Shown here: one piece after another, positions 1 to 13,829 of the stretch
How positions within the stretch are numbered: position 1 is the first letter of the stretch
Layout: each line of letters starts with the position of its first letter
Origin: a virus
Strand: one strand, 5' to 3'
DNA length: 13,829 nt
UHGV virus genome: UHGV-0094592
The notes under the pieces: model-generated
What the model saw: the letters and a program-made list of their open reading frames with translations, nothing else
Databases searched by the model: none
Told to the model about the DNA's origin: nothing
Program-made: the position numbers and the translations under genes

Positions 1-1409
1 CCATGGTCAGAGCCGAAGAACAGGAAGTTTTTACGACCCAGACTGACCGCCCGCAAGGCATTTTCAGCGATGTTGTTGTCGATTTCCACCCAGCCATTAC
101 TGCAGTACACGTTCAGGGCCTTCCACTGTTTCAGTAGGTATGCGAACGCTTTTGCCGTATCCGAGTGACGCGACAGTGTTTTCATCTGTTGCTGTATCCG
201 GTCATACAGTGACTGCATCAGTGGCGCGGCTCTTGCTTTTCTTGCCGCCAGACGCTGTTCTGCTGAACATCCCCGGACTTCTGCCTCGATGGTATACAGT
301 TCACCGATACGCTGCAGGGCTTCCGTGGTGATGTCGGTTGGCACTCTTGCATGCACATCGTGGATTTTTCTCCGGGCATGGGCCATACACGCAGCTTCCG
401 TTATTCTGCCGGATTCGTATAACGCCCGGTAACCACCGTAAGCATCTGCCTGAAGCACACCGCTGTAACCGGCTAGGTGATTCTGTGGATGGATACCTTT
501 CCGGTCCGGGCTGTACGCGAACCAGACCGCCGGGGGCATCTGTGAACCGGCGTTACGGTCATCACGGACATAGACCCACAGCCGGGCAGTTCTTGTTTTA
601 CCACTGCCCGGCTCCTGGACCGGAACGGGGATATCATCCGCATGAACTTTACCGGGCATCAGTACATACTGGCGCAGGACGTCATACAGCGGCTCCAGCA
701 GTTCAGCAACGGCACCGGTCCAGCGACCCAGTGTGGCACGGCTCAGCTCCACGCCCTGACGACGGTATATTTCTGACTGGCGGTATAACGGCAGATGGTC
801 TGCATATTTTCCAGCGACAACATGGGCCAGAAGCCCCGCTCCGGCATAACTGCGTGCAATGGGTTTTGAAGGCACCGGAGCCTGCACGATATGGTCGCAC
901 CGGCAACAGGCCAGTTTCGGACGTTGTGTTTCGATAACCTTAAAGGCGCTGCTGATAAGCTCCAGTTGCTCTGACACATCACATCCCAGAGAACTGAGTT
1001 CGCCACCACAGGCAGGACAGCATTCCTCTTCCGGCCGGATAACCCGGGTTTCTCGGGGAAGTGAGGCCGGTAACGGTTTACGGGCTGAAGACTGGCGCAG
1101 TGCAGATGGCAGTGCCGGGTCATATTGCTCACCCAGCGTTTCCGCCATTTCTTCCTGAAGTGCGCTGATTCGCTCCTGTGCTTCCTGTATCTGTCGTTCG
1201 GTTTTTGCGCGAAGTTTTTCTGAGCTTTTACCGAACTGCATGCGCTGCAGTTTTGCAATCAGCGCCTTCAGCCGGTTGATTTCGGAAGCATAAGCCGCCA
1301 CCCGCAGTGAGAGCAGGCGGTTATATTCGGCCATCTGGCGGATGGTGTCCTGTTGCGTCTGCAACAGCGCCCGCAGGCGGGCATTCTCATGAGCAAGTGA
1401 GGTGTCCAT
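1..1409 (-). CDS. tnpC: IS66-family transposase TnpC (orf3), 5' 469 codons; 3' end lies beyond the left window edge
   Basis: Uninterrupted minus-strand frame from ATG at 1409-1407 to the window edge (codon phase 5..3); absent from the ORF track because there is no in-window stop. Translation starts [25 protein letters not shown] and contains a CPACGG...CCRCDH zinc-finger-like motif and the conserved IS66 transposase core ending ...[13 protein letters not shown] at the edge. RBS GTGAGGA lies just upstream. Confidence 0.9.
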
Positions 1410-1428
1410 ATCCTCACTTTACAACGGG

Positions 1429-1776
1429 TTATATACGGATTCCAGCGCGTTCTGTTCGTTTCGGGTGCTTCCAGTTGATACCTTCAAGAAGCATAGATAA
1501 CTGAGCCGGAGTAAGGTGAACCTTTCCATCGCGGGTGACCGGCCAGACGAAGCGGCCCCGTTCCAGGCGTTTGGTGAAGAGGCACAGTCCGTCGCTGTCA
1601 GCCCACAACACTTTTATCTGGTCACCCCGGCGTCCGCAAAAGATGAACAGATGCCCGGAGAACGGGTCATCCTTCAGGACGTTCTGAACTTTTGATGCCA
1701 GGCCGTTAAAACCATTTCGCATATCGGTAATACCGGCAACCAGCCAGATACGCGAACCGGCAGGGAGAGATATAAT
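1429..1776 (-). CDS. tnpB: IS66-family TnpB (orf2); conserved N-terminus begins at a non-ATG codon
   Basis: ORF track gives 1429..1722 (MRNGFNGLASKVQNVLKDDPFSGHLFIFCGRRGD...), but the same frame continues upstream without a stop as ISLPAGSRIWLVAGITD-MRNGFNGL, matching the IS66 TnpB N-terminus as I recall it. The only codon at the conserved start position is ATT (1776-1774), overlapping the tnpA TGA stop. Confidence 0.75.
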   Translation of the reverse strand: MISLPAGSRIWLVAGITDMRNGFNGLASKVQNVLKDDPFSGHLFIFCGRRGDQIKVLWADSDGLCLFTKRLERGRFVWPVTRDGKVHLTPAQLSMLLEGINWKHPKRTERAGIRI

Positions 1777-2387
1777 CAGTGGCTGCTCCCTTTCATTTCG
1801 CGGATAAGTGTCTGTAATAACGCCGGCGTCAGTTCACCTTTCAGCCTGAGAGTTCCGGCCGGCAGAACCAGCTCACAGCACAGACTGTCGGGCGGTGTAT
1901 TTATCTGCTCAGGTTCCTGTGCGGGTGCCGGGATTTTATTATCCGGCTCCGGCGTTAACGTCACGGGAAGTAGCGATGTTTCATGTTCGCCGGGCGGCTG
2001 CAGGCCGCCGTTACGCCAGAGATGCCGCCAGTTAAAGAGCAGGTTATCGTTGATTCCGTTCTCGCGAGCTATTTGTGCGACACAGGCACCGGGTAAAAGA
2101 GTTTGCTGAACAAGTCTCCATTTAAACTCCTGTGAAAATCGGTTCCGGCGGTTTTTCTCTGTTTTCACAGTCTGAGTTACTGTCGGGGCTGAAGGGTATC
2201 GCCCCGGGAAAAGAGCCCGGGCCAGTTGCATGCAGGAATATTCACCGGAAAGAGGCCAGTCAGCGAATATCTGGTGAAATCGCCTCACCAGAGAAAAAAT
2301 GGCGGTTTTGCTGACACCGGTCTGCGCAGAAATGCGCGGGTACGACAGTGACTCGTCAAATCTCAGTTGTAGCACACGCAGGATCAA
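1776..2387 (-). CDS. tnpA: IS66-family accessory protein TnpA (orf1) with a predicted N-terminal HTH; start codon uncertain (TTG at 2387 or downstream)
   Basis: 203-codon minus ORF directly upstream of tnpB. HTH-like segment ISAQTGVSKTAIFSLVRRF and the conserved IAREN-GINDNLLFNWRHLWRNG motif typical of IS66 orf1. Confidence 0.8.
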   Translation of the reverse strand: MILRVLQLRFDESLSYPRISAQTGVSKTAIFSLVRRFHQIFADWPLSGEYSCMQLARALFPGRYPSAPTVTQTVKTEKNRRNRFSQEFKWRLVQQTLLPGACVAQIARENGINDNLLFNWRHLWRNGGLQPPGEHETSLLPVTLTPEPDNKIPAPAQEPEQINTPPDSLCCELVLPAGTLRLKGELTPALLQTLIREMKGSSH

Positions 2388-2420
2388 TTCCGGATTATCT
2401 GCCAGTACCGCCTTTTGTGC

Positions 2421-2453
2421 GTAAGCGTCAACGGAGCACCGTATTGACGCTTA
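2421..2453. repeat. IS66-type terminal inverted-repeat-like sequence (GTAAGCGTCAA...TTGACGCTTAT), internally palindromic
   Basis: Plus strand reads GTAAGCGTCAACGGAGCACCGTATTGACGCTTAT. IS66-family ends characteristically start GTAAGCG. It sits between the tnpC 3' fragment stop (2451-2453) and the tnpA start. Confidence 0.6.
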
Positions 2454-2636
2454 TTTATTGGTGAGTACTACGTTCCATGGCAGGAGTTCGCCAACTCGGT
2501 TGGAAGGCCATTCCGGCAGTACGCTCAGAATATGGCGCAGATACGCTTCCGGATCGATACCGTTCAGACGGCAGGTGCCGATCAGCCCGTACAGCAGTGC
2601 TCCACGCTCGCCGCCGTGATCGCTACCGAAGAACAC
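2451..2636 (-). pseudogene. Detached 3' fragment of an IS66 transposase (TnpC C-terminal 61 codons)
   Basis: Translation VFFGSDHGGERGALLYGLIGTCRLNGIDPEAYLRHILSVLPEWPSNRVGELLPWNVVLTNK is the C-terminal tail of IS66 TnpC. Its first residues (FFGSDHG) duplicate the last residues of the tnpC copy cut by the window edge. Homology stops abruptly near 2637. Confidence 0.85.
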
Positions 2637-2699
2637 GTAGATGATATGACCTTTATATACTCACTATAGCATTGGTGGGATATTCCAGAGGAGGTCATC

Positions 2700-2954
2700 A
2701 TGCATTCGGAAAATATTGCGGCTTACGTCGGGCTGGATGTGCATAAAGAAACGTTGGCGGTTGCTATTGCTGCACCTGAACGGCTTGGCGAAGTTCGTTA
2801 TTATGGTACGATTAACAACGAAGCCCAGGCTGTACGTCGATTATTTCAGAAATTGCAGGGACTTTACGGAAACATTCTTTCCTGCTATGAGGCTGGCCCC
2901 TGTGGTTTTGGGCTATATCATCAACTCACGATATTTATAATTAAATGCGCATAA
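2700..2954 (+). pseudogene. IS110-family transposase, N-terminal fragment (84 codons, truncated)
   Basis: MHSENIAAYVGLDVHKETLAVAIA...CYEAGPCGFGLYHQL carries the IS110-family N-terminal signatures (GxDxxK and CYEAxG). Strong RBS GGAGG 7 nt upstream. Full-length IS110-family transposases are several-fold longer as far as I recall, and this ORF ends after only 84 codons. Confidence 0.75.
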
Positions 2955-3005
2955 CTTATTGAATTTAACCAACAAACATCGCTGCAAATAACGTTAAAAA
3001 TCGCA

Positions 3006-3030
3006 AATTAACTACACCATTAACTACACC
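3006..3030. repeat. Island-boundary direct repeat, left copy (AATTAACTACACCATTAACTACACC; tandem 12-mer ATTAACTACACC x2); candidate att/arm site
   Basis: Perfect 25/25 identity to 13622-13646; imperfect homology continues about 45 bp to the right of both copies. Confidence 0.75.
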
Positions 3031-3521
3031 GTTCGGTGCACTGTATGCAACAATGCGGAACAAATAGACACAAGCGACGGGCTATACCGTTATCATTTTC
3101 CGGCTATCCGCCATGAAGCTGGTGGATGATCACGGATAAACCGTTATGGAAGTCCCCATATCGGCATCATGCCCACCAGCGAGATTAGTTATCTGGTTGC
3201 TGATGGGAGGCTGACGAACCTCGATGCTAGGGTGCGCAAAACTAGTGAGACCTTTTTTCTCTGCAACAGGCCCATAATTCGCGTTTTCTTTGTCTGCCGT
3301 AAGGTGGGGGATTTTTGGCGGATCCAGCAATGGCGCGGATTTTGTGATTTTTTATAGATAGACCTCATCTATCAATCCCGTGCACACCTTCCCAAAAAAA
3401 GTTTTCGAACCTGCGGCGATGTGAACAAGGGTAGGCGGGCGGTCCCATAAGCAATGAGGTGTAGGGATTTCTATCCCCCTGGGGGTATTAAACACCACCC
3501 GATTTAAATACCGTCTTTTTT

Positions 3522-3556
3522 GTCACTGTGTGTCACTCTCCGTCACGGTATGTCAC
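3522..3556. promoter_or_regulatory. Four helically phased GTCAC repeats (10-bp period); candidate protein-binding array
   Basis: GTCAC at 3522, 3532, 3542 and 3552, immediately downstream of the 93-aa gene stop (3563). Confidence 0.45.
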
Positions 3557-3562
3557 CACAAG

Positions 3563-3844
3563 TTAACGTCGTAACCGTTCCGGCTTCTTCCAGTGGTAAG
3601 TAATTTTTTCTTTCTCTTGGTACATCTGCACGCGGCGACGGTACGACAACATCTCCAGAACTCTGGCGCGTATGTTGCGCATATCCACGCCGTTAAGCTC
3701 GATACCGTCACGGCGCATCACCTCAGCAACAACACGCACATAATTTTCAGCGGTCACGCTGTCCGGCTGCGTGGCCTGTTCGTCAGCCTGCTGGCTGATT
3801 CCGGTAACGCGGCGGATTAATCGCAGTATTTCGGCTTCTGTCAT
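3563..3844 (-). CDS. Hypothetical protein (93 aa) downstream of TerS; possible packaging accessory factor
   Basis: ORF with RBS GGGGG 4 nt upstream of the ATG (3844); basic C-terminus. No recognisable family from sequence alone. Confidence 0.6.
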   Translation of the reverse strand: MTEAEILRLIRRVTGISQQADEQATQPDSVTAENYVRVVAEVMRRDGIELNGVDMRNIRARVLEMLSYRRRVQMYQEKEKITYHWKKPERLRR

Positions 3845-3917
3845 TGTGCCCCCATCGCTCTGATAGCCTGGTGTCGTCAGGTCCTTCCTGGAATTATGGC
3901 CCGTTACGGGGCGGCGG

Positions 3918-4460
3918 TTACTCGCCTTTGTTCTGTAGCAACTTCTCAGGCGCGCTTCCGGTAGTTTCCATCAGGTAATCAGCCAGTATCTGTGGCAGGT
4001 TTTCGTCAAGTCTTGCACATGCGTTACATGCTTTGGCTATTTCCCTTTTTAGTTCATCCAGCATATACGGCCTTATATCGGGAAAGCGCCTTTGCATTGT
4101 GAGCGGGAGGCTGTCCATGATTGATGAAATCTGACTCGCTAGTTTTGAAATCGCGTAGATGCAAAACTTTGTATCAATCACCTCGCCGCGTTCGCGCTCG
4201 TTTTTAAGTTCCTGCGCTTCCGCCTGTGCTGTCAGCAATCTGATTCTTACGCGTAAAAGTTCATCATCATCAATCTCGCCTTTGTCGTTTGTAAGCTGGT
4301 TAATTGCATTGTTAACCCTATTGTCTATCACGCTAGCAACATCATAAAACGCCTCACGGCCTTTACGCTCAACGGGAGTTACTCCCCACTTGTCGAACGC
4401 TGTCGCACTTACGCGGCAGCTTTGCGCCATAGTTTTTTTGTTCATCAGGTGCGATTTCAT
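3918..4460 (-). CDS. Terminase small subunit, phage lambda Nu1-like
   Basis: Translation (...RLLTAQAEAQELKNERERGEVIDTKFCIYAISKLASQISSIMDSLPLTMQRRFPD...) matches lambda gpNu1 as I recall it (RLTRAQADAQELKNARDSAEVVETAFCTFVLSRIAGEIASILDGLPLSVQRRFPE). ORF track start is GTG 4472; ATG at 4460 has RBS GGGGA and ATG at 4445 aligns with the Nu1 N-terminus (M..NKK). Confidence 0.85.
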   Translation of the reverse strand: MKSHLMNKKTMAQSCRVSATAFDKWGVTPVERKGREAFYDVASVIDNRVNNAINQLTNDKGEIDDDELLRVRIRLLTAQAEAQELKNERERGEVIDTKFCIYAISKLASQISSIMDSLPLTMQRRFPDIRPYMLDELKREIAKACNACARLDENLPQILADYLMETTGSAPEKLLQNKGE

Positions 4461-4472
4461 CAATATCCCCAC

Positions 4473-4637
4473 TTAGTTAAGGTTTCAGGTTGGTGTGTTG
4501 GTGTTATCTTTCCCTTTTTATTCATAGAGATAGAGCGAAAAACAAAACCACCACCACCAACCCGAAAAGGCTCATAAATAGCGAAAATCCGCAAGGTCGC
4601 CGCCCCGTAACGGGTCCATATGCCGGAAAGGACCCGT
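4473..4637 (-). other. Lambda-type cos site (cosQ-cosN-cosB) with exact cosN 12-mer GGGCGGCGACCT (minus strand, 4605..4594)
   Basis: Minus strand reads ...TTTACGGGTCCTTTCCGG-CATATGGACCCGTTACG-GGGCGGCGACCT-TGCGGATTTTCGCTATTTATGAGCCTTTTCGGG. Lambda right and left ends read ...TTTACGGGTCCTTTCCGGTGATCCGACAGGTTACG / GGGCGGCGACCTCGCGGGTTTTCGCTATTTATGAAAATTTTCCGG. It lies directly upstream of the Nu1-like gene, as in lambda. Confidence 0.85.
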
Positions 4638-4660
4638 AAAAAAAGCCGGATTTCTCCGGC
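4638..4660 (-). terminator. Rho-independent terminator after the capsid operon (stem GCCGGA/TCCGGC, 7-T run on minus strand)
   Basis: Hairpin 4645-4660 followed on the minus strand by TTTTTTT (4644..4638), 6 bp downstream of the 137-aa gene stop. Confidence 0.7.
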
Positions 4661-4666
4661 CTTATG

Positions 4667-5080
4667 TCAGATGGTTTTCAGTATGCGATCGACGTCGCCT
4701 TCATCGCCCTGGTTTCTGCCGTCGTATGCCATGCCGGGTGATACGGCTTTCGGGCTGTGCATGTCCATAAAGTTTTCAAAGGCTGCGGTAAGCTCCGGCG
4801 CAACCTTCGGGCGCTCCTGCTCTATGGTCATGTTCAGGATTTCACGAGCATTATCGACGCTAATACATGGCACGTTTGCCATTGCACGTAACAGCGGCTG
4901 ATAGTCGTTATGTTCATGAAGCGCCATAATCGCATCAGCGCGCGGCTTGTCCTGCTCTTCCAGTTTGTTGAGTTGATATACGGCCTCGTAGGTTGATAAA
5001 CCTCTGTCAGCCATTGCCCGCGCTTCTGCTTTAAATTTACTCGCCAGCGGTAGCGCCATGATGCTTTCATTCGTTGCCAT
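4667..5080 (-). CDS. Hypothetical capsid-module protein (137 aa), acidic; possible scaffold or size-determination factor
   Basis: ORF with RBS AGGGGAA 3 nt upstream of ATG 5080; sits between the gpD-like gene and the terminator/cos. No confident family assignment. Confidence 0.6.
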   Translation of the reverse strand: MATNESIMALPLASKFKAEARAMADRGLSTYEAVYQLNKLEEQDKPRADAIMALHEHNDYQPLLRAMANVPCISVDNAREILNMTIEQERPKVAPELTAAFENFMDMHSPKAVSPGMAYDGRNQGDEGDVDRILKTI

Positions 5081-5092
5081 CGTTTCCCCTGC

Positions 5093-5428
5093 TTATCGCG
5101 CCAGCGGCTGAACGGATACGCCAGAACCCGCAAAGGCGGCGCATTTTTTCGCGTCAGTGTCGGCGCTCTCAGGCCAGTTTACGGCGGCGATATTAAATAT
5201 CCCCGTCTTGTAACACTGTGCTGATTTCTGCTTTGACGTGTCCACGGGGTACGAGGTCAGATAAACAGCCTTCCCAGATTCCTGACCATCCCACGGCTTA
5301 AACTCGCCATTGTCCGCCAGCATCAGCGGGGTAAATTCCTGAATAACGCCAGCATCAGCGGCAAAATGTACCAGCGTCGTGGATACCTGCTGACTGCCTG
5401 CAAATAACTCAATGTATGGAGTGTCCAT
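5093..5428 (-). CDS. Head decoration protein, lambda gpD-like
   Basis: ...FTPLMLADNGEFKPWDGQ...YKTGIFNIAAVNWPESADTDAKKCAAFAGSGVSV versus recalled lambda gpD ...MTPLMLDTSSRKLVAWDGT...[44 protein letters not shown] 4 nt upstream of the ATG. Confidence 0.8.
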   Translation of the reverse strand: MDTPYIELFAGSQQVSTTLVHFAADAGVIQEFTPLMLADNGEFKPWDGQESGKAVYLTSYPVDTSKQKSAQCYKTGIFNIAAVNWPESADTDAKKCAAFAGSGVSVQPLAR

Positions 5429-5439
5429 AGAATCCCCCG

Positions 5440-6495
5440 TTAAGCAATTTTGACGGTAACAAATTTGCGAATATCTGCCGGAACCGGCTGCGGTGCGCTG
5501 TGCGTCTGCACGTACTCAATCGCCGGATCGCCGTCCTCAATCCAGTTTTTCGGGTAGTACATGTTTTGCGTTGCGCCTGTTCTTACCGCTTCCTGATCCA
5601 TAATCGCACCATAGGCCACCAGCCCTTTGTTGTTGGTGTTGCCCAGGACCAGCAAATCAGGATCAAGGAAATATTTTTCTGTGCCGTCGCTGTCAGTGTA
5701 TTTGCCGGAATAGACGATAAGGGCCAGATCACCAAGATAGCCTTTAAAGCTCACCACTTCGCCCAGGTTTTTACATGCCAGCTCTGCGGCGGATTCTGAA
5801 CCACGGGAGAGATCGTACAGTTCACGGAATTTTTTAAAGCTGCGTAACATGCGCCATACATCAACGCCCATAATCATGACGTTTGCGGGGCAACCTGCCT
5901 GATCTGCGTATAGCTCAATGTCATAGATTGGGTCGTGTATGTCTTTGTCCTGCTCTGACCATTTTTTACCGTCGGCCTGCTCTATGATGTTTTTTTCCGG
6001 TATCTTCCAGTCGATTTCATAGCGCTCTATGCCTTCGCCCTCAATGATGTTTTTTCCGGTCGTTATCGCATTCACCGCCAGCCATTCCACGCGCGCTTTA
6101 ATGGCGTTTATCTGGCGGCGCATGTTGCCAGTAATCAGGCGCATACGGCGGTAGGTAGGGTCGTTAAGCTGTGCCGGATCTTCTCCAGCCATGCGCATTA
6201 TTGTTTTTAATGGATCGATTTCGTGTTTTGGCTTCATGTAGCCAGGGCGAATAATGCTGGTTTCGTACCCTTTATCGCGCTGAACCTGGCTACCAACCAT
6301 AGGCGAACAAAACGCCGACATAGTGACTTCTTCAATATCCAGGTTATCTAACATGATGTCCTGTGTGTTGAATGTCGCCACGTTCGGGAAAAACAGCGCG
6401 GTAAACAGCGGACTAAATTTAAATTCCGCAATATCCTCGCGATTCAGGTACGCGAAAAGCTGGTGTGTGTTAAGTGCCATTGCTTTGACTGCCAT
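5440..6495 (-). CDS. Major capsid protein, lambda gpE-like (351 aa)
   Basis: Conserved blocks EFKFSPLF, RPGYMKPKHEIDP, EDPAQLNDPTYRRMRLI, WSEQDKDIHDP, VSFKGYLGDLALIVYSGKYTD, LLVLGNTNNKGLVAYGAIMD and YPKNWIEDGDPAIE align with recalled lambda gpE (KFKFDPLF, TPGYVKPKHEVNP, EDPQNLADPAYRRRRII, WSKRDKSTYDP, VSYKGMYGDVAIVVYSGQYVE, MVLGNTQARGLRTYGCIQD, YPKNWVTTGDPAREF). [11 protein letters not shown]; start overlaps the upstream stop (TAATG). Confidence 0.9.
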   Translation of the reverse strand: MAVKAMALNTHQLFAYLNREDIAEFKFSPLFTALFFPNVATFNTQDIMLDNLDIEEVTMSAFCSPMVGSQVQRDKGYETSIIRPGYMKPKHEIDPLKTIMRMAGEDPAQLNDPTYRRMRLITGNMRRQINAIKARVEWLAVNAITTGKNIIEGEGIERYEIDWKIPEKNIIEQADGKKWSEQDKDIHDPIYDIELYADQAGCPANVMIMGVDVWRMLRSFKKFRELYDLSRGSESAAELACKNLGEVVSFKGYLGDLALIVYSGKYTDSDGTEKYFLDPDLLVLGNTNNKGLVAYGAIMDQEAVRTGATQNMYYPKNWIEDGDPAIEYVQTHSAPQPVPADIRKFVTVKIA

Positions 6496-6701
6496 TATTC
6501 ACCCCCATGAGTCTGATTTATGCCCAGCGCCGCGCGTAAATAGGAGCGTACCTGCCAGCCTGTTGACGGCTCAACCATCGCCAGCGGATCAAGTCCTGCC
6601 GCAATGCCTGCTTTTACGTTCTGCTGGTGGCGTTCCTTGAGCGCCTTCACGATGTCGGGGCTTATGTACACCGAAACACCGCCTTTTTTCTCTTCAGCCA
6701 T
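6495..6701 (-). CDS. Hypothetical small protein (68 aa), first gene of the capsid operon, translationally coupled to the major capsid gene
   Basis: RBS AAGAGGAA 7 nt upstream of ATG 6701; its stop overlaps the capsid ATG. Confidence 0.6.
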   Translation of the reverse strand: MAEEKKGGVSVYISPDIVKALKERHQQNVKAGIAAGLDPLAMVEPSTGWQVRSYLRAALGINQTHGGE

Positions 6702-6729
6702 AGTAAGAAATTCCTCTTTGACTTAAAAA

Positions 6730-6786
6730 ATTATAACTGGATGTTCATCCAGCTCTGATTATAATCAGGATTGCATTTTGTGCAAT
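6730..6786 (-). promoter_or_regulatory. Candidate capsid-operon promoter (perfect -10 TATAAT on minus strand, weak -35) with three adjacent palindromes upstream
   Basis: Minus-strand TATAAT at 6735..6730. Palindromes TGGATGttCATCCA (6738-6751), CTGATTATAATCAG (6755-6768) and ATTGCAttttgTGCAAT (6770-6786) lie immediately upstream in minus sense. Confidence 0.5.
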
Positions 6787-6866
6787 GATATTGAGTTGTG
6801 TTGCAAATTATGAAATGATGATCCCGCTCATGTGTGTCAGTGCACCAAAAAGCCTCATATGCAAAA

Positions 6867-6903
6867 GCCCGATAAGCCACCTCTGACCTTATCGGGCTTT
6901 TTT
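6867..6903 (+). terminator. Strong hairpin with a T-run on both strands (plus-strand T6); bidirectional terminator-like element
   Basis: Stem GCCCGATAAG/CTTATCGGGC (10 bp, 11-nt loop) followed by TTTTTT on plus and TTTT on minus. Confidence 0.55.
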
Positions 6904-7078
6904 ATCTGCCTGCAAAGATGTCGAACGAAAATTAACCACAACCATCATCTTTTTTGCATCAAAACAATTAAAAACAATAAATTACGCTCATGATGATGAT
7001 GACGATAAAATCACAAAAATGCGCTTTTTTCCGCGCCTCCCGCCCCGTGTTCAGGCCCACCCCGCCAGGAGGACCCGT

Positions 7079-7100
7079 AAAAAAGCCGGATTGCTCCGGC
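7079..7100 (-). terminator. Rho-independent terminator after ssb; sequence paralog of the cosQ-side terminator at 4638-4660
   Basis: Stem GCCGGA/TCCGGC with loop, followed on minus strand by TTTTTT; 17 bp downstream of the ssb stop. About 35 bp are near-identical to 4631-4660. Confidence 0.7.
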
Positions 7101-7116
7101 TTCTGTCACTCGTCGC

Positions 7117-7539
7117 TTAAAACGGTATGTTATCCCCGTACGGATCATCATTCCCCGCCTGTTGTTTTGCCCTGTTCAGCGCGTCAGTAGCCTGGCCCTG
7201 TTGACCTTTTTTGCCGCCCAGTCGCGCCGTTCGCGCACTGATTACACTGTCTGCGATAACCTGCCAGCCCTGCCGCGTTTCTCCGTTCTGCCCAGTCCAC
7301 TGGCTGATCTGCATGTTACCCGCCACGCTCAGGAGTTCACCCTTGCGGTGCCTTTCCAGTGCTTCGGCCTGTCTGCCAAATGCCAGGACGGATAACCACA
7401 TCGTCGCCGTTCCGTCATCTGCCTGGCTGCACGGAAGGGGGACCGCCATACGCGCCAGCGTCATCGGTGTGCCCTTGCTGGTCTGTTTTACCTGCGGGTC
7501 GTCCACCAGCCGCCCGTAAGCTGCTATCTGTGCTGTCAT
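7117..7539 (-). CDS. ssb: Single-stranded DNA-binding protein (SSB-like OB-fold with C-terminal ...DNIPF tail)
   Basis: 140 aa. N-terminal OB-fold pattern resembles E. coli SSB; the protein ends ...NDDPYGDNIPF, an acidic IPF tail like the DDDIPF tail of E. coli SSB. Start overlaps the upstream gene stop (ATGA). Confidence 0.8.
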   Translation of the reverse strand: MTAQIAAYGRLVDDPQVKQTSKGTPMTLARMAVPLPCSQADDGTATMWLSVLAFGRQAEALERHRKGELLSVAGNMQISQWTGQNGETRQGWQVIADSVISARTARLGGKKGQQGQATDALNRAKQQAGNDDPYGDNIPF

Positions 7540-7787
7540 GATTCCACCTCTCCGGTTTTAACGTTGATGGTTGTTACCTGTTCCGCTTCGGCAATCTCCC
7601 GCTCTGTCAGCGTGGCAAAATTTGCCGCCGTCGTGGTCATGAATGCGCTTATCAGTTCGGGATGTGCTTTCGCGTATCCTTCCCCCGCGTGGCGGTCTAT
7701 CGTTCTGATTGCCACCTTTAAAGCGTGCTCTGTCATGTCTAACGCTTTATATTTTGGCGCTGTCTTATCTCTGGTTTTTCTGGTCAT
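7536..7787 (-). CDS. Hypothetical protein (83 aa), translationally coupled to ssb
   Basis: ORF immediately downstream of the iteron region; stop overlaps the ssb start. Confidence 0.55.
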   Translation of the reverse strand: MTRKTRDKTAPKYKALDMTEHALKVAIRTIDRHAGEGYAKAHPELISAFMTTTAANFATLTEREIAEAEQVTTINVKTGEVES

Positions 7788-7796
7788 TCCTCACTG

Positions 7797-7990
7797 CTCC
7801 CCACTTTTACTACCCACTTTTTGAAATTACCCAACGTCTCCCCACTTCTTTTTTTTGTGATTCTAACGTGATGTTTTTCAATGTGTTTTTTATTCCCCAC
7901 TTTTTGGGGTATATACAGGTGGGAAAGTGGGGAATCACGTTTCAATTTTGTTAAATTCCCCACACTCCCCACTTTTACTACCCACTTTTT
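7797..7990. repeat. Putative origin of replication: iteron array (CCCCACTTTT family) flanking an AT-rich core
   Basis: 23-bp direct repeat CTCCCCACTTTTACTACCCACTTTT at 7797-7821 and 7965-7989. Additional TCCCCACTT copies at 7837-7848, 7893-7905, 7957-7966 and an inverted copy at 7924-7934. Located directly 3' of the helicase gene. Confidence 0.7.
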
Positions 7991-9404
7991 ACAGTGGGCG
8001 CACGTCATCACCGTCAATAGCAATAACGCCATCACCTTCCAGCTTGTACAGCCAGCGCCGGAAGTGTTTCATCTCATACCCCAGCTTTTTCATATCATCG
8101 CGCAACAACGGAATAGTGCATTTATCTCCGCGCTGTGTGCGTGAACGGATACAGCCCCATAGCGCGGCATGATTCTCCGTCTTGTTCCCGGCTTCCTCGA
8201 TGCGCTCCAGTTCAACGGGTGGGCGCGGCTTATCCACAACAACCAGCGACGTGATTAACTCCCCGTCAGTGTCGGTAAAAAGCTCCACCACACGTAAATC
8301 GTATGCGGCCTCTTTCAGTTCCTCCGCGTCCTTCATTTTTGTGCAGGAGATAACCAGGGCTTCACTGTCTGCACCTTCACGGCGAATACGGTATTCAGCG
8401 TCCAGAGATGCACGAAATGCACTGGAACCACGCGCCCCCTTTGTTTCATCCTTGCCGGAATGGTGAACCACCAGCACCGTGGCCCCTGTGCGGCGTTTCA
8501 GTTCGTCACATCCACGGATAAACGCCCCCATATCCCGCGCGTCATTTTCATCATTACCGCCAAAGCAACGCGCCAGCGTATCAAGAATAATCATGCGTAC
8601 CGGTTTACCCGTTTCCCGTTCAACCTGGCGGGAAGCGATGACCATTTCATCAACATCAAGCGGGACTGCCGGAAAAATCGGGCGGTTTACCAGGTACAGA
8701 TTTTCCACCCGTTCATCATTAACGATTTCCCATGCCTTGATACGGCGGGGGACACCAATGCCACCTTCACCGACAACATACATCACCGAACCATGCGCCA
8801 CCCTGCGGCCTCCCCAGTGACGGCCAGTGGCAACATGACACGCCCAGGAACACGCGAGGAACGATTTATAGGAACCGCTCGCGCCGTATGTGCTGCACAA
8901 TGAATTAGCCGGAATCACGCCCTTAACGACATAATCAAGCTGTGTGTCGTACCCTGCAGATCCAATGCTCATTGGTAGCGTGGTTTTTCGCTGGCTGTAT
9001 TGCTCGTCAGTAAGTATTTCCCCGCGCTCTGCCTGTTCGCGGATCCGTTGCAGGTAGTCGTGCCAGTTCTCCAGCTTCTGGCTGTGCATTCCATCAGGGT
9101 AATAATTCGCATCCCGTACACCTGCCGCCGCCAGCTTTTGCCCGATAGCATTAATATTTGACGGCTTGATGTGGCCTGCCTTGTACAGCCGGACACAATA
9201 GCGACCATCGTCGATAATTTTCAGGTCTGCCAGTTCGTCAAGCTGGCTGTCTCCCAGCCATACAGGCGGGACGTTATCACCAGCAAGTCGCCCGTCCTGT
9301 TCCTGCCACTGTTTCGCGTGCGCCCAGGCATCACTACCCGCAAAAATAATGACTTCGGTCATTTTGTCGTGTGGCTGTTTTTTTAAGTTCGGTGCCAGTT
9401 TCAT
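7989..9404 (-). CDS. Replication helicase, RepA/AAA_25-like P-loop NTPase with an N-terminal domain of unknown function
   Basis: 471 aa. P-loop-like YGASGSYKSF, Walker B-like RMIILDTLARCFGG and the VLVVHHSGKD motif typical of RepA/AAA_25-type helicases. RBS AGGGG. Start overlaps the upstream stop (ATGA). Confidence 0.8.
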   Translation of the reverse strand: MKLAPNLKKQPHDKMTEVIIFAGSDAWAHAKQWQEQDGRLAGDNVPPVWLGDSQLDELADLKIIDDGRYCVRLYKAGHIKPSNINAIGQKLAAAGVRDANYYPDGMHSQKLENWHDYLQRIREQAERGEILTDEQYSQRKTTLPMSIGSAGYDTQLDYVVKGVIPANSLCSTYGASGSYKSFLACSWACHVATGRHWGGRRVAHGSVMYVVGEGGIGVPRRIKAWEIVNDERVENLYLVNRPIFPAVPLDVDEMVIASRQVERETGKPVRMIILDTLARCFGGNDENDARDMGAFIRGCDELKRRTGATVLVVHHSGKDETKGARGSSAFRASLDAEYRIRREGADSEALVISCTKMKDAEELKEAAYDLRVVELFTDTDGELITSLVVVDKPRPPVELERIEEAGNKTENHAALWGCIRSRTQRGDKCTIPLLRDDMKKLGYEMKHFRRWLYKLEGDGVIAIDGDDVRPL

Positions 9405-9700
9405 TTTTTGCCCCTGAATGCGTTAATCATGTTTTTCATTTTCTGAATATTTGCCCGTGCCTTTGCGTTGCTGGTGGGCTGTTTGCGTGGTGTGGCCTGT
9501 ATCAGTGAAAAATCACGCCGGAACTGATAAGCAGGCATCACGCAGTCATAGCCGTACCCATCACGGCGGTAAGTAACGCACCGCCCCGCCACGCTTTTAA
9601 TCGTTACCGTGCCACCGTAGTTATCCCGGAAAATATCGCCGGGGCGGATTTCAGGCCGAGGGAGACCACTGGCAGTAAAGCCAGAATTTTTCTGTTTCAT
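9401..9700 (-). CDS. Hypothetical protein (99 aa), basic
   Basis: ORF with GGAG upstream; operon member immediately 5' of the helicase gene. Confidence 0.55.
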   Translation of the reverse strand: MKQKNSGFTASGLPRPEIRPGDIFRDNYGGTVTIKSVAGRCVTYRRDGYGYDCVMPAYQFRRDFSLIQATPRKQPTSNAKARANIQKMKNMINAFRGKK

Positions 9701-9706
9701 GTTTTT

Positions 9707-9925
9707 TTACTCCAGAGGCAGATTTTTAGCGGCGAGTTCAATATCAGATGTCAGAGAAACCTGTGTATTTGCCAGGTCTAACAACAAAGAAATAAGAATT
9801 TCCTCTCTGCTATCGGATTCATCGGTGCTAAGGCTGTTCATCCACATATTGACGACTTCCCTGATTTTTTTCGCAGAGTGCAGGGCTTCAAATGCCAGGT
9901 CTTCAATATCATGTTTATTTCGCAT
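9707..9925 (-). CDS. Hypothetical protein (72 aa from internal ATG; ORF track lists 9707..9991)
   Basis: ATG at 9925 has RBS GGGGG and avoids overlap with the upstream gene; the longer track ORF would overlap it by 77 nt. Confidence 0.5.
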   Translation of the reverse strand: MRNKHDIEDLAFEALHSAKKIREVVNMWMNSLSTDESDSREEILISLLLDLANTQVSLTSDIELAAKNLPLE

Positions 9926-10127
9926 AATCGCCCCCGCGTAACTGGTCTGCACTAACACCCGATTTAGTGAGCATTTCAGAAAATCCCGCAAGAGTGCTGA
10001 TAAATTCGTTTTCCATTAAACGGCACTGGCATTTAACCCGGCCTTTTTCCAGATACACCAGTACGCGCCCCGTATAATCTGACGGCACATTCAGCACTAC
10101 AGATAAGTGCGCTTCATTATTATTCAT
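9915..10127 (-). CDS. Hypothetical protein (70 aa)
   Basis: Strong RBS GGAGGTG 7 nt upstream of ATG 10127. Confidence 0.55.
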   Translation of the reverse strand: MNNNEAHLSVVLNVPSDYTGRVLVYLEKGRVKCQCRLMENEFISTLAGFSEMLTKSGVSADQLRGGDYAK

Positions 10128-10356
10128 GGCTCACCACCTCCATATCAGCCATGATAATTTTGCTGGCCTCATTCAGTGCCATATCAGCACTAAGTTGCAT
10201 TACAGCCAGTGAATGAGGAACGAAAGCCCCGGCATATTCTGTTTCACTGGTAGCGTGCTTATGCGCCCTGTCCGCGATAACAGAAATATCAATCAGCGCA
10301 TCAATCAGTGTTTTGATTGCTTCGGCGGCTGCGTCCGGACGGGTGTTATTGCACAT
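10120..10356 (-). CDS. Hypothetical protein (78 aa)
   Basis: RBS GGGGG upstream of ATG 10356; 8-nt overlap with the downstream gene. Confidence 0.55.
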   Translation of the reverse strand: MCNNTRPDAAAEAIKTLIDALIDISVIADRAHKHATSETEYAGAFVPHSLAVMQLSADMALNEASKIIMADMEVVSHE

Positions 10357-10552
10357 GGTGCACCCCCTGACGAATACGGGCGGCGAATACCATCACGCAG
10401 CCAGCCGGTGATTGCTGACGGGCTTCCTGTTCGCTGGTGGCCTCAATGGTAATCACGCGCGGTTGTGCCGTACTCAGGGCGATAAAACGCCAGATGTATT
10501 TATTCAGGTTGTGCGAGTCCCGCCCTTGCGGGTGTATGGTATGATTTCTCAT
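10346..10552 (-). CDS. Hypothetical protein (68 aa), first gene of the replication-module operon (ORF track lists a TTG-start version 10346..10642)
   Basis: ATG at 10552 is preceded by GAGG. The longer version would extend into the operator/promoter region. Confidence 0.5.
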   Translation of the reverse strand: MRNHTIHPQGRDSHNLNKYIWRFIALSTAQPRVITIEATSEQEARQQSPAGCVMVFAARIRQGVHHVQ

Positions 10553-10571
10553 AGCAGCCTCGATAATCTTG

Positions 10572-11762
10572 CTATCGTTGGTGGTTAGACGCCCCGTATG
10601 TGTTTCCGGCACTGCGGGGCGTTGCTCTTTGTATTTCAACAATTCTTTTGGTGTGTTTCATGTTATGAGCGCATGAAACACACGTCAAGGCTTTTTGTAT
10701 TTCTTTTTTTGTGTATACTGAAACACACCGATGATTAGGAGTTTCAGAAATGGCAACGGCTAACAAAAACGCAAAATCACAACTGACAACTGTCAGAGTC
10801 CCACTAGATGTTATGCAAGGGATGGAATCCGTTAAGCTGGACGGCGAAAGCAATGCCGGATTTATCGTAACCGCCATGCGCGGAGAAATAGCCCGCCGCC
10901 AAGCAGAAGGCAGCGGAGAAAATCCCCTTGTGTCGTCACTGGATGCCCTGGCTAAGGTCGAACAAATCGGCATCAAAGCAGCGGAAGAAATCGGGCAGCT
11001 TGTCACCGTTGCACGCGAAGAACTCCAGCGTCGCAAGACCAAAGAACCAGAGTAATCACCATCAGCGCCGTGGTGTAAGGTATTACGGCGCATTGCTATG
11101 CAGGACAACACAATGACCGATAAAGAATTGACCAAAACATTATCACCGGCACGGAAAAGACGGCGCAGAAAGATAGAGCATGAATCAGAAAGATTCGCGC
11201 CATGTGCTTTTGCTCTTGAGAAATTCCTTAAAGAGCACAGGAAAAAGCTCTCGTTGCAAACCTTGGAACGAACCAAATCTGACTGATCACATTGCCCACC
11301 AGCCGCAAATGTGGCATTGTTGGTGATGCTCATGCGTTGGGGATAACGTGTAGCTTGTGTCGAGGGGCCACCGTAGCGGGTGGCCTTTGTTTTGCCTGTT
11401 ATCCGGCAATTGTGGCGCTTCGCCACACGGTTGATATAATCCCACTGCTCAGATTCATTTTTTGCGCAGTAGGTTAATTGTTCACAAAGGCGCTCCGGCA
11501 ACGGGGCGCTTTTTGTTTTTATTAGTTTGTAGAAACCTGACTCAGAGATAATGCTCATATTCTGATTGCCGTCAGGGGTGTAAGTTAAATTTACTCCCTT
11601 TTTATCATCAAACATCTGCAACGCTCTGGCGTTAACAATATTGGTTTCACTCCCGCCAGTAAGGCCGGAAATAACCGGAATAATTTCGGCAAAATTTTGC
11701 AGATTCTGTTTTTCAGGACGAACGAAGCCCCGCCCTTGTTCGGGAGAATATCCAGTATTCAT
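10572..11762 (-). CDS. Long open frame; only the N-terminal ~100 codons (from ATG 11762) look protein-like, with a possible Bro-N/KilA-N-like motif. The rest is probably non-coding or a pseudogene remnant
   Basis: N-terminus contains IISESGFYKLIKTKS, resembling a Bro-N-type motif as I recall it. The C-terminal two thirds are Ser/Cys/Arg-rich and antisense to two plus-strand ORFs with good RBSs, and span two plus-oriented terminators. Confidence 0.3.
   Translation of the reverse strand: MNTGYSPEQGRGFVRPEKQNLQNFAEIIPVISGLTGGSETNIVNARALQMFDDKKGVNLTYTPDGNQNMSIISESGFYKLIKTKSAPLPERLCEQLTYCAKNESEQWDYINRVAKRHNCRITGKTKATRYGGPSTQATRYPQRMSITNNATFAAGGQCDQSDLVRSKVCNESFFLCSLRNFSRAKAHGANLSDSCSIFLRRLFRAGDNVLVNSLSVIVLSCIAMRRNTLHHGADGDYSGSLVLRRWSSSRATVTSCPISSAALMPICSTLARASSDDTRGFSPLPSAWRRAISPRMAVTINPALLSPSSLTDSIPCITSSGTLTVVSCDFAFLLAVAISETPNHRCVSVYTKKEIQKALTCVSCAHNMKHTKRIVEIQRATPRSAGNTYGASNHQR
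10651..10688 (-). promoter_or_regulatory. Sigma70-like promoter for the minus-strand operon (TTGACG-17-TAACAT) fully overlapped by a 12-bp inverted-repeat operator
   Basis: Minus strand -35 TTGACG (10688..10683) and -10 TAACAT (10665..10660). Operator GTGTGTTTCATG-9bp-CATGAAACACAC spans 10651-10683. Related GAAACACA sites lie at 10720-10728 and in the hairpin loop at 10596-10627. Confidence 0.6.
10750..11055 (+). CDS. Hypothetical regulator-like protein (101 aa), divergently transcribed from the island operons; candidate repressor
   Basis: Strong RBS TAGGAG 8 nt upstream. Plausible -10 TATACT (10714-10719) with an operator half-site at the predicted start. Balanced composition; N-terminal beta-strand plus helix pattern (TTVRVPLDVMQGMESVKL) reminiscent of ribbon-helix-helix proteins. 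Confidence 0.6.
   Translation: MATANKNAKSQLTTVRVPLDVMQGMESVKLDGESNAGFIVTAMRGEIARRQAEGSGENPLVSSLDALAKVEQIGIKAAEEIGQLVTVAREELQRRKTKEPE
11113..11286 (+). CDS. Hypothetical small basic protein (57 aa; ORF track lists 11098..11286)
   Basis: ATG at 11113 has AGGA 7 nt upstream; very basic (RKRRRRK) N-terminal segment. Confidence 0.45.
   Translation: MTDKELTKTLSPARKRRRRKIEHESERFAPCAFALEKFLKEHRKKLSLQTLERTKSD
11366..11393 (+). terminator. Rho-independent terminator (stem GGCCACC/GGTGGCC, then TTTGTTTT) for the plus-strand unit
   Basis: Perfect 7-bp stem with 6-nt loop and a T-rich tail on the plus strand. Confidence 0.6.
11490..11520 (+). terminator. Second plus-strand rho-independent terminator (stem GCGCTCCG/CGGGGCGC, GCAA tetraloop, TTTTTGTTTTT)
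   Basis: 8-bp stem with one G-U pair, GNRA-type loop, and 11-nt T-rich tail. Confidence 0.65.
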
Positions 11763-11814
11763 GGTTAGATCTCTGTATTAGTGGATGGGTGGCGGCTGTG
11801 TGCCGCCAGCCTGA

Positions 11815-12003
11815 TTAGTGAACTGCCTCGCAGCTTTCCTTCCATGCCAGAACTTCGGATAAAGACCAGCCAACGGAACGACCGCCGAGCTTACGCCGTG
11901 ATGGGAATTGTCCGGTTTTTTCCAGGCGGTACCGACATGAACGGCTCAGGCCTGTAAGTTGCTGACATTCTTTTTCACGTATAAAGCGATCTGTGCTTAA
12001 CAC
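11815..12003 (-). CDS. alpA: AlpA-family (prophage CP4-57-type) transcriptional regulator, 62 aa from GTG start
   Basis: Motif ...CQQLTGLSRSCRYRLEKTGQFPSRRKLGGRSVGWSLSEVLAWKESC is the AlpA/Vis-type HTH signature. GTG at 12003 is preceded by AGGGGGA. ORF track lists a longer 11815..12171 version. Confidence 0.8.
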   Translation of the reverse strand: MLSTDRFIREKECQQLTGLSRSCRYRLEKTGQFPSRRKLGGRSVGWSLSEVLAWKESCEAVH

Positions 12004-12288
12004 AATTCCCCCTTTGATATTTCTTAAAGAGTTATTTGGTGTCCTATTGTGTTGTGGTGCGTCGGATTGTGTCAGGGTGTTTATGGAATGGCAAACACTG
12101 GCGGCGGTCATTTTACAGAAGTGTGGTAATGAGAATAAAAACTCTTTTAATTCATTGTGGTGCAAAGGCATAAAATTCTGTTTTTACGCCTTTTTTACAT
12201 GTTTTTAAGAGTGATTCGCCAATGTACAAAAAGCCAGTAAAACGACTGAAAATCAACTTTTTAGGGTGTCAGTCAGATGTTAATCAAG

Positions 12289-12346
12289 TTTGTTCCAGAT
12301 TGTTCGCCGTTGTTCGTCGTGGTGTCTCGTTGTTTCACGTTGTGTC
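12289..12346. promoter_or_regulatory. Cluster of TTGTTCG-like direct repeats between int and alpA; candidate regulator binding sites
   Basis: TGTTCC 12291, TTGTTCG 12300, TTGTTCG 12310 (10-bp spacing), TTGTTTC 12330, TTGTGTC 12340. Confidence 0.4.
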
Positions 12347-12370
12347 AGTTCTAAAAAATCGCAAAAAAAA

Positions 12371-13621
12371 TTATATTTCTCTGGCTATTGGCAGTGTGGT
12401 TACGTTTTTGTGAGTACCCGCCAGTATCTCTAACCGCTCTGTCCACATGTCCAGCGCATTACGTTTCGCATCGAGATAACGGGAGTGGTTATAGACTCGC
12501 TGCATCCCTGGCATCTGGTGAGCGGTGAGTTGTTCGACAATATGCGGATCCACGCCTAAATCGTTCAGCATCGTGGTAAACGTGCGCCGTATATCGTGTA
12601 GTGACCAGTGCGGATGGTTTAATTTTTTGTGCATGAATCTGCCGTATTGCGACACACTGGCTTCCTGTTTCAGTTCCCCGAGTAATAGCCCTGTGTGTCT
12701 GTTCTGCTCCACCAGCTGCGTGACGAACGGTAAAATGCTTTCCGGTATTGGCCTGAATATGGCGACCTTCGTTTTGCTGTGCTCTTTCGGTACTGTCCAG
12801 AGCATTTCCTTAAAATCCCACTCCCTGATCTCCGATAATCTCAGTTCTCCGGTTCGGCAGCCGAACACAATCAGGAGGCGGATTAGTGCGCTGTAGTAGG
12901 GCGGGAATATTTTTTTATCCAGCGCCTGTAATAATTCGCCAAGTTCTTTGTTGCTCAGCACGCGTTCGCTTATGCCTGGTTTTTTGCCAACGTCCACCAC
13001 GTTAAGATCATCCAGAACGTTACTGACTGCGTAGCGACGTTTACGGCAGAACTTAAGCGCCTGTTTACACGCCTGCATCATGTGACCAGACGTTACAGGG
13101 GATTTTTTGCGTATCCGGTCAAAACAGGCCAGCCAGTGACGTAACTCGCATTTATCCAGTGGCATATTGCCAATATGCTGTATGACGTGATTATTCAGGC
13201 GGCTTTTCAGGCATACGTAATCGACACGGTTTTCCTTTACGTGCATTTCCAGCCAGTAGCTGATCGCATCACCCACCGTTACCGGCTTTAGTGCTTCCTG
13301 TATGGAGTAATTAAGCTCATGGCGTGGATTTTTTCCTTCTGCCAGCCATGCGCGACACTGTGCCGCTTTTTCCCTGGCTGCTTTCAGGCTCAGATCAGGA
13401 TAATTTCCCAGCTTCAGGCGTTCCGGTGATACCTGGCGTCCAGCTCCTGCTCTGTAGGTGAAATACCAGGTTAATAAGCCGCTGGTGGAATGCCTGACGC
13501 TCAGGTTTCCACCGTCATTAAGAAATGTGGTTTTTGGGGCTGGTGTGCCGTTGATTTTTCTTAGCTGTGTATCGCTCAGTTTGTTAAGTGCTCTGCTCAT
13601 AATTTTGAATCCGGTCATCAC
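12371..13621 (-). CDS. int: Tyrosine recombinase / integrase, P4-type
   Basis: 416-codon ORF. N-terminal region LSDTQLRKI...YPDLSLKAAREKAAQ resembles P4-family integrase N-termini. C-terminal catalytic motifs include HDIRRTF (HxxR) and a tyrosine within RVYNHSRYLD. ORF-track start is GTG 13621; in-frame ATGs at 13618 and 13600 are alternative starts. Confidence 0.9.
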   Translation of the reverse strand: MMTGFKIMSRALNKLSDTQLRKINGTPAPKTTFLNDGGNLSVRHSTSGLLTWYFTYRAGAGRQVSPERLKLGNYPDLSLKAAREKAAQCRAWLAEGKNPRHELNYSIQEALKPVTVGDAISYWLEMHVKENRVDYVCLKSRLNNHVIQHIGNMPLDKCELRHWLACFDRIRKKSPVTSGHMMQACKQALKFCRKRRYAVSNVLDDLNVVDVGKKPGISERVLSNKELGELLQALDKKIFPPYYSALIRLLIVFGCRTGELRLSEIREWDFKEMLWTVPKEHSKTKVAIFRPIPESILPFVTQLVEQNRHTGLLLGELKQEASVSQYGRFMHKKLNHPHWSLHDIRRTFTTMLNDLGVDPHIVEQLTAHQMPGMQRVYNHSRYLDAKRNALDMWTERLEILAGTHKNVTTLPIAREI

Positions 13622-13646
13622 AATTAACTACACCATTAACTACACC
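13622..13646. repeat. Island-boundary direct repeat, right copy (AATTAACTACACCATTAACTACACC), immediately upstream of int
   Basis: Identical to 3006-3030. Confidence 0.75.
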
Positions 13647-13829
13647 GATCATTGCACAAGGGGGTACAACGTGGAACAAGTTGGAACAAGAAAAATTGCA
13701 ATGAGCTTAAAAATCAAAAACATAATGAACAACGTGGCACATTATGAAACAGCAAAAAACACTAATTTATAAAATCACAGCGATGAATATAAAATGCCAG
13801 GTTATTGCCCCTTCCCGCATACCAAAATC

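Follow-up and report, generated by a model that had tools for sequence, protein, structure and literature searches.

The window analysed here, a stretch of 13,829 nucleotides from virus genome UHGV-0094592, very probably carries EcCIDi14, a classical Gram-negative PICI of the EcCICFT073/EcCIIHE3034 family that is ~10.85 kb long and lies at a secondary site within the ISEc45 transposase gene. Positions 3006-13646 match E. coli clone D i14 at 249048-259688 with 100% identity, and among the PICIs listed by Fillol-Salom et al. 2018 (ISME J, Table S1) is ‘EcCIDI14’ of clone D i14 (CP002212 249047-259688), which agrees with the present element in coordinates, size, repeat and IS110 location. EcCIDi14 is cited again in PMC10111431, where its location is given as an IS110 transposase gene. 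The element and its architecture have already been described, and what is new here is the position of its true ends. An earlier note on this DNA had supposed that the combination of genes is not a standard described architecture and had proposed comparison with known PICI, cf-PICI and P4-like elements; that comparison leads to a known PICI. The gene set is ordinary for the family because the element is the catalogued EcCIDi14, a close relative of EcCICFT073. Identity, anatomy, junctions and homologies of EcCIDi14 are direct observations of the present analysis.

Identity and true ends of the island

Eight full-length matches at 100% identity to the island were found. Two of the eight, those of clone D i14 and GABEEC132, were inspected for context, and both lie in the same ISEc45 setting. 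The far-left flank of the window (1-2420, an IS66-family element) is absent from the 40-kb clone D i14 locus, so the sequence comes from another strain with the same island.

The perfect direct repeats that the earlier note had taken as the ends are present at 3006-3031 and 13622-13647, though each is 26 bp rather than 25 bp long and consists of ATTAACTACACC twice. They are a doubled motif inside the element and not its recombination junctions. The empty site predicted from the boundaries of the earlier note, 3006 and 13646, was found in 0 of 5426 genomes at ≥80% coverage. An intact ISEc45 (locus L005, 1496-1790) is 99.7% identical to positions 2635-2929 of the window; it aligns up to 2929 and resumes at 13769/13779, which makes the insert ~2930-13778, roughly 10.85 kb. 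Island-specific sequence begins at 2930, and from 2926 onwards the window matches the end of the E110019 island, TCACGATATTTATAAT. The Pfam match of the interrupted transposase fragment (DEDD_Tnp_IS110) is weak. Whereas the published att core of EcCIDI14 is the 26-bp doubled motif, our junction mapping places the crossover ~77 and ~132 bp further out.

The doubled motif recurs at the same spacing (~77 bp on the distal side) in the islands of E110019, EcCICFT073 and EcCIIHE3034 despite their different att cores. Judged by this position, it is probably an arm-type integrase binding site, although AlpA or another protein is also allowed as a possible binder of such motifs (PMC10111431). The copy studied here occupies a secondary site within ISEc45. 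The primary site is the smrA-abgR interval, adjoining mcaS, where the same integrase protein is found; the overlap there with K-12 attB is 24 bp.

Gene order and packaging module

Family matches were found for every core gene (Table 1), and the domain and family assignments bear out the earlier reading of the gene list (int, alpA, helicase, SSB, TerS and gpE/gpD-like genes). As in classical Gram-negative PICIs, of which EcCIDI14 is a listed reference member (Table S1), the integrase gene stands at one end and is followed by a co-oriented alpA, both on the minus strand, then by a replication module in the pri-rep position and an iteron origin. At 10.85 kb the element falls in the ~8-15 kb range of the class and is without tail, lysis or a complete set of head genes; capsid and decoration homologs are compatible with membership.

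Table 1. Features of EcCIDi14 and its flanks (positions in the window)
Feature	Position	Strand	Remarks
ISEc45 (IS110-family) transposase gene, 5′ fragment	2700..2929	+	interrupted by island; RefSeq annotation
True left junction attL, ATCAACTCAC joined to GATATTTATAAT	2920..2941	.	crossover at or adjoining TCAC (2926-2929)
Distal doubled motif (ATTAACTACACC twice), left ‘direct repeat’	3006..3031	+	~77 bp inside crossover
93-aa conserved PICI protein, phrog_1561	3563..3844	-	86% identical to last EcCICFT073 gene
cos2-like site, inverted cosQ side and left 8 nt of cosN	3880..3916	+	abuts terS stop codon
terS, full-length lambda Nu1-family small terminase, 180 aa annotated	3918..4460	-	ORF extends to 4472
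cosB-like region between cosN and terS	4475..4593	-	inverted repeat 4483-4495 / 4555-4567
cos1, cosN and cosQ-side sequence common to EcCICFT073 cos1	4594..4640	-	
137-aa protein, homolog of EcCICFT073 c1501	4667..5080	-	like C-terminal (Nu3/scaffold) part of lambdoid gpC
Head decoration protein homolog, gpD family	5093..5428	-	Pfam HDPD 1e-17
Major capsid protein homolog, gpE family	5440..6495	-	Pfam Phage_cap_E 4.9e-50
68-aa conserved protein, phrog_3255	6495..6701	-	stop overlaps capsid gene start
SSB, single-strand DNA-binding protein	7117..7539	-	Pfam SSB 4.9e-15
83-aa conserved protein, phrog_1231	7536..7787	-	
Predicted replication origin, iteron cluster	7797..7991	.	directly 3′ of helicase gene
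RepA-like replication initiator/helicase, AAA_25	7989..9404	-	PICI pri-rep slot; Pfam AAA_25 3e-44
DUF4222 protein, three small proteins, Icd-like 68-aa protein (10346-10552)	9401..10552	-	
Divergent unit: YlcI/YnfO-family 101-aa protein, 62-aa ORF, two hairpins	10750..11513	+	putative ‘repressor-like switch’
alpA, activator/excisionase of Gram-negative PICIs	11815..12003	-	Pfam Phage_AlpA 1.3e-17
P4-type tyrosine integrase, arm-binding N-terminal domain	12371..13600	-	Arm-DNA-bind_3 and Phage_integrase domains
Integrase-proximal doubled motif, right ‘direct repeat’	13622..13647	+	~132 bp from crossover
True right junction attR, TTATAAAATCAC joined to AGCGATG	13769..13778	.	ISEc45 resumes

The integrase is 87% identical to that of EcCICFT073 and shares its RefSeq protein accession with the smrA-abgR islands of E110019 and VG12A2; the role of AlpA has been demonstrated in EcCICFT073. 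Two strong terminator-like hairpins (11363-11388 and 11486-11513) lie in the divergent unit, whose layout is the same in EcCICFT073 and EcCIIHE3034. The helicase matches phrog_2850 (7e-251) and, as had been noticed from the letters, is adjoined by iterons: CCCCACTT is present in 5 copies at 7799-7974, and the whole window has 7 copies against 0.39 expected, and a position 3′ of the replication gene is that of the PICI ori as defined by Fillol-Salom 2018. The SSB has the same RefSeq protein accession as in EcCIIHE3034.

The lambda-type cos reported earlier rests on an exact copy of lambda cosN, GGGCGGCGACCT, on the minus strand at 4594-4605, with flanks invariant relative to lambda; the 36-nt stretch around it is ~90% identical to lambda 1-36, as counted on the alignment. 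The cosB-like region holds candidate TerS binding sites. Among terS-type PICIs (Di14, IHE3034, E110019) it is conserved, and it shows no relation to the cosB of either EcCICFT073 or lambda, such that cosB co-varies with terS versus rppA. The cos2-like site reads GGGCGGCG and then diverges, forming an inverted repeat with 4598-4634 (81% over 37 nt); an inverted second cos copy is also present in EcCICFT073, where cos2 was tested. The terS product (Pfam Phage_Nu1 1.3e-23, phrog_57 8e-53) can be aligned with lambda Nu1 over its whole length, the C-terminal segment included, at 37% identity to residues 3-180 of 181; against the TerS of the CFT073 helper prophage the identity is 35%. The 184-aa product of the full terS ORF has no similarity to RppA, and a search of PDB sequences gave no RppC match for the island TerS; the hallmark of Rpp-type cos PICIs, an Rpp that heterodimerises with helper TerS as in EcCICFT073, is absent from the island.

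Relation to known satellites and the capsid block

Gene order is the same in EcCIIHE3034 (NC_017628.1 920272-930825), which shares with the island the series int, alpA, YlcI/YnfO, Icd-like, DUF4222, replication gene and SSB, followed by the genes for the 68-aa protein, 351-aa capsid, 111-aa decoration, 137-aa, 180-aa TerS and 93-aa proteins, and which also has the cosB-like region and the doubled motif. It differs in having a primase-family replication protein in place of the RepA helicase, and a different att core (ATGATAGTTAT, at cspD-clpS), and its integrase is 74% identical to that of the island. EcCICFT073, the prototype Gram-negative PICI, has the same layout, also with an inverted pair of cos copies and with the doubled motif at the same spacing; its capsid/decoration/c1501 module with cos1 is 94% identical at the nucleotide level to the island (4564-6903), and its int-alpA part 88%. 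However, EcCICFT073 carries rppA (144 aa), which re-targets helper TerS, where the island has a full Nu1-type terS and a different cosB; it also has a 584-aa primase-family protein where the island has a helicase, carries perC and integrates at ycfD-phoQ. The cf-PICIs (EcCIEDL933 / CP-933C), for which the O157 cf-PICI (locus L003) was compared, share the int-alpA-replication backbone family and the doubled motif, but carry an HK97-type capsid protein, protease, portal, connectors, HNH and a P27-type TerS with TerL, none of which the island has; no TerL, portal, prohead protease or head-tail connectors were found in any of its ORFs. Further afield, SaPI1 and SaPIbov1 work on the same principle, a satellite small terminase redirecting the helper large terminase, although SaPI TerS acts on pac (headful) packaging and the island is of the cos type. 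SaPIbov5 Ccm, like the island protein a satellite capsid-protein homolog, makes small capsids, whereas EcCICFT073 is without observed size redirection. Neither the SaPI TerS nor Ccm is related in sequence to its counterpart in the island.

Within the capsid block, the capsid protein shares 94.6% identity with c1499, 43% with lambda gpE and 45% with the capsid protein of the CFT073 helper, and its gene has a dN/dS of 0.12-0.20; the decoration protein shares 97% identity with c1500 and 37% with lambda gpD (dN/dS 0.05-0.15). The 137-aa protein matches positions 494-567 of 583 of phrog_53 (E 1.5e-9) and is 36% identical to residues 416-493 of the gpC of the CFT073 prophage and 90% identical to c1501, and the 68-aa protein and its counterpart in EcCICFT073 are 94% identical. 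Of 29 reference Gram-negative PICIs, 21 have a capsid homolog. A new class of satellite whose shell is built from its own capsid, decoration and scaffold-like proteins, with a lambda-like helper providing no more than portal, protease, large terminase and tails, would fit the encoding of gpE-, gpD- and Nu3-like proteins in one block, the purifying selection on that block (dN/dS 0.05-0.20, similar to int and terS), its retention in hundreds of genomes and the proof from capsid-forming PICIs that satellites can build their own capsids. We nevertheless hold it to be improbable: both the element and its architecture are in the literature already, and loss of either c1499 or c1500 from EcCICFT073 by deletion had no effect on transfer or on interference. 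Replacement of c1499, the 94.6%-identical capsid gene, by cat still left transfer at ~1e5, and EcCICFT073 DNA is packaged into full-size helper phage capsids, which argues against the proposal that such an island must supply its own shell; in its closest studied relative that part of the earlier note is contradicted. In this family the capsid, decoration and scaffold-like genes are conserved accessories, probably dispensable for transfer. We think it rather unlikely, if somewhat less so than a new class, that the block (68-aa, gpE-like, gpD-like and Nu3-like orf137 proteins) builds or remodels heads with some natural helpers, for instance chimeric or smaller shells with one or two island copies, a role to which the lambda/phi80 laboratory assays on EcCICFT073 would have been blind, while in parallel terS-type islands would package independently of helper TerS.

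The other alternatives concern the origin and mobility of the element. Scans of all ORFs with Pfam, PHROG and NCBIfam profiles gave no match to terL or to portal, protease, tail or lysis genes, in agreement with the earlier note, and in clone D i14 the 15 kb to either side of the element are likewise free of all of these, where their presence would have spoken for an ordinary lambdoid prophage; the flanks hold pathogenicity-island and IS genes. A degraded lambdoid prophage of which only cos-Nu1 and the D-E head genes are left could account for head and packaging genes of lambda families and a cosN identical to lambda's, but the order E, D, Nu3-like, cos, Nu1 is not that of lambda (cos, Nu1, A, W, B, C/Nu3, D, E), the element has no contiguous run of morphogenesis, lysis and immunity genes in lambda order, the compact unit recurs at several distinct att sites with its ORFs intact and its ends unchanged, and it bears the PICI hallmarks int, alpA and an iteron replicon. 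Flank and synteny data refute this origin, to which we leave only a very slight chance, and the reading of a helper-dependent phage satellite holds. Slighter still is the chance of a P4-like satellite, which the Arm-DNA-bind_3 integrase domain, the presence of alpA and the size of ~11 kb would suit; cos and TerS are lambda-type rather than P2-type, and the same scans found no homologs of Sid, Psu, Delta or epsilon and no P4 alpha-type primase(-helicase). A more serious possibility, though one we doubt on balance, is compatible with identity as EcCIDi14: a genuine PICI stranded in the ISEc45 secondary site, excising poorly and in this lineage carried along as a vertically inherited passenger instead of acting as a satellite. 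The presumed 7-bp overlaps differ between attL (TCACGAT) and attR (TCACAGC), with only TCAC in common, a mismatch that may impair excision, and the eight 100% matches, with both inspected contexts in ISEc45, suggest one event inherited by descent. Against this, all ORFs are intact, the integrase and AlpA protein accessions are the same as in primary-site copies, and tyrosine integrases, as in lambda, can excise from secondary sites at reduced rates.

Proposed life cycle and helper

For EcCIDi14 as a classical PICI, the likely life cycle is drawn from its tested sibling EcCICFT073, the one island of the two for which helper-dependent induction, cos packaging, high-frequency transfer and interference have been shown; we infer induction, TerS-TerL redirection and multimer packaging for EcCIDi14. 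A lambdoid helper, through SOS induction or infection, would turn on alpA, upon which AlpA and integrase would excise the island, with the doubled ATTAACTACACC motifs probably acting as arm-type sites. The RepA-like helicase, the iteron origin and SSB would then replicate it into concatemers. The Nu1-type TerS of the island would bind the island-specific cosB adjoining the lambda-identical cosN, and its conserved C-terminal region would recruit the helper large terminase, a TerS-TerL interaction that, like the cosB sites, is predicted from homology. Packaging would in this way be redirected to island DNA by replacement of TerS, whereas in EcCICFT073 Rpp modifies helper TerS. Helper-made proheads would take up the DNA, most probably in the form of a multimer with about four copies (~43 kb), and would receive helper tails. 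Poor or zero transfer of the two tested terS-type siblings, EcCIIHE3034 and EcCI18098, from their native hosts counts against this scheme. The presumed helper is the icd prophage of CFT073 (phage 4): a lambda-type terS-terL pair ~100% identical to that of this prophage is present in clone D i14/i2 and in five other carriers of the island.

Identity and relatives of the island

The segment 3006-13646 is 100% identical to 249048-259688 of E. coli clone D i14 and clone D i2, and also to six further complete genomes. Fillol-Salom et al. 2018 (ISME J, PMC6092414) have an entry for EcCIDi14 in their Table S1, with an att core that is the reverse complement of the repeat used by the earlier note to bound the element, and PMC10111431 states that 'PICI EcCIDi14 is in a IS110 transposase gene'. 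Given the complete genome match and the Table S1 entry, the element is already published: it is a named reference PICI rediscovered, a known satellite of a known kind. The earlier note had read the region as a phage satellite, which was right, and its observations largely stood, while its boundaries and its claim of novelty did not. The combination that it considered not to be a standard described architecture is found in full in EcCIIHE3034, including a 180-aa TerS, and capsid genes occur in 21 of the 29 Gram-negative reference PICIs. TerS had also been described as encoded by the IHE3034 and 18098 islands (Fillol-Salom et al. 2018). Of 5426 complete E. coli genomes, 722 carried the terS-plus-cos segment at a coverage of at least 80%. 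The discovery value is small, as capsid, decoration, cos and terS together are normal for E. coli PICIs.

The element is compact, with nearly all genes on the minus strand, and family scans confirmed the gene list proposed for it (see table). The iteron motif occurs seven times in the whole window against 0.39 expected. Most small ORFs are of unknown function by Pfam, NCBIfam and PHROG scans, and a PADLOC scan of them found no defence genes. The roughly 760 bp separating the YlcI/YnfO gene from alpA (11056-11814) contain nothing but one 62-aa ORF on the plus strand (phrog_21027) and a pair of strong terminator-like hairpins (11363-11388 and 11486-11513). A 396-aa minus-strand ORF at 10572-11762 is probably spurious, as it overlaps the YlcI/YnfO gene on the plus strand and no relative has it annotated.

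Positions of features in the window, except where a genome accession is given
Feature	Position	Strand	Sequence or remark	Basis
tnpC ORF, at least 472 aa			IS66-family element; runs off the window's left end	
97-aa ORF	1429-1722		putative; probably IS66 accessory gene tnpB	
HTH_Tnp_1 ORF	1776-2387	minus	IS66-family element	
Left junction	2926-2935		ATCAACTCAC/GATATTTATAAT	ISEc45 comparison
Nu1-family small terminase (TerS)	3918-4460			family scan
gpD-family decoration protein	5093-5428			family scan
gpE-family capsid protein	5440-6495			family scan
SSB	7117-7539			family scan
Iteron, five copies	7799-7974		CCCCACTT; directly 3' of helicase gene	
AAA_25/RepA-type helicase	7989-9404			family scan
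AlpA	11815-12003			family scan
Tyrosine integrase with arm-binding domain	12371-13600			family scan
Right junction	13769-13778		TTATAAAATCAC/AGCGATG	ISEc45 comparison
Uninterrupted ISEc45 at insertion point			ATCAACTCACAGCGATG	
Lambda-type terS-terL pair	NC_017652.1 1369199-1371647		outside the window	

The prototype EcCICFT073 shares its gene order with the window island: int, alpA, YlcI/YnfO, Icd-like, small ORFs, DUF4222, replication gene, SSB, 68-aa ORF, capsid, decoration, 137-aa ORF, cos, specificity gene and 93-aa ORF. Nucleotide identity is 94% over window 4564-6903, from the capsid module through cos1, and 88% over int-alpA. At the protein level, c1499, c1500 and c1501 are 94.6%, 97.3% and 89.8% identical to the window capsid, decoration and 137-aa proteins, respectively. 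The two islands differ in that the window island has a RepA helicase where EcCICFT073 has a primase-family protein, a Nu1-type terS in place of rppA, and no perC. Islands between smrA and abgR have int, alpA, helicase and terS in common with the window, several with identical protein accessions.

Three other readings of the element were rejected. A prophage remnant is contradicted by the gene order, by recurrence of the same compact unit at several att sites, and by the flanks: large terminase, portal, protease, tail and lysis genes were found neither in the element nor in the 15 kb on either side of it in the matching genome, which speaks against the decayed lambdoid prophage that the earlier note had named as a refutation of its reading. 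What a capsid-forming PICI would be expected to carry can be seen in the gene set of the O157:H7 F6321 relative (1-14154 of its locus), a cf-PICI of the CP-933C/EcCIEDL933 type, which has the int-alpA-replication backbone and doubled motif of classical PICIs but, unlike them, an HK97-type full head and terminase module. This shared backbone with a different head and terminase module indicates that, within one backbone family, it is the packaging and head block that can be exchanged. In the case of a P4-like satellite, family scans found no sid, psu or delta genes, and the small ORFs held no P4 hallmark genes in the Pfam, NCBIfam and PHROG scans.

Element ends and the doubled motif

An empty site predicted from the boundaries of the earlier note was present in none of the genomes searched, which led us to the real junctions. 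Intact ISEc45 aligns to window 2635-2929 and then to 13769-13829, with a 10-bp overlap, placing the insert at approximately 2930-13778 (10.85 kb). From these corrected ends, the expected circle junction is CACTAATTTATAAAATCAC/GATATTTATAATTAAATGCG, with window 13778 joined to 2930. The supposed 25-bp bounding repeats are indeed perfect direct repeats; however, they span 26 bp (3006-3031 and 13622-13647), and the ISEc45 junctions lie outside them. Inward of the left repeat, 3075-3557 (about 480 bp) is without annotated genes or an Rfam family match, is missing in EcCICFT073 and is 99% conserved in the E110019 island. Since tRNA and Rfam scans of the window gave no matches, the att site is neither a tRNA nor a known sRNA gene in the window.

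In E110019 and VG12A2, the smrA-abgR interval is occupied by an island whose integrase and AlpA have the same protein accessions as those in the window. Comparison of this site with K-12 gives a 24-bp overlap and attB TTATTCATTCACGATATTAATAAT, beside mcaS, in agreement with the Table S1 core of EcCIEC2733.1 at lysR-smrA. Comparison of the cores indicates that the window copy used a secondary site in ISEc45, sharing essentially TCAC with the core. Its presumed overlap regions differ, with TCACGAT in attL (2920-2941) and TCACAGC in attR (13760-13790), and it is possible that this copy is stranded, excising poorly; given the mismatch, it may be ill suited to mobilisation experiments. Window 1-2420 is an IS66-family element on the minus strand; no match to it was seen in the 40-kb locus of clone D i14, and the window therefore comes from another strain with the same island.

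Each 26-bp repeat consists of ATTAACTACACC twice. The published EcCIDi14 'att core' is this internal doubled motif, which is set inward of the true junctions by about 77 and 132 bp. Two copies are also present in the E110019 island, EcCICFT073 and EcCIIHE3034, though their att cores differ (TCACGATATT, GGACATATTT and ATGATAGTTAT, respectively). In these three islands and the window, the distance to the crossover centre is about 77-79 bp on the distal side and about 130-134 bp on the integrase side. For the O157 cf-PICI, the integrase-side copy was seen, the locus examined covering that side only. A different doubled motif at 81 and 132 bp has been reported for helper-embedded PICIs, as a geometry unique to them (PMC10111431); the spacing observed here extends this attP geometry to classical PICIs. 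Identity between the Di14 and CFT073 integrases is 87% overall, rising to 95% in the first 40 residues and falling to its lowest (65%) at residues 161-200, in the central domain. We infer that the doubled motif is a putative arm-type integrase site. Features of this type may also underlie other doubled 'cores' in Table S1, e.g. that at yejM-luxR (TTTGTAGTTATACG twice). As the repeat is internal and at a fixed spacing from the crossover, primer design for excision tests changes.

cos and terminase specificity

At 4594-4605, the minus strand carries an exact copy of lambda cosN (GGGCGGCGACCT); by count on the alignment, the 36 nt that include it are about 90% identical to lambda 1-36. In an alignment of the cos region, cosN and the following 24 nt or so are invariant among lambda, EcCICFT073 and three terS-type islands, whereas the cosB-like region after that is common only to the terS-type islands; within it lies an inverted repeat (4483-4495/4555-4567). 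Having a common cosN and different cosB, terS-type and rpp-type siblings form a clean natural pair for a packaging-specificity swap. An inverted partial cos at 3880-3916, directly next to the stop codon of terS, comprises the cosQ side and 8 of the 12 nt of cosN. It is comparable with cos2 of EcCICFT073, the deletion of which raised lambda-mediated transfer.

The window TerS is 37% identical to lambda Nu1 over residues 3-180 of 181, including the C-terminal segment. In lambda, this segment contacts gpA. As helper reference we used the lambdoid icd prophage of CFT073, which is presumably phage 4, the published helper; identity to its TerS is 35%. A 'long Rpp variant' was rejected for this protein, as BLASTP against RppA gave no alignment. 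A PDB sequence search detected neither RppC nor the Nu1 N-terminal domain, and its ankyrin-repeat match was spurious. Judged from these sequence comparisons, the most likely packaging mechanism is TerS replacement, in which the island TerS would bind the island cosB and bring in the large terminase of the helper; in EcCICFT073, a heterocomplex of Rpp and helper TerS is used. Clones D i14 and i2 and five other carriers have a terS-terL pair that matches the one in the CFT073 icd prophage at about 100% identity, making a resident helper plausible. Four island copies would amount to 43.4 kb, within the packaging range of lambda, and multimer packaging has been reported for EcCICFT073.

The capsid block

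The capsid and decoration proteins are 43% and 37% identical to lambda gpE and gpD, respectively. The 137-aa protein (4667-5080), whose homolog c1501 is called 'hypothetical' in published work, matches the C-terminal 80 residues of CFT073 prophage gpC, the Nu3/scaffold region, at 36% identity. By homology, the three would form a shell-plus-scaffold set lacking only portal and protease. Values of dN/dS (capsid 0.12-0.20, decoration 0.05-0.15, terS 0.17, int 0.11) indicate purifying selection.

The earlier note held that the island must supply its own shell, which is contradicted for the near-identical module of EcCICFT073: transfer stayed at about 1e5 with cat in place of c1499, the c1499 and c1500 deletion mutants were unaffected in transfer and interference, and the DNA is packaged in full-size capsids. 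The capsid genes are thus under purifying selection yet dispensable in the laboratory in EcCICFT073. A helper-specific head-building role for the block, together with TerS-independent packaging, seems to us rather unlikely.

The smrA-abgR islands carry another capsid-module allele (5121-6907 in the E110019 locus L002 and 4657-6443 in locus L010, versus window 4667-6495), with capsid and decoration proteins 56% and 53% identical to those of the window and a 127-aa HTH protein in place of the 137-aa ORF. By these comparisons, the capsid block is swapped between islands as a module.

Follow-up and report, generated by a model that had tools for sequence, protein, structure and literature searches.

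Doubled 12-mers in both attachment arms of the PICI EcCIDI14 as candidate arm-type integrase sites

The arm-type sites P1, P2 and P'1-P'3 of lambda are short repeats which are read by the N-terminal domain of the integrase. In KplE1, the arm sites of IntS overlap the intS promoter, and integrase and directionality factor exert negative autoregulation (PMC2951348). Directionality-factor sites are described in PMC7498355 as typically co-oriented direct repeats about one helical turn apart. For helper-embedded PICIs, a "doubled motif" tgTGTATTGCantgTGTATTGCa was reported in the reconstructed attP, with two co-oriented copies 81 ± 2 bp upstream and 132 ± 2 bp downstream of the attP centre (PMC10111431; NAR Genom Bioinform 2023). 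Integrase arm domains or AlpA were proposed there as binders, an unknown protein was also left open, and the motif was stated as not found in other PICIs. EcCIDI14 itself is listed by Fillol-Salom et al. 2018 (PMC6092414, Table S1) for clone D i14 with 10.6 kb, an IS110 transposase as "att gene" and the 26-mer CGGTGTAGTTAATGGTGTAGTTAATT as "att site core"; PMC10111431 also places EcCIDi14 in an IS110 transposase gene. Thus, neither the island nor its unusual location nor the doubled-motif architecture as such is new to the literature.

The window analyzed here, a stretch of 13,829 nucleotides, carries this published PICI. Positions 2421-13829 are 100% identical to E. coli clone D i14 and to seven other complete genomes. 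The ISEc45::PICI joint of the window is shared by eight complete genomes; in each of them (8/8), identity to the window ends at 2420/2421, where they have an IS630-family element; hence, the window stems from a different, unsampled genome. Positions 1-2640 are an IS66-family element, about 96% identical to known copies, so that mobile DNA is nested here: IS66 beside ISEc45, and ISEc45 split by the PICI.

According to annotation and Pfam, the annotated island genes (int, alpA, a RepA-type helicase, ssb, capsid, head-decoration and small terminase) all lie on the minus strand. The structural genes encode a lambda E-type capsid protein, a head-decoration protein and a Nu1-type small terminase, and tail or lysis genes are absent from the annotation and the Pfam matches, as is the rule for the EcCICFT073 type. 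The island is collinear with EcCICFT073 and has the further traits of this Gram-negative PICI type, namely int/alpA/replication/lambda-type capsid-terS-cos modules in one direction, a length of about 10-12 kb and a dedicated att site. Two cos-like lambda-type sequences (..GGTCCTT.CGG..CCCGTTACGGGGCGGCG..) at 3880-3916 (+) and 4598-4634 (+) flank the small-terminase gene (3918-4460) in inverted orientation, and the second matches the published "CFT073 cos.1". Directly downstream of the RepA-type helicase gene (7989-9404, minus strand), the iteron-like direct repeats at 7797-7991 comprise two copies of CTCCCCACTTTTACTACCCACTTTTT and three of a 19-mer, the latter spaced by about 84 nt, and an inverted repeat lies between them; this is probably the replication origin of the island. 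A 396-aa ORF (10572-11762, minus strand) has no Pfam match and is missing from the RefSeq annotation of clone D i14, in which the YlcI/YnfO gene (10750-11055) overlaps it on the opposite strand; the corresponding position of a related island (L003) is annotated with a long "Icd-like" protein.

The original prediction described a 25-mer occurring twice and built from a tandem 12-mer. This repeat is confirmed as real and non-random: AATTAACTACACCATTAACTACACC is present exactly twice on the plus strand (3006-3030 and 13622-13646), each copy consists of two exact tandem copies of the 12-mer ATTAACTACACC, and 200 dinucleotide-preserving shuffles gave 0 matches, none being expected by chance. Also correct were the roughly 45 bp of imperfect homology to the right of both copies (3006-3074 versus 13622-13690, 69 nt, 77% identity) and the lack of tRNA-like sequence at the junctions, as a tRNA/tmRNA scan of the whole window found none; an Rfam scan of the whole window returned no family. 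That the right copy abuts the int start is true for the longest ORF (GTG 13621) but not for the start conserved in relatives (MSRALNKLSD...) and used by RefSeq, ATG 13600, which is 21 nt off. The features relevant for attachment are the following.

2700-2932, plus strand: 5' part of an IS110-family transposase gene, that of ISEc45, which the island splits (annotated so by RefSeq in the identical clone D i14 stretch)
2929-2944, plus strand: left junction; TCAC at 2929-2932 is the only sequence common to both window junctions, and the island-type core runs on as TCACGATATTTATAAT
2952-2964, minus strand: IHF-consensus-like site with 1 mismatch between core and left 25-mer, suggestive
3006-3030, plus strand: far-arm doubled 12-mer (ATTAACTACACC twice), candidate for an arm-type site of the integrase, separated from the left junction by 73 nt
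3031-3074, plus strand: extended homology beside the far pair, TTGTTCC-type repeats about 10 nt apart on the int-sense strand, candidate sites for a second protein
11815-12003, minus strand: alpA, Phage_AlpA family regulator/excisionase-like (annotation; Pfam PF05930, E = 2.7e-18)
12371-13600, minus strand: int, tyrosine integrase (Pfam PF13356, E = 2.8e-18; PF00589, E = 7.4e-17)
13622-13646, plus strand: int-proximal doubled 12-mer, separated by 128 nt from the right junction and located upstream of the int ATG at a distance of 21 nt; candidate for an arm-type site, possibly an operator of int as well
13647-13774, plus strand: rest of the int-proximal arm, with a phased TGT/TTGTTCC array on the int-sense strand
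13712-13724: IHF-like site with 1 mismatch between core and right 25-mer
13775-13778, plus strand: TCAC of the right junction; ISEc45 resumes at 13779
13779-13829, plus strand: continuation of the ISEc45 transposase gene (annotation; rejoined gene)

From sequence comparison, we consider it probable (about 0.7) that EcCIDI14 was put by its own tyrosine integrase into a secondary site in ISEc45 and that the 25-mers are arm-type sites for this integrase instead of the crossover. The layout of related islands bears on this directly. We fetched six published PICIs, of which EcCICFT073, EcCI042, EcCIIHE3034 and EcCI224 are of the EcCICFT073 type; these four, together with the window island and its smrA-abgR twin, form a set of six reference islands with five different cores. 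All six have a tandem 12-mer pair in both arms, inside the published cores. The gap from the far pair to the core is 66-74 nt, that from the core to the int-proximal pair 125-128 nt, and that from the proximal pair to the int ATG 22-36 nt. The repeats lie in both attP arms, their sequence is unrelated to the core, and the layout is constant over five cores. The integrase has an N-terminal arm-DNA-binding domain (Arm-DNA-bind_3, PF13356, residues 8-95) separate from the Phage_integrase catalytic domain. For EcCICFT073, the authors put excision and circularisation to an experimental test (PMC6092414, Fig. S4).

A wider set was drawn from 160 metagenome and IMG/VR loci plus ten earlier loci, many of them near-duplicates. 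The tandem 12-mer was found within 110 nt upstream of the int start in 100 of the 101 loci with enough upstream sequence, and the far copies recovered in this set, 9.5-11.2 kb away, were all co-oriented (27/27; inverted copies 0). Searched with the integrase protein, species-representative genomes yielded a single locus, a degraded one from Shigella (L004), which has the proximal pair and no far pair and is thus uninformative. In one case, L124, attP is seen directly: this circular 11,098-bp IMG/VR contig with a 119-nt terminal overlap is a 042-type island and reads pair, 73 nt, core ATAACAGCA, 127 nt, pair, int. Similar joints are present in L041 and L162. Neither the 170 loci nor IMG/VR contain TTAATTATAAATATCGTGATTTTATAAATTAGTG, the joint predicted for attP of the DI14 type; hence, attP is documented for sibling islands only.

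Copy number of the arm repeat varies between islands, as an IHE3034-type island on a metagenome contig (L067) has three tandem 12-mers upstream of int, not two. RM13514-type islands, which have a distant Int, share no arm repeat at k = 9. A degenerate motif scan of IMG/VR returned GGTGTAGTAACT arrays, which were discarded as coding TTPV repeats in unrelated large proteins. The island adjoining tRNA-Pro in E. coli ATCC 25922 (L006), with an integrase of a distant lineage, has a doubled motif of its own, TTT(T/G)AGTTATACG twice, in both arms:

1501-1560 and 12758-12783 of L006: ATCC 25922 doubled motif, plus two inverted copies in the int-proximal arm

The doublet is listed as "att site core" in the PMC6092414 table. 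Reconstruction of the ATCC 25922-type empty site gave a predicted joint present in no genome; the listed tandem-repeat "core" is suspect.

Helper-embedded PICIs and EcCIDI14 both have tandem doublets of a motif of about 12 nt starting with TGTA, with two co-oriented copies per attP, and both combine a P4-like Int with AlpA. The spacing is 81 ± 2 and 132 ± 2 bp from the centre in the former and corresponds to gaps of 73 and 128 nt in the latter. The motif itself differs (tgTGTATTGCantgTGTATTGCa versus TGTAGTTAAT), and the doubled layout, confined to helper-embedded PICIs in PMC10111431, was found here throughout the EcCICFT073-type PICIs. As with lambda and other heterobivalent integrases (cf. 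PMC4880445), short repeats lie in both attP arms, outside of and unrelated to the core, candidate sites for a bending protein lie between arm sites and core, and the N-terminal domain is separate. Unlike that of lambda, the N-domain of EcCIDI14 Int is the P4-like Pfam Arm-DNA-bind_3, and the layout, known from sequence alone, is simpler and symmetric with one tandem doublet per arm, all co-oriented. The KplE1 IntS/TorI system resembles EcCIDI14 in that int points away from the adjacent junction, so that the region upstream of int coincides in part with the att arm and its arm-type sites; unlike EcCIDI14, KplE1 targets a tRNA gene, argW, and its sites were mapped experimentally.

Int N-domain and 12-mers: The 12-mers of both arms change with a hairpin in the Int N-domain. 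SVRHST(S/N)GLL, with which rare I/T variants group, goes with GGTGTAGT(T/C)AAT, SVKYLTSGKL with GGTGTAGT(C/T)A(C/T)T, and EIKHSKGGKL with TGTGTGGTCAGT (class form TGTGTGGTCA(G/T)T). The match between 12-mer class and N-domain is perfect in about 40 islands, which fall into only three main, int-linked classes, and the mosaic L135/L190 is discordant. In a natural swap (L020/L218), the C-terminal 300 residues of Int are 99% identical to DI14 Int, the N-domain is 042-like, and 042-class pairs are present in both arms, while the core-proximal far-arm sequence is DI14-like. The core of these islands, AATAGCGGAT, is homologous to the DI14 island core AATATCGTGA and is perhaps the homologous site in another species. 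Together with their relatives L022, L024, L097 and L098, L020/L218 represent an island of about 14.9 kb with a DI14-like replication half and integrase catalytic part and an unrelated right half. The mosaic L135 and L190 (IMGVR_UViG_2859821903_000003), which sits at the CFT073 site and is collinear with that locus, combines an N-domain and a proximal pair of the 042 class with a CFT073-class far pair. For this sole discordant case, either the matching of N-domain and 12-mer is not strict or the island is impaired. As Int, the proximal arm and the N-domain are physically adjacent, part of the co-variation is simple co-inheritance.

A reading by AlpA, as excisionase/regulator, or by another island or host protein instead of the Int arm domain is unlikely. 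PMC10111431 left AlpA open for the analogous motif, co-oriented repeats about one helical turn apart are typical of directionality-factor sites according to PMC7498355, and a regulator could act from the proximal copy, given its place directly upstream of int. The 12-mer class, however, is independent of the AlpA type. IHE3034 AlpA is 58% identical to DI14 AlpA and the 12-mer is the same; 042 AlpA is 90% identical and the 12-mer is different; IHE3034 and 224 have near-identical AlpA and different 12-mers. It is a separate motif, TTGTTCC versus TTGTTCG, that does track the AlpA type, and four half-sites over both arms suit an integrase tetramer. These comparisons point to the N-terminal Arm-DNA-binding domain of Int, rather than AlpA, as the likely reader of the doubled 12-mers; with three main classes, near-duplicates, linkage of int and proximal arm, and L135/L190, it is likely and not proven.

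TTGTTC(C/G) arrays: Read on the int-sense strand, the extra homology of about 45 nt beside the 25-mers is made up of TTGTTCC-type motifs. The attP reconstruction of 356 nt has 20 TGT on this strand and one on the other. Nine TGT neighbour distances are exactly 10 nt, and only about 0.15% of random placements attain the phasing seen at period 11. TTGTTCC/TTGTTTC accompanies one AlpA type and TTGTTCG the other, with two classes only. Such an array would fit a directionality factor on co-oriented repeats one helical turn apart, and a second protein, such as AlpA, probably binds there. Over the whole window, the number of IHF-consensus matches is not above chance. About as likely as not, in our judgement, is the proposal that the doubled 12-mer and the Int N-domain would form a swappable cassette of Gram-negative PICIs generally, independent of core specificity, in which position 11 of the 12-mer would be read by the beta-hairpin (RHSTSGLL versus KYLTSGKL) and the second phased TTGTTC(C/G) array by AlpA.

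Far copy: It is very unlikely that only the int-proximal copy functions, as an int operator or promoter element, and that the far copy is left over from an old duplication. The position of the proximal copy 21 nt from the int ATG and the discordant far and proximal pairs of the mosaic L135/L190 would agree with this reading, but the far copy keeps its sequence, its orientation and the 66-74 nt distance to the core where the surrounding far arm has diverged, and in L020/L218, far and proximal copies change class together.

Junctions: In many other E. coli, the interval from smrA to abgR is occupied by an island with an identical Int protein (WP_001352457.1). The match of this island to the window spans 2926-13778 and runs past both 25-mers. 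The junctions at smrA-abgR (L002) are cattTCACGATATTtATAATtaaatg and aaaaTCACGATATTaATAATgtaac, and those in the window are aacTCACGATATTTATAAT (2929-2944) and aaaaTCAC|agcgatg (13775-13778). The island proper therefore comprises 2933-13778, i.e., 10,846 bp between the junctions, and the 25-mers lie 73 nt (left) and 128 nt (right) inside. With the junctions from the window and L002, we joined the island flanks in silico and matched the resulting empty sites to genomes. The smrA-abgR empty site (..CATTCACGATATTAATAATGTAAC..) was found at 100% identity, with 5,308 genomes covering at least 80% of it, and intact ISEc45, e.g., in Nissle 1917, matches the rejoined gene (..ATCAACTCACAGCGATGAATATAAAATGCC..) at 100% identity. 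Both empty sites are present in many genomes at this identity, and neither contains a copy of the 12-mer.

That the 25- or 26-mers are the att core, i.e., direct repeats made by recombination which bound the island, is hardly tenable on these data. This was the heading of the original prediction and is the entry in PMC6092414 Table S1, where the listed 26-mer is the reverse complement of the 25-mer plus one base; the 25-mers are also the longest exact direct repeat near both island ends. Island-type sequence, however, continues for 73 and 128 nt beyond them up to the TCAC joint. The repeats are internal at smrA-abgR and in EcCICFT073, 042, IHE3034 and 224, whose cores are all different, and in the circular L124, the pairs flank the core instead of forming it. 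The 25-mers are thus not at the boundary of island and flank and have no copy in the empty target. The original prediction had itself named empty-site and attP sequences with the crossover elsewhere as its refutation, and both empty sites put the crossover outside the repeats. Its fallback fared better: position, orientation, conservation and co-variation fit arm-type sites, but the core is not outside the window, as both junctions lie within. Correct, too, was its suggestion of a non-tRNA target.

Target: The usual target of Int, TCACGATATTAATAAT, lies in the smrA-abgR intergenic region, with mcaS, an sRNA gene (Rfam RF00115), 75 bp downstream of it, and the site in the window is an IS110-family gene; neither is the 3' end of a tRNA or tmRNA gene as expected of a P4-type integrase. 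The core derived here is the reverse complement of ACATTATTAATATCGTGA, the att core listed for EcCIEC2733.1 with the site lysR-smrA (PMC6092414, Table S1). The ISEc45 insertion is a secondary site with only 4 bp (TCAC) in common with the island core and was found in 8 of 5,426 complete genomes and in two metagenomic/viral contigs (L079 and L093). An IS110-family recombinase as the inserter of the island was rejected, as the transposase ORF is interrupted midway and both joints belong to the att core of the island itself. At 14400-14585 of L002, the usual integration site is just beyond a CRP-like TGTGA..TCACA-type sequence, cgTGAaatctgTCACt, near mcaS, and integration at smrA-abgR may alter the upstream context of mcaS without touching the gene.

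Replication iterons or packaging (cos/pac) signals, conceivable as short tandem repeats in a replicating and packaged element, can practically be dismissed for the 25-mers, since the repeats at 7797-7991 beside the RepA helicase gene and the cos-like sequences at 3880-3916 and 4598-4634 are better candidates, and it is the att core, rather than rep or terS, from which the 25-mers keep a fixed distance.

With the 25-mers as arm-type integrase sites, the excised circle would have the order far pair, 73 nt, core, 128 nt, pair, 21 nt and int, with a predicted attP joint ...AAAATCAC/GATATTTATAAT... and the 25-mers about 225 bp apart. The two doubled 12-mers would offer four co-oriented half-sites, most likely bound by the N-terminal Arm-DNA-binding domains of an Int tetramer, while the catalytic domains would hold the core, in the manner of lambda-type heterobivalent integrases. 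Since the proximal pair separates the int ATG from the remainder of the arm, Int bound to this pair probably also represses int, in analogy to KplE1 IntS. A scan found no consensus sigma-70 promoter for int; with no promoter predicted, the suggestion of int autoregulation draws solely on the KplE1 IntS precedent (PMC2951348).

Beyond what has been published, our analysis adds the true junctions of EcCIDI14 and a correction of its tabulated att core: the 26-mer given as core in PMC6092414 Table S1 is here assigned to the arm repeat, and the TCAC joint is 73 and 128 nt further out. It extends the doubled-motif layout from helper-embedded to classical EcCICFT073-type PICIs and provides comparative evidence for the Int N-domain over AlpA as the reader of the motif. 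The general understanding of tyrosine integrases is unchanged by the findings on EcCIDI14. An integrase-mediated secondary-site insertion into an insertion sequence, with a common core of only 4 bp, is documented. Other tandem-repeat "cores" in PMC6092414 Table S1 are at least suspect, which matters for the delimitation of PICIs, for the design of excision PCRs and for PICI-based delivery vectors.

Follow-up and report, generated by a model that had tools for sequence, protein, structure and literature searches.

What does a pentamer repeated once per helical turn do at the end of a phage satellite? The window analyzed here, the whole stretch of 13,829 nucleotides, carries four copies of GTCAC that start at positions 3522, 3532, 3542, and 3552 of the + strand. 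A first-pass annotation had read this exact 10-bp spacing, which we confirmed, as a sign of cooperative docking on one face of the DNA by an integrase, an excision factor, or a packaging protein. The general idea of same-face docking holds up, as the array is beyond chance, keeps its register among relatives, and is constrained in its core, but the candidate proteins named at that time do not.

The island and its phased array

The DNA matches E. coli "clone D i14" at 100% identity, and in that strain the element splits an IS110-family transposase gene. Since this identity is joined by the location published for the phage-inducible chromosomal island (PICI) EcCIDi14, which lies in an IS110 transposase gene (PMC10111431), the window is almost certainly EcCIDi14, a reference Gram-negative PICI. 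The true junctions between the island and the IS110 gene are at about 2950 and about 13760, outside the doublets at the island ends that are described below. Every gene from about 3.5 to 13.6 kb is on the - strand, and genes for a DUF4222 protein, SSB, a gpD-like decoration protein, and a Nu3-like protein accompany those among the following features:

2700-2954 and 13762-13829: IS110-family (ISEc45-like) transposase gene, interrupted by the island
3510-3521, - strand: flank A(4-6)GACGGT (ACCGTCTTTTTT on the + strand), found 3' of every satellite-type array in gene orientation
3522-3556, - strand: GTCAC array of four units (GTGAC in gene direction), supported by shuffles, homologous arrays, and core-versus-spacer constraint
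3563-3844, - strand: orf93 (93 aa, phrog_1561), last gene of the late (capsid/packaging) operon
3918-4472, - strand: Nu1-like small terminase, with a Pfam Phage_Nu1 match from residue 37 onward only
5440-6495, - strand: lambda gpE-like major capsid protein
7795-7989: probable island ori directly 3' of the helicase gene, with repeated AAAAGTGGGGA / AAAAGTGGGTAGTA flanking an AT-rich stretch
7989-9404, - strand: RepA-family helicase
11815-12003, - strand: AlpA
12371-13621, - strand: P4-type integrase with the arm-DNA-binding domain PF13356

On the + strand the four units read TTGTCACTGT, GTGTCACTCT, CCGTCACGGT, and ATGTCACCAC, and in gene orientation they read GGTGACATAC, CGTGACGGAG, AGTGACACAC, and AGTGACAAAA; the core is identical throughout, while the spacers are unlike. 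The array starts 6 nt past the orf93 stop codon in gene orientation and ends in its own form of the flank, A6-GACGGT, from which 35 nt lead to an HK97-type cos-like segment. We found no convincing gene within 3032-3562, in agreement with the earlier placement of the array in a noncoding stretch, and scans for promoters, terminators, and Rfam families gave no signal at the array. The adjoining DNA consists of A6 and about 20 bp of moderately AT-rich sequence, and a long AT-rich element is absent.

GTCAC occurs 22 times in the whole window against a chance mean of 22.2, so that clustering and phasing, and not motif frequency, carry the signal. Four copies of any pentamer at 10-bp spacing never arose in 300 dinucleotide-preserving shuffles of the window, in which the maximum was three phased copies (seen in 6 of 300), and the analytic expectation for four phased GTCAC copies is 3e-8. 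At the other periods from 9 to 12 that were tested for GTCAC in the window, the longest run was two.

The DNA between orf93 and the island end also holds other small elements. Past the cos-like segment, toward the island end, are two Chi sequences (GCTGGTGG) in opposite orientation (3118-3125 on the + strand and 3173-3180 on the - strand), one of which is conserved at the corresponding position among relatives in the HK97-cos class. Array-less satellites such as L099, L112, and L164 have one to four modules 3' of orf93 instead, each made up of TAACNNGTTGATATTYYCG, which matches the IHF consensus, and a palindrome with a GC stem and an AT center.

Distribution of the array among related satellites

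Relatives were gathered through orf93 homology and exact pattern scans, and a scan of genome contigs with orf93 as the query added one useful locus only. Satellite-type arrays are present in at least 39 IMG/VR contigs, with three, four, or five units that are always in exact 10-bp register and identically oriented, and an orf93 homolog lies upstream in 38 of the 39, the remaining contig being too short to judge. The first-pass annotation had named conservation in related elements as a check, and on this point its expectation was borne out: the array recurs in related satellites with its register and orientation kept. Its offset from the orf93 stop codon ranges from 6 to 404 nt across relatives, and where it is displaced the gap holds modules that match the IHF consensus along with small palindromes. 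On its other side the flank A(4-6)GACGGT is constant whatever DNA comes beyond it, which is the HK97-type cos class in 17 contigs and another module, "modII," for which neither a phage match nor a recognizable cos was found, in 21 of the 39. The hosts of the array comprise lambda-type PICIs, one ClpP-capsid fusion, and full cf-PICIs, which encode HK97-type capsid, portal, HNH, TerS, and TerL proteins of their own. Their integration sites vary (tqsA, tRNA-Pro, yifB, and IS110), and their integrases differ too.

Among 5426 complete E. coli genomes, at least 231 carry the five-unit array type, which is a lower bound, as the four-unit form of the window sits in a further ~72 genomes; orf93 is present in 1418 genomes. 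We did not find the array on plasmids or in sequenced phages. Many orf93 satellites are array-less, for example, the O157:H7 island beside phoQ, and no alternative phased array was detected in these array-less relatives. Two contigs (L107 and L140) have decayed remnants of two units, next to which the flank is nevertheless kept.

Such a distribution might be expected of a functionless 10-bp tandem repeat, or of a relic in a recombination-prone spacer. The array is facultative, and its units appear to be gained and lost in register, with three, four, or five in intact arrays and two in the remnants. Moreover, the spacer between orf93 and att is a mosaic of exchangeable small cis-acting modules, a patchwork in which short palindromes and IHF-like modules are shuffled among relatives. 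A neutral repeat, however, is at odds with spacers that diverge around fixed cores. Pairwise comparison of the five canonical units gave 0 differences at each core position, while 4 to 9 of 10 pairs differ at each spacer position, and the array variants have seven distinct spacer substitutions versus one in the core (one-sided binomial p = 0.035). The array also persists where other modules of the satellites have been swapped, and we consider a neutral origin unlikely. As it is constrained between relatives yet missing or decayed in many of them, the array is real, phased, core-constrained, and conserved in register and orientation, yet facultative and dispensable.

Satellite proteins and packaging signals as partners of the array

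When protein identities were tabulated for the 56 loci that had sufficient flanking sequence, the presence of the array did not co-vary with Int, AlpA, RepA, or the capsid, decoration, Nu3-like, and Nu1-like proteins, nor did it co-vary with SSB, orf68, DUF4222, or the 396-aa Bro-like protein orf396. A Nu1-like TerS that is 99% identical occurs in both array-bearing and array-less loci, and three different Rep types accompany the array. When the array was compared with every ORF cluster at 43 loci, the only associations were spurious ORFs that overlap the alternative downstream DNA. The satellite's own Rep was set aside as the binder, since the repeats of the window's ori differ from GTCAC, are unrelated to it, and have no copy near the array.

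Integrase arm sites and excision factor sites, which would help to assemble the excision and integration complex, had been the first candidates for the array. The arm-type consensus of lambda Int is (C/A)AGTCACTAT, which the GTCAC core resembles, and the lambda P'1-P'3 sites stand in tandem in a 10-11-bp layout. Both these sites and the doubled motif of HE-PICI attP share with the array the arrangement of tandem direct repeats about 10 to 12 bp apart, the island integrase has an arm-DNA-binding domain (PF13356), and excisionase sites typically consist of phased direct repeats. Against this, all four GTCAC copies form a single cluster about 490 bp inside the left-end motif, thus on one arm only, and int has none in its vicinity. 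Relatives differ in the spacing between array and island end (about 320 to 630 bp), whereas the doubled motif of HE-PICI attP sites is positioned to within 2 bp (PMC10111431), which makes the array a poor fit to an intasome element. Nor does the array follow the integrase type, as integrases that are 85 to 87% identical occur with and without it, unrelated integrases (21 to 24% identity) do likewise, and many satellites with the same integrase lack it. AlpA has been reported to act in the alpA-int intergenic region, and there (12004-12370, upstream of alpA) we found neither GTCAC nor GTGAC; AlpA proteins that are 97% identical occur with and without the array, which is interior to the end doublet described below by the same ~490 bp. 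It is very unlikely that Int or AlpA is the partner, and the array is probably neither an integrase nor an excision site of the satellite itself.

The role of arm sites may be filled by another repeat instead:

3006-3031 and 13622-13647, co-oriented at both island ends: tandem doublet ttAACTACACCattAACTACACCg (AACTACACC x2)

Its left copy had been noted previously as a "left repeat" bordering the noncoding stretch of the array. The repeat is indeed present, but it is not the recombination core: relatives integrated in tqsA and in yifB have the 26-nt doublet at their ends too, and it is therefore island DNA and not a crossover core. Doublets of AACTACACC accompany only integrases that are 75 to 100% identical to that of the window, and none were found with unrelated integrases; they parallel the doubled motif that has been reported for attP of HE-PICIs (PMC10111431). 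They are likely to be the integrase arm-type sites, judging from sequence, and are better candidates than the array because they supply four co-oriented half-sites (for a tetramer) and are tied to an integrase clade. The search for integrase arm sites is thereby redirected to these doublets.

A packaging protein had been the third suggestion, and the array does lie in a region with several cos-like sites:

3391-3486, - strand: HK97-type cos-like segment, which aligns with the spacer between HNH and terS in HK97-like lambdoid phages (mEp235, Fraca, vB_EcoS-640R1, and others)
3880-3916, + strand: second, partial lambda-type cos, inverted (GGTCCTTCCTGG...CCGTTACGGGGCGGCG)
4594-4611 (within 4594-4640), - strand: complete lambda-type cos with an exact GTTACG directly followed by GGGCGGCGACCT and a cosQ-like GGGTCCTTTCCGG upstream

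The HK97-type segment combines a G/C run, CCCCCAGGGGG, with GGGACCGCCCGCC, the counterpart of the HK97/mEp235 nick region GACCGCCGCC at the HK97 right end, and with CATCGCCGCAGGTTCGAAAACTTTTTTT, which corresponds to the phage sequence immediately 5' of terS. It also includes the region that corresponds to the phage TerS site. What had been described as GC-rich palindromes at 3463-3490 does contain a palindrome, CCCCCTGGGGG at 3476-3486, and turned out to be the G/C run of this cos-like site. At the complete lambda-type cos, identity with lambda extends to about +45 and is followed by a divergent cosB (4473-4593), rich in GTTGGTG/CACCAAC repeats, that extends as far as the 5' end of the Nu1-like gene. 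The N-terminal DNA-binding part of the Nu1-like terminase is unlike that of lambda Nu1, which fits the divergent cosB. The two cos-like sites that flank this gene recall cos1 and cos2 of EcCICFT073, and the sequence suggests that two different helper systems may be able to package the island.

The array could thus be an accessory of the adjacent cos, that is, a cosQ- or cosB-like element read by the terminase of a helper or cf-PICI or by an HNH protein. Its distance to the HK97-type cos-like segment is fixed in the window and 16 other contigs, the region has several cos sites, and E. coli PICIs use cosB determinants of their own (PMC6739421). Like the R sites of lambda cosB, or the PICI cosB of EcCICFT073 that is read by Rpp-TerS (PMC6739421), the array would be a cis element that is specific to the satellite and lies close to a helper-like cos. 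By analogy with HK97 and lambda, it is nevertheless on the wrong side of the nick, 76 to 122 nt upstream of the cosN-like GGGACCGCCCGCC and not between cosN and terS. The known sites of TerS are across the nick from it: that of HK97 spans +15 to +29 on the downstream side of the cut (PMC11331095), and in lambda, cosB likewise lies downstream, beyond cosN. The likely lambda-type cosB of the window is elsewhere, at 4473-4593. Phages that share the HK97-type cos have the end of the HNH gene at the position of the array and no array, and the cos regions of HK97, mEp235, and 640R1 were found to contain no comparable phased motif. Array and cos also occur separately: the HK97-type cos is present without the array in L136 and L159, 21 of the 39 arrays are followed by the module that has no recognizable cos, and the array is independent of the TerS or Rpp type, including the Nu1-like TerS. 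A function in packaging is therefore improbable in our view.

The one constant partner of the array across lambda-type PICIs and cf-PICIs is orf93. Its product is small, basic, and helical, with a net positive charge and a basic C terminus, and its family is narrow (984 close homologs fall into 37 clusters at 50% identity). Searches of Pfam and the PDB gave no match, and as tblastn found none among sequenced phages either, orf93 appears to be satellite-specific. The array might be the binding site of this protein, either in a gene-then-site layout like those of sopB-sopC and parB-parS or as the site of an accessory packaging protein near cos. An orf93 homolog lies 5' of 38 of the 39 arrays in fixed orientation, often at 6 nt, and every contig that could be checked has one; the positive charge and basic C terminus would suit DNA binding. 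Mutation of "hypothetical gene 1792" in the packaging module of EcCIEDL933, which may or may not be the orf93 homolog, severely reduces transfer. However, many orf93 loci are array-less, as seen from the at least 231 genomes with an array (five-unit type only) versus the 1418 with orf93, and the presence of the array is independent of the orf93 sequence, since array-less proteins are ~90% identical to that of the window and arrayed ones are 84 to 87% or 99% identical. The AF2 model (pLDDT 68), which predicts three helices, has no recognizable DNA-binding fold and gave no match in a fold-library search. A partition centromere of the parS or sopC kind would also follow its gene, as the array follows orf93, but the island has no ParA-like gene that could be the partner of orf93. 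Binding by orf93 thus seems rather doubtful; if orf93 does dock at the array, this would give the first handle on a protein that is conserved across PICI types.

Resemblance to origin iterons and a binder acting in trans

The closest architectural match to the array is a set of origin iterons, as it consists of three to five direct repeats with exactly 10-bp spacing and an invariant core. An exact IMG/VR scan for four GTGAC copies separated by N5 returned at least 120 loci, about six of which are these satellites among the matches listed, and in the sample of loci whose context was examined, GTGAC arrays lie mostly in replication modules. A few adjoin terminase genes, so the motif is not exclusive to origins. 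More generally, (C/T)GTGAC at an exact 10-11-bp period is seen in many unrelated viral contigs of IMG/VR (L173-L291).

In several unrelated families, the array is inside a gene for a replisome organizer or "replication protein O," where it encodes VT/SH-rich linkers. The common enterobacterial O family has one cluster of six units (nt 134-186) and another of five (nt 415-456); the latter is followed by an AT-rich GATAAA run, GATAAAGATACAGATACAGAA, in a lambda-like arrangement with ori inside O. In another contig (L275), four copies of AGTGACACAA are directly 3' of a gene for a Prim-Pol/D5 helicase, the canonical position of a PICI or P4 ori. The primase-helicase of L275 was discarded as the binder, as we found no counterpart of its C-terminal part in these satellites and E. 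coli genomes lack the protein.

The origins of lambda (gene O) and SPP1 (oriL, gene 38) and the GTGAC origins of the O type share with the satellite array four to six short direct repeats, an invariant core, and 10-11-bp phasing. The GTGAC origins have, in addition, the same core, GTGAC(A), and a 17-mer, AGTGACACGCCGTGACA, is common to a phage ori array and one variant of the satellite array. The satellite array differs from these origins within O genes in that it is intergenic, has no initiator gene adjacent and no long AT-rich run, and departs from the phage consensus CGTGAC at position -1, which is C in 9 of 11 phage units and G, C, A, A, and A/C in the satellite units.

Phage P4, with its ori and the distant second cluster crr, both bound by the alpha primase-helicase, provides a precedent for a satellite with an iteron cluster far from rep. 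Its true analogue is the cf-PICI L013, as the GTCAC units of the window are unrelated to the repeats of its own ori. In L013, the iterons of its own Rep, GCGGGTTA, lie 3' of rep and again, around an AT-rich center, in the spacer between orf93 and att (12 matches in two clusters, 11088-11240 and 19350-19472, against 0.62 expected), and this spacer can thus carry replication cis elements. The same contig has two HK97-type cos-like sites, one between hnh and terS at about 13800-13900 and one near 11010.

Of the readings considered, we favor the one in which the array is a conserved, optional docking site of the iteron type and its binder acts in trans and is possibly the replication initiator of a helper phage, a candidate suggested by motif similarity; this is a tentative proposal and one that we would not yet call probable. 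According to this proposal, the head-to-tail GTGAC(A) cores, placed once per helical turn, would align three to five protein copies on one face of the DNA, within the cis-acting tail that extends from the last late gene to the cos/att end of E. coli PICIs. The binder would most likely be supplied in trans and would not be one of the variable proteins of the satellite. The preferred candidate would be a helper initiator of the replisome organizer or protein O type, the own origins of which are made of (C)GTGAC iterons at 10-11-bp spacing, and the array would allow the satellite to recruit or titrate this initiator, beside a cos that has been copied from the same kind of helper. That no satellite protein co-varies with the array, together with its patchy spread, is as expected of a helper-matched cis element, and the neighboring cos modules are similarly patchy. 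The O-type initiator is present in 24 sequenced phage records, 7 of them from E. coli, and 4 of these 7 (689R5, 640R1, 813R8, and 606R7) are among the 15 Escherichia or Enterobacteria records that have the HK97-type cos of the satellite.

The more specific form of the proposal, in which the array mimics a helper origin beside the HK97-type cos, recruits or soaks up the O-type initiator, and is exchanged as a helper-matched cis cassette, appears unlikely, and several observations weigh against a helper initiator. The -1 base is variable in the satellites in contrast to the CGTGAC consensus of the phages, and no long AT-rich unwinding element lies beside the satellite array. Phage mEp235 shares the cos yet has different O iterons, and the four phages that link the cos with this O type may all belong to one lineage. 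The array can be dispensed with, as many relatives lack it or have it in decayed form, and the satellite has its own Rep and different ori iterons (7795-7989). Finally, co-residence is not enriched: in a crude comparison by IMG genome id of satellite genomes with GTGAC-ori prophages, an O-type prophage was present in 1 of 30 array-bearing versus 3 of ~25 array-less genomes among the matches listed.

The remaining probability falls to host factors or roles at the RNA level, the latter having no promoter, terminator, or Rfam signal in their support. Among host factors, MatP was set aside because matS, which has GTGAC as its half-site, is palindromic. The period of the pho box is 11 bp, which argues against boxes of the PhoB/OmpR type, and the half-sites of CRP are inverted. 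We know of no LexA or P2 Ogr/Delta site that matches the array.

A literature search found no paper on GTCAC direct repeats in PICIs, and EcCIDi14 was named only in passing. The island is already known, and phased direct-repeat docking arrays are a known kind of element; the array itself and its distribution appear to be undescribed. PICIs and cf-PICIs of E. coli are intensively studied, while the tail from the last late gene to att has hardly been dissected beyond cos. We can now count in this tail cos sites of both the lambda and the HK97 type, Chi sequences, a second set of Rep iterons (in one relative), and the phased array, which at least 4% of complete E. coli genomes carry. If the array is functionless, it is merely a tidy tandem repeat. 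If a helper or host protein docks there, it would mark an unrecognized contact between satellite and helper, and if the array is an origin mimic, satellite piracy or interference would gain a layer, so far undescribed, at the initiation of replication.

Follow-up and report, generated by a model that had tools for sequence, protein, structure and literature searches.

A probable deletion-truncated second cos site beside the terS homologue of the Escherichia coli satellite EcCIDi14, and the inverted cos pair of related islands

The window, i.e. the whole stretch of 13,829 nucleotides that was analysed, contains an E. coli PICI, and window positions 3300-5200 show 100% identity to part of the chromosome of E. 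coli 'clone D i14'. The insertion point lies inside an IS110 transposase gene, and this position identifies the element as EcCIDi14, which is a reference Gram-negative PICI in Fillol-Salom et al. (2018, ISME J, PMC6092414). All the genes of the island are on the minus strand. The integrase gene is followed, according to Pfam and RefSeq comparisons, by those of AlpA, a RepA-type helicase, SSB, a lambda E-like capsid protein, a D-like decoration protein and a 137-aa protein, then by a cos site (cos1), a 180-aa Nu1-family protein and a 93-aa protein (Table 1). The Pfam matches on the island are int, AlpA, AAA_25/RepA, SSB, capsid E and D, and Nu1, and the element thus has the int, alpA, replication module, unidirectional genes, size of approximately 10 kb and cos site of the Gram-negative PICIs. 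Pieces of the interrupted IS110-family transposase gene border the island at 2700-2954 and past position 13622. On the left (1-3000), remnants of IS66 and other IS elements form a patchwork, and the clone D i14 record shows an IS630 and a CbtA/YeeU toxin-antitoxin region farther out on this side.

The 180-aa protein is a full-length homologue of the terminase small subunit TerS, with scores of 1.3e-23 against Pfam Phage_Nu1 and 1.3e-52 against PHROG 57 (residues 1-172). No similarity to RppA was detected by BLASTP and no meaningful match was obtained among the PDB sequences; no related loci were found when the protein was used as a query against the genome contig collection. The terS gene is flanked by two conserved genes. 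The 93-aa gene on the left shows a DNA identity of 88-92% across related islands, and the DNA of the 137-aa gene on the right is 100% identical to that of one RppA-type island up to cosN. The C-terminal part of the 137-aa protein matches PHROG 53 (head maturation protease / scaffold; profile positions 494-567 of 583, E = 1.5e-9), and the island may encode a Nu3-like scaffold beside its E-like capsid and D-like decoration proteins.

Table 1. Position of the features of EcCIDi14 in the window and of the inverted segment in two related islands
Feature	Position	Strand	Basis or remark
93-aa conserved gene, last island gene, left cassette flank	3563-3844	-	PHROG 1561; homologues in all related islands
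Probable truncated cos2 (cosQ-like heptamer, spacer, cosN left half, 8 cohesive-end bases)	3879-3916	+	cos2 of relatives and of EcCICFT073
cosQ-like AGGTCCT	3879-3885	+	6/7 bases of GGGTCCT, correct spacing to cosN, which is about 25-30 bp in functional lambda-type sites
cosN left half CCCGTTACG	3900-3908	+	Match to lambda-type cosN
Top-strand nick position	3908/3909	+	Retained in the remnant
Cohesive-end bases 1-8 of 12, GGGCGGCG	3909-3916	+	ACCT (last four) absent
Deletion junction	3916/3917		182 bp missing relative to O157-type islands (L002 12359-12540)
terS homologue, 180 aa, full-length, Nu1 family; cargo of the cos-bounded cassette	3918-4460	-	Pfam, PHROG, RefSeq WP_000835284.1
Island-type cosB of cos1 (cosB1)	4480-4593	-	Sequence motifs
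cos1 (complete cosN, left half-site TTACG, spacer, cosQ)	4594-4635	-	lambda cos in the phage DE3 record
12-nt cohesive end GGGCGGCGACCT of cos1	4594-4605	-	lambda-type cosN
cosQ GGGTCCT of cos1	4629-4635	-	Comparison with lambda cos
137-aa conserved gene, right cassette flank	4667-5080	-	Homology
Integrase gene	13621-12371	-	Pfam int
Inverted cosB1-terS-cosB2 segment, island L129	7152-8030
Inverted cosB1-terS-cosB2 segment, island L132	about 2650-3530

cos1 is located upstream of terS, its cosQ-cosN part matches the published cos1 of the PICI EcCICFT073, and it is predicted to be a packaging site of the functional type. Its cosB contains a (GGT)n tract at approximately 4548-4563, i.e. +43 to +58 from the cohesive end (motifs (GGT)n / CACCAACC), at a position corresponding to that where Murialdo & Feiss placed R3-PICI. 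An inverted motif, TTTCAGGTTGGTG / CACCAACCCGAAA, was also seen in this cosB at 4483-4495 / 4555-4567. In the cos1 of EcCICFT073, the equivalent place is occupied by CACCACCACCAC, the reverse complement of the motif of the TerS-type cosB1, and the presumed recognition element appears flipped between the TerS-type and the RppA-type islands.

On the other side of terS, the 17-mer CCCGTTACGGGGCGGCG at 3900-3916 (plus strand) is an exact inverted copy of positions 4598-4614 (minus strand) of cos1, without the final ACCT, as claimed in the first-pass annotation. It is directly followed by GTTA where ACCT is expected, the ACCT and the right half-site being replaced by GTTACTCG, and the complement of the terS stop codon (3918-3920) lies 1 nt past the repeat. 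The 17-nt copy is accurate; its extent had been understated, the inverted repeat covering 37 nt (3880-3916 against 4598-4634, 81% complementarity, 681 nt between the arms) and including a cosQ-like heptamer. The Nu1-like gene is therefore bracketed, as had been proposed, by inverted cos-derived sequences. Taken alone, the 17-mer could be a chance similarity in a GC-rich motif, as it has at least 120 matches in 596 Gb of unrelated genomes, mostly GC-rich ones. This reading has a negligible probability: with up to 3 mismatches, the 17-mer has 3 matches in the window for a shuffle mean of 0.05, and 3 or more matches were reached in none of 200 dinucleotide shuffles of the window. Judging from the homology extending beyond the 17-mer and from the position and junction conserved in relatives, its likeness to cos is not due to chance. 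The sequence CCAGTTACGCGGGGGCG at 9929-9945 (minus strand) has 3 mismatches to the 17-mer, lies within or near small regulatory genes and is probably fortuitous.

The comparison with related islands indicates what is missing at this place. In the islands of E. coli O157:H7 (L002) and JNE181771 (L003), 256 bp separate the 93-aa gene from terS, vs 74 bp in the window, and these 256 bp contain a complete plus-strand cos site (cos2). Positions 3859-3916 of the window (58 nt) align collinearly with the intact cos2 of these O157-type islands and with that of two RppA-type islands (L004 and L005), in which a complete inverted cos is found at the same position. The collinearity with L002 and L003 stops after base 8 of the cohesive end and resumes 1 nt before the terS stop, with the loss of 182 bp: the last four cohesive-end bases (ACCT) are gone, together with the right half of cosN, I2 and a cosB bearing R3-, R2- and R1-like elements. 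In L002, these 182 bp are collinear with the I2-R3-I1-R2-R1 of lambda; the collinearity with lambda also covers cosQ-cosN-I2, the R3-like element being at +49 (lambda +49) and the R2-like element at +108 (lambda +109). The 'recombination scar' considered earlier is thus a deletion scar, left by the reduction of a complete second cos. In the O157:H7 island, the cosQ-to-cosN parts of cos1 and cos2 (L002 12320-12362 and 13218-13260) are identical over approximately 45 nt and form a perfect inverted repeat, unlike the window and EcCICFT073, where the spacer alleles of cos1 and cos2 differ, a pattern suggestive of exchange or gene conversion between cos1 and cos2.

The RppA-type islands link this site to the cos2 already described. 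The cassette protein of L004 is RppA (4.5e-31 against RppC, PDB 6HLK; first 50 aa identical to the published RppA), and the two cos sequences of this island match the published cos1 and cos2 of EcCICFT073 (Mol Cell 2019, Fig. S1A, PMC6739421), OCR noise in the published sequences being allowed for. Since the cosB2 of the RppA-type islands shares 91% identity with the cos that a lambdoid prophage of E. coli O55:H7 carries between its lysis genes and its terS and terL, directly upstream of these two, the intact cos2 is, on sequence grounds, a captured phage-type cos. In 35 genomes (e.g., L130 7152-7400), the RppA-type islands have instead of this phage-type cosB an island-type variant at cos2 (GGTTGTTG ... 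CAACAACC), which resembles the cosB1 of the terS-type islands, as if the adjoining terS had been lost.

Because positions 3859-3916 match the cosQ-cosN-left part of the published cos2, the segment 3879-3916 of the window is a truncated homologue of it. Like the cos2 of EcCICFT073 (PMC6092414, PMC6739421), it separates the last island gene from the 3' end of the packaging-specificity gene and is inverted relative to cos1, and both share the same cosQ-spacer-cosN-left sequence, TCGTC[G/A]GGTCCTTCCTGGAATTATGGCCCGTTACGGGGCGGCG, the only departure being a G to A change at 3879, the first base of cosQ, which distinguishes the remnant from lambda and from every intact copy. Unlike the cos2 of EcCICFT073, the remnant ends after base 8 of the cohesive end and has no cosB, and its neighbour encodes the 180-aa TerS homologue and not a 144-aa RppA; the published site works both on a plasmid and in its island, whereas the remnant is predicted to be non-functional. 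EcCICFT073 itself was rejected as the identity of the window, its RppA of 144 aa (c1503) and its location in the genome being different. With the lambda cos, the remnant shares the cosQ heptamer (6 of 7 bases), the cosQ-cosN spacing, TTACG and GGGCGGCG, and its intact relatives have R3-, R2- and R1-like elements at the positions of the lambda cos. In contrast to the lambda cos, it possesses only 8 of the 12 cohesive-end bases, without ACCT, second nick site, I2 or any of the TerS-binding R elements downstream of cosN, and it faces away from any terminase gene. The phage-type cosB, which would allow the use of the helper terminase without Rpp, is also deleted in the window. The remnant thus corresponds to the cos2 known from the E. 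coli PICIs (Fillol-Salom 2018, 2019), which had not been recognised in the first-pass annotation, its truncated form being new.

The likeness to cos could also be incidental to a terminator or regulatory hairpin acting between terS and the 93-aa gene, as CCCGTTACGGG is quasi-palindromic and a consensus scan gives a hairpin followed by a T-run at 3913-3926 (plus strand). We consider this very improbable: the hairpin is antisense to the genes, the scan count of 3 compares with a shuffle expectation of 1.7, the RNA fold of the coding strand is not significant (z = -0.83), and the homology to cos2 spans 58 nt, cosQ included. On the coding strand, no Rho-independent terminator was found at the remnant by the consensus scan. 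The small hairpin itself (GGCG-GTTACT-CGCC plus a T-rich run) was created by the deletion junction, is antisense to terS and matches the terminator consensus only weakly.

The frequency of the different arrangements was determined in 5,426 complete E. coli genomes. An intact cos2 was found beside this terS type in 484 genomes and beside rppA in 63, the exact truncated junction in 76, and an 11-bp gap between the genes without any cos2 in 108, these counts being inflated by clonal sampling, with O157:H7 dominating the intact class. cos2 is thus absent or truncated in about a quarter of the terS-type islands, indicating that it is dispensable across islands. Among the matches listed for the truncated junction, 31 of 60 show 100% identity to the window, and for most of the others the value is 95.7%. 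In IMG/VR, 69 contigs share a cos2-type 27-mer: 26 have terS with two complete cos sites, 18 have rppA with two complete cos sites, 9 have two cos sites and no intact gene between them, 11 have the truncated junction, and 5 have terS with only cos1 in the region, some of them at contig ends. The occurrence of the junction in both the complete genomes and the IMG/VR contigs shows that the 17-mer is conserved in related elements, whereas its lack of conservation would have refuted the reading of the first-pass annotation. A relative of the island was also seen in strain EC28 (L006 1-2200), inserted in a prophage portal gene beside an S49 peptidase gene and devoid of cos2; such helper-embedded satellites have been described (bioRxiv 10.1101/2022.07.18.500453).

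The truncated junction of one island, L128, is base-for-base the same as that of the window on a different backbone, with insertion at the yejO site, another capsid module and another cosQ allele at cos1. The terS alleles of the two islands are 96.9% identical, and both are approximately 87% identical to the alleles that adjoin an intact cos2. Since the junction is identical in at least two backbones and the terS alleles form a clade, these data point to one old deletion which has since spread. The 37-nt remnants of the window and L128 differ by a single base (G to A in cosQ), for approximately 1 difference expected at a neutral divergence of approximately 3%; the conservation therefore argues neither for nor against a retained function, and does not discriminate between neutrality and weak constraint.

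The origin of the deletion itself may be considered. It could be the repair product of a real terminase cut at cos2 rather than a slip of replication or recombination: the cosQ-side end would have lost 4 nt of its 12-nt overhang, been filled in and been joined illegitimately beside the terS stop. The left breakpoint, inside the cohesive end after base 8, and the little or no microhomology observed with L002 and L003 as parents are in agreement with this route. We nevertheless regard it as unlikely, an L129-like parent giving a 3-nt GCG microhomology at the right breakpoint (TGCTGCG/GTTAC), which fits ordinary slippage, and statistics being impossible for one event. This proposal concerns only the origin of the vestige and is compatible with the explanation that we favour.

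Taken together, these data make it very probable that the segment 3879-3916 is a vestige of the cos2 of a known PICI, truncated by deletion. In this family of E. coli PICIs, the packaging-specificity gene, a TerS homologue or RppA, lies between two inverted lambda-type cos sites with their cosB sides facing inward: cos1 upstream of the gene with an island-specific cosB, and cos2 beyond its 3' end with a phage-type cosB. In the lineage of EcCIDi14, a 182-bp deletion, apparently single and old, removed bases 9-12 of the cohesive end together with the bottom-strand nick site, I2 and the entire cosB2, ending 1 nt short of the terS stop and leaving cosQ, the left half-site and 8 bases of the cohesive end. 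According to the lambda literature, a lambda-type cos functions only if its two nick sites are present at a distance of 12 nt and if TerL is positioned by a TerS that occupies cosB. The remnant allows no staggered double cut and has no TerS-binding site, so that the island would be packaged from cos1 only. We infer that it is inert for the initiation and the termination of packaging because it has neither the second nick site nor cosB and, moreover, is oriented the wrong way for complexes that started at cos1.

An alternative is that the remnant has been kept as a functional half-site, cosQ and the left part of cosN being bound or nicked by the helper TerL and serving as a decoy, as a pause or termination signal, or as a recombinogenic nick site near terS. 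Six of the seven cosQ bases and the top-strand nick position are retained, single-strand nicking by the helper is conceivable, the junction persists in 76 genomes and at least two backbones, and, downstream of 3879, 36 nt are shared without any change by the window, L128 and the intact cos2 copies. In spite of this, such a role seems improbable. There is no cosB and hence no TerS anchor, which is critical for the accurate nicking of cosN in the lambda literature, and even the remnant is absent from 108 other genomes; besides its orientation, already mentioned, the only substitution falls in cosQ and the degree of conservation is that expected under neutrality. The decoy or regulatory terminase-binding site put forward in the first-pass annotation thus finds no support in a remnant that has lost cosB, the second nick site and the right half of cosN.

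Returning to the vestigial cos2, the published experiments on EcCICFT073 (Mol Cell 2019, PMC6739421) are informative on its loss. In that island, cos1 is the RppA-responsive site where the terminase is redirected, the deletion of cos2 raised the transfer mediated by lambda and phi80, and transfer was abolished only by the double deletion of cos1 and cos2. By analogy, an island should lose cos2 at no cost or with a slight benefit, in line with the roughly one quarter of terS-type islands in which it is absent or truncated. The stump alone would therefore matter little, and cos2 seems expendable, in agreement with the gain of transfer published for its deletion. The use of helper-type cos sites for packaging by a helper terminase is common to these PICIs and to the satellites of the SaPIbov4 / SaPIbov5 type, and two putative cos sites have been reported in SaPIbov4; the latter satellites belong to a different phylum, their sequences are unrelated, and neither inverted pairs nor truncation are reported there. 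The island of the window likewise encodes a full-length TerS beside cosB1, its island-specific presumed recognition site, as in the SaPI strategy where a satellite small terminase (TerS-S) redirects the helper TerL. Unlike the TerS-S pac system, the window has a cos system, and the redirecting role of its TerS is putative.

The organisation of the intact pair in the relatives bears on why some PICIs carry two cos sites. In every pairwise comparison, the flanks of the cassette are homologous (87-95% on the left and 91-100% on the right), while the interior, from cos to cos, is either of the terS type or of the rppA type, the two types being mutually unalignable. Between the window and the RppA-type island L004, the right side is 100% identical over 2.3 kb, including the 12-nt cohesive end, and the divergence begins at the next base. 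Conversely, L128 and the window have the cassette in common and differ from 4 nt upstream of cosN outward. Between the window and L004, only the cos1 breakpoint is sharp (100% identity on the right, 88% on the left), which does not demonstrate a strict replacement of the cassette by two crossovers, one at each cos, for this pair. In nine IMG/VR contigs (L134, L136, L138, L145, L148, L149, L164, L180 and L200), two complete inverted cos sites are separated by approximately 530 bp, which hold a 3' remnant of rppA and two different cosB regions (e.g., L136 1615-2150); the cassette appears degenerate or 'empty' in these contigs. The comparison of related islands that had been recommended, asking whether terS is a swappable cassette, thus reveals terS-type, rppA-type and empty alternatives on homologous flanks.

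The cassette is also found inverted. Using a chimeric query with a flipped cassette, full-length matches were obtained in five complete E. coli genomes, so that inversion is rare (5 of approximately 670 terS-type islands). In the two of these five that were examined (L129 and L132), terS is on the strand opposite to all the other island genes. In L129, a block of 942 nt aligns in reverse with L002 at 92.7% identity, whereas the alignment of both flanks is forward. The cosQ alleles specific to each flank have kept their place in the inverted islands, and the two cosBs have swapped sides. Because alternative interiors are present on homologous flanks and the inversions are precise, the inverted cos pair behaves as a module boundary, and it would delimit an exchangeable and occasionally invertible module. 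The gene-cassette boundary suggested earlier is in this respect partly supported, for the intact cos pair of the relatives.

Homologous recombination within 24-50 bp of identity is the conservative explanation for both the exchange and the inversion. The segment does not resemble the invertible switches of the Hin/Gin/Fim type: the inverted repeats are the cos sites, no recombinase is found in or next to it, and the only recombinase of the island is the integrase, approximately 8 kb from the cassette. A more speculative view, which we hold to be possible though rather unlikely, is that the inverted cos pair constitutes a cassette excisable by the terminase, able to re-anneal either way or to be swapped between co-resident islands. 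As the cosB sides face inward, a cut at both sites would free a fragment with a 5'-GGGCGGCGACCT overhang at each end; the flanks would carry the complementary overhang and the two ends of the fragment would be identical, allowing it to re-anneal in either orientation or to be replaced. If true, an excisable cassette would explain the terS, rppA and empty alternatives, the breakpoints at cosN and the five precise inversions, and the truncated cos2 of the window would represent a locked state, with no cutting, flipping or swapping at that end. We found no paper in the literature searched that addresses how cos1 and cos2 are oriented to each other, or their inversion, although other papers may exist.

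For engineered PICI 'drones', these results suggest that cos2 is removable and that an intact pair may cause instability. More generally, in a widespread family of E. coli satellites, the module for packaging specificity occurs between inverted cos sites with at least three alternative contents and in both orientations, the exchange points being within approximately 20 bp of cosN. This organisation bears on the way in which satellites come to use another helper terminase.

Follow-up and report, generated by a model that had tools for sequence, protein, structure and literature searches.

The region at 4473-4637 of the window (the whole stretch analysed here, 13,829 nucleotides of the virus genome UHGV-0094592) is probably the primary packaging site of the E. 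coli phage-inducible chromosomal island (PICI) EcCIDi14, equivalent to cos1 of EcCICFT073. In this reading, to which we assign a probability of roughly 0.6, the site is modular and its use would be directed by the island's own small terminase (TerS) through the large terminase (TerL) of a helper phage. TerS-directed packaging by helper TerL is a prediction well supported by comparison; binding of TerS to an R3-like element, recruitment of TerL, the identity of the helper and the activity of the EcCIDi14 copy are what we infer. The outcome of the scan is mostly the confirmation of a real feature that belongs to a known family.

The window contains the complete island, which is already catalogued, and hence the element is not new: the supplement of Fillol-Salom 2018 (PMC6092414) lists EcCIDI14, with a size of 10.6 kb and an IS110 transposase as its insertion site. 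It spans 3006-13647 on the minus strand between two direct att repeats of 26 bp (3006-3031 and 13622-13647), the repeat CGGTGTAGTTAATGGTGTAGTTAATT being present in two perfect copies in the window, with 0 expected. RefSeq context and the supplement listing place the insertion within an IS110-family transposase gene that itself lies within an IS66 element. All ORFs of the island are intact and, as is characteristic of Gram-negative PICIs, the 10.6 kb between perfect att repeats hold an integrase, an HTH regulator, a RepA-family helicase and an SSB. Head genes complete this set, lysis and tail genes being absent between the att sites. A degraded lambdoid prophage was considered and rejected because of this att-bounded 10.6-kb PICI architecture.

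The head-gene module lies upstream of cos at 4667-6495 (minus strand) and comprises a gpE-like major capsid gene (5440-6495, minus strand; PF03864, 43% identity to lambda E), a gpD-like decoration gene (5093-5428, minus strand; PF02924, 37% identity to lambda D) and a gene for a 137-aa protein (4667-5080, minus strand; phrog_1999). A weak match of the 137-aa protein to the C-terminal part of phrog_53 is only a hint that it may be a Nu3-type scaffold, and BLAST found no similarity between it and lambda Nu3.

The two halves of the packaging site

Along the minus strand the elements follow one another as a hairpin with U7, cosQ, an 18-bp spacer, cosN, TGCGGATTTTCGCTATTTATGA, 111 bp of cosB proper and the ATG of TerS. 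The 12-nt cohesive-end sequence of cosN, GGGCGGCGACCT (4594-4605, minus strand), is an exact match to lambda, as the first-pass annotation had claimed; it has a single exact occurrence in the window, where 0.04 chance matches are expected at up to one mismatch, and the same 12-mer is found in cos1 and cos2 of EcCICFT073 and in CFT073 phage 4. The cosQ-like element TTTACGGGTCCTTTCCGG (4623-4640, minus strand) agrees with the lambda right end at 18 of 18 positions, ungapped and at equal distance from cosN, and its core CGGGTCCTTTCC is invariant across genera. In lambda, cosQ is the termination signal and is read by TerL. On the other side of cosN, the spacer at bp 13-34 (4572-4593, minus strand) is identical to lambda at 20 of 22 positions (91%) and contains GCTATTTATGA, which is kept in every Nu1-family cos region examined. 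The arrangement described at first pass, a lambda-type cosQ-cosN ahead of an island-borne Nu1-family TerS, is thus real, with the ATG of TerS 134 bp downstream. Its lambda-like flanks were borne out for cosQ and for bp 13-34, but the sequence quoted as the cosB flank, GATTTTCGCTATTTATGA, is this cosN-proximal spacer and not the TerS-binding R sequences.

The alignment to lambdoid cos regions that had been suggested as a check gave a clear match. BLASTN of 4440-4680 against 50,697 phage records found lambda-type cos regions in 92 of them; the lambda match itself (82.9% over 82 bp, E = 6e-15) is limited to 4559-4640 and therefore ends just short of the cosB recognition elements. The cosQ side of EcCIDi14 is also 97% identical to that of EcCICFT073 cos1, and it is solely in the sibling cos sites of EcCICFT073 that terminase cutting to 12-nt cohesive ends has been shown, by genetics. 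Directly 3' of the 137-aa gene, RNA folding revealed a terminator-like hairpin (4638-4663, minus strand) with a 9-bp stem, a GAAA loop and a following U7 (-16.9 kcal/mol, z = -3.7), which a simple terminator scan had not picked up; its T-run abuts cosQ, and it is kept in one class of related islands.

The cosB half is of a different kind. No match to lambda R3 or R2/R1 was found anywhere in the window at up to three mismatches, and a global alignment of cosB proper (bp 35-140) with lambda gives 54% identity, which is no more than the 45-55% obtained for further pairs of unrelated cosB sequences. The TerS-binding part of cosB is thus not lambda's, and on this point the first-pass reading is supported. 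At bp 50-68 from the cohesive end lies an R3-like element, TGGTGGTGGTTTTGTTTTT (4538-4556, minus strand), with one mismatch to the consensus TGGTGGTGGTTTTGTTGTT (0.01 expected). This G/T-rich element (TGGTGGTGGTTTTGTT) is proposed as the putative main binding site of the DNA-binding domain (DBD) of the island TerS. It shares its position and G/T-rich character with R3 of N15 (GAGGTTGTTGTT, bp 48-59), and R3 of N15 and of lambda both lie at the corresponding position (PMC4669245, PMC9026076). The island and N15 elements are nevertheless related rather than identical: the window reads GTTTTT where the family consensus and the critical N15 block read GTTGTT, and that block lies about 9 bp nearer to cosN than its island counterpart.

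Further from cosN, an inverted R2-like element, ACACCAACACACCAACCTG (reverse complement GGTTGGTG...), occupies bp 101-120 (4486-4505, minus strand) and pairs with 4555-4567 as inverted repeat I3. Its family consensus, CAATACACCAACCTG, is invariant among E. coli-type islands and becomes ACACC[A/C]AC[C/T]TG in Kosakonia, Superficieibacter and metagenome relatives. Between the two elements the sequence reads as an A/T-rich spacer (4501-4537, minus strand), where complex cosB sites carry their IHF site. With up to one mismatch allowed, cosB contains no copy of the IHF consensus WATCAANNNNTTR, and over the whole window its count is what chance would give; IHF binding here is accordingly unsupported, and an 'I1-like' reading of the spacer was dropped.

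The island TerS and its conservation with cosB

The TerS gene (3918-4460, minus strand) encodes a 180-aa protein of the Nu1 family, with matches to PF07471 over residues 37-152 (83.8 bits, cut-off 30) and to phrog_57 over residues 5-176 (E = 8e-53). RefSeq and homologues place its start at the ATG at 4460 rather than at the GTG (4472) with which the longest ORF opens, which gives the distance of 134 bp from cosN, compared with 178 bp in lambda. The protein is collinear with lambda Nu1 over its length, with 37% identity (the BLAST alignment begins at residue 6), and is 48% identical to N15 gp1. The DBD is about 62% identical to that of N15 gp1, and its recognition helix, SATAFDKW, agrees at 6 of 8 positions with SVQAFDKW of N15, whereas lambda has SIRTIQNW. 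A single-sequence PDB search with TerS returned nothing relevant; only a profile search reached lambda TerS, residues 6-84 of the island-type profile aligning with residues 1-98 of 6HN7_B (E = 0.005), which points to a homologous winged-helix DBD.

The C-terminal half is about 55% identical to lambda Nu1, counted from the alignment, and the central region (QAEAQELKN...) closely resembles that of Nu1. The C-terminal 60 aa are about 50% identical in alignment to lambda and N15 and carry a 12-aa extension. When a helper was sought among 50,697 phage records, no TerS C-terminus exceeded 55% identity to that of the island, the best reaching 54.5%. Since this end of the protein is so distant from any phage TerS, evolves fast and bears the extension, binding to lambda gpA is not assured. 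In a Superficieibacter homologue, read by eye, an island-type DBD is combined with a C-terminal half almost like that of lambda Nu1, which fits a protein with two specificity domains.

The pairing of TerS and cosB can be followed over some 60 related loci in several genera, across which the DBD and cosB are co-conserved under strong purifying selection, as a matched TerS/cosB pair would predict. TerS is intact at 180 aa in 50 of 50 loci (29 alleles; dN/dS 0.12-0.21). Its most strongly conserved part is the DBD (dN 0-0.03 against dS 0.2-1.1), while the C-terminus is the fast-evolving part (dN 0.15-0.24), and at dS values of 0.4-0.8 cosB still keeps 80-92% identity. The R3-like and R2-like elements hardly vary over 41 unique cos sequences of the E. 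coli type and four more distant ones from other genera, in which the ATG follows cosN at 142-145 bp. Every AFDKW-helix TerS examined (35-100% identity) is preceded by GCTATTTATGA and then by a G/T-rich GGT(T/G)GTT element. The first-pass suggestion that TerS is matched to an island-specific cosB is thus supported as to the match but needs correcting as to its privacy: given a recognition helix shared at 6 of 8 positions with N15 and a G/T-rich R3-like element at bp 50-68, the pair appears to belong to the known N15/Monarch specificity class and is not confined to the island.

The cosN 12-mer varies independently of both the DBD and cosB, and at least five cosN 12-mers and three contexts on the cosQ side occur with the same cosB/TerS pair. 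C-terminal alleles of TerS and cosN type should vary together if each is dictated by the helper TerL, but they showed no clear association. A species-wide genome scan returned mostly phage-type TerS and lambda contamination, the island-type loci L006 and L007 being the only useful ones.

Relation to known packaging systems

Among the nearest known systems is EcCICFT073, which belongs to the same PICI family and shares the order of E-like gene, D-like gene, 137-aa gene, cos1, packaging-specificity gene, inverted cos2 and 93-aa gene. Both of its cos sites are experimentally functional and phage-length DNA is packaged; deletion of cos1 strongly lowers lambda- and phi80-mediated transfer, cos1 renders plasmids transducible and deletion of cos2 raised transfer (PMC6092414; PMC6739421). 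The two islands have an identical cosN, and in both cosB is non-lambda, although cosB proper is only 45% identical between them. The slot taken in EcCICFT073 by the 144-aa RppA, a 'redirecting phage packaging' (Rpp) protein, is filled in EcCIDi14 by the 180-aa full-length Nu1-family TerS, with no detectable similarity between the two. RppA requires helper TerS; the full-length TerS of EcCIDi14 should not.

The second cos site also differs, being truncated in EcCIDi14, as seen when it is aligned to the complete cos2 copies of EcCICFT073 and the Nissle island. Its inverted remnant (3880-3916, plus strand) is the 37-nt inverted repeat I1, 81% complementary to 4598-4634, and consists of an inverted cosQ and 8 nt of cosN joined directly to the stop codon of TerS; the remainder of cosN is deleted, as is cosB2. 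Among related loci, five carry the same deletion, about 15 have a full cos2 and 27 have none.

N15 and Monarch (Feiss et al. 2015, PMC4669245) resemble EcCIDi14 in the DBD and in the recognition helix, and some 50 bp inward of the cohesive end the island has a G/T-rich, R3-like element related to theirs; the 'complex' Monarch-type cosB is also similar in having an inverted R2-like element. The cosN of N15 is GGGCGGCGTCCG, however, while that of EcCIDi14 is lambda's, and N15 R3 differs from the island's GGTGGTGGTTTTGTT. EcCIDi14 moreover has no TerL gene after TerS and is a 10.6-kb satellite, not a phage. With lambda it shares cosN, cosQ, most of bp 13-34 and a TerS of the same Pfam family, but R3, R2/R1 and the IHF consensus are missing and the recognition helix of the DBD differs.

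Individual features also recur in more distant satellites. In pac-type SaPIs (SaPI1, SaPIbov1; PMC6092414, PMC10530653), a satellite TerS likewise pairs with helper TerL at a satellite-only site; these use headful (pac) packaging, an unrelated TerS family and a separate interference protein, Ppi, whereas EcCIDi14 is cos-type with a Nu1-family TerS. The cf-PICIs, as described in their abstract (bioRxiv 10.1101/2022.09.08.507074), resemble EcCIDi14 in having satellite-encoded head proteins and TerS, but encode all capsid-making proteins and take only tails from the helper. EcCIDi14 has just the E-like, D-like and 137-aa proteins and TerS between its att sites, with no TerL or portal, both of which we take, on the basis of that abstract, to be part of the 'complete set' of a cf-PICI.

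A model for packaging and its alternatives

Packaging of EcCIDi14 might take place as follows. The lambda-type cosQ-cosN half would be cut by the TerL (gpA) of a lambdoid helper and used for packaging termination, while the cosB half would present N15/Monarch-type G/T-rich elements, R3-like at bp 50-68 and inverted R2-like at bp 101-120, with an A/T-rich spacer between them. The full-length island TerS would bind these elements through its N15-like winged-helix DBD and recruit helper TerL through its lambda-like C-terminal region, and TerL would then nick cosN at 4594-4605. Concatemers of the replicated island would enter helper-built heads, being packaged toward the TerS gene, until the head is filled, at about four units of 10.6 kb each (42.5 kb, or 88% of the length of lambda), and packaging terminates at a cosQ-cosN. 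N15-type cosB is not used by TerS of the lambda and 21 types, so that island DNA would be open only to complexes with the island TerS; these complexes would compete with helper TerS for TerL.

The need for the island TerS in this scheme could be questioned, since the helper's own TerS-TerL holoenzyme might use a functional cos, with the island TerS titrating helper TerL (interference) or being dispensable. Precedent exists in cos-SaPIs and in plasmid-borne cos sites of EcCICFT073, where cos1 and cos2 plasmids were moved by lambda and phi80 without Rpp, at a lower level, despite a foreign cosB, and the lambda-like cosQ, cosN and bp 13-34 spacer of EcCIDi14 are compatible with such use. The sole test made of TerS-type islands also fits: those of IHE3034 and 18098, the only two TerS-type E. 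coli PICIs tried, showed no transfer after mitomycin C induction of resident prophages. That outcome counts against the favoured model too, as do the missing IHF consensus, the GTTTTT reading of the R3-like element and the C-terminal TerS alleles that do not visibly follow cosN type. According to published work, however, DNA with an N15-type cos is not packaged by the terminases of lambda and 21, and the DBD is the best-conserved part of TerS, beside cosB elements conserved beyond neutral expectation, which one would not expect of an island TerS whose DNA binding did not matter. We therefore regard use of the site by the helper holoenzyme as unlikely, if worth keeping in mind. A still less probable mechanism resembles that of Rpp, in which island and helper TerS form mixed dimers or oligomers (through the DBD and coiled-coil) that recognise the island cosB while the helper tail brings TerL. 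TerS does sit in the exact rppA slot between the same cos elements, its C-terminus has diverged from all known phage TerS, and the Nu1-like central region makes hetero-oligomers conceivable. Yet Rpp proteins are about 140-155 aa and have no TerL-binding tail, whereas the island protein is Nu1-collinear over 180 aa and its full-length C-terminal region is under purifying selection; it gave no BLAST alignment with RppA, and the island-type profile had no match to the RppC chain of 6HN7. Superficieibacter-type C-terminal halves, almost Nu1-like when read by eye, are moreover what direct TerL binding predicts.

The copy in the window could also be inactive, because it lies within nested IS elements and has lost cos2, in which case the site would look intact while the island is stranded and no longer mobilised. 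An IS110 transposase gene within IS66, the truncated cos2 and the one off-consensus position of the R3-like element are in keeping with such a relic, but the intact ORFs, the two perfect att repeats and the TerS alleles that recur, unchanged or nearly so, at other loci and in many unrelated strains all speak against it. So does the finding that most family members have no cos2 and that transfer of EcCICFT073 rose upon its deletion; a relic seems to us rather improbable.

A wider and considerably more tentative idea can be entertained, which we think doubtful as a whole: TerS-type cos PICIs may represent a third packaging-hijack strategy of Gram-negative satellites. The helper TerS would be replaced outright by one of N15 specificity, exploiting the inability of lambda and 21 terminases to use N15-type cosB, and the cos site would be assembled from independently exchangeable modules. 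A cosB-terS/rpp cassette lying between two inverted cosN-cosQ copies might be exchanged among islands, either when terminase cuts it out and the cohesive ends rejoin or through recombination between the repeats.

In E. coli, cos-type PICIs spread genes for virulence and fitness, and their engineering into delivery vehicles is under way. To our knowledge, Rpp is the only packaging mechanism of these elements worked out to date, and no functional work on TerS-type Gram-negative cos PICIs was found in the literature searched. The comparison yields a checkable model, in which an N15-type DBD would act on a G/T-rich R3-like element beside a lambda-type cosN and cosQ. If it is true, helpers without terS should mobilise TerS-type islands, and the cosB/TerS pair would offer an orthogonal packaging signal for lambda-based systems. 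Of 5426 complete E. coli genomes compared by megablast, 730 have the TerS gene and 97 have rppA-like genes, making the former about seven times commoner.

The island and its cos site

The window matches E. coli 'clone D i14' at 100% identity and contains the entire phage-inducible chromosomal island (PICI) EcCIDi14, since its 26-bp att repeat, CGGTGTAGTTAATGGTGTAGTTAATT, is present in two perfect copies at 3006-3031 and 13622-13647. The same att sequence has been published for EcCIDI14 (CP002212: 249047-259688, 10.6 kb, in an IS110 transposase; Fillol-Salom et al. 2018 supplement, PMC6092414), and the unusual location of the island has been remarked on earlier (PMC10111431); the insertion target is an IS110-family (ISEc45) transposase gene that itself lies within an IS66 element (flanks 2451-2954). 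Earlier publications already describe the island, the terS annotation and the family's cos sites. The genes, all on the minus strand, encode an integrase, a helix-turn-helix regulator, small ORFs, a DUF4222 protein, a RepA-family/AAA_25 helicase, an SSB, a gpE-like major capsid protein (43% identity with lambda E), a gpD-like decoration protein (37% with lambda D) and a 137-aa protein, followed by cos, the small terminase TerS and a 93-aa protein. Genes for a large terminase, portal, protease, tail or lysis are absent between the att sites. In the head-cos-TerS module, identity with the Nissle 1917 island is 93%. The replication module varies among close islands, being a 471-aa RepA-family/AAA_25 helicase in the window (7989-9404) and a 584-aa P4-type primase in the Nissle (L002 13727-15481) and CFT073 (L003 2242-3996) islands. 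The 137-aa protein (4667-5080) is conserved ahead of cos throughout the family. Its hits are phrog_1999 (unknown function) and, with a weak score, the C-terminal region of phrog_53 (head-protease/scaffold); BLAST gave no similarity to lambda Nu3.

The first-pass annotation had placed an exact lambda cosN directly before the island's own Nu1-like TerS, and both points hold. The window has a single copy of the 12-mer GGGCGGCGACCT, at 4594-4605 (-); 0.04 copies are expected by chance at ≤1 mismatch. In minus-strand order, the stop codon of the 137-aa gene is followed by a strong hairpin and U7 (4638-4663; fold -16.9 kcal/mol, z = -3.7), cosQ TTTACGGGTCCTTTCCGG (4623-4640), an 18-bp spacer with TTACG at its end, cosN, the cosN-proximal spacer TGCGGATTTTCGCTATTTATGA (4572-4593, bp 13-34 from the cohesive end; 91% identity with lambda), a further 111 bp of non-coding DNA and the 180-aa TerS ORF (3918-4460, ATG at 4460). 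In an ungapped line-up against the joined lambda ends, cosQ agrees with lambda at 18/18 bases with its distance to cosN unchanged, and 27/36 bases left of cosN are shared (hand count). The alignment with lambdoid cos regions proposed as a check held as well: BLASTN against the phage collection matched lambda-type cos regions in 92 records, with the lambda match (82.9% over 82 bp, E = 6e-15) confined to 4559-4640. The similarity therefore stops where the TerS-binding R sequences of lambda would start; lambda R3 and R2/R1 have no match anywhere in the window, and bp 35-140 share 54% identity with lambda, not above other unrelated cosB pairs in our identity table. The flanks are thus lambda-like at cosQ and at bp 13-34, but what had been quoted as a cosB flank is the conserved cosN-proximal spacer and not the recognition part of cosB.

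On the coding strand, the terminator-like hairpin separates the head-gene module from cosQ, so that TerS expression may depend on read-through or on a separate promoter; a scan of 3500-5200 on the TerS-coding strand gave no sigma-70-like promoter. A perfect 12-nt inverted repeat (4120-4131 / 4453-4464; ATTGATGAAATC / GATTTCATCAAT) has one arm across the TerS start codon and the other within the gene. It recurs with one mismatch in the Nissle allele and is possibly due to chance.

TerS and the recognition half of cosB

The TerS ORF matches Pfam Phage_Nu1 (83.8 bits, cut-off 30) and phrog_57 (E = 8e-53), and aligns over its full length with lambda Nu1 at 37% identity (65/178). Identity in the core and C-terminal half (~55%, hand count) is above that in the first 50 residues. 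No similarity to the redirecting phage packaging protein RppA was detectable, and the island-type profile matches lambda TerS 1-98 (6HN7 chain B, E = 0.005) and not the RppC chain of 6HN7; the product is therefore a full-length TerS rather than an Rpp. Among phage proteins, N15 gp1 is the closest relative (48% over 168 aa), with ~62% identity in the DNA-binding domain (DBD); the recognition-helix segment reads SATAFDKW in the island, SVQAFDKW in N15 and SIRTIQNW in lambda (residues 17-24).

The Feiss laboratory has shown that N15 relies on one critical R3, GAGGTTGTTGTT, at bp 48-59, of which bp 54-59 matter most, and that Monarch-group prophages carry the N15-type R3 and recognition helix within a 'complex' R3-I1-R2-R1 layout (Feiss et al. 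2015, PMC4669245). The window has an R3-like element, TGGTGGTGGTTTTGTTTTT, at bp 50-68 (4538-4556), one mismatch from the family consensus (0.01 expected by chance). A 37-bp A/T-rich spacer follows, and then the R2-like ACACCAACACACCAACCTG (4486-4505), the inverse of GGTTGGTG, which pairs with the R3-like element as an inverted repeat; Nissle-type islands have a third, direct copy (AAGTTGGTGTAT) before the TerS start codon. The layout appears to resemble that of an N15-class cosB of the complex, Monarch-like kind. An IHF consensus is absent from the window cosB. The earlier proposal of a TerS matched to an island-specific cosB is supported in so far as the recognition part is not that of lambda, but the cosB/DBD pair is not private to the island, and we would assign it to the N15/Monarch class; this assignment, with the evidence for modular cos evolution, is what the sequence comparison adds.

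A metagenome scan yielded 66 loci with island-type TerS, to which a species-wide genome scan added islands of Kosakonia (L006) and Superficieibacter (L007) laid out as in the window (capsid, decoration, 127/128-aa gene, cos, TerS). The cosN-to-ATG distance is 142-145 bp in E. coli-type loci having a lambda-like cosN (≤2 mismatches). GCTATTTATGA, TGGTGGTGGTTTTGTTGTT and CAATACACCAACCTG are nearly invariant among 41 unique E. coli-type sequences and are also kept in four relatives whose TerS is just 53-57% identical; TerS proteins at 35-43% identity that retain the AFDKW helix are preceded by GCTATTTATGA and a GGT(T/G)GTT-rich element. Across 50/50 loci (29 alleles) TerS is 180 aa long, its dN/dS being 0.12-0.21; the DBD is under the tightest constraint (dN 0-0.03 vs dS 0.2-1.1) and the C-terminal 60 codons under the loosest (dN 0.15-0.24). 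CosB is 80-92% identical between pairs at a synonymous divergence of 0.4-0.8. The same cosB and TerS are found with the cosN 12-mers GGGCGGCGACCT (n=37), GGGCGTCAGGCG (n=5), GGGCGTCGACCT (n=4), GGGCGGAAGGCG (n=3) and GGGCGGCAGACG (n=2), and with three classes of cosQ-side context. The Superficieibacter TerS, compared by eye, couples an island-type DBD with a C-terminal half whose sequence looks close to that of lambda Nu1. These data fit a two-module site, cosQ/cosN for the large terminase TerL and cosB for the island TerS, and a two-domain TerS as described for the lambda family.

At the cosN position, ~145 bp upstream of TerS, GGGCGTCAGGCG, GGGCGGAAGGCG, GGGCGGCAGACG or GGGCGTCAGGCT stands in L087, L089, L096, L100, L102-L107 and L109, with cosB and TerS essentially unchanged. 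Differing 12-mers imply differing cohesive ends, and perhaps different helpers serving one TerS/cosB type. Downstream of TerS in Kosakonia sp. S29 (L006 6739-7503), an ORF whose start falls midway through a lambda gpE-like capsid protein (LRRLPDEDPQNLADPAYRRRRI...) is followed by head-tail genes; this island appears to lie within a prophage capsid gene, as published helper-embedded PICIs do. Loci L013-L018, L020, L023, L033-L036, L038, L042, L044, L046, L047, L056 and L058 are 99.3-100% identical to the lambda left end. Labelled as unrelated organisms (Kitasatospora, Paenibacillus, Chromatium, Bradyrhizobium, Shewanella and others), with several beginning exactly at the cohesive end, they are almost certainly lambda DNA contamination of the assemblies concerned.

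EcCICFT073 and the second cos

The studied sibling EcCICFT073 (L003:1-8700) shares the gene order of the window (capsid, decoration, 137-aa gene, cos, 144-aa gene, 93-aa gene), its 144-aa gene being c1503/rppA. Its cosN copies, L003:7559-7570 (+) and 8298-8309 (-), are inverted, flank rppA and agree with the published cos1 and cos2 deletion primers (Fillol-Salom 2018 supplement). Either site renders a plasmid transducible by lambda and phi80 (PMC6092414, PMC6739421). Both have phage-like cosQ and cosN and no recognisable phage cosB, and this island is reported to package phage-length DNA in phage-sized capsids. Between the window and cos1, identity is 97% on the cosQ side and just 45% in cosB proper, which marks the window site, as judged from its sequence, as a cos1 homologue carrying a different specificity half.

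Immediately after the TerS stop, the cosQ-to-cosN segment of the main site recurs in inverted orientation at 3880-3916 (37 nt, 81%). This truncated cos2 consists of inverted cosQ and 8 nt of cosN fused to the stop codon, whereas a complete inverted cos2 is present 179 bp past the TerS stop in the Nissle 1917 island and in about 15 metagenome loci. The Nissle cos2 cosB (L002 9353-9540) is 74% identical to that of CFT073 prophage 4 (L003 44745-44930), a known PICI helper, so that a single island bears island-type and helper-type cos face to face; it also holds GTCGTTTC-type repeats resembling phage R sequences. In window-type alleles (5 loci), a deletion fuses the TerS stop to the eighth cosN base with loss of cosB2, and 27 loci lack cos2 altogether, which makes cos2 accessory and, in the window, non-functional for initiation. 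This is consistent with EcCICFT073, in which transfer rises on deletion of cos2; there it drops strongly on deletion of cos1 and is abolished by the double deletion. The two inverted cosN-cosQ copies bound a variable cassette (cosB1, terS or rppA, cosB2), which suggests that cassettes may be exchanged at these repeats.

Proposed packaging of the island

We tentatively propose, with a probability of about 0.6, that helper induction would lead to island replication, that the island TerS would bind the R3-like and R2-like elements and recruit helper TerL, and that TerL would then nick cosN at 4594-4605 and package toward the TerS gene. The binding and recruitment steps, like the identity of the helper, are ones we infer. 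Four units of 10,616 bp would fill one helper head, at 42.5 kb or 88% of lambda; five, at 109%, would be too long given the packaging limit of ~105% of lambda length. The model predicts island mobilisation that does not depend on helper terS. In EcCICFT073 helper terS is essential; RppA binds helper TerS, and the resulting heterocomplex recognises the cos1 cosB. A similar mixed complex of island and helper TerS seems improbable here for a protein that lacks detectable RppA similarity.

Several observations count against TerS-directed packaging. The TerS-encoding islands of IHE3034 and 18098 gave no transfer after mitomycin C induction (PMC6092414), although the IHE3034 marker primer sits in the TerS-cos2 spacer and that construct may therefore not be neutral. 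No TerS in the phage collection has a C-terminus >55% identical to the island's, and the window copy reads GTTTTT where the family consensus is GTTGTT. One alternative, which we consider doubtful, is that the helper holoenzyme alone uses the site, with its phage-like cosQ and cosN, and that the island TerS is an interference factor titrating TerL; the tight constraint on the DBD speaks against it. That the window holds a stranded, inactive copy is as improbable as the mixed complex. One review of PICI packaging covers Rpp islands only, and we found no functional study of TerS-type islands in the literature searched; by megablast, 730 of 5426 complete E. coli genomes carry the TerS gene and 97 carry rppA-like sequences.

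Follow-up and report, generated by a model that had tools for sequence, protein, structure and literature searches.

The window, the 13,829-nucleotide stretch of UHGV virus genome UHGV-0094592 analysed here, contains four open reading frames (p68, MCP, Dec and p137) that are read on the minus strand from 6701 to 4667 and whose coordinates were verified (Table 1). In the direction of transcription the order is p68, a gpE-like capsid gene, a gpD-like cement gene, a truncated Nu3-like scaffold gene, cos, a Nu1-like small terminase gene and p93. The stop codon of p68 and the start codon of MCP overlap by one base (TAATG), and the spacers between MCP and Dec and between Dec and p137 are 11 and 12 nt, in agreement with the tight linkage of the 68- and 137-residue genes that had been described for the locus. 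The E-then-D order is, as had also been proposed, the reverse of that in lambda (D 5747–6079, E 6135–7160), and the same holds relative to Gifsy-1 and PhiR12_2_star.

Table 1 Positions of the late-module features and of the island borders in the window
Feature	Position	Strand	Evidence or remark
att repeat, int-distal island end	3006–3031	.	Exact match to the published EcCIDI14 att sequence
p93, last conserved module gene	3563–3844	−	phrog_1561 (function unknown), 1e-55
Small terminase (terS), full-length Nu1 family, 180 aa from ATG	3918–4460	−	Pfam Phage_Nu1, 1.3e-23
Terminator-like hairpin, cosQ-like box and cosN	4594–4660	−	Between the scaffold gene and terS
p137, c1501 homologue, 137 aa; predicted stand-alone, shortened Nu3-type internal scaffolding protein	4667–5080	−
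Dec, c1500 homologue, 111 aa; head decoration (cement) protein, lambda gpD/phage 21 SHP family	5093–5428	−	Pfam HDPD, 1e-17
MCP, c1499 homologue, 351 aa; major capsid protein, lambda gpE family	5440–6495	−	Pfam Phage_cap_E, 4.9e-50
p68, c1498 homologue, 68 aa	6495–6701	−	Translationally coupled to the capsid gene
AlpA-family regulator near int	11815–12171		Pfam Phage_AlpA, 1.3e-17
int	12371–13621	−	Pfam Phage_integrase and Arm-DNA-bind_3 domains
att repeat adjoining the integrase gene	13622–13647	.

Identity of the island and content of its late module

The island in the window is the published reference PICI EcCIDI14, an E. coli phage satellite. Positions 2421–13829 match E. coli clone D i14 at 100%, and the window agrees with what has been published for EcCIDI14 in coordinates, size, att sequence and IS110 target. 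Exact direct repeats of 26 nt flank the island, which has a length of 10,642 bp when integrated, in the IS110 transposase gene, and 10,616 bp as a circle; the satellite nature and the genome of about 10.6 kb assumed in the original prediction are confirmed. The element has the features of a Gram-negative PICI of the EcCICFT073 type, i.e., an integrase with att sites, AlpA, a replication module and a size within the 10–15 kb class. The replication gene encodes a RepA-type helicase (AAA_25, 3e-44), an SSB gene is carried as well, and iteron-like direct repeats at 7797–7991, just 3′ of the helicase gene, form a candidate origin. Annotation of the island shows lysis, tail, portal and TerL genes to be absent. 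The region under study is the late ("encapsidation") module of EcCIDI14, a TerS-carrying relative of EcCICFT073.

The assignment of MCP and Dec as homologues of lambda gpE and gpD is borne out. MCP scores 170.9 bits against Phage_cap_E (Pfam gathering cutoff 22.9) and is 43% identical to lambda gpE over 328 residues (E 4e-93) and 47.5% identical to PhiR12_2_star E. It matches the lambda gpE structure 7VI9 at 5.7e-82, and is about 95% identical to the crystal structure PDB 3BQW, deposited as "putative capsid protein of prophage" (1.6e-228); the identity with the CFT073 capsid protein is 94.6%. Dec scores 64.7 bits against HDPD (gathering cutoff 29.1), which places it in this family as a predicted cement protein; it is 37% identical to lambda gpD (E 7e-14), and its best PDB match is the head decoration protein 1TD0 (6e-13), with lambda gpD at 1e-9. 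p68 may, on weak evidence, be a ribbon-helix-helix-like DNA binder. Lambda gpW, which also has 68 residues, was considered as a homologue of p68 and rejected, as the two proteins do not align, and no similarity was detected between p68 and FI, FII or other head proteins. The predicted structures of p68 and p137, whose confidence is moderate or low, gave no structural neighbours.

The cosN sequence at 4594–4605, GGGCGGCGACCT, is identical to that of lambda, as judged against the lambda cosQ and cosN consensus sequences in the supplement of PMC6092414. The small terminase is 37% identical to lambda Nu1 over its full length, and its C-terminal 110 residues are 51% identical to the 21-like Nu1 of PhiR12_2_star; in lambda Nu1, the C-terminal part is the TerL-binding region (PMC6739421). 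The small terminase was also considered as an Rpp protein, however, it gives no alignment at E ≤ 100 to RppA of EcCICFT073 (144 aa), which occupies the corresponding slot. The distal gene p93 was found in all seven islands compared.

Portal and protease genes had been described as lacking from the module, and this part of the original prediction stands: when head proteins from three lambdoid phages were used as tblastn queries against the window, none of TerL, gpW, portal, protease domain, FI and FII was found at E ≤ 1. None of the module proteins has a match in NCBIfam or a defence-family match in PADLOC, and Rfam reports no RNA family within the window.

The 137-residue protein as a scaffold derivative

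Sequence comparison identifies p137 as a homologue of the C-terminal end of the gpC-nested Nu3-type scaffold of phage-21-like lambdoid phages. In blastp, p137 aligns with residues 416–493 of the 501 residues of PhiR12_2_star gpC (36% identity, E 7e-10), a protein annotated with a Nu3 scaffolding domain, and with residues 411–480 of the 498 residues of Gifsy-1 gpC (E 3e-7). It matches positions 494–567 of 583 in phrog_53, "head maturation protease" (E 1.5e-9), and alignment of the p137 family with Nu3-like C-termini by hhalign gives a probability of 97.9% (E 5e-13). A tblastn search of 2.3 Gb of phage DNA returned a match at E 8e-5, and phmmer against 1.8 billion proteins a 195-residue Nu3-like protein at E 2.3e-4. 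The divergent scaffold variant of the P393-F10 island aligns with residues 362–485 of gpC (E 2e-5). The pairwise comparison of p137 with lambda gpC/Nu3 was not significant, and the relationship is visible only via 21-type gpC proteins and profiles. The family is narrow, since the exhaustive phmmer search with p137 gave just eight cluster representatives.

p137 contains two copies of a repeat of about 36 residues, against three in Nu3-like proteins. Its tail bears the conserved motif F-x-x-F-M-x-x-H-S-P, and its C-terminus, DRILKTI, is specific to the satellites. The score of the internal duplication was reached in two of 5000 shuffles. The AF2 model, which is of low confidence (pLDDT 63.7), consists of helices throughout and has no neighbours in BFVD. 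The p137 gene stands free downstream of the D-like gene, not in frame inside a protease gene, and a protease domain is found nowhere in the window. On these matches p137 is a derivative of the Nu3 scaffold with a predicted Nu3-like role, though not a canonical nested Nu3. The claim that the module lacks a scaffold is thus wrong because p137 is a truncated Nu3-like scaffold, and the accompanying suggestion that the small neighbouring proteins are scaffold or size-determining factors fits p137 as far as the scaffold is concerned.

Capsid and decoration genes were already reported for the satellite family of EcCIDI14 in 2018 and are not a discovery; the novel detail is the 137-residue neighbour, recognizable from its sequence as a shortened lambda-type scaffolding protein. 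In the literature covered, a search joining PICI with Nu3 returned nothing relevant. With the adjacent "hypothetical" gene assigned to the scaffold, the block becomes a coherent set of coat, scaffold and cement, which leaves the classification of the element unchanged and adds no new type of system.

Evolution of the module within satellites

Among Gram-negative PICIs, capsid and decoration genes are the commonest phage-derived late genes, and 21 of the 29 reference islands carry a capsid gene. The four-gene block is intact, at a nucleotide identity of at least about 91%, in 598 of 5,426 complete E. coli genomes (about 11%), and divergent versions of the module at about 65% are also seen. All sampled E. 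coli copies lie in a PICI context. Compared across seven islands, the six module genes have dN/dS values of 0.03–0.4 and no disrupted ORFs: 0.11–0.21 for MCP, 0.03–0.10 for Dec, 0.25–0.40 for p137, about 0.17 for the small terminase and 0.12–0.2 for p93. These estimates show every module gene to be under purifying selection.

In the P393-F10 island, amino acid identity is 63% for MCP, 51% for Dec and 29% for the scaffold, and 88% for p93. The joint divergence of the three proteins suggests that coat, cement and scaffold form a matched set, and the conserved extreme C-terminus of its own, on a scaffold with the Nu3 repeat and tail motif, points in the same direction.

The nearest relatives of the module are satellites, not ordinary prophage copies with portal and protease genes alongside, the outcome that the original prediction had named as its refutation. 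The best match among 50,697 phage records has an identity of 47.6%, and satellite copies in Kluyvera, Cedecea, Kosakonia and Superficieibacter are 54–56% identical and retain the E-then-D order; these come from an MCP scan of genome contigs that gave four loci and shows the order in other genera, and is not a census. We assign the module to a satellite lineage because of the distant phage match, the E-then-D order kept by satellites of other genera and the lack of a contiguous Nu3-D-E arrangement. Long independent evolution inside satellites, not recent capture, is what the divergence of the compared sequences shows.

Compared with the head modules of lambda and phage 21, the island has homologues of gpE, gpD, Nu1 and the Nu3 C-terminus together with an identical lambda cosN, i.e., four of the nine head genes of the set Nu1-A-W-B-C/Nu3-D-E-FI-FII, and the head proteins are 36–51% identical to their phage counterparts. 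The order is E-D-Nu3′-cos-Nu1 in the island and cos-Nu1...Nu3-D-E in the phages, and the scaffold is a free-standing protein of 137 residues in the former, whereas phage Nu3 is nested in the protease gene.

Helper-embedded satellites (11capE; bioRxiv 10.1101/2022.07.18.500453) belong to the same E-then-D satellite clade, with 55% amino acid identity and the same general layout; unlike EcCIDI14, they sit inside a prophage late gene, and one of them, L013, lacks the p68 and Nu3-like genes. In one reading the E-D block would be a legacy or backup copy, inherited from satellites that insert into the E gene of the helper, where the block can stand in for the capsid gene so interrupted, and would have little or no role in chromosomal PICIs. 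The close relatives L013, L015 and L017 lie inside the prophage E gene at about codon 80, each with its own E-then-D pair, the backup idea has been put forward for such satellites (bioRxiv 10.1101/2022.07.18.500453), and the lack of a phenotype in EcCICFT073 would fit. However, chromosomal PICIs with the module occupy several different att sites, and the ORFs in them are intact and under strong purifying selection. Simple substitution for the helper coat is furthermore doubtful, since the island MCP is just 41–47% identical to phage E proteins, and we regard this reading as quite unlikely.

Capsid size, helper interference and the role of the module

EcCICFT073 and the classical E. coli PICIs (Fillol-Salom et al. 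2018, ISME J, PMC6092414, where EcCIDI14 is listed) have the same int-alpA-replication-late layout as EcCIDI14, and the cos arrangement of EcCICFT073 is common to both islands. EcCIDI14 has a Nu1-type TerS and a RepA-type helicase where EcCICFT073 has the unrelated RppA and a P4-type primase, and it lacks the PerC gene upstream of the module. Genes c1498–c1501 of EcCICFT073 correspond to the four-gene block of EcCIDI14 with 93.9% nucleotide identity, and published genetics of this sister island bear on the module. Transfer did not change when c1499 or c1500 was deleted, with 3.8e3 and 8.7e3 transductants per ml compared with 8e3, and interference with lambda was not relieved; the authors report no phenotype for c1499, and the DNA packaged with lambda was all phage-sized (PMC6092414). 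When the genes were expressed singly, only c1503 (RppA) blocked lambda. An island with cas9 in place of c1498–c1501 was still transduced by phi80 (PMC10530653). The module is auxiliary; lambda, phi80 and the resident helper prophage do not need it to transfer EcCICFT073. The "c1501::tetA" marker was suspected of breaking the scaffold gene, however, the primer in the supplement stops exactly at the c1501 stop codon; c1501 is intact in the tetA-marked island, and this objection to the published negative results therefore fails. Helper induction, packaging and high-frequency transfer have been demonstrated only for EcCICFT073; the 2018 study (PMC6092414) mobilised none of the TerS-type islands, which, unlike EcCICFT073, are without a known helper phage.

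Proteins of other satellites can be compared with the module. The SaPI1 protein CpmB is a short alternative scaffold resembling the C-terminus of the helper scaffold, and Psu of P4 is a decoration protein encoded by a satellite. Together with Ccm of SaPIbov5 (PMC8569155) and Sid of P4, these proteins are functional analogies with no sequence relationship to the island proteins, and their systems demonstrably make small capsids, whereas EcCICFT073 with lambda does not.

The original prediction considered such a function plausible for the module, i.e., the building of smaller capsids matched to the island genome. In this explanation, the island coat together with the short scaffold would form heads of T=4-like size or below, with room for one or two copies of the island but not for the genome of the helper. 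Ccm, a satellite coat homologue, occupies the pentamer positions in small T=4 capsids (PMC8569155), and small heads are also formed by PmCI172, a Gram-negative PICI that has a capsid homologue. The shortness of p137, with two repeats in place of three, is a change that could alter shell curvature. Against this, the phage-sized DNA of EcCICFT073 was packaged by lambda with the module intact, as tetA follows the c1501 stop, and the field describes EcCICFT073-type PICIs as being packaged as concatemers in large capsids. The arithmetic is also unfavourable: 10.6 kb would fill just about 50–65% of what a lambda-type T=4 head should hold by scaling, and a second copy would make the DNA borderline too large, whereas four island copies amount to 42.5 kb, or 88% of lambda, which fits a normal T=7 head. 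The sister-island data point to heads of normal T=7 size with about four island copies. Size redirection is in our view unlikely; a small-capsid function of the module is unsupported and, in the sister island, contradicted by the phage-sized DNA, the neutral c1499 and c1500 deletions and the transduced cas9 replacement. The interpretation originally offered for the locus is, as a whole, partly supported.

The module could instead act on the helper, with island coat and scaffold co-assembling with helper coat and scaffold and poisoning or diverting the head assembly of particular helpers. Competition for the helper coat is possible because the Nu3 C-terminal motif of the scaffold occurs in 21-like helpers as well, and PICIs typically hold several interference mechanisms. 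However, interference with lambda persists upon loss of c1499 or c1500, RppA alone among the singly expressed genes reduced plaquing, and spread of the island itself requires working heads; we regard interference as unlikely. A non-structural role, in which coat and decorator are decoys or triggers of capsid-sensing host or rival defence, or regulators of it, would be in indirect agreement with the lack of a structural phenotype. We consider this very improbable, as PADLOC finds no defence family among the module proteins and a matched scaffold and cement beside the coat are hard to explain without assembly.

Our best guess, to which we give an even chance, is that the module is a shell kit of a satellite lineage, comprising coat, scaffold and cement, that is used with the natural helper. 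The kit comes without portal, protease, large terminase, connectors and tails. Following helper induction, the island scaffold would nucleate island coat on the helper portal and gpD-like trimers would cement the expanded shell, both steps being proposed from homology. The island TerS would bind the island cosB and recruit a gpA-type TerL of the helper, leading to packaging of island concatemers. The shell is possibly made of satellite protein only, or mixed with helper coat protein, and a lambdoid phage whose head module is of the phage-21/PhiR12_2_star type, not lambda, is the probable natural helper. The module is present in about one in nine complete E. coli genomes, yet the published tests gave no phenotype.

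The cf-PICIs (EcCIEDL933; bioRxiv 10.1101/2022.09.08.507074) encode, like EcCIDI14, their own coat and small terminase on a backbone of the same int/alpA/rep family. They add portal, protease, large terminase, HNH and head–tail connectors, genes that are absent in EcCIDI14, and form their own small capsids. This comparison allows a further reading, which we place on the unlikely side, in which TerS-type islands represent a half-way stage from classical to capsid-forming PICIs. With a natural helper predicted to be lambdoid and to have a 21-type head module, they would assemble a satellite-specific shell, perhaps of altered size, from island coat, shortened Nu3-like scaffold and gpD-like cement on a stolen portal. 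If this were true, the null phenotype of EcCICFT073 would be due to the pairing of an Rpp-type island with non-cognate helpers (lambda, phi80).

Identity and gene content of the island

The DNA is a catalogued reference satellite, the Gram-negative phage-inducible chromosomal island (PICI) EcCIDI14. Positions 2421–13829 match E. coli clone D i14 at 100% identity, and the island ends are exact 26-nt repeats (3006–3031 and 13622–13647) with the att sequence that Table S1 of Fillol-Salom et al. 2018 gives for EcCIDI14 (PMC6092414; CP002212, 10.6 kb, IS110 transposase target); the CP002212 coordinates agree too, and the listing is repeated in a later preprint. The backbone (integrase, AlpA, Icd-like and small genes, DUF4222, RepA-type helicase and SSB) has the layout of a Gram-negative PICI, and combined with att sequence, coordinates, size and IS110 target it establishes the assignment.

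The original prediction described here a satellite module of gpE-like (351-aa) and gpD-like (111-aa) shell genes lacking portal and protease genes. The element is real and the observation correct, and it is already in the literature, the capsid/decoration module being a known feature of EcCICFT073-type islands since 2018; this sister island has the four-gene block p68–MCP–Dec–p137 in common with the window at 93.9% nucleotide identity. Our analysis adds a scaffold assignment for p137, selection data and a prediction of helper type.

The module genes from p68 to p93 are co-directional. The p68 stop overlaps the capsid start in TAATG, and spacers of 11 nt (MCP–Dec) and 12 nt (Dec–p137) confirm the proposed tight linkage. 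MCP matches Pfam Phage_cap_E (4.9e-50) and lambda gpE (43% identity, E = 4e-93), and the crystal structure 3BQW is of a capsid homologue ~95% identical to it; Dec matches Pfam HDPD (1e-17) and lambda gpD (37% identity). D precedes E in lambda, Gifsy-1 and PhiR12_2_star, so the E-then-D order of the window is indeed reversed relative to all three phages compared. Portal, protease domain, TerL, W, FI and FII gave no match in the window.

Module features and pairwise dN/dS among seven islands
Feature	Position	Strand	Description	dN/dS
p68	6701–6495	minus	68 aa	about 0.2–0.4
MCP	6495–5440	minus	gpE-family major capsid protein, 351 aa	0.11–0.21
Dec	5428–5093	minus	gpD/SHP-family decorator, 111 aa	0.03–0.10
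p137	5080–4667	minus	137 aa, Nu3-type scaffold derivative	0.25–0.40
cos site	cosN 4594–4605		between p137 and terS
TerS	4460–3918	minus	Nu1-family small terminase, 180 aa	about 0.17
p93	3844–3563	minus		0.12–0.2

Of 5,426 complete E. coli genomes, 598 carry the block at ~91% identity or more, with divergent versions at ~65%, and every copy inspected lies in a PICI or a helper-embedded satellite. None of the module ORFs is broken among the seven islands, and with the low dN/dS values, a mark of purifying selection, this speaks for a functional module. The nearest kin of MCP are not ordinary prophage copies: the best identity in 50,697 phage records is 47.6%, and satellites of Kluyvera, Cedecea, Kosakonia and Superficieibacter, likewise E-then-D, reach 54–56%. 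Together with an E–D–Nu3' order that no lambdoid head operon has as an uninterrupted stretch, these values point to long independent evolution within satellites rather than recent capture. Related satellites of E. coli, Cedecea and Kosakonia (L013, 5833–7224 and 9565–10353; likewise L015 and L017) interrupt a prophage gpE gene near codon 80, and each brings an E-then-D pair of its own (55% identity to the window MCP); in L013 an HTH protein takes the place of the Nu3-like gene and p68 is absent.

p68 is assigned to a PHROG without known function, is confined to Enterobacteriaceae among the matches found, and has no counterpart that we could find in phage records. In its AlphaFold model (pLDDT 75.6) a conserved VSVYISP segment is followed by two helices; structural-neighbour searches with the model were empty, and ribbon-helix-helix matches scored below threshold. 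Identity with gpW was rejected, sequence similarity being absent. Just upstream of p68 (6735–6908) lie two strong hairpins followed by T-runs (6856–6908 and 6735–6754) and a weak sigma-70-like site (6785–6814). A promoter, and terminator or antiterminator control, may thus be specific to the capsid block; the corresponding region of EcCICFT073 holds a gene for a PerC-family regulator.

p137 and Nu3-type scaffolds

The original prediction held that the island lacks scaffold machinery. This does not stand, since p137 resembles the C-terminal ends of Nu3-type gpC proteins in several kinds of search. It matches PHROG 53 'head maturation protease' at positions 494–567 of 583 (E = 1.5e-9), and its residues 49–131 align by blastp with residues 416–493 of the 501-aa gpC of PhiR12_2_star (36% identity, E = 7e-10), annotated in its record as protease C with a Nu3 scaffolding domain; it also aligns to Gifsy-1 gpC (residues 411–480 of 498). 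With tblastn against 2.3 Gb of phage DNA the E value was 8e-5, and aligning a profile of the p137 family to one of Nu3-like C-termini gave a probability of 97.9% (E = 5e-13). Exhaustive phmmer against 1.8 billion proteins retrieved a 195-aa protein (E = 2.3e-4) whose 51% identity to the last 200 residues of PhiR12_2_star gpC marks it as a nested Nu3 equivalent. The same-slot product of the divergent island P393-F10, 29% identical to p137, matches gpC residues 362–485. Pairwise similarity of p137 to lambda gpC/Nu3 is not significant.

In Nu3-like proteins a ~36-aa repeat occurs three times ahead of an F-x-x-F-M-x-x-H-S-P motif; p137 shares the motif and contains the repeat twice, and the score of its internal duplication was reached in 2 of 5000 shuffles. 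Natural 93-aa variants (P0030, P0031) lack exactly one of the two repeats (junction ...KAEARAMANVPC...), consistent with repeat-to-repeat recombination and a modular scaffold length. On these alignments p137 is a derivative of a Nu3-type scaffold, and the island thus encodes coat, scaffold and cement. The assignment is new; our literature search found no paper linking PICIs to Nu3, and some NCBI records label p137 homologues 'phage head-tail connector protein'.

Function of the shell genes

The reading with the most support takes the module as an auxiliary shell kit, of which the gene identities, the selection and the cos site are established. Island scaffold and coat would assemble on the helper portal, the gpD-like protein would cement the shell, and island TerS would bring helper TerL to the island cos.

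The main rival, proposed originally, is that island coat and scaffold build smaller heads matched to the ~10.6-kb genome. It is poorly supported. Head-capacity arithmetic, based on (T/7)^1.5 scaling and the P4/P2 genome ratio, puts four island copies at 42.5 kb, or 88% of a lambda-sized head, whereas a single copy would leave a T=4 head underfilled. The proposal is contradicted for the nearest relative with experimental data, EcCICFT073 DNA packaged with lambda being phage-sized throughout (PMC6092414). In that study c1498 (68 aa) and c1501 (137 aa) are listed in the supplement and c1499 and c1500 described as a putative capsid and a head decoration protein; deletion of c1499 or c1500 left lambda interference and transfer unaltered (3.8e3 and 8.7e3 transductants per ml, respectively; parent 8e3), and the authors state that no phenotype was found for c1499. 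A synthetic island with cas9 in place of c1498–c1501 was still transduced by a phi80 helper (PMC10530653). We considered whether the c1501::tetA marker inactivates the module and rejected this, as the primer used for recombineering stops at the stop codon of c1501 (PMC6092414 supplement).

Three further readings are conceivable, with evidence against each: interference with specific helpers, a non-structural role of the shell proteins, and a legacy or backup role tied to satellites inserting in the helper E gene (bioRxiv 10.1101/2022.07.18.500453). When EcCICFT073 genes downstream of ori were expressed, c1503 (RppA) was the sole lambda inhibitor.

Packaging signals, predicted helper and surroundings

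The interval separating p137 from terS holds a hairpin resembling a terminator, a cosQ-like box and a cosN with the exact lambda sequence. Directly after terS, a partial cosQ/cosN copy in inverted orientation (3880–3916; repeat I1, 81% complementary to 4598–4634) is probably the counterpart of the second cos site reported for EcCICFT073. A degenerate hairpin and cosQ-like copy just 3' of ssb (7040–7105) duplicates the hairpin and cosQ ahead of the real cosN (4629–4660; direct repeats D6 and D11, 95–100% identical). Cos-derived direct repeats thus lie on both sides of the capsid block plus its upstream region, an arrangement suggesting that recombination at cos has added or removed the block.

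terS encodes a Nu1 homologue of full length that is unrelated to RppA. The slot 3' of cos holds a full-length Nu1-type TerS in the window, O157 strain 9234, FORC_028, MS20654 and ATCC 25922, whereas in EcCICFT073 (L002 11198–11632) it holds RppA, although the upstream four-gene block is >91% identical; this is a modular swap of the packaging-specificity gene between the two island types. MCP, Dec and scaffold are each nearer the 21/Gifsy/R12 type than lambda, and the C-terminal half of TerS is 51% identical to a 21-type Nu1, from which we infer a natural helper with a head module of that type. In the 2018 study, E. coli PICIs of the TerS type showed no mobilisation by the resident prophages (PMC6092414).

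Iteron-like direct repeats (26 nt at 100% identity; 19-nt units 83–85 nt apart) at 7797–7991, between the RepA-type helicase gene and an 83-aa gene, are a candidate replication origin at the position where PICI origins are reported. A 396-aa ATG-initiated ORF (10572–11762, minus strand), absent from RefSeq annotation, overlaps an opposite-strand YlcI/YnfO-like gene and gave no match in Pfam or PADLOC; it could be spurious, or else a gene in the variable regulatory zone that annotation has missed. The island splits an IS110-family (ISEc45) transposase gene, fragments of which (2700–3031 and 13622–13829) flank the att repeats, an unusual target previously noted in the literature. Positions 1–2420, collinear with neither clone D i14 nor any of the eight best-matching complete genomes, contain an IS3-type transposase orfA (HTH_Tnp_1; 1776–2387, minus strand), and the surroundings are thus an IS-rich mosaic.

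Follow-up and report, generated by a model that had tools for sequence, protein, structure and literature searches.

Operon I of the SaPIs, the satellites of staphylococci, is under LexA control (Ubeda 2007, Mol Microbiol 65:41, cited in PMC6739421). For the related E. coli island EcCICFT073, AlpA is known as a helper-induced, SOS-independent activator, and c1499 and c1500 are described as resembling capsid and decoration genes, with no role assigned to them (Fillol-Salom et al., PMC6092414, PMC6739421). The genes c1498-c1501 are replaceable with transfer retained. Neither the regulation of the capsid-like operon nor a LexA box in Gram-negative PICIs is reported in the literature that was searched. 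In Pseudomonas aeruginosa, AlpA is an antiterminator with its HTH at residues 128-142, and its binding element lies between -35 and -10. The late promoters activated by P2 Ogr and P4 Delta (e.g. P4 Psid) have no usable -35 and carry a TGT-N12-ACA dyad at -55, lambdoid helpers regulate their late genes by Q antitermination, and the alpA promoter is autoactivated by AlpA. The gammaproteobacterial LexA box consists of an invariant CTG-N10-CAG within a 20-bp dyad that resembles TACTG(TA)5CAGTA.

The window, i.e. the whole stretch of 13,829 nt that was analyzed, holds an E. coli PICI that is related to EcCICFT073. All genes of the window are encoded on the minus strand in the organization of a PICI, and a lambda-type cos site is present on the island (Table 1). 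A query of 801 bp (6400-7200) matches the chromosome of E. coli 'clone D i14' with 100% identity and Nissle 1917 with about 99%. The island shares the set of orf68, capsid-like, decoration-like and scaffold-like genes with c1498-c1501 of EcCICFT073. Unlike EcCICFT073, it encodes a Nu1-like TerS (PF07471) and not RppA; because RppA is absent and a TerS-like gene stands in its place, the island is not EcCICFT073 itself. Islands with an RppA that is 100% identical to that of EcCICFT073 (N-terminal 50 aa compared) have nearly the same upstream region, and the same promoter is found in front of Rpp-encoding islands of the EcCICFT073 type. The AF2 model of orf68 (pLDDT 75) has the order strand-helix-helix. 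No significant structural or sequence relatives were found for this protein, and a scan of genome contigs with orf68 yielded no confirmed relative. An Rfam scan of the whole window returned no family.

Table 1 Features of the island and of the region upstream of the capsid operon (positions refer to the window)
Feature	Position	Strand	Description
Integrase	12371-13621	-	
AlpA	11815-12003	-	62 aa, PF05930 domain only, winged-helix
Helicase	7989-9404	-	RepA-type
SSB	7117-7539	-	
Intergenic region	between SSB and orf68		415 nt
Distal copy of direct repeat	6801-6819	-	19 bp, ATCATTTCATAATTTGCAA; centered about -59 from the predicted start
Proximal copy of direct repeat	6771-6789	-	19 bp, ATCATTGCACAAAATGCAA; contains the -35 hexamer and P3
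P3	6770-6786		ATTGCA-TTTTG-TGCAAT; 6-bp arms, 5-nt spacer, 17 bp
Predicted -35	6785-6780	-	TTGCAC (TTGC conserved), 16-bp spacer to the -10
P2	6755-6768		CTGATTATAATCAG, perfect 14-bp palindrome
Predicted conserved -10	6763-6758	-	TATAAT, inside P2
Extended dyad	6729-6760	-	AATCA..CTGGATG / CATCCAG..TGATT, then T-run
Predicted LexA (SOS) box	6754-6735	minus-strand reading	20-mer AGCTGGATGAACATCCAGTT; P1 is its CTG-N10-CAG core
Predicted transcription start zone	6749-6753	-	5-9 nt after the -10, inferred from sigma-70 geometry
P1	6737-6752		CTGGATG-TT-CATCCAG; 7-bp arms, 2-nt non-symmetric center, 16 bp
Downstream TATAAT	6730-6735	-	-10 of the initial annotation; possible secondary promoter element in this island only
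T6 run	6725-6730	-	conserved in all relatives
Shine-Dalgarno	6712-6717	-	AGAGGA, 10 nt before the ATG at 6701
orf68	6495-6701	-	first operon gene, phrog_3255
Major capsid protein	5440-6495	-	lambda-E-like, Phage_cap_E, PF03864, E 5e-50
Decoration protein	5093-5428	-	gpD-like, HDPD
Nu3-like protein	4667-5080	-	137 aa, resembles the C-terminal (scaffold) part of a head protease
Small terminase (TerS)	3918-4472	-	Nu1-like, PF07471

Three inverted repeats, P1 to P3, are located within 50 bp upstream of the minus-strand operon of capsid genes. As a control for chance, shuffled sequences were searched for three non-overlapping inverted repeats with arms of at least 6 and a spacer of at most 5 nt within 50 bp. 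None of 300 dinucleotide shuffles of the window contained such a cluster. Shuffling the 415-nt intergenic region 2000 times gave none either, and a shuffle of this region had 0.68 repeats on average. The initial annotation had described the repeats as three perfect palindromes upstream of a promoter for the capsid operon. Their location and the assignment of the region to this operon were borne out, with orf68 and the capsid-type genes following on the minus strand, but only P2 is strictly perfect, and P1, counted there as 14 bp, is an interrupted inverted repeat of 16 bp. The repeats are conserved DNA of regulatory appearance. A role as R-sites of cosB, bound by terminase or Rpp, was rejected on the basis of position. 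A cosB would be expected about 50-180 bp downstream of cosN and before the terminase gene, and the repeats are located 250-310 bp from cosN. The closest cosN-like sequence is at 7045-7034. Homology to phage cos regions extends to 6914, and a terminator hairpin at 6864-6900 lies between cosN and the repeats.

To follow the region across islands, 80 IMG/VR loci with orf68 homologues were reduced to 51 distinct E. coli upstream sequences and aligned. Exact-protein look-ups added more remote relatives, from Salmonella, Pluralibacter gergoviae and further E. coli strains, which are contained in a second alignment. Homology among the islands starts abruptly at about 6820. Since the DNA upstream of this point is unrelated in one subgroup, the functional unit comprises about 118 nt. 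Within this unit, TTGC(A/G)N is found exactly 16 bp upstream of the -10 in P2 in every relative, including the distant ones. The TATAAT of P2 is kept in all relatives except for two, which have TATAAC (L049) and TAAAAT (L088), and the P2 core TGATTATAATCA is nearly invariant among the 51 E. coli relatives. Because the Salmonella relative L082 has lost the symmetry of P2 and kept the TATAAT, the palindrome is best interpreted as a -10 plus its flanks. The combination TTGCAC-16-TATAAT is thus predicted to be a reasonable sigma-70 promoter of the capsid operon, and given the conservation of -35, 16-bp spacing and -10 in every relative, it should fire without an activator. Relative to the predicted start near 6751, the repeats are centered at about -27 (P3), -10 (P2) and +8 (P1) and overlap the -35 and spacer, the -10 and the predicted start site, respectively. 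The predicted leader of the operon has a length of about 50 nt. Two further candidates in the region were discarded, namely a distal promoter TTCATA-18-TATCAT, whose -10 is not conserved in the Salmonella or Pluralibacter relatives, and a small plus-strand ORF or sRNA at 6815-6886, located between the plus-strand TATAAT of P2 and the hairpin at 6864-6906; its ATG is not conserved and the homology between islands stops at about 6820.

The TATAAT that had initially been assigned to the operon as its -10 is located further downstream (Table 1). The window does contain it, with a poor hexamer 17 bp upstream, as described. Its use as the -10 of the operon is not supported by the relatives, of which only 5/51 have TATAAT at this position and most have TATGAT. 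About 8/51 have TGTGAT, CCTGAT or TCTGAT and hence not the essential A at -11, and in the Salmonella and Pluralibacter relatives a -10 is unrecognizable.

P1, the gene-proximal repeat, closely matches a LexA operator. It has exactly the arms, CTGGAT...ATCCAG, that are found in the ruvAB SOS box CGCTGGATATCTATCCAGCA (Table 4 of PMC3009722). For a quantitative comparison, the heterology index (HI) was calculated with a symmetrized count matrix, for which the same table supplied 18 validated LexA boxes of E. coli. The site at 6735-6754 has an HI of 8.44, and the next best site in the window has 14.6. In a leave-one-out calculation, the 18 validated boxes range from 2.0 to 17.0, with values of 8.6 for ruvA, 8.0 for cho, 8.1 for lexA, 10.4 for uvrD, 12.3 for dinB and 17.0 for polB. 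The probability of an HI ≤8.44 is 2.5e-7 per position, which corresponds to 0.0035 expected sites per window and 1e-4 in the intergenic region; given a palindrome with the geometry of P1, it is 1.4e-4. A total of 88 sites with an HI ≤11 occur in 509 kb of related real DNA; 87 of them are located at this promoter and one is off-target. The likeness to the E. coli ruvAB and cho boxes comprises the half-sites (CTGGAT...ATCCAG in ruvA, CTGGAT in cho), the CTG-N10-CAG spacing and a comparable HI. The boxes differ in the four central bases, which are GAAC here and ATCT there, as well as in the flanks, and ruvAB and cho are chromosomal repair genes rather than the structural operon of a mobile element. 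At positions 6 and 15, the box in the window has G/C where the consensus has T/A, and its center (GAAC) contains G+C. The affinity for LexA is therefore probably modest; ruvAB is only about 2-3-fold LexA-dependent.

The CTG-N10-CAG box has been retained by 87 of about 89 related promoters. Covering about -3 to +17, it follows the conserved -10 at a distance of 3 nt, and 33 nt separate its end from the ATG. The 3-nt distance to the -10 is shared by the E. coli variants, whose HI ranges from 6.4 to 10.2, and the Salmonella-type relatives (HI 7.45 and 8.83). In Pluralibacter, the box is kept but shifted by 12 nt (HI 9.07). The L088 lineage, a cluster of 102 member sequences, has kept the promoter, and the box is missing. 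The 16-bp core allows 48 single substitutions, only seven of which lower the HI. The core substitutions G9A, A10T, C12T, C12A and C15A that are found among the relatives all belong to these seven, and one other substitution raises the HI. C15A, found in four sequences that differ in background, disrupts a central pair of the hairpin that P1 can form, and G9A disrupts its innermost G-C pair. As changes that lower the HI break hairpin pairs, selection seems to act on LexA recognition and not just on structure, with the caveat that a mutational bias towards A/T may contribute to this pattern.

On balance, we consider it probable that the capsid operon is transcribed from a LexA-repressed, SOS-inducible sigma-70 promoter. 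Loss of a repressor would be a likelier switch than gain of an activator, because the gene-proximal repeat matches a LexA site on an ordinary sigma-70 promoter. In undamaged cells, a LexA dimer on 6754-6735 would block initiation or promoter escape. DNA damage would lead to RecA-stimulated cleavage of LexA and hence to derepression of the operon, under the same conditions that also induce lambdoid helper prophages. In this window, the predicted box also extends over the spacer and the -35 that belong to the weak downstream TATAAT, so that LexA would control both possible starts. The island would thereby receive an SOS input that is independent of AlpA.

The predicted operator is also part of a larger terminator-like dyad, which likely represents a second role of the same DNA. 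In the majority of relatives, AATCATAACTGGATG and CATCCAGTTATGATT form a 14-bp RNA stem that abuts U6 (T6 in the DNA). Across the 51-sequence alignment, 95.8% of the cells in the 14-pair stem are paired. Compensatory changes are found at three stem pairs (CG->UA, UA->CG/GC and AU->GC), and at two further pairs the only variation is to G-U, a pairing that makes sense on the gene-sense strand alone. The complementarity exceeds the 20 bp contacted by LexA and some changes are compensatory, for which reason the hairpin, as RNA or as DNA, has probably been selected as well. A pattern scan flagged the site as terminator-like on the gene strand. The predicted fold of read-through RNA, in which the stem abuts U6, has -17.7 kcal/mol (z -4.5) for the majority type and -24.4 kcal/mol (z -6.5) for L057. 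The Pluralibacter hairpin is located wholly downstream of the promoter, with U6 immediately next to it. The sequence in the window has two mismatches in the outer stem, and only an 8-bp core stem forms, with 5 nt between it and the U-run. Since the 5' arm contains the -10, RNA that is initiated at the promoter would carry just the core stem of 7-8 bp, likewise 5 nt away from the U-run, and the structure would thus mainly stop transcription that arrives from upstream.

These features may also be read as the main function of the site. P1 and its flanks, AATCA(T/G)(A/G)ACTGGATG-AA-CATCCAGTT(A/G)TGATT followed by U6, would then act mainly as RNA, namely as an intrinsic terminator or insulator against the replication/ssb module and cos. 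Transcripts that start from the -10 in the 5' arm would lack the outer stem and escape, and their 5'-terminal hairpin could stabilize the mRNA. In a stronger version, expression would need a Q- or AlpA-like antiterminator that is loaded at TGCAA in the spacer between -35 and -10. The terminator-like flag, the extent of pairing with its compensatory changes, the stable read-through fold, the Pluralibacter hairpin beyond the promoter and the T-run that is conserved everywhere all favor such a role, and P. aeruginosa PalpB provides a precedent, as AlpA binds there to an element between -35 and -10 and a terminator precedes the first gene. As the main function of P1 it is nevertheless unlikely. 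The 14 core stem positions are nearly invariant and not covarying, and C15A and G9A break pairs yet improve the match to LexA. The outer stem is mismatched twice in this window, where the U-run is separated from the core stem, and the predicted start inside the 5' arm would leave promoter-initiated RNA in most relatives with no efficient terminator. The cassettes lambda PR'-qut-tR' and PalpB-ABE-tB resemble the locus in a conserved spacer motif and in a hairpin with U-run between promoter and first gene, the likeness to the latter cassette being superficial. Unlike them, the locus has no conserved pause element near +1: no -10-like element is conserved at +1 to +15, and the sole -10-like hexamer after the start, at about +18 to +23, is not conserved. 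A comparison of the promoter with lambdoid PR'/qut regions (blastn, E≤10) yielded only short leader or Shine-Dalgarno matches in unrelated phages. Island AlpA is unlikely as a Q-like antiterminator, since it has only 62 aa and the PF05930 domain; the P. aeruginosa antiterminator has an N-terminal part that forms a ring, which this winged-helix protein lacks. A read-through terminator and a LexA operator at the same site are compatible and not exclusive of each other. A combined arrangement can be envisaged, in which the dyad of about 34 bp serves as LexA operator and as read-through terminator with an embedded -10 while a further factor reads TTGCA-N5-TGCAA and ATTTCA. Such a compact multi-input switch, shared by EcCICFT073-type PICIs, is a speculative and, taken as a whole, rather unlikely model.

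The core of P3, TTGC(A/G)-N5-TGCAA, is kept in the E. coli, Salmonella and Pluralibacter relatives and in L088, and its TGCAA(T/C) half is fixed 6 nt before the -10 in all relatives, between -35 and -10. The two copies of the 19-bp repeat are 30 bp apart at fixed positions in all relatives including L088, with an invariant core ATTTCA..AA in the distal copy. Sigma-54, CII (TTGC-N6-TTGC), IHF and Ogr/Delta were rejected by eye as factors for P3 and the distal repeat due to misfits in spacing or bases. P3 and the two 19-bp repeats, perhaps together with P2, might instead be operators for a small DNA-binding autoregulator of the island, with orf68 as a candidate, that acts beside LexA or replaces it. 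In favor of this possibility, TTGC(A/G)-N5-TGCAA and ATTTCA keep their positions even in L088 with its missing box, the 19-mer has its two perfect copies only at this promoter (0.6 matches expected in the window), and orf68, with its strand-helix-helix order, is always the adjacent first gene. We nonetheless regard autoregulation by such a protein as improbable. The initial annotation had proposed yet another mode of control, according to which a weak promoter with the downstream TATAAT needs AlpA or a helper late activator at the palindromes and thereby couples capsid expression to the helper. A TATAAT with a poor -35 does exist in this window, and P2 and P3 are centered near -38 and -55 when counted from it. 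AlpA is also a helper-induced activator of EcCICFT073 genes (PMC6092414), the conserved dyad P3 and the invariant distal repeat each have no assigned factor, and weakly similar TTGCAC motifs are found upstream of alpA (12150-12166) and int (13648-13666). The proposal still appears very unlikely to us. Its -10 is not conserved, while a complete -35/16 bp/-10 is conserved 23 bp upstream, so that the repeats sit on the core promoter and start site that go with the conserved -10, and the layout does not support an activator-dependent promoter. Repressors bind on the core promoter or start, and class I and II or Ogr/Delta activators bind at -41.5, -55 or -61.5. P1 would fill the spacer and the -35 of the proposed weak promoter, which is a repressor position, and it is a statistically strong and conserved predicted LexA box. 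Among the elements of the region, only the distal repeat (about -59) is located at an activator-like position. The alpA promoter has no second copy of P2 or P3, the motifs of P3 and the repeats recurring there only as weak similarities that contain TTGCAC, and nothing in the analysis points to binding of AlpA. The late promoters of the Ogr/Delta type are like the proposed model in that a capsid-related satellite operon is coupled to the helper; they are unlike this locus, which has a conserved -35, repeats over the core promoter and, upon inspection of 6790-6830, no TGT-N12-ACA dyad. This speaks against helper late activators, the more so as lambdoid helpers use Q antiterminators instead.

The LexA-repressed promoter, as the preferred reading, has its closest counterpart in SaPI operon I. 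Both are packaging or capsid-morphogenesis operons of a satellite behind a LexA operator, which in the island is a predicted one, with SOS derepression that is (or, in the island, would be) independent of the master regulator. SaPI operon I differs in its Gram-positive host, the other LexA motif and the unrelated genes, and its control was shown experimentally, whereas that of the capsid operon is predicted from sequence. The operon is accordingly a predicted addition to the SOS-controlled packaging and capsid operons of satellites. If the prediction holds true, the LexA operator would provide islands of the EcCICFT073 type with a second, helper-independent SOS input. This would parallel SaPI operon I in staphylococci and may suggest a convergent logic in unrelated satellites. 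Capsid-like proteins would then be made in any SOS-induced cell, which would be relevant to the interference with induced lambdoid prophages, including the Stx phages in O157 strains that carry related islands.

The island carries a lambda-type cos and a second, cos-like region on its minus strand. The cos-like region, close to the capsid promoter, shares 87-91% identity with the intergenic (cos) region between Rz and terS in VT1-Sakai and several Stx2 phages; its cosN is a variant that differs from that of lambda. The cos next to terS contains the exact lambda cosN and also holds cosQ TTTACGGGTCC. Together, the two regions suggest that lambdoid helpers of two kinds are able to package the island. 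A truncated cos copy at the other end of terS resembles cos2 of EcCICFT073. The positions of these elements are listed below.

Cos-related, terminator-like and promoter-like features of the island (window positions)
Feature	Position	Strand	Context
Second cos-like region	6914-7083	minus	just upstream of capsid promoter
cosQ-like ACGGGTCCT	7078-7070	minus	within second cos-like region
cosN-like GGGCGGGAGGCG	7045-7034	minus	within second cos-like region
13-bp perfect stem	6864-6876 with 6888-6900 (region 6860-6906)	both	T-runs on both strands
Terminator	4660-4638	minus	precedes lambda-type cos
Lambda-type cos	4594-4660	minus	just upstream of Nu1-like terS
Exact lambda cosN GGGCGGCGACCT	4605-4594	minus	in lambda-type cos
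Truncated cos copy (…GGAATTATGGCCCGTTACGGGGCGGCGG)	3886-3917	plus	strand opposite lambda-type cos; adjoins terS stop codon
-35/P3-like motif TTTGCACCACAATGAAT	12150-12166	minus	upstream of alpA
-35/P3-like motif ATCATTGCACAA	13648-13666	plus	upstream of int

Both cos sites are preceded on the minus strand by the same unit, GCCGGAG(C/A)AATCCGGC followed by a T-run and ACGGGTCCT (7079-7100 and 4638-4660), that is, a terminator and then cosQ, so this junction appears to have been duplicated as a module. Between the cos and the capsid promoter, the 13-bp stem is read as a putative bidirectional terminator because T-runs are found on both strands. The lambda cos sequence (supplement of PMC6092414) also has the segment GAGGCTTTTTGG, which lies beside this stem, within cosB and flanked there by R2 and R1. 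Counting the ssb terminator and the P1 hairpin as well, the sense strand of the 415-nt intergenic region has three terminator-like structures.

Further candidate regulatory motifs are found towards the integrase end. The second-ranked LexA-like site in the window, CAATGTACAAAAAGCCAGTA (12220-12239, HI 14.6), is located in the int-alpA intergenic region. It is probably a chance occurrence, since about 0.5 such sites are expected per window and alpA has been reported to be SOS-independent (PMC6092414, PMC6739421). Motifs resembling the -35/P3 region occur upstream of both alpA and int, the latter matching the proximal repeat exactly over 12 nt; they could represent a site for a shared regulator or have arisen by chance.

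Downstream of the packaging end, window positions 1-3500 (1-5100 of L001, an orf68-bearing locus) contain IS630, IS66 and IS110 fragments as well as a CbtA/YeeU toxin-antitoxin, antirestriction and JAB-domain block of the type usual in CP4-44-like elements. Next to the integrase there is a fragment of ISEc45. The island is therefore located within a mosaic of decayed mobile elements.

At the capsid promoter, the L088 lineage (about 130-330 on a contig of Logan SRR21205842), whose orf68 homologue is 63% identical and stands for a cluster of 102 member sequences, retains the -35 along with the TGCAAT motif of the spacer, the P2 arms (ATGATTAAAATCAT) and the T-run, but unrelated sequence has taken the place of the LexA box and hairpin. 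This lineage is a natural 'operator-less' variant that is useful in comparison. The Pluralibacter gergoviae locus (L084, positions 2436-2480) contains a 12-nt insertion, AACTGAATTTTT, that looks like a partial duplication of the left arm of the box plus T-run. It shifts the LexA-like box downstream by one turn of the helix, so that the hairpin directly adjoins U6 and lies entirely inside the transcript.

The first gene of the operon, orf68 (6495-6701), encodes a conserved 68-aa protein, to which no family or fold was assigned. Its occurrence is confined to PICI-like surroundings in E. coli, Salmonella and Pluralibacter, the Salmonella versions having a Gly/Ala/Asn-rich insertion at the N-terminus. 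Some relatives have the promoter and the first few orf68 codons in common, whereas the rest of the gene is divergent (51% overall identity in L085), which suggests recombination just inside orf68. In L085 and the Salmonella locus L082, a PerC-family gene (PF06069) directly precedes the intergenic region, at the position of the SSB gene in the window. The capsid promoter is thus preserved, whereas the module that precedes it can be exchanged.

Follow-up and report, generated by a model that had tools for sequence, protein, structure and literature searches.

The whole functional cos of bacteriophage lambda (cosQ-cosN-cosB) measures ~200 bp (PMC4669245). Lambda-like phages conserve the 7-bp cosQ (highly so), the cosN left half and the flanking CG pairs, whereas natural cosN variation is concentrated at positions 7-12 and does not measurably alter cleavage (Feiss et al. 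2015, PMC4669245). Specificity pairs of small terminase (TerS) and cosB are known for lambda and phage 21, and termination of packaging is not cosB-specific (PMC4669245).

The satellites P4 (helper P2) and SaPIbov5 (cos phages) carry the cos of their helper and are packaged by the unmodified helper terminase (cf-PICI preprint; PMC6092414). The E. coli island EcCICFT073, mobilised by lambda and phi80 (PMC6092414), has two functional cos sites, both with the lambda cosN. Transfer of the island requires its cos1, the site that RppA-TerS recognises, and the published tests covered only these two lambda-type sites (PMC6092414, PMC6739421). Transfer by lambda rose upon deletion of cos2 (PMC6092414, PMC6739421), so extra cos sites can be costly. 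EcCICFT073 has been thought to depend on lambda-class helpers via Rpp and its private cos, and its discoverers (2019) left open why there are several cos sites. The choice of packaging site sets which phages spread a satellite and hence the reach of its virulence and defence cargo.

The DNA analysed here (the window, 13,829 nt) is 100% identical to E. coli clone D i14 (NC_017652.1), whose island has been named EcCIDi14 (PMC10111431). The initial annotation described, besides a cos region at 4593-4660, a degenerate cos-like paralog fused to a terminator downstream of ssb. This second site, called site 2 below, is very probably a phage cos in its sequence.

The island and its two cos sites

The phage satellite (PICI) is bracketed by the direct repeat 3006-3031 / 13622-13647 and has a unit length of 10,616 bp. 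The repeat can be followed over 3006-3074 / 13622-13690, the first 26 nt (AATTAACTACACCATTAACTACACCG) being identical, and these stretches are likely attL and attR. The island interrupts a transposase gene of the IS110 family (IS110/ISEc45), fragments of which remain at 2700-2954 and past 13760. On the left flank of the island, window positions 1429-2954 form a mosaic of insertion-sequence fragments, with IS66-family remnants (orf1, orf2 and a transposase C-terminus) and IS110 elements. The minus strand carries every island gene; those that concern us, with the lambda-type cos, are as follows.

12371-13621, minus strand: integrase
11815-12171, minus strand: AlpA
7989-9404, minus strand: RepA-type helicase
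7117-7539, minus strand: ssb, single-stranded DNA-binding protein (Pfam PF00436 SSB, E = 4.9e-15; RefSeq annotation)
Minus strand: 68-aa protein
5440-6495, minus strand: lambda E-like capsid protein
5093-5428, minus strand: lambda D-like decoration protein
Minus strand: 137-aa protein
4594-4660, minus strand: lambda-type cos of the island, with hairpin 4645-4660, T-run, cosQ 4629-4635 and cosN GGGCGGCGACCT 4594-4605
3918-4472, minus strand: Nu1-family small-terminase homologue, directly downstream of the lambda-type cos (Pfam Phage_Nu1, E = 1.3e-23)
Minus strand: 93-aa protein

Along its whole length the Nu1-like protein shares 37% identity with lambda Nu1 (E = 3e-35). BLAST found no similarity between it and RppA of EcCICFT073, and PDB sequences searched with the Nu1-like and 137-aa proteins gave no Rpp match; the island is thus without an RppA/C-type protein. 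Where EcCICFT073 has its 144-aa RppA, behind the lambda-type cos, this island has the full-length Nu1 homologue. Genome contigs searched for relatives with the capsid protein gave no usable match, and an Rfam scan of the window returned no family. Between the helicase gene and an 83-aa gene, at 7797-7991, are iteron-like repeats, with CTCCCCACTTTTACTACCCACTTTTT present twice, 168 bp apart, and three 19-nt copies at a spacing of 83-85 bp; they probably mark the replication origin of the island.

The lambda-type site reads AGGTCGCCGCCC on the plus strand at 4594-4605, the reverse complement of the lambda cohesive end GGGCGGCGACCT. Of the first 25 bp past the nick, 23 are identical to lambda, after which identity drops to ~52%. 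The site occupies the same position as cos1 of EcCICFT073, whereas site 2 does not share the EcCICFT073-type position. In CFT073, cos1 and cos2 flank rppA in inverted orientation (L004 15529+ and 16339-). The inverted lambda-type cos2 of CFT073 and Nissle 1917 has the 93-aa gene on one side and rppA or the Nu1-like gene on the other (L002 3738-3800; L004 ~16270-16339); the equivalent position of the window, 3845-3917, is a gap of just 73 bp with no cos. The Nissle 1917 island has three cos sites, and that of the window has the cos1-position site and site 2, without the inverted one.

The two sites of the window share orientation and are 2,440 bp apart. Read on the minus strand, both consist of a hairpin, GCCGGAG-(C/A)AA-TCCGGC, a T-run, ACGGGTCCT, ~22 nt and then ACG|GGGCGG, the bar marking the nick. 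The 12 bases past the nick are GGGCGGCGACCT at 4594-4605 and GGGCGGGAGGCG at 7034-7045, the latter appearing as CGCCTCCCGCCC on the plus strand. A global alignment of 7031-7100 with 4593-4660 is identical in 52 of 72 columns and scores 26 (z = 8.8; 5000 shuffles gave a mean of -10.2, sd 4.1 and maximum 6). The initial annotation had claimed that ~70 bp at 7031-7100 parallel the cos region and that the 3' ~35 bp, including hairpin and A/T run, are nearly identical. Both statements hold: the 3' part (7066-7100 against 4626-4660; hairpin, T-run and cosQ) is identical at 31/36 and the 5' part at 21/37, so that similarity reaches beyond a generic hairpin. A repeat finder singled out AAAAAAGCCGGATT[G/T]CTCCGGC at 7079-7100 and 4639-4660, 21/22 identical. 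The segments are present as they had been described, save for a start coordinate that is one base off, the cohesive end being 4594-4605. From the nick onward, however, site 2 and the lambda-type cos are ~51% identical, the level of unrelated DNA in that alignment. The near base-for-base sharing of terminator, T-run and cosQ between the two sites would fit an exchange of modules.

The ssb hairpin has a 6-bp GCCGGA/TCCGGC stem, lengthened by flanking pairs and followed by U6. It stands 17 nt past the ssb stop codon, and with it site 2 begins. The minus-strand RNA folds at -18.3 kcal/mol (z = -4.1), that of the hairpin at the lambda-type site at -16.9 kcal/mol (z = -3.5). With these features the ssb hairpin is a predicted intrinsic (Rho-independent) terminator. 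A simple consensus promoter/terminator scan listed neither hairpin (7079-7100, 4639-4660), a silence that should not count as absence of a terminator, since both fold at about -17 to -18 kcal/mol.

A phage cos cassette behind ssb

The homology of site 2 to phage cos regions spans 7083 down to 6914, far beyond the 70 bp first noticed. Its parts are these.

7085-7100, then 7079-7084, minus strand: ssb terminator, hairpin GCCGGAG-CAA-TCCGGC followed by a T6 run; upstream boundary of the cos cassette
~6903-7078, minus strand: whole cos cassette (cosQ-cosN-cosB), ~175 bp, from an alignment of the filled site with the empty site of L177
7070-7076, minus strand: cosQ GGGTCCT, 31 nt before the predicted nick, an exact match to lambda cosQ
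7034-7045 (with flanks 7032-7048), minus strand: cosN cohesive-end equivalent GGGCGGGAGGCG, flanks ACG| and |CG; left half as in lambda
6914-7033, minus strand: cosB-like region, flavour a, CGGAAAAAAGCGCATTTTTGTGATTTTATCGTCATCATCATCATG ... AAGATGATGG ... GTTCGACATCTTT, identical to the EC69 prophage
6862-6899, minus strand: second hairpin, AAGCCCGATAAGG...CTTATCGGGCTTTTG, RNA fold -14.8 kcal/mol; downstream cassette boundary

The boundaries come from the sister satellite L177 (IMG/VR). It matches the window at ~96% identity in two parts, one covering the end of ssb and the hairpin, the other reaching from the second hairpin across the promoter region into the 68-aa gene. Between these parts it has 7 nt where the window holds ~175 bp, and the second hairpin there adjoins the ssb hairpin. 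As the ssb hairpin is present in sister satellites without the cassette, it is native to the 3' end of ssb and only marks the insertion point. The cassette extends from the T-run/ACGGGTCCT (7078) to GTTCGACATCTTT (6914) and 12 bases beyond it. Its homology to phages, and to the copy found behind a capsid-fusion gene in other satellites, is bounded by these two points as well. This extent, cosQ to ~+130, corresponds to the whole functional cos as defined in lambda.

Site 2 keeps intact all three elements that lambda-like phages conserve: cosQ, the cosN left half and the CG pairs beside it. By these elements site 2 has the expected make-up of a lambda-like cos: its cosN, GGGCGG|GAGGCG, differs from that of lambda solely at positions 7-12, and the distance from cosQ to nick, 31 nt, lies in the range of 29-31 nt found in phages of the same class. 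The cosB of VT1-Sakai has inverted arms, ATCATCATC/GATGATGAT, around an A/T-rich segment, as reported by an inverted-repeat finder. In the window cosB the shorter arms CATCATC / GATGATG were read by eye; the finder listed none in that cosB, probably because it leaves out short-period runs.

E. coli EC69 (NZ_CM128670.1) has a lambdoid prophage whose cos region agrees with positions 6914-7083 at 169 of 170 bases (99.4%), GGGCGGGAGGCG included. The bases that had been called degenerate in the cosN equivalent are therefore the phage's own. In EC69 the match is the intergenic region between the lysis gene Rz and the genes for a DUF1441 TerS, the large terminase (TerL) and portal, and the Rz-to-terminase position is where cos stands in lambda. 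The EC69 proteins were identified as DUF1441 (E = 6.5e-49) and as a gpA-type large terminase with ATPase and nuclease domains (E ~1e-81 to 1e-83). The DUF1441 TerS has no detectable similarity to lambda Nu1.

The 190 bp that surround site 2 were compared with a phage collection; over ~170 bp, and in the same position, VT1-Sakai is 87.6% and eight Stx2 phages are 87-91% identical, and an O157:H7 prophage also matches at the corresponding position. The records of the phages cdtI (AB285204.1) and Tritos (OV696610.1) begin exactly at GGGCGGGAGCGT and end in GGGTCCT...CCACG, so the homologous site is the deposited genome end, the position of the nick in lambda. Positions 6960-7125, used as a query, find matches in 1,663 of 5,426 complete E. 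coli genomes, and these occur in two kinds of context: satellites, after ssb or after a ClpP-protease/capsid fusion gene (L005, L006, L009), and lambdoid prophages, between Rz and the DUF1441 gene, followed by large terminase and portal (L007, L008). Copies in the Rz-cos-DUF1441 context are present in 399/5426 complete E. coli genomes, many of them ExPEC.

Among the matches listed, EC69 is the sole phage context of the exact cosN variant, with A at position 8; in other flavour-a phages that position is C or T, and their GGGCGG-to-CGCGG spacing ranges over 10-12 nt. A phage may also have taken the site from a satellite, which could likewise account for the near-identity to EC69. In L007, L018, L021, L074 and other phage loci the length from GGGCGG to CGCGGAAAAA varies, giving a cohesive-end equivalent of 10, 11 or 12 nt, even among phages with 98-100% identical large terminases.

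For typing of the region past cosN, at least 120 stretches were collected from IMG/VR with the pattern GGGTCCTCC-N16-28-ACGGGGCGGG. The region falls into discrete flavours, and in phage contexts each goes with a particular DUF1441 variant. TerS identities, and the TerL identities given with them, are listed below, the reference for TerS being that of O157 (L007).

Flavour a (that of the window): DUF1441 TerS 94-100%, TerL 98-100%
Flavour b: DUF1441 TerS 77-78%, TerL 100%
Flavour d: DUF1441 TerS 56-57%, TerL ~70%
Flavour f: DUF1441 TerS 59%, TerL ~70%
Flavour c: DUF1441 TerS 33-37%, TerL ~70%

Such co-variation is the pattern that would be expected of pairs of recognition site and protein. The 120 bp past the cosN of site 2 are identical to the phage region preceding terS, and the DUF1441 binding sites in them are putative. 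The paired flavours and variants are a ready data set for DNA recognition by this uncharacterised small-terminase family.

Recurrence in satellites

To count the cassette independently of the cos pattern, 80 IMG/VR loci were chosen by similarity to the window SSB, of which 78 were usable. A cos of this class lies within 130 nt of the ssb stop codon in 54 of them and is absent from 24. The initial annotation had raised the question of a functional second cos in related islands; most of these satellites carry a candidate cos at this position and the sister L177 does not. The cosQ is canonical in 35 of the 54 and altered in 19, and at least four cosB flavours occur in the ssb slot, each with a phage counterpart. 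Near-identical copies also differ by point variants in cosQ (GGGGCCT in L135, GGGTTCT in L178). With the 19 altered sites in the 78 loci, this indicates that constraint on the site is not absolute.

In capsid-fusion satellites without a TerS-like or Rpp-like gene, the flavour-a cassette is the only cos with an intact cosQ; this holds for 15 distinct sequences among the matches listed. One such satellite, L224, is embedded in a prophage between its terS and terL, and that prophage likewise has a flavour-a cos. These satellites are the clearest comparative sign that the flavour-a cassette may serve satellite packaging by cos mimicry. Helper-embedded PICIs have been reported (PMC10111431), and the embedding of L224 between the helper's DUF1441 terS and terL resembles theirs but involves a different late gene. 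Adjacency of capsid-fusion satellites to a prophage large-terminase gene is seen in L024, L067, L220 and L233 as well as in L224.

Further variants were recorded. An ssb-linked flavour-b cassette in which TAGGTACT replaces cosQ, while cosN and cosB are kept, occurs in at least 21 IMG/VR stretches (L027, L067, L095, L205, L219-L235). All of these are in satellite context, and where the surroundings are visible the neighbour is a capsid-fusion gene and the second cos has an intact cosQ. The replacement may avoid termination at an extra site. A rule by which cosQ at the ssb slot is altered only when both sites are of the same class was considered and dropped, L093 having two intact sites of one class. 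A cosN variant, GGGCGGCAGACG, adjoins Nu1-like genes in some satellites (L128 at ~9048, and others) and is also found in other or partial contexts.

Probable packaging at site 2 and comparison with known systems

Site 2 is most likely a complete and functional cohesive-end packaging site. Its ~175 bp cassette would have been captured from a lambda-like phage that uses a DUF1441 TerS, a member of the class to which the EC69 prophage, VT1-Sakai and the Stx phages belong, and inserted directly behind the intrinsic terminator of the satellite ssb. When a flavour-a helper grows in a cell with an induced, replicating island, the DUF1441 TerS of the helper would bind the phage-identical cosB, and the gpA-type TerL would thereby be placed to nick ACG|GGGCGG at 7045|7046. 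Packaging of island concatemers into helper capsids would then run toward lower window coordinates. No island-encoded specificity factor would be needed at site 2, which would amount to cos mimicry. The other cos (4594-4660), with its lambda cosN, private cosB and adjacent Nu1-like protein, would serve helpers with a TerS of the Nu1 family (lambda, phi80, phage 21). Cleavage and packaging at site 2, and the range of its helpers, are what we infer from these sequence comparisons. The island probably uses the site for packaging, and it is a likely reading that the captured helper cos provides a second packaging specificity, for DUF1441-TerS phages, beside the lambda-type cos and the Nu1-like protein.

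Capsid size limits the length of DNA that a packaging run can deliver. A run started at site 2 would meet site 2 again after four units (42.5 kb), a length near that of the genomes of phages of the class (44.5-47 kb). A lambda-class run from 4605 would come to site 2 first, at ~40.0 kb, and to its own cos only at 42.5 kb. As termination is not cosB-specific, it could end at site 2 with mismatched cohesive ends. This suggests that site 2 is costly with lambda-class helpers, echoing the published result with cos2.

It could be held instead that the cassette is a neutral relic of recombination with a helper or a capsid-fusion satellite during co-replication, with no role in transfer here. In the four genomes that are listed with an identical site (Nissle 1917 is one) this cos class occurs just once, which leaves no resident helper prophage evident and is a point against packaging. 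Lineages with point-variant or otherwise altered cosQ exist, and EcCICFT073 and L177 are without the cassette, the former being still mobilised by lambda and phi80. We nevertheless regard a relic as unlikely, because the cassette lacks nothing between cosQ and the cosB end and is all but identical to a phage cos, because the slot has been filled repeatedly by at least four full-length, phage-matching flavours and is kept in 54 of the 78 ssb-selected satellites, and because a second cos expected to be costly with lambda-type helpers makes neutral retention harder to explain.

A role in interference is considerably less probable still. A phage-identical cos, amplified with the island, could titrate or misdirect the helper terminase or add termination points and so lower helper yield; PICIs do interfere with helper packaging (PMC6739421), and any gpA-type terminase could cut at site 2. 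Yet a site that is bound by terminase and cut on a concatemer also starts packaging, the two functions being inseparable by sequence, and the use of the same cassette as the only intact cos by capsid-fusion satellites points to packaging. Least probable of all, and hardly tenable, is the origin proposed in the initial annotation, by which the island long ago duplicated its own cosQ/terminator/cos module internally. The agreement of the two sites over hairpin, T-run and cosQ speaks for it. Beyond cosQ, however, site 2 is at the level of unrelated DNA to the lambda-type cos and at 99.4% to the phage cos, its supposedly degenerate bases are those of the phage, and the hairpin belongs to the 3' end of ssb even where no cos follows. 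What stands of that annotation is a cos-like element joined to the ssb terminator and sharing terminator, T-run and cosQ with the first site; its degeneracy and its descent from that site do not stand.

Returning to the captured, functional packaging site as the preferred reading, it can be extended to a dedicated cos slot behind the ssb terminator, through which complete cosQ-to-cosB cassettes are exchanged with helpers by recombination, in a two-way flow, so that each island would gain a repertoire spanning the specificities of unrelated TerS families, Nu1 and DUF1441. We rate the chances of this wider proposal as even. If true, it would answer the question, left from 2019, why PICIs carry several different cos sites. 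Site 2 would target a second and very common lambdoid class, that with the DUF1441 small terminase, which includes Stx1/Stx2-type phages and many ExPEC prophages; if it works, phages of the Shiga-toxin type could mobilise satellites like those of clone D i14 and Nissle 1917.

With lambda, site 2 shares cosQ GGGTCCT ~30 nt before the nick, ACG|GGGCGG, the CG after the cohesive end and, past cosN, a segment of CGCGG, homopolymer and GC; the class of site 2 is also like lambda in having inverted repeats around an A/T-rich stretch in cosB and a gpA-family TerL in the source phages. It differs from lambda at positions 7-12 of cosN (CGACCT in lambda, GAGGCG in site 2), in cosQ spacing (30 versus 31 nt), in an unrelated cosB (~47%) and in the cognate small subunit, which is Nu1 for lambda and DUF1441 for site 2. 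Its closest relatives are the lambdoid phages with a DUF1441 TerS (cdtI phage, Tritos, mEp460, VT1-Sakai, EC69 prophage), which have the same cos sequence family. In these phages cos lies between the lysis genes and terS-terL, behind an A/T-rich palindrome, whereas in the island site 2 lies behind the G+C-rich ssb terminator and ahead of genes for capsid homologues.

EcCICFT073 is an E. coli PICI of the same family, likewise with more than one cos, but has no site of the class of site 2. Its cos1 and cos2 have the lambda/phi80 cosN, in contrast to GGGCGGGAGGCG, so that by identity site 2 falls outside their type. Its cos1 has a private, PICI-specific cosB, whereas site 2 has a phage-identical cosB and stands 3' of ssb, 2.44 kb from the Nu1-like gene. 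When the literature was searched for the cohesive-end strings and for further cos sites of PICIs, nothing came up but unrelated papers and the two on EcCICFT073, and the searchable literature, outside which the study of cosN natural history by Vahanian et al. (2017) falls, contains no description of an ssb-linked non-lambda cos. By its phage match across the putative terminase recognition region, site 2 resembles the cos of satellites that carry that of their helper. In P4 and SaPIbov5, however, the mimic is not combined, as it is here, with a second cos of other specificity and a Nu1-like protein, nor does it occupy a recurrent cassette slot behind ssb. Cos mimicry by satellites and PICIs with several cos sites were thus known already; what is new is a phage-identical cos of a different small-terminase class in the ssb slot.

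Follow-up and report, generated by a model that had tools for sequence, protein, structure and literature searches.

An iteron array immediately 3' of the rep helicase gene as the predicted replication origin of the phage-inducible chromosomal island EcCIDI14

We analysed a stretch of viral DNA of 13,829 nucleotides (hereafter, the window) and identified the segment 7788–7990 as, in all likelihood, the replication origin (ori) of the phage-inducible chromosomal island (PICI) EcCIDI14, an assignment based on comparison of sequences. The stretch was 100% identical to Escherichia coli clone D i14, and the island is catalogued as PICI EcCIDI14 (CP002212 249047–259688, 10.6 kb) in Table S1 of Fillol-Salom et al. 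2018 (PMC6092414). That paper places PICI origins immediately 3' of the rep/initiator gene and describes, for all of the PICIs identified there, an AT-rich region flanked by two sets of iterons. It also shows that a rep–ori segment of EcCICFT073 supports plasmid maintenance, which is impaired by deletion of rep or ori. The only PICI origin bench-tested in that work was the one of EcCICFT073, the Rep of which belongs to a different superfamily.

The genes of the window were those of such an island. On the minus strand, a tyrosine integrase, AlpA, an Icd-like protein, a DUF4222 protein and an AAA_25 ‘RepA family’ helicase were followed by the repeat region and, beyond it, by an 83-aa gene, SSB, a lambda-E-type major capsid protein, a D-type decoration protein, a scaffold-like protein and a TerS homologue. 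The integrase, AlpA, the rep gene and the unidirectional operon were thus all present, at the PICI size of about 10–15 kb and with no tail or lysis genes; neither portal, protease nor large terminase genes were found in the window. The putative origin, first proposed from the letters of the DNA, was supported by the catalogued PICI, by the layout in the literature, by the conservation of this layout in relatives and by the covariation of the iterons with a helix of the helicase. Its kind is very probably already known, namely, an ordinary PICI origin in a catalogued island. The features of the origin and its surroundings are listed in Table 1.

Table 1. Features of the predicted EcCIDI14 origin, of the neighbouring genes, and of the layout shared by related loci (offsets in nt from the helicase stop)
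Feature	Position	Strand	Basis or remark
Stop-proximal iteron cluster, three direct copies, AAGTGGG(G/T)A in helicase sense	7955..7990	-	last copy enters TAA stop
Short A+T-rich spacer, 77%	7936..7957	.	composition
Inverted iteron(s): AAAGTGGGGAAT (7924-7935) and degenerate AGGTGGGA (7917-7924)	7917..7935	+	repeats
Conserved GTATATAC element	7909..7916	.	between inverted iteron and next direct iteron
Single direct iteron	7892..7905	-	with 7924-7935, perfect 12-nt inverted repeat around TATATA element
A+T-rich core, 76%, T-rich on plus strand, presumed unwinding region	7848..7893	.	composition and relatives
Distal iteron cluster, three good copies (7799, 7812, 7840) and one degenerate (7828)	7797..7847	-	repeats
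Rep, 471-aa RepA-family (AAA_25, RecA-fold, SF4-like) helicase, presumed initiator-helicase	7989..9404	-	Pfam, PDB, Foldseek, RefSeq
Rep C-terminal domain, aa 395-471, predicted winged helix, proposed iteron reader	7992..8222	-	AF2 and Foldseek
His447 and predicted recognition helix, aa 447-457 (HFRRWLYKLEG)	8034..8066	-	residue 447 tracks iteron core
83-aa gene, phrog_1231, function unannotated	7536..7787	-	directly after repeat array; conserved replication block
SSB	7117..7539	-	after 83-aa gene; conserved replication block
DUF4222 gene	9401..9700	-	directly upstream of rep; conserved replication block
TerS homologue	3918..4460	-	phrog_57, E = 8e-53
137-aa protein, phrog_1999	4667..5080	-	adjoins capsid E and decoration D genes
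Relatives: 2-3 direct iterons	offset 3-30	helicase direction	relatives mapped
Relatives: inverted iteron	offset ~57		every relative; core changes together with direct copies
Relatives: conserved (C)TGTATATA(C)	offset ~70-80		relatives mapped
Relatives: direct iteron	offset ~88		relatives mapped
Relatives: 50-bp A+T-rich stretch	offset ~95-145		most relatives mapped; fainter in a few
Relatives: 3-5 direct iterons	offset 146-197		relatives mapped
Relatives: next gene start	offset ~204		E. coli relatives; farther in other genera

The repeats occupied an intergenic gap of 201 bp (7788–7988) between the two minus-strand genes encoding the helicase and the 83-aa protein. The sequence-only reading had described two direct repeats of 23 bp; the repeat was present and perfect (7797–7822 = 7965–7990), but its length was 26 bp. 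At least four further copies, including an inverted one, had also been claimed, and these were found: exact CCCCACTT was detected on the plus strand at 7799, 7840, 7895 and 7967 and on the minus strand at 7925–7932, ACCCACTT at 7812 and 7980, and degenerate copies at approximately 7828 (ACCCAACG), at 7958 (CCCCACAC) and, inverted, at 7917–7924 (AGGTGGGA). In addition, 7892–7903 and 7924–7935 formed a perfect inverted repeat of 12 nt. The A+T-rich core expected amid the repeats was confirmed at 7848–7893 (76% A+T; 28 T and 7 A on the plus strand), and a second stretch, 7936–7957, reached 77%, compared with 50% for the whole window. As had likewise been noticed, the array directly followed a replication helicase gene, and its final iteron overlapped the stop codon of that gene: the TAA lies at 7989–7991, and the T-run of the last repeat, which extends to 7990, overlaps it by two bases.

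Given the general T-richness of the region, and nothing else, the array might be regarded as a functionless chance or decaying low-complexity tract. However, seven of the nine window copies of CCCACTT fell within 7788–7991, where the rate outside predicts 0.03 per 204 nt (Poisson P = 4e-15), and the commonest 7-mer occurred seven times, compared with a maximum of four in 2000 dinucleotide-preserving shuffles (0/2000 reached the observed count). Moreover, the positions of the copies were conserved and their core changed in concert across genera. This enrichment and conservation exclude the chance reading, the probability of which we consider negligible.

To compare related loci, we scanned one genome per species and obtained 80 loci across Enterobacterales. 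The usable set consisted of 62 loci, namely, 58 from the scan, the window and three E. coli relatives, and approximately 65 related loci were compared overall. The gap was aligned with that of the E. coli relatives, which are 91%, 84% and 82% identical to it in nucleotide sequence; each iteron stayed in its place in these relatives, and the core was altered at every copy, including the inverted one. The layout given in Table 1 was common to all relatives mapped in Escherichia, Xenorhabdus, Kosakonia, Phytobacter, Pectobacterium and Morganella, with differing cores. In the window, the stop-proximal and distal clusters flank the 76% A+T stretch and a central convergent pair of iterons, which is the layout of PICI origins, and the array begins inside the helicase stop, immediately 3' of the initiator gene, as in all relatives examined. 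The element (C)TGTATATA(C), or a near variant, was found at the same place in the E. coli, Xenorhabdus, Kosakonia, Phytobacter, Pectobacterium, Morganella and MAG loci. Among the 62 loci, the commonest 8-mer in the 320 nt after the helicase stop was nearly confined to those 320 nt. Sequence related to 7700–8100 was detected in at least 933 of 5426 complete E. coli genomes, and the island of the intact O157 relative measured 10.4 kb between roxA and phoQ.

Two further observations concern the edges of the array. The distal cluster ends approximately 5 nt from the Shine–Dalgarno sequence of the next gene, just upstream of it. On the coding strand, this Shine–Dalgarno region of the 83-aa gene (7788–7796) reads CAGTGAGGAATG, in the manner of a GTGAGG-type iteron, and the corresponding position of RM9131 holds a true GTGGGG copy; the ribosome-binding site of the 83-aa gene may be derived from a former iteron. 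In two islands of the H447N type described below (L089 3180–3300 and L090 3170–3290), a second, partial origin-like unit was observed approximately 190 bp downstream of the first origin, consisting of an inverted iteron, GCGTATATATA, a direct iteron, an A+T-rich stretch and more GTGAG copies.

The iteron core followed the helicase. The window and RM9131 had the core CCCCACTT, O45:H2 had NCCCACTT and O157:H7 had C(T/C)TCACTT, while islands with the same 83-aa gene and SSB but a D5-type Rep carried unrelated TCTACC iterons at the same place. Across the 62 loci, the core sorted by the start of the C-terminal recognition helix; only three KNF loci clearly departed from this rule. Helices starting with KHF or KHL were associated with AGTGGG(G/T)A; KNF with AGTGAGG, in the E. 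coli O157 lineage and in 700-aa Xenorhabdus proteins; RKSF with AGTGCGGC (GTGCGGC type); and xKKF with AGTGGGGG (GTGGGGG type). A natural point variant was also found: the last 77 aa of the P0030 protein are those of the window except for H447N, and its locus carries AAAGTGAGG (GTGAGG) at each iteron position. P0058 showed the same pattern, with H447N and GTGAGG iterons. The covariation, the H447N variant and the contrast with D5-type islands each point to iterons specific for the cognate Rep, as in PICI origins.

The three exceptional loci, two from Xenorhabdus and one from an Enterobacteriaceae MAG (L009, L018 and L030), have a KNF helix but AATGAGGAA instead of AAGTGAGGA, and share ‘LENDGLITRN’ after the helix. 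Residue 447 is therefore not the sole determinant of specificity, and a second one is likely. Among six Xenorhabdus genomes with two usable islands, no sign of incompatibility avoidance was seen, five of the six pairs sharing their iteron type and one (L025/L030) differing.

Which part of Rep would read the iterons was judged from its two ends. The N-terminal 131 aa (nt 9012–9404) were 63% identical to the N-terminus of EcCICFT073 Pri-Rep (L088 8242–8643), beyond which the two proteins were unrelated, and therefore this N-terminal module has been shuffled between two helicase superfamilies in PICIs. The O45 N-terminal domain was strongly diverged, yet the iterons of O45 match those of the window, and the O157 N-terminal domain was almost the same as that of RM9131, yet their iterons differ. 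The earlier expectation that the N-terminal domain would bind the repeats is thus probably wrong, in view both of these mismatches and of the sharing of this domain with an EcCICFT073 protein whose iterons are unrelated. Since the N-terminal domain fails to track the iterons, an assay of its binding would probably be negative, and the C-terminal domain is the candidate.

It is also conceivable that the repeats are read by another island protein, namely, the 83-aa product, DUF4222 or AlpA, since these small genes were found in tight linkage with the array in each of the islands examined. However, the 83-aa protein was 94% identical in islands with unrelated Rep and TCTACC iterons, and so is not the iteron reader; an identical DUF4222 protein (WP_000770163.1) stands beside both GTGGG(G) replicons (L002 and L003) and a TCTACC replicon (L006); and the core follows a single residue in the C-terminal domain of the helicase. 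We therefore regard a reader among these proteins as very unlikely. As far as such comparisons reach, the covariation shows Rep, or something inseparable from its C-terminus, as the presumptive reader of the repeats.

The protein itself is consistent with this role. Rep matched Pfam AAA_25 (E = 3e-44 over aa 152–320), its sole PDB sequence match was RSF1010 RepA (1g8y, E = 0.004), and its RefSeq annotation is ‘helicase RepA family protein’. The full-length AF2 model was mediocre (pLDDT 64), and the full-length fold search with Foldseek returned weak RecA-fold matches of the RAD51/RadA/DnaB type. When modelled alone, the C-terminal domain reached a pLDDT of 84.6 (>90 over aa 411–471) with the topology H-H-H-beta hairpin; residues 401–471 were modelled by AF2 at pLDDT 86–94 as three helices and a beta hairpin. 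Of the 50 best PDB matches of this domain in Foldseek, nearly all were winged-helix DNA-binding domains (DtxR, PcaR, LexA, MCM WH and DnaD-N), with probabilities of 0.9–0.98, TM scores of 0.55–0.68 and E values of 0.06–0.3, which for so short a domain are non-significant alone. In the predicted fold, the third helix, that of recognition, has residue 447 at its N-terminal end. No recognizable primase domain was detected in the Rep of the window, so priming presumably depends on the host, and no separate Rep initiator or RepC-like gene was found among the annotated genes of the window. In the N-terminal part, the motif ‘IIFAGSDAW’ resembles, as judged by eye, a Toprim strand without the catalytic Glu.

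From these associations, we tentatively propose, with slightly more doubt than confidence, that residue 447 acts as a one-residue/one-base switch, in which His would read G and Asn would read A at the third base of GTG-N-GG, with other variants of the helix start leading to GTGCGGC and GTGGGGG, and by which a self-loading SF4-type helicase would be retargeted while approximately nine iterons change in concert. If so, H447N would shift the preference of the C-terminal domain from AAGTGGGGA to AAGTGAGGA (GTGAGG), and these replicons would form a naturally re-programmable family of orthogonal Rep/ori pairs and an SF4 counterpart of the SF3/SF6 initiator-helicases of SaPIs, a counterpart not found described in the literature searched.

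Covariation testifies to recognition and not to initiation, and would be compatible, for example, with autoregulation. Rep might then bind the iterons chiefly for regulatory ends (rep autoregulation, controlled read-through into the 83-aa, SSB and capsid genes, or copy-number ‘handcuffing’), with initiation elsewhere. The array does lie between two co-oriented genes, with its distal cluster close to the next Shine–Dalgarno sequence, and iteron arrays in theta plasmids double as regulatory sites. However, no promoter-like site was found on either strand, no second iteron cluster was found in the window, and an unwinding site would be marked by just such an A+T-rich core and by a conserved TATATA element with convergent iterons on its two sides. 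In addition, the equivalent region of EcCICFT073 is needed for Rep-dependent plasmid maintenance according to PMC6092414. Taken together, a mainly regulatory array is improbable, although less so than a different reader, and the segment is better explained as the origin.

Several candidate elements in and around the array were considered and set aside. A scan of 7400–8400 detected neither sigma-70 promoter-like nor terminator-like sites on either strand, leaving a promoter/operator or terminator reading of the array unsupported. Outside the origin, exact CCCCACTT occurred only twice, at 4384–4391 and 4467–4474, one copy inside terS and the other just upstream of it. These copies could have formed a second, crr-like Rep-binding region, but they did not covary with the iteron type: in O157, which has GTGAG iterons, one of them stays GTGGGG within coding sequence and the other is not conserved. 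They were therefore treated as chance or coding sequence. The only perfect DnaA box (consensus TTATCCACA) was found at 8230–8238, inside the helicase gene and at a distance of approximately 240 bp from the origin. Three relatives (L002, L003 and L004) lack it at this position, and it is therefore probably due to chance.

The island also encodes a TerS homologue, and small terminases often bind arrays of short repeats, which would allow the array to be a packaging signal (pac or cos-like) for the small terminase. TerS type and iteron type were found to be uncoupled: the O157 TerS is 86% identical to that of the window, but is accompanied by GTGAG iterons, while the RM9131 TerS is unrelated, but is accompanied by GTGGGG iterons. 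Furthermore, the array is 3.3 kb from terS and stays with the helicase in loci without a nearby terS. The packaging reading was therefore rejected as extremely unlikely. EcCICFT073 reportedly has no TerS, and the position of the window's TerS is taken there by a different gene, of 144 aa (L088 13660–14094), indicating that the packaging module varies between otherwise collinear islands. The neighbouring phrog_1999 protein showed weak similarity to the C-terminal part of a head-maturation protease/scaffold (phrog_53, E = 1.5e-9).

We infer the steps of binding, melting, self-loading and actual replication as follows. A helper phage would turn on the leftward operon of the island, leading to synthesis of the 471-aa Rep helicase. 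The C-terminal winged-helix domain of Rep would bind the AAGTGGGG iterons of the two direct clusters, as well as the central head-to-head pair around the conserved GTATATAC. Oligomerization of Rep on this iteron scaffold may then open the 76% A+T stretch, on which the RecA-fold (SF4-like) helicase would load itself with no need for a separate initiator or loader, and the SSB of the island and the primase and polymerase of the host would take over, the host enzymes being invoked because Rep has no recognizable primase domain.

The surroundings of the island in clone D i14 differ from those of its relatives. It lies there within the aspV-side pathogenicity island, and its flanks (1–3500 and 13622–13829; L001) contain IS630, IS66 and IS110 fragments and a CbtA/YeeU toxin–antitoxin pair, whereas relatives of EcCIDI14 occupy clean sites at tRNA-Pro/yejM or roxA/phoQ. 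With IS fragments on its borders, EcCIDI14 may therefore no longer be mobile in clone D i14. An unannotated, low-complexity ORF of 396 aa (10572–11762, minus strand), which overlaps the annotated YlcI/YnfO gene (10750–11055, plus strand), is probably spurious. Neither a minus-strand gene nor an Rfam match was found in the approximately 1.1 kb between the Icd-like gene and alpA, and no RNA family was detected in the whole window at the Rfam gathering thresholds.

Once a helper phage has induced the island, such an origin would enable its amplification and frequent packaging, and is thus relevant to how PICI-borne traits spread in pathogenic E. coli. To what is known of PICI origins, the analysis adds a common replicon with a RecA-fold (SF4-like) helicase and its own predicted winged-helix reader, unlike the D5/SF3 enzyme of EcCICFT073; an origin layout conserved across Enterobacterales; and a natural His/Asn difference that predicts iteron specificity and possibly provides orthogonal Rep/ori pairs for plasmid engineering. 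It also confirms that the origin of a satellite is recognizable from raw sequence. A literal search of the literature for the iteron sequences returned irrelevant matches only. Neither the covariation of a winged-helix residue with the iterons nor an SF4-type helicase was found described in the literature searched, which includes the text of PMC6092414, a paper that draws iteron sequences of E. coli PICIs in its Fig. 2a.

Compared with known systems, EcCIDI14 is closest in organization to EcCICFT073, the type example for Gram-negative PICI origins and a member of the same island family. The two agree in gene order (int, alpA, Icd-like, DUF4222, rep, ori, 83-aa, SSB, capsid E and decoration D) and in the placement of the ori directly 3' of rep, where sets of iterons border an A+T-rich stretch. 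In contrast, the EcCICFT073 Rep is a 584-aa D5_N/DUF5906/Pox_D5 protein (SF3-type), whereas that of EcCIDI14 is a 471-aa AAA_25 protein with a RecA fold (SF4-like), and the TCTACC/GGTAGA iterons of the former are unrelated to the CCCCACTT/AAGTGGGG iterons of the latter. The T7 gp4-type primase-helicases of 680–700 aa, encoded in islands of Xenorhabdus, Pectobacterium, Serratia and Morganella, share with EcCIDI14 Rep the AAA_25 core, the predicted C-terminal winged-helix domain and the origin layout; their N-terminal part is a Zn_Ribbon_Prim and Toprim_3 primase, while EcCIDI14 Rep has the 135-aa domain common to EcCICFT073 Pri-Rep.

Theta plasmids such as pSC101, R6K, RK2, F and P1 have DnaA boxes beside their iterons and a non-helicase Rep, neither of which is the case in EcCIDI14. 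IncQ plasmid RSF1010 replicates from oriV with the RepA helicase, the RepC initiator and the RepB' primase; its iterons are read by the separate RepC, and its helicase is without a DNA-recognition domain. The helicase core of RSF1010 RepA belongs to the same AAA_25 family as EcCIDI14 Rep, but the latter has its own predicted winged-helix domain and no accompanying RepC-like gene. The satellite P4 encodes the multifunctional replication protein alpha, a primase and SF3 helicase whose C-terminal winged-helix domain binds octamer iterons, and which needs two separated iteron regions, ori and crr, as opposed to the single iteron region in the window of EcCIDI14.

The logic of the inferred mechanism is the one established for the Rep–ori replicons of Staphylococcus aureus pathogenicity islands (SaPIs; Ubeda et al. 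2007; PMC9371898). SaPI Rep is an initiator-helicase that loads itself and reads short iterons through a C-terminal winged-helix domain, and the SaPI ori lies directly downstream of rep, with an A+T-rich centre and iterons on both sides, some in the opposite orientation (PMC9371898). The placement of the origin and its A+T centre with two-sided iterons are alike in EcCIDI14, in which the winged-helix reader is predicted from models. SaPI Reps are AAA+ helicases of SF3/SF6 with 3'–5' polarity (PMC9371898), whereas the core of EcCIDI14 Rep is a RecA fold resembling RSF1010 RepA and DnaB; no sequence homology between the two Reps was detected, and the iterons are 5–6 bp in SaPIs and 8–11 bp in EcCIDI14. 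By analogy, EcCIDI14 Rep is an enzyme that would work like SaPI Rep while standing outside the SaPI Rep family.

Follow-up and report, generated by a model that had tools for sequence, protein, structure and literature searches.

The short repeats that precede the replication operon of this satellite are probably operators, bound by a ribbon-helix-helix repressor that regulates its own synthesis. This repressor would be the 101-aa protein of the YlcI/YnfO family encoded beside them (10750-11055, plus strand). Judged from sequence comparison, this protein is most likely a small, previously uncharacterised repressor that holds the replication operon off. We know of no repressor identified so far for E. 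coli-type phage-inducible chromosomal islands (PICIs). The support for repressor and operator function is indirect and comes from two sources: the motif co-varies with the N-terminus of the protein across 22 loci and 11 motif types, and the sites have a geometry that suits repression. The first-pass annotation had proposed a repressor-controlled switch ahead of the replication module. Comparative data strongly support such a switch at the back-to-back promoters there and make the 101-aa protein the best candidate for the regulator. The minus-strand leader hairpin has had to be given up, as have a purely intergenic location and AlpA as the binder of the repeats.

The window, by which we mean the whole 13,829-nt stretch analysed, is an EcCICFT073-like E. 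coli PICI. Its layout is the classical one of EcCICFT073-type Gram-negative islands, with int (12371-13621), alpA and a replication gene, here a RepA helicase gene (7989-9404), all co-directional and followed by a few captured late genes, and gene order in EcCICFT073 is the same. SSB, major-capsid-like, decoration and TerS-like genes are annotated in the window; its capsid and packaging genes are only the major-capsid-like, decoration and small-terminase-like ones, with IS remnants after these, and the full set of portal, protease, large terminase and connector genes that marks a cf-PICI is absent from the window. On the minus strand lie alpA (11815-12003; Pfam PF05930, E 1e-17; RefSeq annotation) and a gene for a 68-aa Icd-like protein (10346-10552; NCBIfam NF033153, 69.8 bits; RefSeq annotation), which we take to head the leftward replication operon and, by analogy, to be the counterpart of P4 kil. 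Some part of an 801-bp query spanning the icd-like gene, the control region and the repressor gene was matched in 1436 of 5426 complete E. coli genomes, and the same control module is present in the experimental model EcCICFT073. AlpA is known as the activator of Gram-negative PICIs (PMC6092414); it activates its own promoter and is required for induction (PMC6092414; 10.1101/2022.09.08.507074), and in EcCICFT073 expression of ORF3, downstream of alpA, depends on it (PMC6092414). The published model of EcCICFT073-type islands contains this activator and no repressor, which counts against reading the region as a repressor switch, and their induction is helper-specific, with the phage inducer unidentified (PMC6092414). 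Later work assigned immunity to Bro-zone RNAs and described these islands as essentially unidirectional (PMC10111431), and mapping places the replication origin of such islands downstream of the primase/rep gene (PMC6092414; PMC10111431).

The control region holds two promoters. All the sequence elements named in the first-pass annotation were recovered, at the positions given there or a few bases away. P_L lies on the minus strand (10688-10660) and is present just as the first-pass annotation gave it, with the -35 hexamer TTGACG (10688-10683), a 17-nt spacer and the -10 hexamer TAACAT (10665-10660). It scores 9/12 in a promoter scan, is one of only 2 promoter-like sites within 10000-11400, and would start near 10653 and drive the icd-like gene together with the replication and late genes, as a putative counterpart of the P4 internal promoter PLE. 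An equivalent site was recovered in two relatives (L002 and L014), and the CTTGAC and TAnnnT of P_L are retained in all aligned loci although the operators between them vary. On the plus strand the conserved hexamer TATACT (10714-10719), called on a consensus match only, would be the -10 element of P_R, which we take as the presumptive promoter of the 101-aa repressor gene with a start near 10726. Its -35 is poor, and the want of a -35 counts against a repressor switch; at the -10 position TATAAT, TATACT, TATATT or another TAnnnT is found in all loci. Both promoters are conserved among the 22 related loci.

Laid over these promoters are four copies of a 10-bp motif. The previously noted 12-bp inverted repeat over P_L is perfect, with GTGTGTTTCATG at 10651-10662 and, after a 9-nt gap, CATGAAACACAC at 10672-10683. 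TGAAACACAC occurs in the 13.8-kb window exactly 3 times, within 78 bp, at 10651 (minus), 10674 (plus) and 10719 (plus), the last of these being the further half-site reported earlier at the predicted start of the opposite gene. By our own arithmetic, the chance expectation for perfect 12-bp inverted repeats whose gap is at most 20 nt is about 0.02 per 13.8 kb, and the probability that a given 10-mer recurs exactly two more times within 200 bp is about 1e-7. O1 (GTGTGTTTCA, 10651-10660) is an exact copy that forms the left arm of the inverted repeat, at about +3 to -7 of P_L, and O2 (10674-10683), also exact, lies in the right arm at about -21 to -30 of P_L and adjoins its -35. P_R carries the exact copy O3 (10719-10728) at about -7 to +3 and a degenerate one, O3' (TTGTATTTCT, 10695-10704; 7/10 matches), at about -31 to -22; this last copy is conserved and had been overlooked in the first pass. 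Centre-to-centre spacings of the operators are 22, 23, 21 and 24 bp, or two helical turns. The inverted repeat had been said to cover the promoter exactly. What it covers is the spacer, the predicted start site and a portion of the -10; the -35 it only abuts, with a 1-nt overlap.

The comparison took in 22 related loci, among them EcCICFT073 (whose protein is of type G), and the hosts were E. coli, Yersinia, Serratia, Enterobacter, Erwinia, Xenorhabdus and Photorhabdus. The motif sits at the same four positions in all 22, each promoter having one site at about -7 to +3 and one at -21 to -31. There are 11 motif types, and between types all four sites change in concert: the O3' position has a type-specific copy in every type, and at the O1 position each other type carries its own motif. 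Among the seven type-A loci, which span three genera, identity at O1 is 0.97 vs 0.61 for the adjoining spacer; O2 is 0.89 identical within type A and 0.52 between types, and O3 0.97 and 0.55. Taken together, operator identity is 0.89-0.97 across the three genera of type A and 0.52-0.66 from one type to another; for the promoter hexamers the between-type figure is 0.68-0.75. In 22/22 loci each motif type is paired with a distinct N-terminal arm and beta-strand in the YlcI/YnfO protein, whose gene is divergent, and the motif does not track AlpA, the Icd-like protein, the replicase or the downstream ORF. The N-terminus is encoded physically adjacent to the operators, and co-inheritance in one recombination block could yield part of this association. 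Only about 8 residues of the N-terminus separate types A and A', whose motifs are nevertheless quite different, and specificity here may be set either by very few residues or by something else. O1 and O2 are direct copies in types D, F, F' and G and inverted in other types, a variation in orientation that fits protein sites and does not fit a hairpin.

The 101-aa protein matches the NCBIfam model NF041551 (YlcI/YnfO), an N-terminal 42-residue model, over residues 9-50 (63.2 bits vs a cut-off of 30, E 1.6e-17), and RefSeq gives it the same name. A confident predicted monomer model has an arm and strand (residues 1-18), helices at 19-28 and 35-53, and a long C-terminal helix (59-97), so that the N-terminal beta-strand and two helices, within about 45 residues, agree with a ribbon-helix-helix fold. 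Against Pfam, no family scored above threshold, the ribbon-helix-helix ones (Arc, RHH_1, CopG and similar) included; the best match, sub-threshold at E 0.02 and 16.2 bits vs a cut-off of 28.3, was the Rv0623-like PSK_trans_fac, which we take to be a ribbon-helix-helix antitoxin family. Alignment by hhalign to hand-entered Arc and Mnt sequences gave probabilities of 8.6% and 0.9%. A profile search of PDB sequences found no ribbon-helix-helix match, and its sole match, weak and helix-hairpin-helix-like, aligned residues 45-86 with Hef (E 0.005). A tblastn search of 50,697 phage records found no homologue of the 101-aa protein and matched the Icd-like protein once, in a 16.5-kb 'induced prophage', and a literature search found no paper linking PICIs to a ribbon-helix-helix protein or to YlcI/YnfO.

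The plus-strand gene itself has a Shine-Dalgarno (AGGAG, 10737-10741), an ATG and a length that are conserved among the loci, and gene callers picked it in every one of them. Differences at codon positions 1, 2 and 3 of its frame number 1840, 1484 and 4530, and replacements average BLOSUM62 +0.14 in this frame vs -0.97 in the antisense frame, both of which point to protein-level constraint on the plus frame. A 62-aa basic ORF (11098-11286, plus strand; phrog_21027, E 2e-14; homologue annotated in EcCICFT073) is probably co-transcribed with the repressor gene upstream of it. It lies outside the conserved core, no such ORF being called in L015 and L020, loci whose operator types are also those of L014 and L021. 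A terminator-like hairpin with a T tail (11363-11388, plus strand), recovered by a terminator scan as 10 pairs (6 G-C) and then TTTGTTTTG, would mark the end of this plus-strand operon.

The control region is more than an intergenic gap. It lies inside a long minus-strand ORF of 396 codons (10572-11762), which starts 52 nt after alpA, whose frame is kept open in relatives, and which we call eta-like. Homology is confined to its first ~90 residues, with weak Bro-N/Ant matches; the remainder crosses the repressor gene and the 62-aa ORF in antisense and takes in all four operators as well, and its translation is rich in Ser, Cys and Arg, without homology, and changes non-conservatively. The frame is open through the control region in 15/17 loci, which has a chance of 2-9% per locus, and the other two minus frames have 2-9 stops each; the loci in which it is not open are of the F types (L007, L011). 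It runs in frame into the icd-like gene in most loci, EcCICFT073 among them, and a stop codon stands between the two in the window, L002 and L003; in the window a TAG ends the frame 20 nt short of the icd-like ATG. We found no sequence homology to P4. The arrangement illustrates an annotation problem, in which a real small gene lies on the strand opposite to a long ORF whose open frame is conserved.

Between the promoters and the icd-like gene lies a conserved RNA hairpin, found by folding and RNAalifold at 10588-10623 on the plus strand and followed by a U-rich tail to ~10638. The first-pass annotation placed it at 10596-10627, as a leader hairpin of the minus-strand transcript, and it was mistaken in both position and strand: pairs are kept only on the plus strand, where 13 form (-20.6 kcal/mol), 4 of them compensatory and many G-U by RNAalifold, vs 7 (-7.6 kcal/mol) on the minus strand. 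The plus-strand fold is the more stable in 16/17 loci, with a folding z-score of -3.3 vs -1.9. The half-site reported in the loop (ATGTGTTTC, 10598-10606) is an 8/10 match that our arithmetic puts at ~8% by chance in the leader; it is not conserved, and in other operator types the loop has no full copy of their own motif. An extra degenerate copy at 10629-10638, within the terminator tail and likewise not conserved, was discarded. The hairpin looks like a candidate terminator of an antisense RNA of ~85 nt that would cover the icd-like start codon, Shine-Dalgarno and leader, start near 10551 and end near 10635. Upstream of the hairpin a stringent scan gave no promoter on the plus strand, and a relaxed extended -10 search gave one weak candidate, TGgTATGAT (10536-10544, plus strand), which overlaps conserved His-Thr codons of the icd-like gene. 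A TAnnnT hexamer stands 36-37 nt upstream of GGTTAGA in 18/18 loci, with TGGTATAAT in L015. GGTGGTTAGA and a stem resembling a tRNA D-arm and anticodon stem prompted a run of ARAGORN, which found no tRNA or tmRNA in the window, and the tRNA-like reading was dropped. Scanned in full against Rfam at E up to 1, the window gave no C4, isrK or other family in the region; its only match in the window, a microRNA at 4482-4568, was judged spurious.

Could the long minus-strand ORF be the only real gene here, with the 101-aa ORF as its shadow and the repeats as coding or mRNA features, such as a 12-bp RNA stem with a modulating effect on translation or on cleavage by RNase III? The minus-strand frame is indeed open across the region, the islands have been called essentially unidirectional (PMC10111431), and the window's inverted repeat could form such a stem. 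We consider this unlikely, as the pattern of substitutions and the conservative character of the replacements both speak for the plus frame, whose ORF also has its conserved start signals and length, its NF041551 match, a confident ribbon-helix-helix model and the choice of the gene callers in every locus, whereas the minus translation is Ser/Cys/Arg-rich without homology and there is no conserved stem, O1 and O2 being direct repeats in types D, F, F' and G. The repeats might also be sites for AlpA, with AlpA activating the operon promoter directly and the 101-aa protein unrelated. AlpA is a self-activating activator that is needed for induction (PMC6092414; 10.1101/2022.09.08.507074), and its gene is only ~1.1 kb away. 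This, too, seems to us distinctly unlikely: islands of type D (L018) and type B (L014) have AlpA proteins 95% and 92% identical to the window's and different motifs, and the type-A loci of Xenorhabdus and Photorhabdus keep the window's motif with an AlpA that is only 34-40% identical or not detected. Moreover, with its -35 and -10 both near consensus P_L would have no need of an activator, and sites that cover the start and the spacer occupy the positions of a repressor.

A factor of the helper phage, and not an island protein, could bind the sites to bring about helper-specific induction, a specificity already reported for these islands (PMC6092414), and the many motif types could then mirror different helpers. 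Such a factor would leave unexplained both the match between motif type and the island's own N-terminal segment in all 22 loci and the presence of the same sites on that protein's own promoter, a geometry of autoregulation; with no homologue of the 101-aa protein in the 50,697 phage records, a phage mimic of the same specificity is not evident either, and we think the idea very improbable. Most improbable, in our view, is a role in replication, in which the island's initiator would bind the repeats as iterons or as some other part of an origin. The 21-24 bp spacing does resemble an iteron array or origin architecture, and the region heads the replication module, but L014 and L015 have identical operators and different replicases (RepA/AAA_25 helicase vs D5_N primase, with different Icd-like proteins and eta N-termini as well), and L025 (type A') and L020 (type E) have a DUF927 replicase in common and different motifs. 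The origin has also been mapped elsewhere, downstream of the primase/rep gene (PMC6092414; PMC10111431), and the sites fall exactly on promoter elements, with mirror symmetry between the two promoters.

We therefore return to the autoregulated repressor as the preferred reading. In this model P_L and P_R stand back to back in one shared control region, and repressor dimers, probably bridged by the long C-terminal helix, would occupy both perfect P_L sites and shut P_L off. The perfect and degenerate pair at P_R would be bound less tightly, such that the repressor limits its own synthesis, and specificity would lie in the first ~19 residues, giving rise to many specificity types. By analogy with P4, we speculate that there is a second tier: a helper turns on alpA, and transcription from the alpA promoter passes through the long, translated eta-like ORF, which faces the repressor gene in antisense, and continues into the operon, overriding the repressor. 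What suggests this layer is a minus frame open in 15/17 loci and usually in frame with the icd-like gene, matching P4 eta/kil (PMC10111431), and the AlpA-dependent expression of ORF3 in EcCICFT073 (PMC6092414). The short plus-strand antisense RNA ending at the 10588-10623 hairpin could be a second brake on the icd-like gene.

The proposed circuit can be set beside several known ones. In P22 immI, the ribbon-helix-helix repressors Mnt and Arc act with the Omnt and Oarc operators at Pant and Pmnt, and Knight and Sauer, in 1989, reportedly traced Arc/Mnt specificity to a few N-terminal residues. The 101-aa protein is likewise a small, predicted ribbon-helix-helix repressor with an R-x-P strand motif, its added C-terminal helical part could tetramerise it as in Mnt, and here too an operator lies over a strong promoter facing an early or antirepressor-type operon, with the repressor gene transcribed oppositely from an adjacent weak promoter. 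Unlike Arc and Mnt, it has no detectable sequence homology to them, its half-sites are 23 bp apart vs about 11 bp in P22, the four sites have mirror symmetry over two promoters and a type-dependent orientation, and its gene is antisense inside a long ORF of a satellite rather than a phage. The omega protein of pSM19035, a dimeric ribbon-helix-helix protein, also uses short asymmetric repeats that work in direct or inverted orientation, but these are contiguous 7-bp heptads and not 10-bp sites ~22 bp apart. Cis-antisense RNAs over toxic small genes are known from SymR/SymE, and C4 of P1 acts on icd; the short candidate RNA here would similarly cover, in antisense, the start of translation of a cell-division-inhibitor-like gene and would terminate within that gene's leader, although it is predicted only, from a weak promoter call overlapping coding sequence, and without an Rfam match.

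The P4 immunity region comprises vis followed by the nested eta/kil genes, the internal constitutive promoter PLE and the CI RNA (PMC10111431). The island resembles it in having a long ORF directly after the alpA/vis homologue, a small cell-division-inhibitor-type gene nested in frame at the ORF end in most relatives, a near-consensus promoter inside the ORF that reads into the primase/replication operon, and an ORF kept open, as expected if translation prevents termination. It differs in that P4 immunity is due to an RNA from the same strand whereas the factor proposed here is a protein from the opposite one, in that C4 and isrK are unmatched and the conserved hairpin is on the plus, antisense strand, and in that the window's eta-like frame is cut before the icd-like ATG. 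In SaPIs and other Gram-positive PICIs with Stl(Rpr)-Str, a repressor gene also diverges from the excision/replication operon, with the control region between them (PMC6092414). Stl, however, is a helix-turn-helix protein inactivated by binding of a helper-phage protein, while a ribbon-helix-helix protein is predicted here, the known induction route is helper-activated AlpA, and the repressor gene sits between alpA and the operon, on the strand opposite to everything else.

These strands can be drawn into one joint reading, which we put forward as possible, if on balance rather doubtful: E. coli-type PICIs, EcCICFT073 included, would be silenced by a hypervariable ribbon-helix-helix repressor of at least 11 types, its gene lying antisense in an eta-like ORF kept mainly for translation; AlpA-driven transcription and translation would silence the repressor convergently and carry polymerase into the replication operon, and a cis-antisense RNA over the icd-like start would be a third lock. 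The analysis names a candidate repressor, four operators and both promoters, such that island quiescence and its override by AlpA are now directly testable. The matched protein and operator types, at least 11 of them, form a data set on how ribbon-helix-helix specificity is encoded and a possible source of orthogonal repressor/operator pairs. If the joint reading is true, these types would define immunity or incompatibility groups, and the circuit would be a protein-based, opposite-strand re-invention of P4 immunity that supplies the missing repressor of Gram-negative PICIs.

The control region studied here lies in an island whose layout was taken from the RefSeq annotation of the E. coli 'clone D i14' record together with Pfam, NCBIfam and PHROG scans; the tested 801 bp of the window are 100% identical to that strain and to many others. 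An integrase gene (12371-13621, minus strand) is followed by AlpA (11815-12003, minus), a stretch without annotation, a 101-aa 'YlcI/YnfO family protein' (10750-11055, plus), a 197-bp gap, an 'Icd-like' gene (10346-10552, minus), small ORFs and DUF4222, a RepA-type helicase (7989-9404, minus), an SSB gene, and then major-capsid-like, decoration and small-terminase-like genes before IS debris. EcCICFT073, the prototype Gram-negative PICI, has the same gene order, including the YlcI/YnfO gene facing the Icd-like gene, which makes the island a PICI of the EcCICFT073 type; it is not a full capsid-forming one.

The first-pass annotation had described a repressor-controlled switch in the gap, and its main elements are there: a promoter scan places the minus-strand promoter TTGACG-17-TAACAT (P_L, toward the Icd-like and replication genes) at 10688..10660, and a repeat finder returns both the perfect 12-bp inverted repeat (10651-10662 / 10672-10683) and a third copy of the half-site at 10719-10728. 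The whole window contains exactly three copies of TGAAACACAC, all inside 78 bp, and simple arithmetic puts this clustering and the inverted repeat far beyond chance. The fourth copy claimed for a hairpin loop exists as sequence (8/10 match), but is neither significant alone nor conserved. If transcription begins 7 nt past each -10, as consensus would have it, P_L starts near 10653 and P_R, the plus-strand promoter of the YlcI/YnfO gene, near 10726. Proposed operators O1 (10651-10660) and O2 (10674-10683) then cover +3 to -7 and -21 to -30 of P_L, while O3 (10719-10728) and the degenerate O3' (10695-10704) cover -7 to +3 and -22 to -31 of P_R, a layout mirror-symmetric around 10689. P_L thus has two perfect sites and P_R one perfect and one degenerate site; no recognisable -35 was found for P_R. 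We infer that this geometry would fit tight repression of the operon and looser autoregulation.

A search started from the 101-aa protein brought up 216 relatives, conserved over the C-terminal two thirds and mosaic in residues 2-32; our comparison covers 21 related loci that we fetched plus EcCICFT073, a small fraction of the family. In the control-region alignment the minus-strand -35 (CTTGAC) and -10 (TAnnnT) and the plus-strand -10 (TATAAT-like) are retained and the repeats between them vary by type, each locus having its own motif, always at four fixed positions. The protein N-termini and motifs pair up in eleven ways, given here with residues 10-18 of the predicted strand: type A, SQLTTVRVP with GTGTGTTTCA; A2, SQLFTVRVP with that same GTGTGTTTCA; A', SQMTT[LI]RVP and an N-terminal arm MSVYK with GTGA(G)ATATAC; B, SQSLTARIP with GTGTAAG; C, SKQISIRIP with GTGTGATT; D, SQMKNIRFP with GTGTGC(A)TACA; E, SQQLNARFP with TGGTATTCA; E2, SQQINARFP with TGGGATTCA; F, SQ[LV]KN[IV]RIP with GTGTGTATTTA; F', SQIKNVRVP with GTGTG[CT]ATTCA; and G, the 59-aa short form of EcCICFT073, SQALKARVP with GTGTGGCCCAC. 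Within type A, which spans E. coli, Xenorhabdus and Photorhabdus, identity is 0.89-0.97 at the three good sites, against only 0.61 in the 9-nt spacer; across types it is 0.52-0.66 for the sites and 0.68-0.75 for the promoter hexamers.

Which protein goes with the motif? AlpA does not: that of type D is 95% and that of type B 92% identical to the window's although the motifs differ, and in type-A loci of other genera AlpA is 34-40% identical or undetectable. Two loci with common operators (L014 and L015) have different Icd-like proteins, and a RepA helicase in one and a D5 primase in the other, so the motif tracks neither. Nor does it track the N-terminus of the long minus-strand ORF, or a 62-aa ORF downstream of the repressor gene, for which neither L015 nor L020 has a gene call. 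Only one segment is always paired with the motif, the N-terminus of the 101-aa protein. It is also the closest neighbour of the operators, so linkage contributes to the association, which co-inheritance of adjoining segments inflates; but linkage does not explain the joint change of four separate sites. Relative to O1, O2 is an inverted copy in types A, A2, B, C, E and E2 but a direct one in D, F, F' and G, a variation that speaks for sites bound by protein rather than for a hairpin.

The 101-aa protein scores above the threshold of the curated YlcI/YnfO N-terminal model, and a full-length search also returns CopG-family, PutA and antitoxin ribbon-helix-helix domains. In the AlphaFold model (pLDDT 81) an extended segment is followed by two helices and then by a long C-terminal one. 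Sequence methods gave no connection to Arc or Mnt. The invariant R16-x-P18 and following [DE]-V mirror the Arc and Mnt strand. The specificity of Arc and Mnt is set by a few N-terminal residues, and this fits the pattern here, including the small difference between A and A'. Residues 45-86 (10882-11007, SLDALAKVEQIGIKAAEEI; I73-G74 invariant) are conserved and resemble a Hef/XPF helix-hairpin-helix motif (E 0.005); the AlphaFold model makes them a single long helix, and the natural 59-aa form of EcCICFT073 is without this part. The 62-aa ORF (11098-11286, phrog_21027), very basic and 3' of the repressor gene, is present in EcCICFT073 and not called in some islands sharing an operator type.

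The stem of the claimed leader hairpin exists at 10588-10623, but the strand assigned to it does not hold. The plus-strand fold is the more stable in 16/17 loci, by 1.3 to 13.8 kcal/mol and by at least 5 kcal/mol in 11 of those 16, because the wobble pairs are G-U on the plus strand only. RNAalifold gives 13 pairs, -20.6 kcal/mol and four compensatory pairs on the plus strand, whereas the minus strand has 7 pairs at -7.6 kcal/mol; z for the window's own sequence is -3.3 as a plus-strand fold and -1.9 as the minus-strand leader. With this stability, the covariation and a U-rich tail 3' of the stem on the plus strand, the hairpin looks like the terminator of a plus-strand RNA that would be complementary to the icd-like leader. 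In 18/18 loci a TAnnnT hexamer precedes an invariant GGTTAGA by 36-37 nt (in the window an extended -10, TGgTATGAT, at 10536-10544) and would give a candidate antisense RNA of ~85 nt over the icd-like start codon and Shine-Dalgarno sequence, a weak promoter call since the hexamer overlaps conserved His-Thr codons. At 10561-10579, and in the same place in relatives, a 4-5-bp stem adjoins that Shine-Dalgarno sequence, its pairs compensatory by eye across loci (CGATA/TATCG, CGTTA/TAACG, TGTAA/TTACA, ATTA/TAAT).

Antisense to the 62-aa ORF, the repressor gene and the whole control region runs the long ORF of 396 codons (10572-11762, minus), which starts 52 nt past alpA and has homology, a weak Bro-N/Ant match, over its first ~90 residues only. 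Over the 180 nt that precede the repressor ATG, 15/17 loci show 0-1 stops in this frame, against 2-9 in each of the other two minus-strand frames; shuffles put an open frame at 2-9% per locus by chance. It runs on into icd-like in most loci and in EcCICFT073. Third codon positions of the overlapping frames coincide, and both the counts of substitutions by codon position and the conservative nature of the replacements favour protein-level selection on the plus frame; the minus frame is thus maintained open but not constant. As PMC10111431 summarises the P4 case, eta comes after an alpA homologue and includes the constitutive promoter PLE; kil is nested in its frame, and late transcription reads through only if eta is translated. 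The window's minus frame, open yet variable and following alpA, resembles this arrangement, and type D comes closest: there an open frame of 635 codons extends from just past alpA to the end of a Phage_ASH-family gene. In these islands (L018 and L019, 2037-2810) the Icd-like domain is the N-terminus of the Phage_ASH-family protein. Expression of ORF3, downstream of alpA in EcCICFT073, is AlpA-dependent (PMC6092414). On this basis we propose that AlpA-driven transcription and translation of the long ORF would override the repressor.

Elsewhere, a G+C-rich stem-loop (GGCGGC-5 nt-GCCGCC, 11775-11812) between the alpA stop codon and the long-ORF start lacks a T tail on both strands. Between int and alpA, three TTGTTCG-type direct repeats (starts 12300, 12310 and 12330, within 12300-12343), with spacings of one and two helical turns, may serve as sites for AlpA/excisionase or as arm-type sites for integrase. 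A long near-perfect hairpin between the small-terminase-like gene and the next late gene (4482-4568; -38.5 kcal/mol, z -6.0, 0 shuffles folding equally well) may terminate transcription in both directions or be a site connected with the island's packaging; the sole Rfam report there, mir-3910, is spurious. Left of the island, 1-3500 holds a CbtA/YeeU toxin-antitoxin pair and IS630, IS66 and IS110 fragments, and insertions may have eroded the island's left end.

The functions ascribed to all of these elements are our inferences from sequence. Our search of a limited literature collection found no link between PICIs and the YlcI/YnfO family. Neither ribbon-helix-helix repressor/operator switches nor P4-style nested genes are new, but the two together appear not to have been described in Gram-negative PICIs, for which it has been unclear whether a repressor exists (PMC6092414).

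Follow-up and report, generated by a model that had tools for sequence, protein, structure and literature searches.

A putative ribbon-helix-helix repressor operon lying antisense within an eta-like reading frame of an Escherichia coli satellite island

What keeps a Gram-negative phage-inducible chromosomal island quiescent, and could the two small plus-strand genes of the 13.8-kb window analysed here (the whole stretch of DNA, 13,829 nt) be part of the answer? The layout of these islands is typified by EcCICFT073, in which AlpA is the activator and AlpA overexpression alone induces the island; a global repressor in Gram-negative islands has been called 'unclear' (PMC6092414). Our literature search for such a repressor returned nothing relevant, and a search for the two genes retrieved no paper giving either of them a function. 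A 2026 survey lists a 'YlcI/YnfO family protein' among the accessory genes of E. cloacae islands. A first-pass annotation, made from the sequence of the window alone, had described the pair as the only plus-strand unit of the island and as a candidate repressor, toxin-antitoxin-like or immunity module. We refer to the two genes as ORF1 and ORF2.

The gene layout of the window identifies it as an EcCICFT073-type island, one of the Gram-negative phage-inducible chromosomal islands. The minus-strand genes that define this layout are:

12371-13621, minus strand: tyrosine integrase
11815-12003, minus strand: alpA (Pfam Phage_AlpA, E 1e-17; PGAP coordinates), adjoining the eta-like ORF on its upstream side
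10572-11762, minus strand: eta-like ORF of 396 codons, antisense to ORF1 and ORF2 and covering both fully
10346-10552, minus strand: Icd-like (P4 Kil-like) gene (NF033153, 68.9 bits; PGAP coordinates)
7989-9404, minus strand: RepA-type helicase
Also on the minus strand: genes for DUF4222, SSB, a lambda-E-type capsid protein, a D-type decoration protein and a Nu1-like small terminase

The Icd-like gene heads the replication operon, in which the Icd-like, DUF4222 and helicase genes form one unit downstream of a putative controlled minus-strand promoter. The queried 10300-11800 stretch of the window has a 100% identical match in a RefSeq E. coli chromosome, which carries an island with the same gene order between smrA and abgR, where the sole plus-strand gene is labelled 'YlcI/YnfO family protein', in agreement with the description of a single plus-strand unit. 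CFT073 was not among the 100%-identity matches to that stretch, and we name the island only by type. The RefSeq annotation also agrees that the rest of the island runs on the minus strand, but the first-pass annotation had missed the overlap with the 396-codon antisense ORF.

ORF1 and ORF2 form a real plus-strand two-gene operon with its own terminators, composed as follows:

10714-10719, plus strand: -10-like hexamer TATACT, read from the sequence as the putative promoter element of the ORF1-ORF2 transcript
10750-11055, plus strand: ORF1, 101 aa, the proposed island repressor, of the YlcI/YnfO family and ribbon-helix-helix (RHH) type, with an extra C-terminal helix
11113-11286, plus strand: ORF2, 57 aa, a basic two-helix protein in a variable accessory slot
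11287-11362, plus strand: 3' untranslated stretch from the ORF2 stop to the first terminator, as read from the sequence
11363-11398, plus strand: intrinsic terminator T1 (-18.5 kcal/mol)
11484-11523, plus strand: intrinsic terminator T2 (-20.5 kcal/mol)

The sequence TAGGAG precedes the ATG of ORF1 by 8 nt, and ORF2 starts at ATG 11113 with AGGA 7 nt upstream. An alternative upstream ATG for ORF2, at 11098, is missing from other alleles, and PGAP annotates a 174-nt version of the gene in some other genomes; the 57-aa reading is therefore the correct one. When diverged alleles were compared, differences in ORF1 were dominated by the third codon position (10/7/41 at positions one, two and three), and those in ORF2 were distributed 3/5/12. 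The plus-frame dN/dS was 0.07–0.13 for ORF1; for ORF2, it was 0.17–0.23 among divergent alleles and 0.43–0.53 in two low-divergence pairs. For both genes, the plus-frame value was below the antisense-frame value in every pair. With Shine-Dalgarno sites and coding-type substitutions, the two small genes thus stand as they had been called.

ORF1 belongs to a recognisable family, contrary to what had been stated for both proteins. It matches the NCBIfam YlcI/YnfO model (NF041551) with 63.2 bits against a cutoff of 30 over residues 9–50, a short allele in locus L003 scores 59.7 bits against the same model, and ORF1 matches phrog_6522 over its full length. Full-length homologues with 65–90% identity were found in Escherichia, Salmonella, Citrobacter, Klebsiella, Enterobacter, Yersinia, Serratia, Xenorhabdus, Photorhabdus, Edwardsiella and Cronobacter. 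In their alignment, residues 52–95 are almost invariant and residues 2–17 are hypervariable. The same NCBIfam N-terminal domain is found in YlcI (DLP12) and YnfO (Qin) of E. coli K-12, which are short, whereas ORF1 has an extra conserved helix of about 45 residues. The K-12 proteins, moreover, are encoded next to cos and nohD in lambdoid prophages, whereas ORF1 sits in a satellite island. Because the K-12 members lie by cos and their function is unknown, membership of this family does not in itself imply repression.

Structure prediction, proposed as a check in the first-pass annotation, gave an AlphaFold2 model (pLDDT 81) with an extended N-terminus, helices at residues 19–28 and 35–55, and a long helix at 59–97. 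The strand-helix-turn-helix order is that of RHH proteins, and the DGESN segment joining the helices contains the G-x-S/T/N turn. An hhalign comparison with Arc gave E 0.0045, in register, placing LTTVRVP of ORF1 on the DNA-reading strand FNLRWP of Arc; the value for Mnt was E 0.053, and the similarity to Arc and Mnt is marginal. Other ORF1 alleles had marginal matches to Arc, HicB and RHH_10 and an above-cutoff match to DUF3950. Fold searches were uninformative, and a PDB sequence search returned only a weak helix-hairpin-helix resemblance to Hef (E 0.004), which we treat as a lead only. The earlier impression of an RHH-like N-terminus is upheld by the predicted order of elements and the alignment to Arc, and ORF1 is likely, but not proven, to be an RHH DNA-binding protein with an added C-terminal helix.

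If ORF1 binds DNA, its targets may lie immediately upstream of its own gene, where a cluster of short repeats coincides with two promoter-like sites:

10599-10729, no strand assigned: putative operator cluster made of repeats of TGAAACACA
10652-10660 (minus), 10674-10682 (plus) and 10719-10727 (plus): exact copies of TGAAACACA
10599-10607 and 10630-10638: copies with one mismatch
10660-10688, minus strand: sigma-70-like promoter TTGACG-17-TAACAT, putatively serving the Icd-like/replication operon

This 9-mer has exactly three exact copies in the 13.8-kb window, all inside 76 bp (10652-10727), arranged both as inverted and as direct repeats. Two of them, in opposite orientation, flank the -10 of the minus-strand TTGACG-17-TAACAT, so that the promoter-like site is bracketed by repeats, and the third begins at the last base of the plus-strand TATACT. 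The promoter scan did not call a plus-strand promoter at TATACT, where a good -35 is absent; in other alleles, the hexamers CATACT and TATATT are its equivalents. On the minus strand, the layout TTGAC(G/A)-17/18-TAxxxT recurs across alleles, and of the 43 regions with a consensus promoter on the Icd strand, 34 have an allele-specific repeat overlapping it.

The repeats themselves differ among alleles while their arrangement is kept. Four alleles each have their own palindromes in the same layout (e.g. GTGTTGAACAC in three copies, GGTAATTACC in two copies, and TGTAAG/CTTACA), and each of the 31 N-terminal ORF1 alleles (31/31) is accompanied by its own repeated 8-mer, with motifs of 8–11 bp. Alleles with the same or similar N-terminal strands share a motif across genera: QSVTARI goes with GTGTAAGA in both E. 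coli and Superficieibacter, and the strands YQMRL and YQIRL both go with TAATTA. This co-variation of strand and motif provides the strongest evidence for binding of ORF1 at the repeats. We infer from it that the N-terminal strand of ORF1 recognises allele-specific repeats, TGAAACACA in the window, and that ORF1 would repress the Icd-like/replication promoter. Since allele-specific repeats overlap a divergent promoter-like site, the repressor role that had been proposed for the pair is its best reading, and the description of a divergently transcribed regulatory unit closed by terminators is likewise supported.

Small RHH repressors in a comparable position are known from phages. In immI of P22, Mnt and Arc are likewise small RHH proteins encoded divergently from an antirepressor-type operon with operator repeats over its promoter, and Mnt, like ORF1, has a C-terminal helix after the RHH domain. 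Unlike Mnt and Arc, ORF1 is found in a satellite rather than a phage, and its gene lies antisense inside another ORF. The Stl/Rpr repressors of Gram-positive islands are also encoded divergently, between int and the replication module, as is ORF1 (PMC6092414). No homology of ORF1 to Stl/Rpr was detected, however, derepression by a helper protein is not indicated for ORF1, and Gram-negative islands, unlike Stl/Rpr islands, use the AlpA activator in addition.

The long minus-strand ORF that covers the operon suggests a closer comparison, with satellite P4. Its N-terminal part is Bro-N-like, with weak matches to Bro-N and anti-repressor PHROGs, and the part opposite ORF2 and ORF1 is its middle. 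On 352 contigs, the ORF carries an annotation as hypothetical or Bro-N protein. In the window allele, it is out of frame with the Icd-like gene and stops 20 nt before the Icd-like ATG. None of the 78 unique relatives has a stop in the long minus frame across the RHH gene; in 58 of them, this frame is shared with the Icd-like gene, in 9 (the type of the window) it ends at the Icd-like start and in 11 it stops intergenically. Over the same stretch, the long frame has no stops and the other two minus frames have 12–15, and when the plus genes were recoded and the spacers shuffled, the probability of an open frame was ~0.002 per allele. The frame is likewise open, with unrelated sequences, in Rahnella, Enterobacter, Rosenbergiella, Superficieibacter, Intestinirhabdus and Acerihabitans. 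In 59 of 59 unique RHH sequences, comprising both RHH classes (YlcI-like and Arc-like), the two strands have their third codon positions at the same sites.

In P4, the reading frame of Eta (214 aa) begins where the alpA homologue vis ends, as the ORF of the window follows alpA, and it ends in the same Icd-like domain (NF033153, 73 bits), as do most relatives of the window; the long ORF of the window differs in being frameshifted relative to the Icd-like gene. Both have an internal promoter that serves the replication operon (in the window, a putative counterpart), an immunity determinant embedded in the long ORF (in the window, a proposed one) and a frame kept open, consistent with translation preventing termination. 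The transcript of the internal constitutive promoter of P4 is terminated through an interaction of the CI RNA with seqA, this termination does not take place when full-length Eta is translated from the upstream late promoter, and Kil is a C-terminal nested product (PMC10111431). A Bro zone with its RNA immunity has also been described (PMC10111431). The determinant of P4 is thus a same-strand RNA (C4/isrK), whereas that of the window would be an opposite-strand protein operon with putative DNA operators.

As a positive control, Rfam models placed C4 and isrK inside eta of P4 with 74.9 and 60.8 bits, and the two RNAs were also found in the E. albertii locus L092, which has no RHH gene. Neither gave a match at E<=1 in the window, and neither was found in 17 related RHH-bearing loci. 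All 97 loci with upstream sequence and without C4/isrK carry an RHH gene, either YlcI-like or Arc-like, although the exclusivity of RNA and protein draws on a small sample, with two RNA-type loci only. Given this distribution and the comparison with P4, we propose that the RHH operon may be a protein replacement for the CI RNA/seqA immunity of P4. E. coli genomes with the RHH module number well over a thousand, and the module also occurs in many genera of Enterobacterales.

These comparisons lead to a mechanism to which we give somewhat better than even chances as a whole: ORF1-ORF2 would be the maintenance or immunity-repressor operon of an E. coli satellite, placed antisense in an eta/kil-like ORF. 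The N-terminal strand of ORF1 would bind the repeats that bracket the Icd-like/replication promoter and keep the island quiescent, and, as the repeats abut the -10 of ORF1 itself, ORF1 would also regulate its own expression. By analogy with Mnt of P22, the long C-terminal helix probably serves oligomerisation across several sites. Upon helper infection, AlpA would drive transcription from upstream, convergent with the repressor mRNA, and, as in P4, translation of the eta-like frame would shield this transcript from termination, so that the replication operon could be switched on despite the repressor. If this mechanism holds, a protein repressor at the position of the P4 immunity RNA would be the missing half of what has been seen as an AlpA-only switch, and allele-specific operators would explain immunity specificity between co-resident islands.

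A more elaborate form of the same idea, which we regard as a tentative and rather doubtful extension, takes both strands to be translated over ~540 bp, in a deeply conserved, phase-locked antisense overlap that would act as a convergent switch. While the island is quiescent, the plus strand would express the RHH repressor and its cargo gene. Once AlpA is on, eta-like transcription and translation would run head-on through the repressor operon, silencing it and taking RNA polymerase across the operators and on to the replication genes. ORF1 would then be a master repressor and ORF2 a new helper-directed or anti-phage effector, and Gram-negative phage-inducible islands would have a previously unrecognised master repressor.

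Several observations count against a repressor model. Published induction is explained by AlpA alone, whose overexpression suffices; a good -35 is lacking for the plus-strand promoter, and the eta-like ORF of the window is out of frame with the Icd-like gene.

ORF1 could instead act locally, adjusting the level of the Bro-N/Icd-like products or the expression of its own operon, as Arc and Mnt control only the antirepressor in P22 immI, with quiescence resulting from the absence of AlpA alone. The published data on EcCICFT073, which AlpA overexpression alone induces, need no repressor, and the putative operators of the window are limited to one 130-bp region, both as such a local role would have it. 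However, the promoter that ORF1 would control heads the entire Icd-like/DUF4222/helicase operon, and the module occupies the position of the P4 immunity RNA, with RNA and RHH gene mutually exclusive in the loci examined. We consider a purely local role unlikely, though less so than the rival readings that follow.

The role of ORF2 within the proposed repressor operon is a separate matter. Its highly basic character, pointed out in the first-pass annotation, is evident from a pI of 10.3 and a net charge of +7.7. Here too a family exists, as ORF2 matches phrog_21027 (E 2e-14), but it is restricted to Escherichia/Shigella, and an exhaustive profile search yielded 9 cluster representatives only, one of them a spurious repeat protein. 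Among alleles, the core ERFAPCAFALEKFLKE is invariant and the ends vary. The AlphaFold2 model, with a moderate pLDDT of 69, has two helices, at residues 12–27 and 29–56, and the N-terminal helix ARKRRRRKIEHESERF is arginine-rich. A structured RNA of the C4/CI type was ruled out as the identity of the conserved ORF2 block: when the whole window was searched with Rfam at E<=1, no RNA family turned up there.

Many islands that retain the RHH gene lack ORF2 or have something else in its place. The slot 3' of the RHH gene elsewhere holds proteins of 69–75 aa with a common AP..FAL(D/E)xF motif or, in other islands, small hydrophobic peptides, a membrane protein or a SWIM-like protein, or else it is empty up to the terminator. 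This variability argues against an obligate two-component system and favours accessory cargo co-expressed with the repressor, which is the reading of ORF2 that we favour from its distribution.

Such cargo might be a payload directed against helper or competing lambdoid phages, either an arginine-rich RNA-binding protein similar to N or Nun or another anti-phage factor, expressed from the quiescent island. This would fit the arginine-rich N-terminal helix and the variable cargo slot co-transcribed with the repressor, a position resembling that of rexAB in lambda and nun in HK022. ORF2, however, has no detectable homology to N or Nun and matched no toxin or defence model, so that the resemblance is compositional only, and we consider this specific role improbable.

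If ORF2 were a toxin and ORF1 its RHH antitoxin and autorepressor, in a type II toxin-antitoxin or abortive-infection pair, this would account for the gene order, the gene sizes and the palindromes at the operon's own promoter, an RHH-first two-gene operon being the usual layout of type II systems with an RHH antitoxin. In contrast to such systems, ORF2 is not a conserved partner and belongs to no recognisable toxin family: many islands, and also other genera, have a terminator or unrelated small genes directly after the RHH gene, and ORF2 had no match among Pfam, NCBIfam or PADLOC models or, in a PDB sequence search, among solved structures. In addition, the putative operators sit on the divergent replication promoter, and the dN/dS of ORF1 is very low across genera without ORF2. 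Lacking a conserved cognate toxin, this reading, which the first-pass annotation had entertained, was rejected and is very improbable.

The overlap itself raises the question of which strand sets the sequence. ORF1-silent changes were also silent in the minus frame in 20 cases, compared with 21.4 expected (z -0.8 to -1.5), giving no sign of selection on the amino acids of the minus frame. Together with the coding pattern on the plus strand, this null result indicates that the plus genes dictate the sequence and that selection on the minus frame seems to act only to keep it open. The locus may thus offer a clean case of antisense gene overlap, in which one gene sets the sequence and an open frame is all that the other seems to require. 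That ORF1 and ORF2 are instead non-functional shadow ORFs of the minus-strand Bro-N/Icd-like gene, as could be supposed from their being fully contained in a 396-codon ORF, which some pipelines annotate in their place, and from the omission of both genes by PGAP in O157:H7, is scarcely credible and was rejected, given the consistently lower plus-frame dN/dS, the lack of enrichment for minus synonymy among plus-synonymous changes, and the presence at the same position of two unrelated RHH classes, each with a Shine-Dalgarno site, operators and a terminator.

The tandem terminators of the first-pass annotation are two real intrinsic terminators, but both lie beyond the 10750-11286 range given there. 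T1 has the structure GGGGCCACC-loop-GGTGGCC(CU) followed by UUUGUUUUG, and none of 200 shuffled sequences was as stable as T2 (z -5.6). A terminator was found 90–125 nt 3' of ORF2 in 56 of 56 unique downstream regions of related islands, and the stems of these relatives vary in sequence yet still pair. Because the corresponding minus-strand hairpins are preceded, not followed, by the complement of the T-run, T1 and T2 are expected to act in one direction only.

The choice of strand to call at this locus differs between annotation pipelines. The exact 396-aa eta-like ORF of the window, which runs antisense to ORF1 (the YlcI/YnfO-family RHH gene) and to ORF2 (the basic 57-aa gene that follows it), carries a protein annotation on 352 contigs. 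At positions 2325–2729 of the related E. coli O157:H7 locus L004, RefSeq omits both the Arc-like 57-aa RHH gene and ORF2, and its sole entry is an Icd-like fragment on the opposite strand, labelled a pseudogene.

The antisense frame itself varies among alleles. In most relatives the eta-like ORF is in frame with the Icd-like gene, whereas in the window allele (region 10552–10642) and in L005 the two occupy different frames. The eta-like ORF of the window stops at 10572, 20 nt upstream of the Icd-like ATG, and the out-of-frame arrangement in these two alleles could represent a frameshift variant dependent on translational re-initiation. At the other end of this ORF, a GC-rich hairpin lacking a T-run (GGCGGC-TGTGT-GCCGCC, 11793–11809) follows the alpA stop and precedes the eta-like ATG; it is kept in several alleles (L002–L005). 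A search of the window at E<=1 gave no match to the Rfam int-alpA RNA (RF02996), which was found in related islands of other species at two loci (L090, 117–185; L094, 153–218).

On the plus strand, the second-gene position varies in content across L111, L121, L125, L147, L161 and L175, and the cargo in the slot after the RHH gene comprises:

50-aa hydrophobic peptides, among these six loci
a 129-aa membrane protein, among the same loci
a 118-aa SWIM-like protein, likewise among them
69–75-aa proteins, which share the motif AP..FAL(D/E)xF with ORF2

The conserved C-terminal segment of ORF1 (residues 45–86, window 10882–11007) bears a weak likeness to the helix-hairpin-helix domain of the Hef nuclease (PDB 1x2i, E 0.004), and is a single unbroken helix in the AlphaFold model. 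The family namesake, ylcI, belongs to prophage DLP12 (L185, E. coli K-12 580251–580445), where it lies next to the cos region and divergent from the terminase-like nohD; the YlcI/YnfO family therefore also occurs outside satellite immunity regions.

An imperfect inverted repeat of ~87 nt (4482–4568) immediately precedes the start of the Nu1-like small terminase gene. The stability of its fold is not unusual (z -1.55), and mir-3910 Rfam matches to both of its strands were rejected as spurious. Region 1429–2954 holds IS66-family pieces and one short plus-strand ORF:

1429–1722, TnpB_IS66, IS66-family piece
1776–2387, HTH transposase ORF, IS66-family piece
2451–2636, IS66 C-terminal fragment, IS66-family piece
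2700–2954, plus strand, short ORF with no Pfam match

This IS66-bearing end is unlike that of the RefSeq island carrying the identical module, which abuts smrA.
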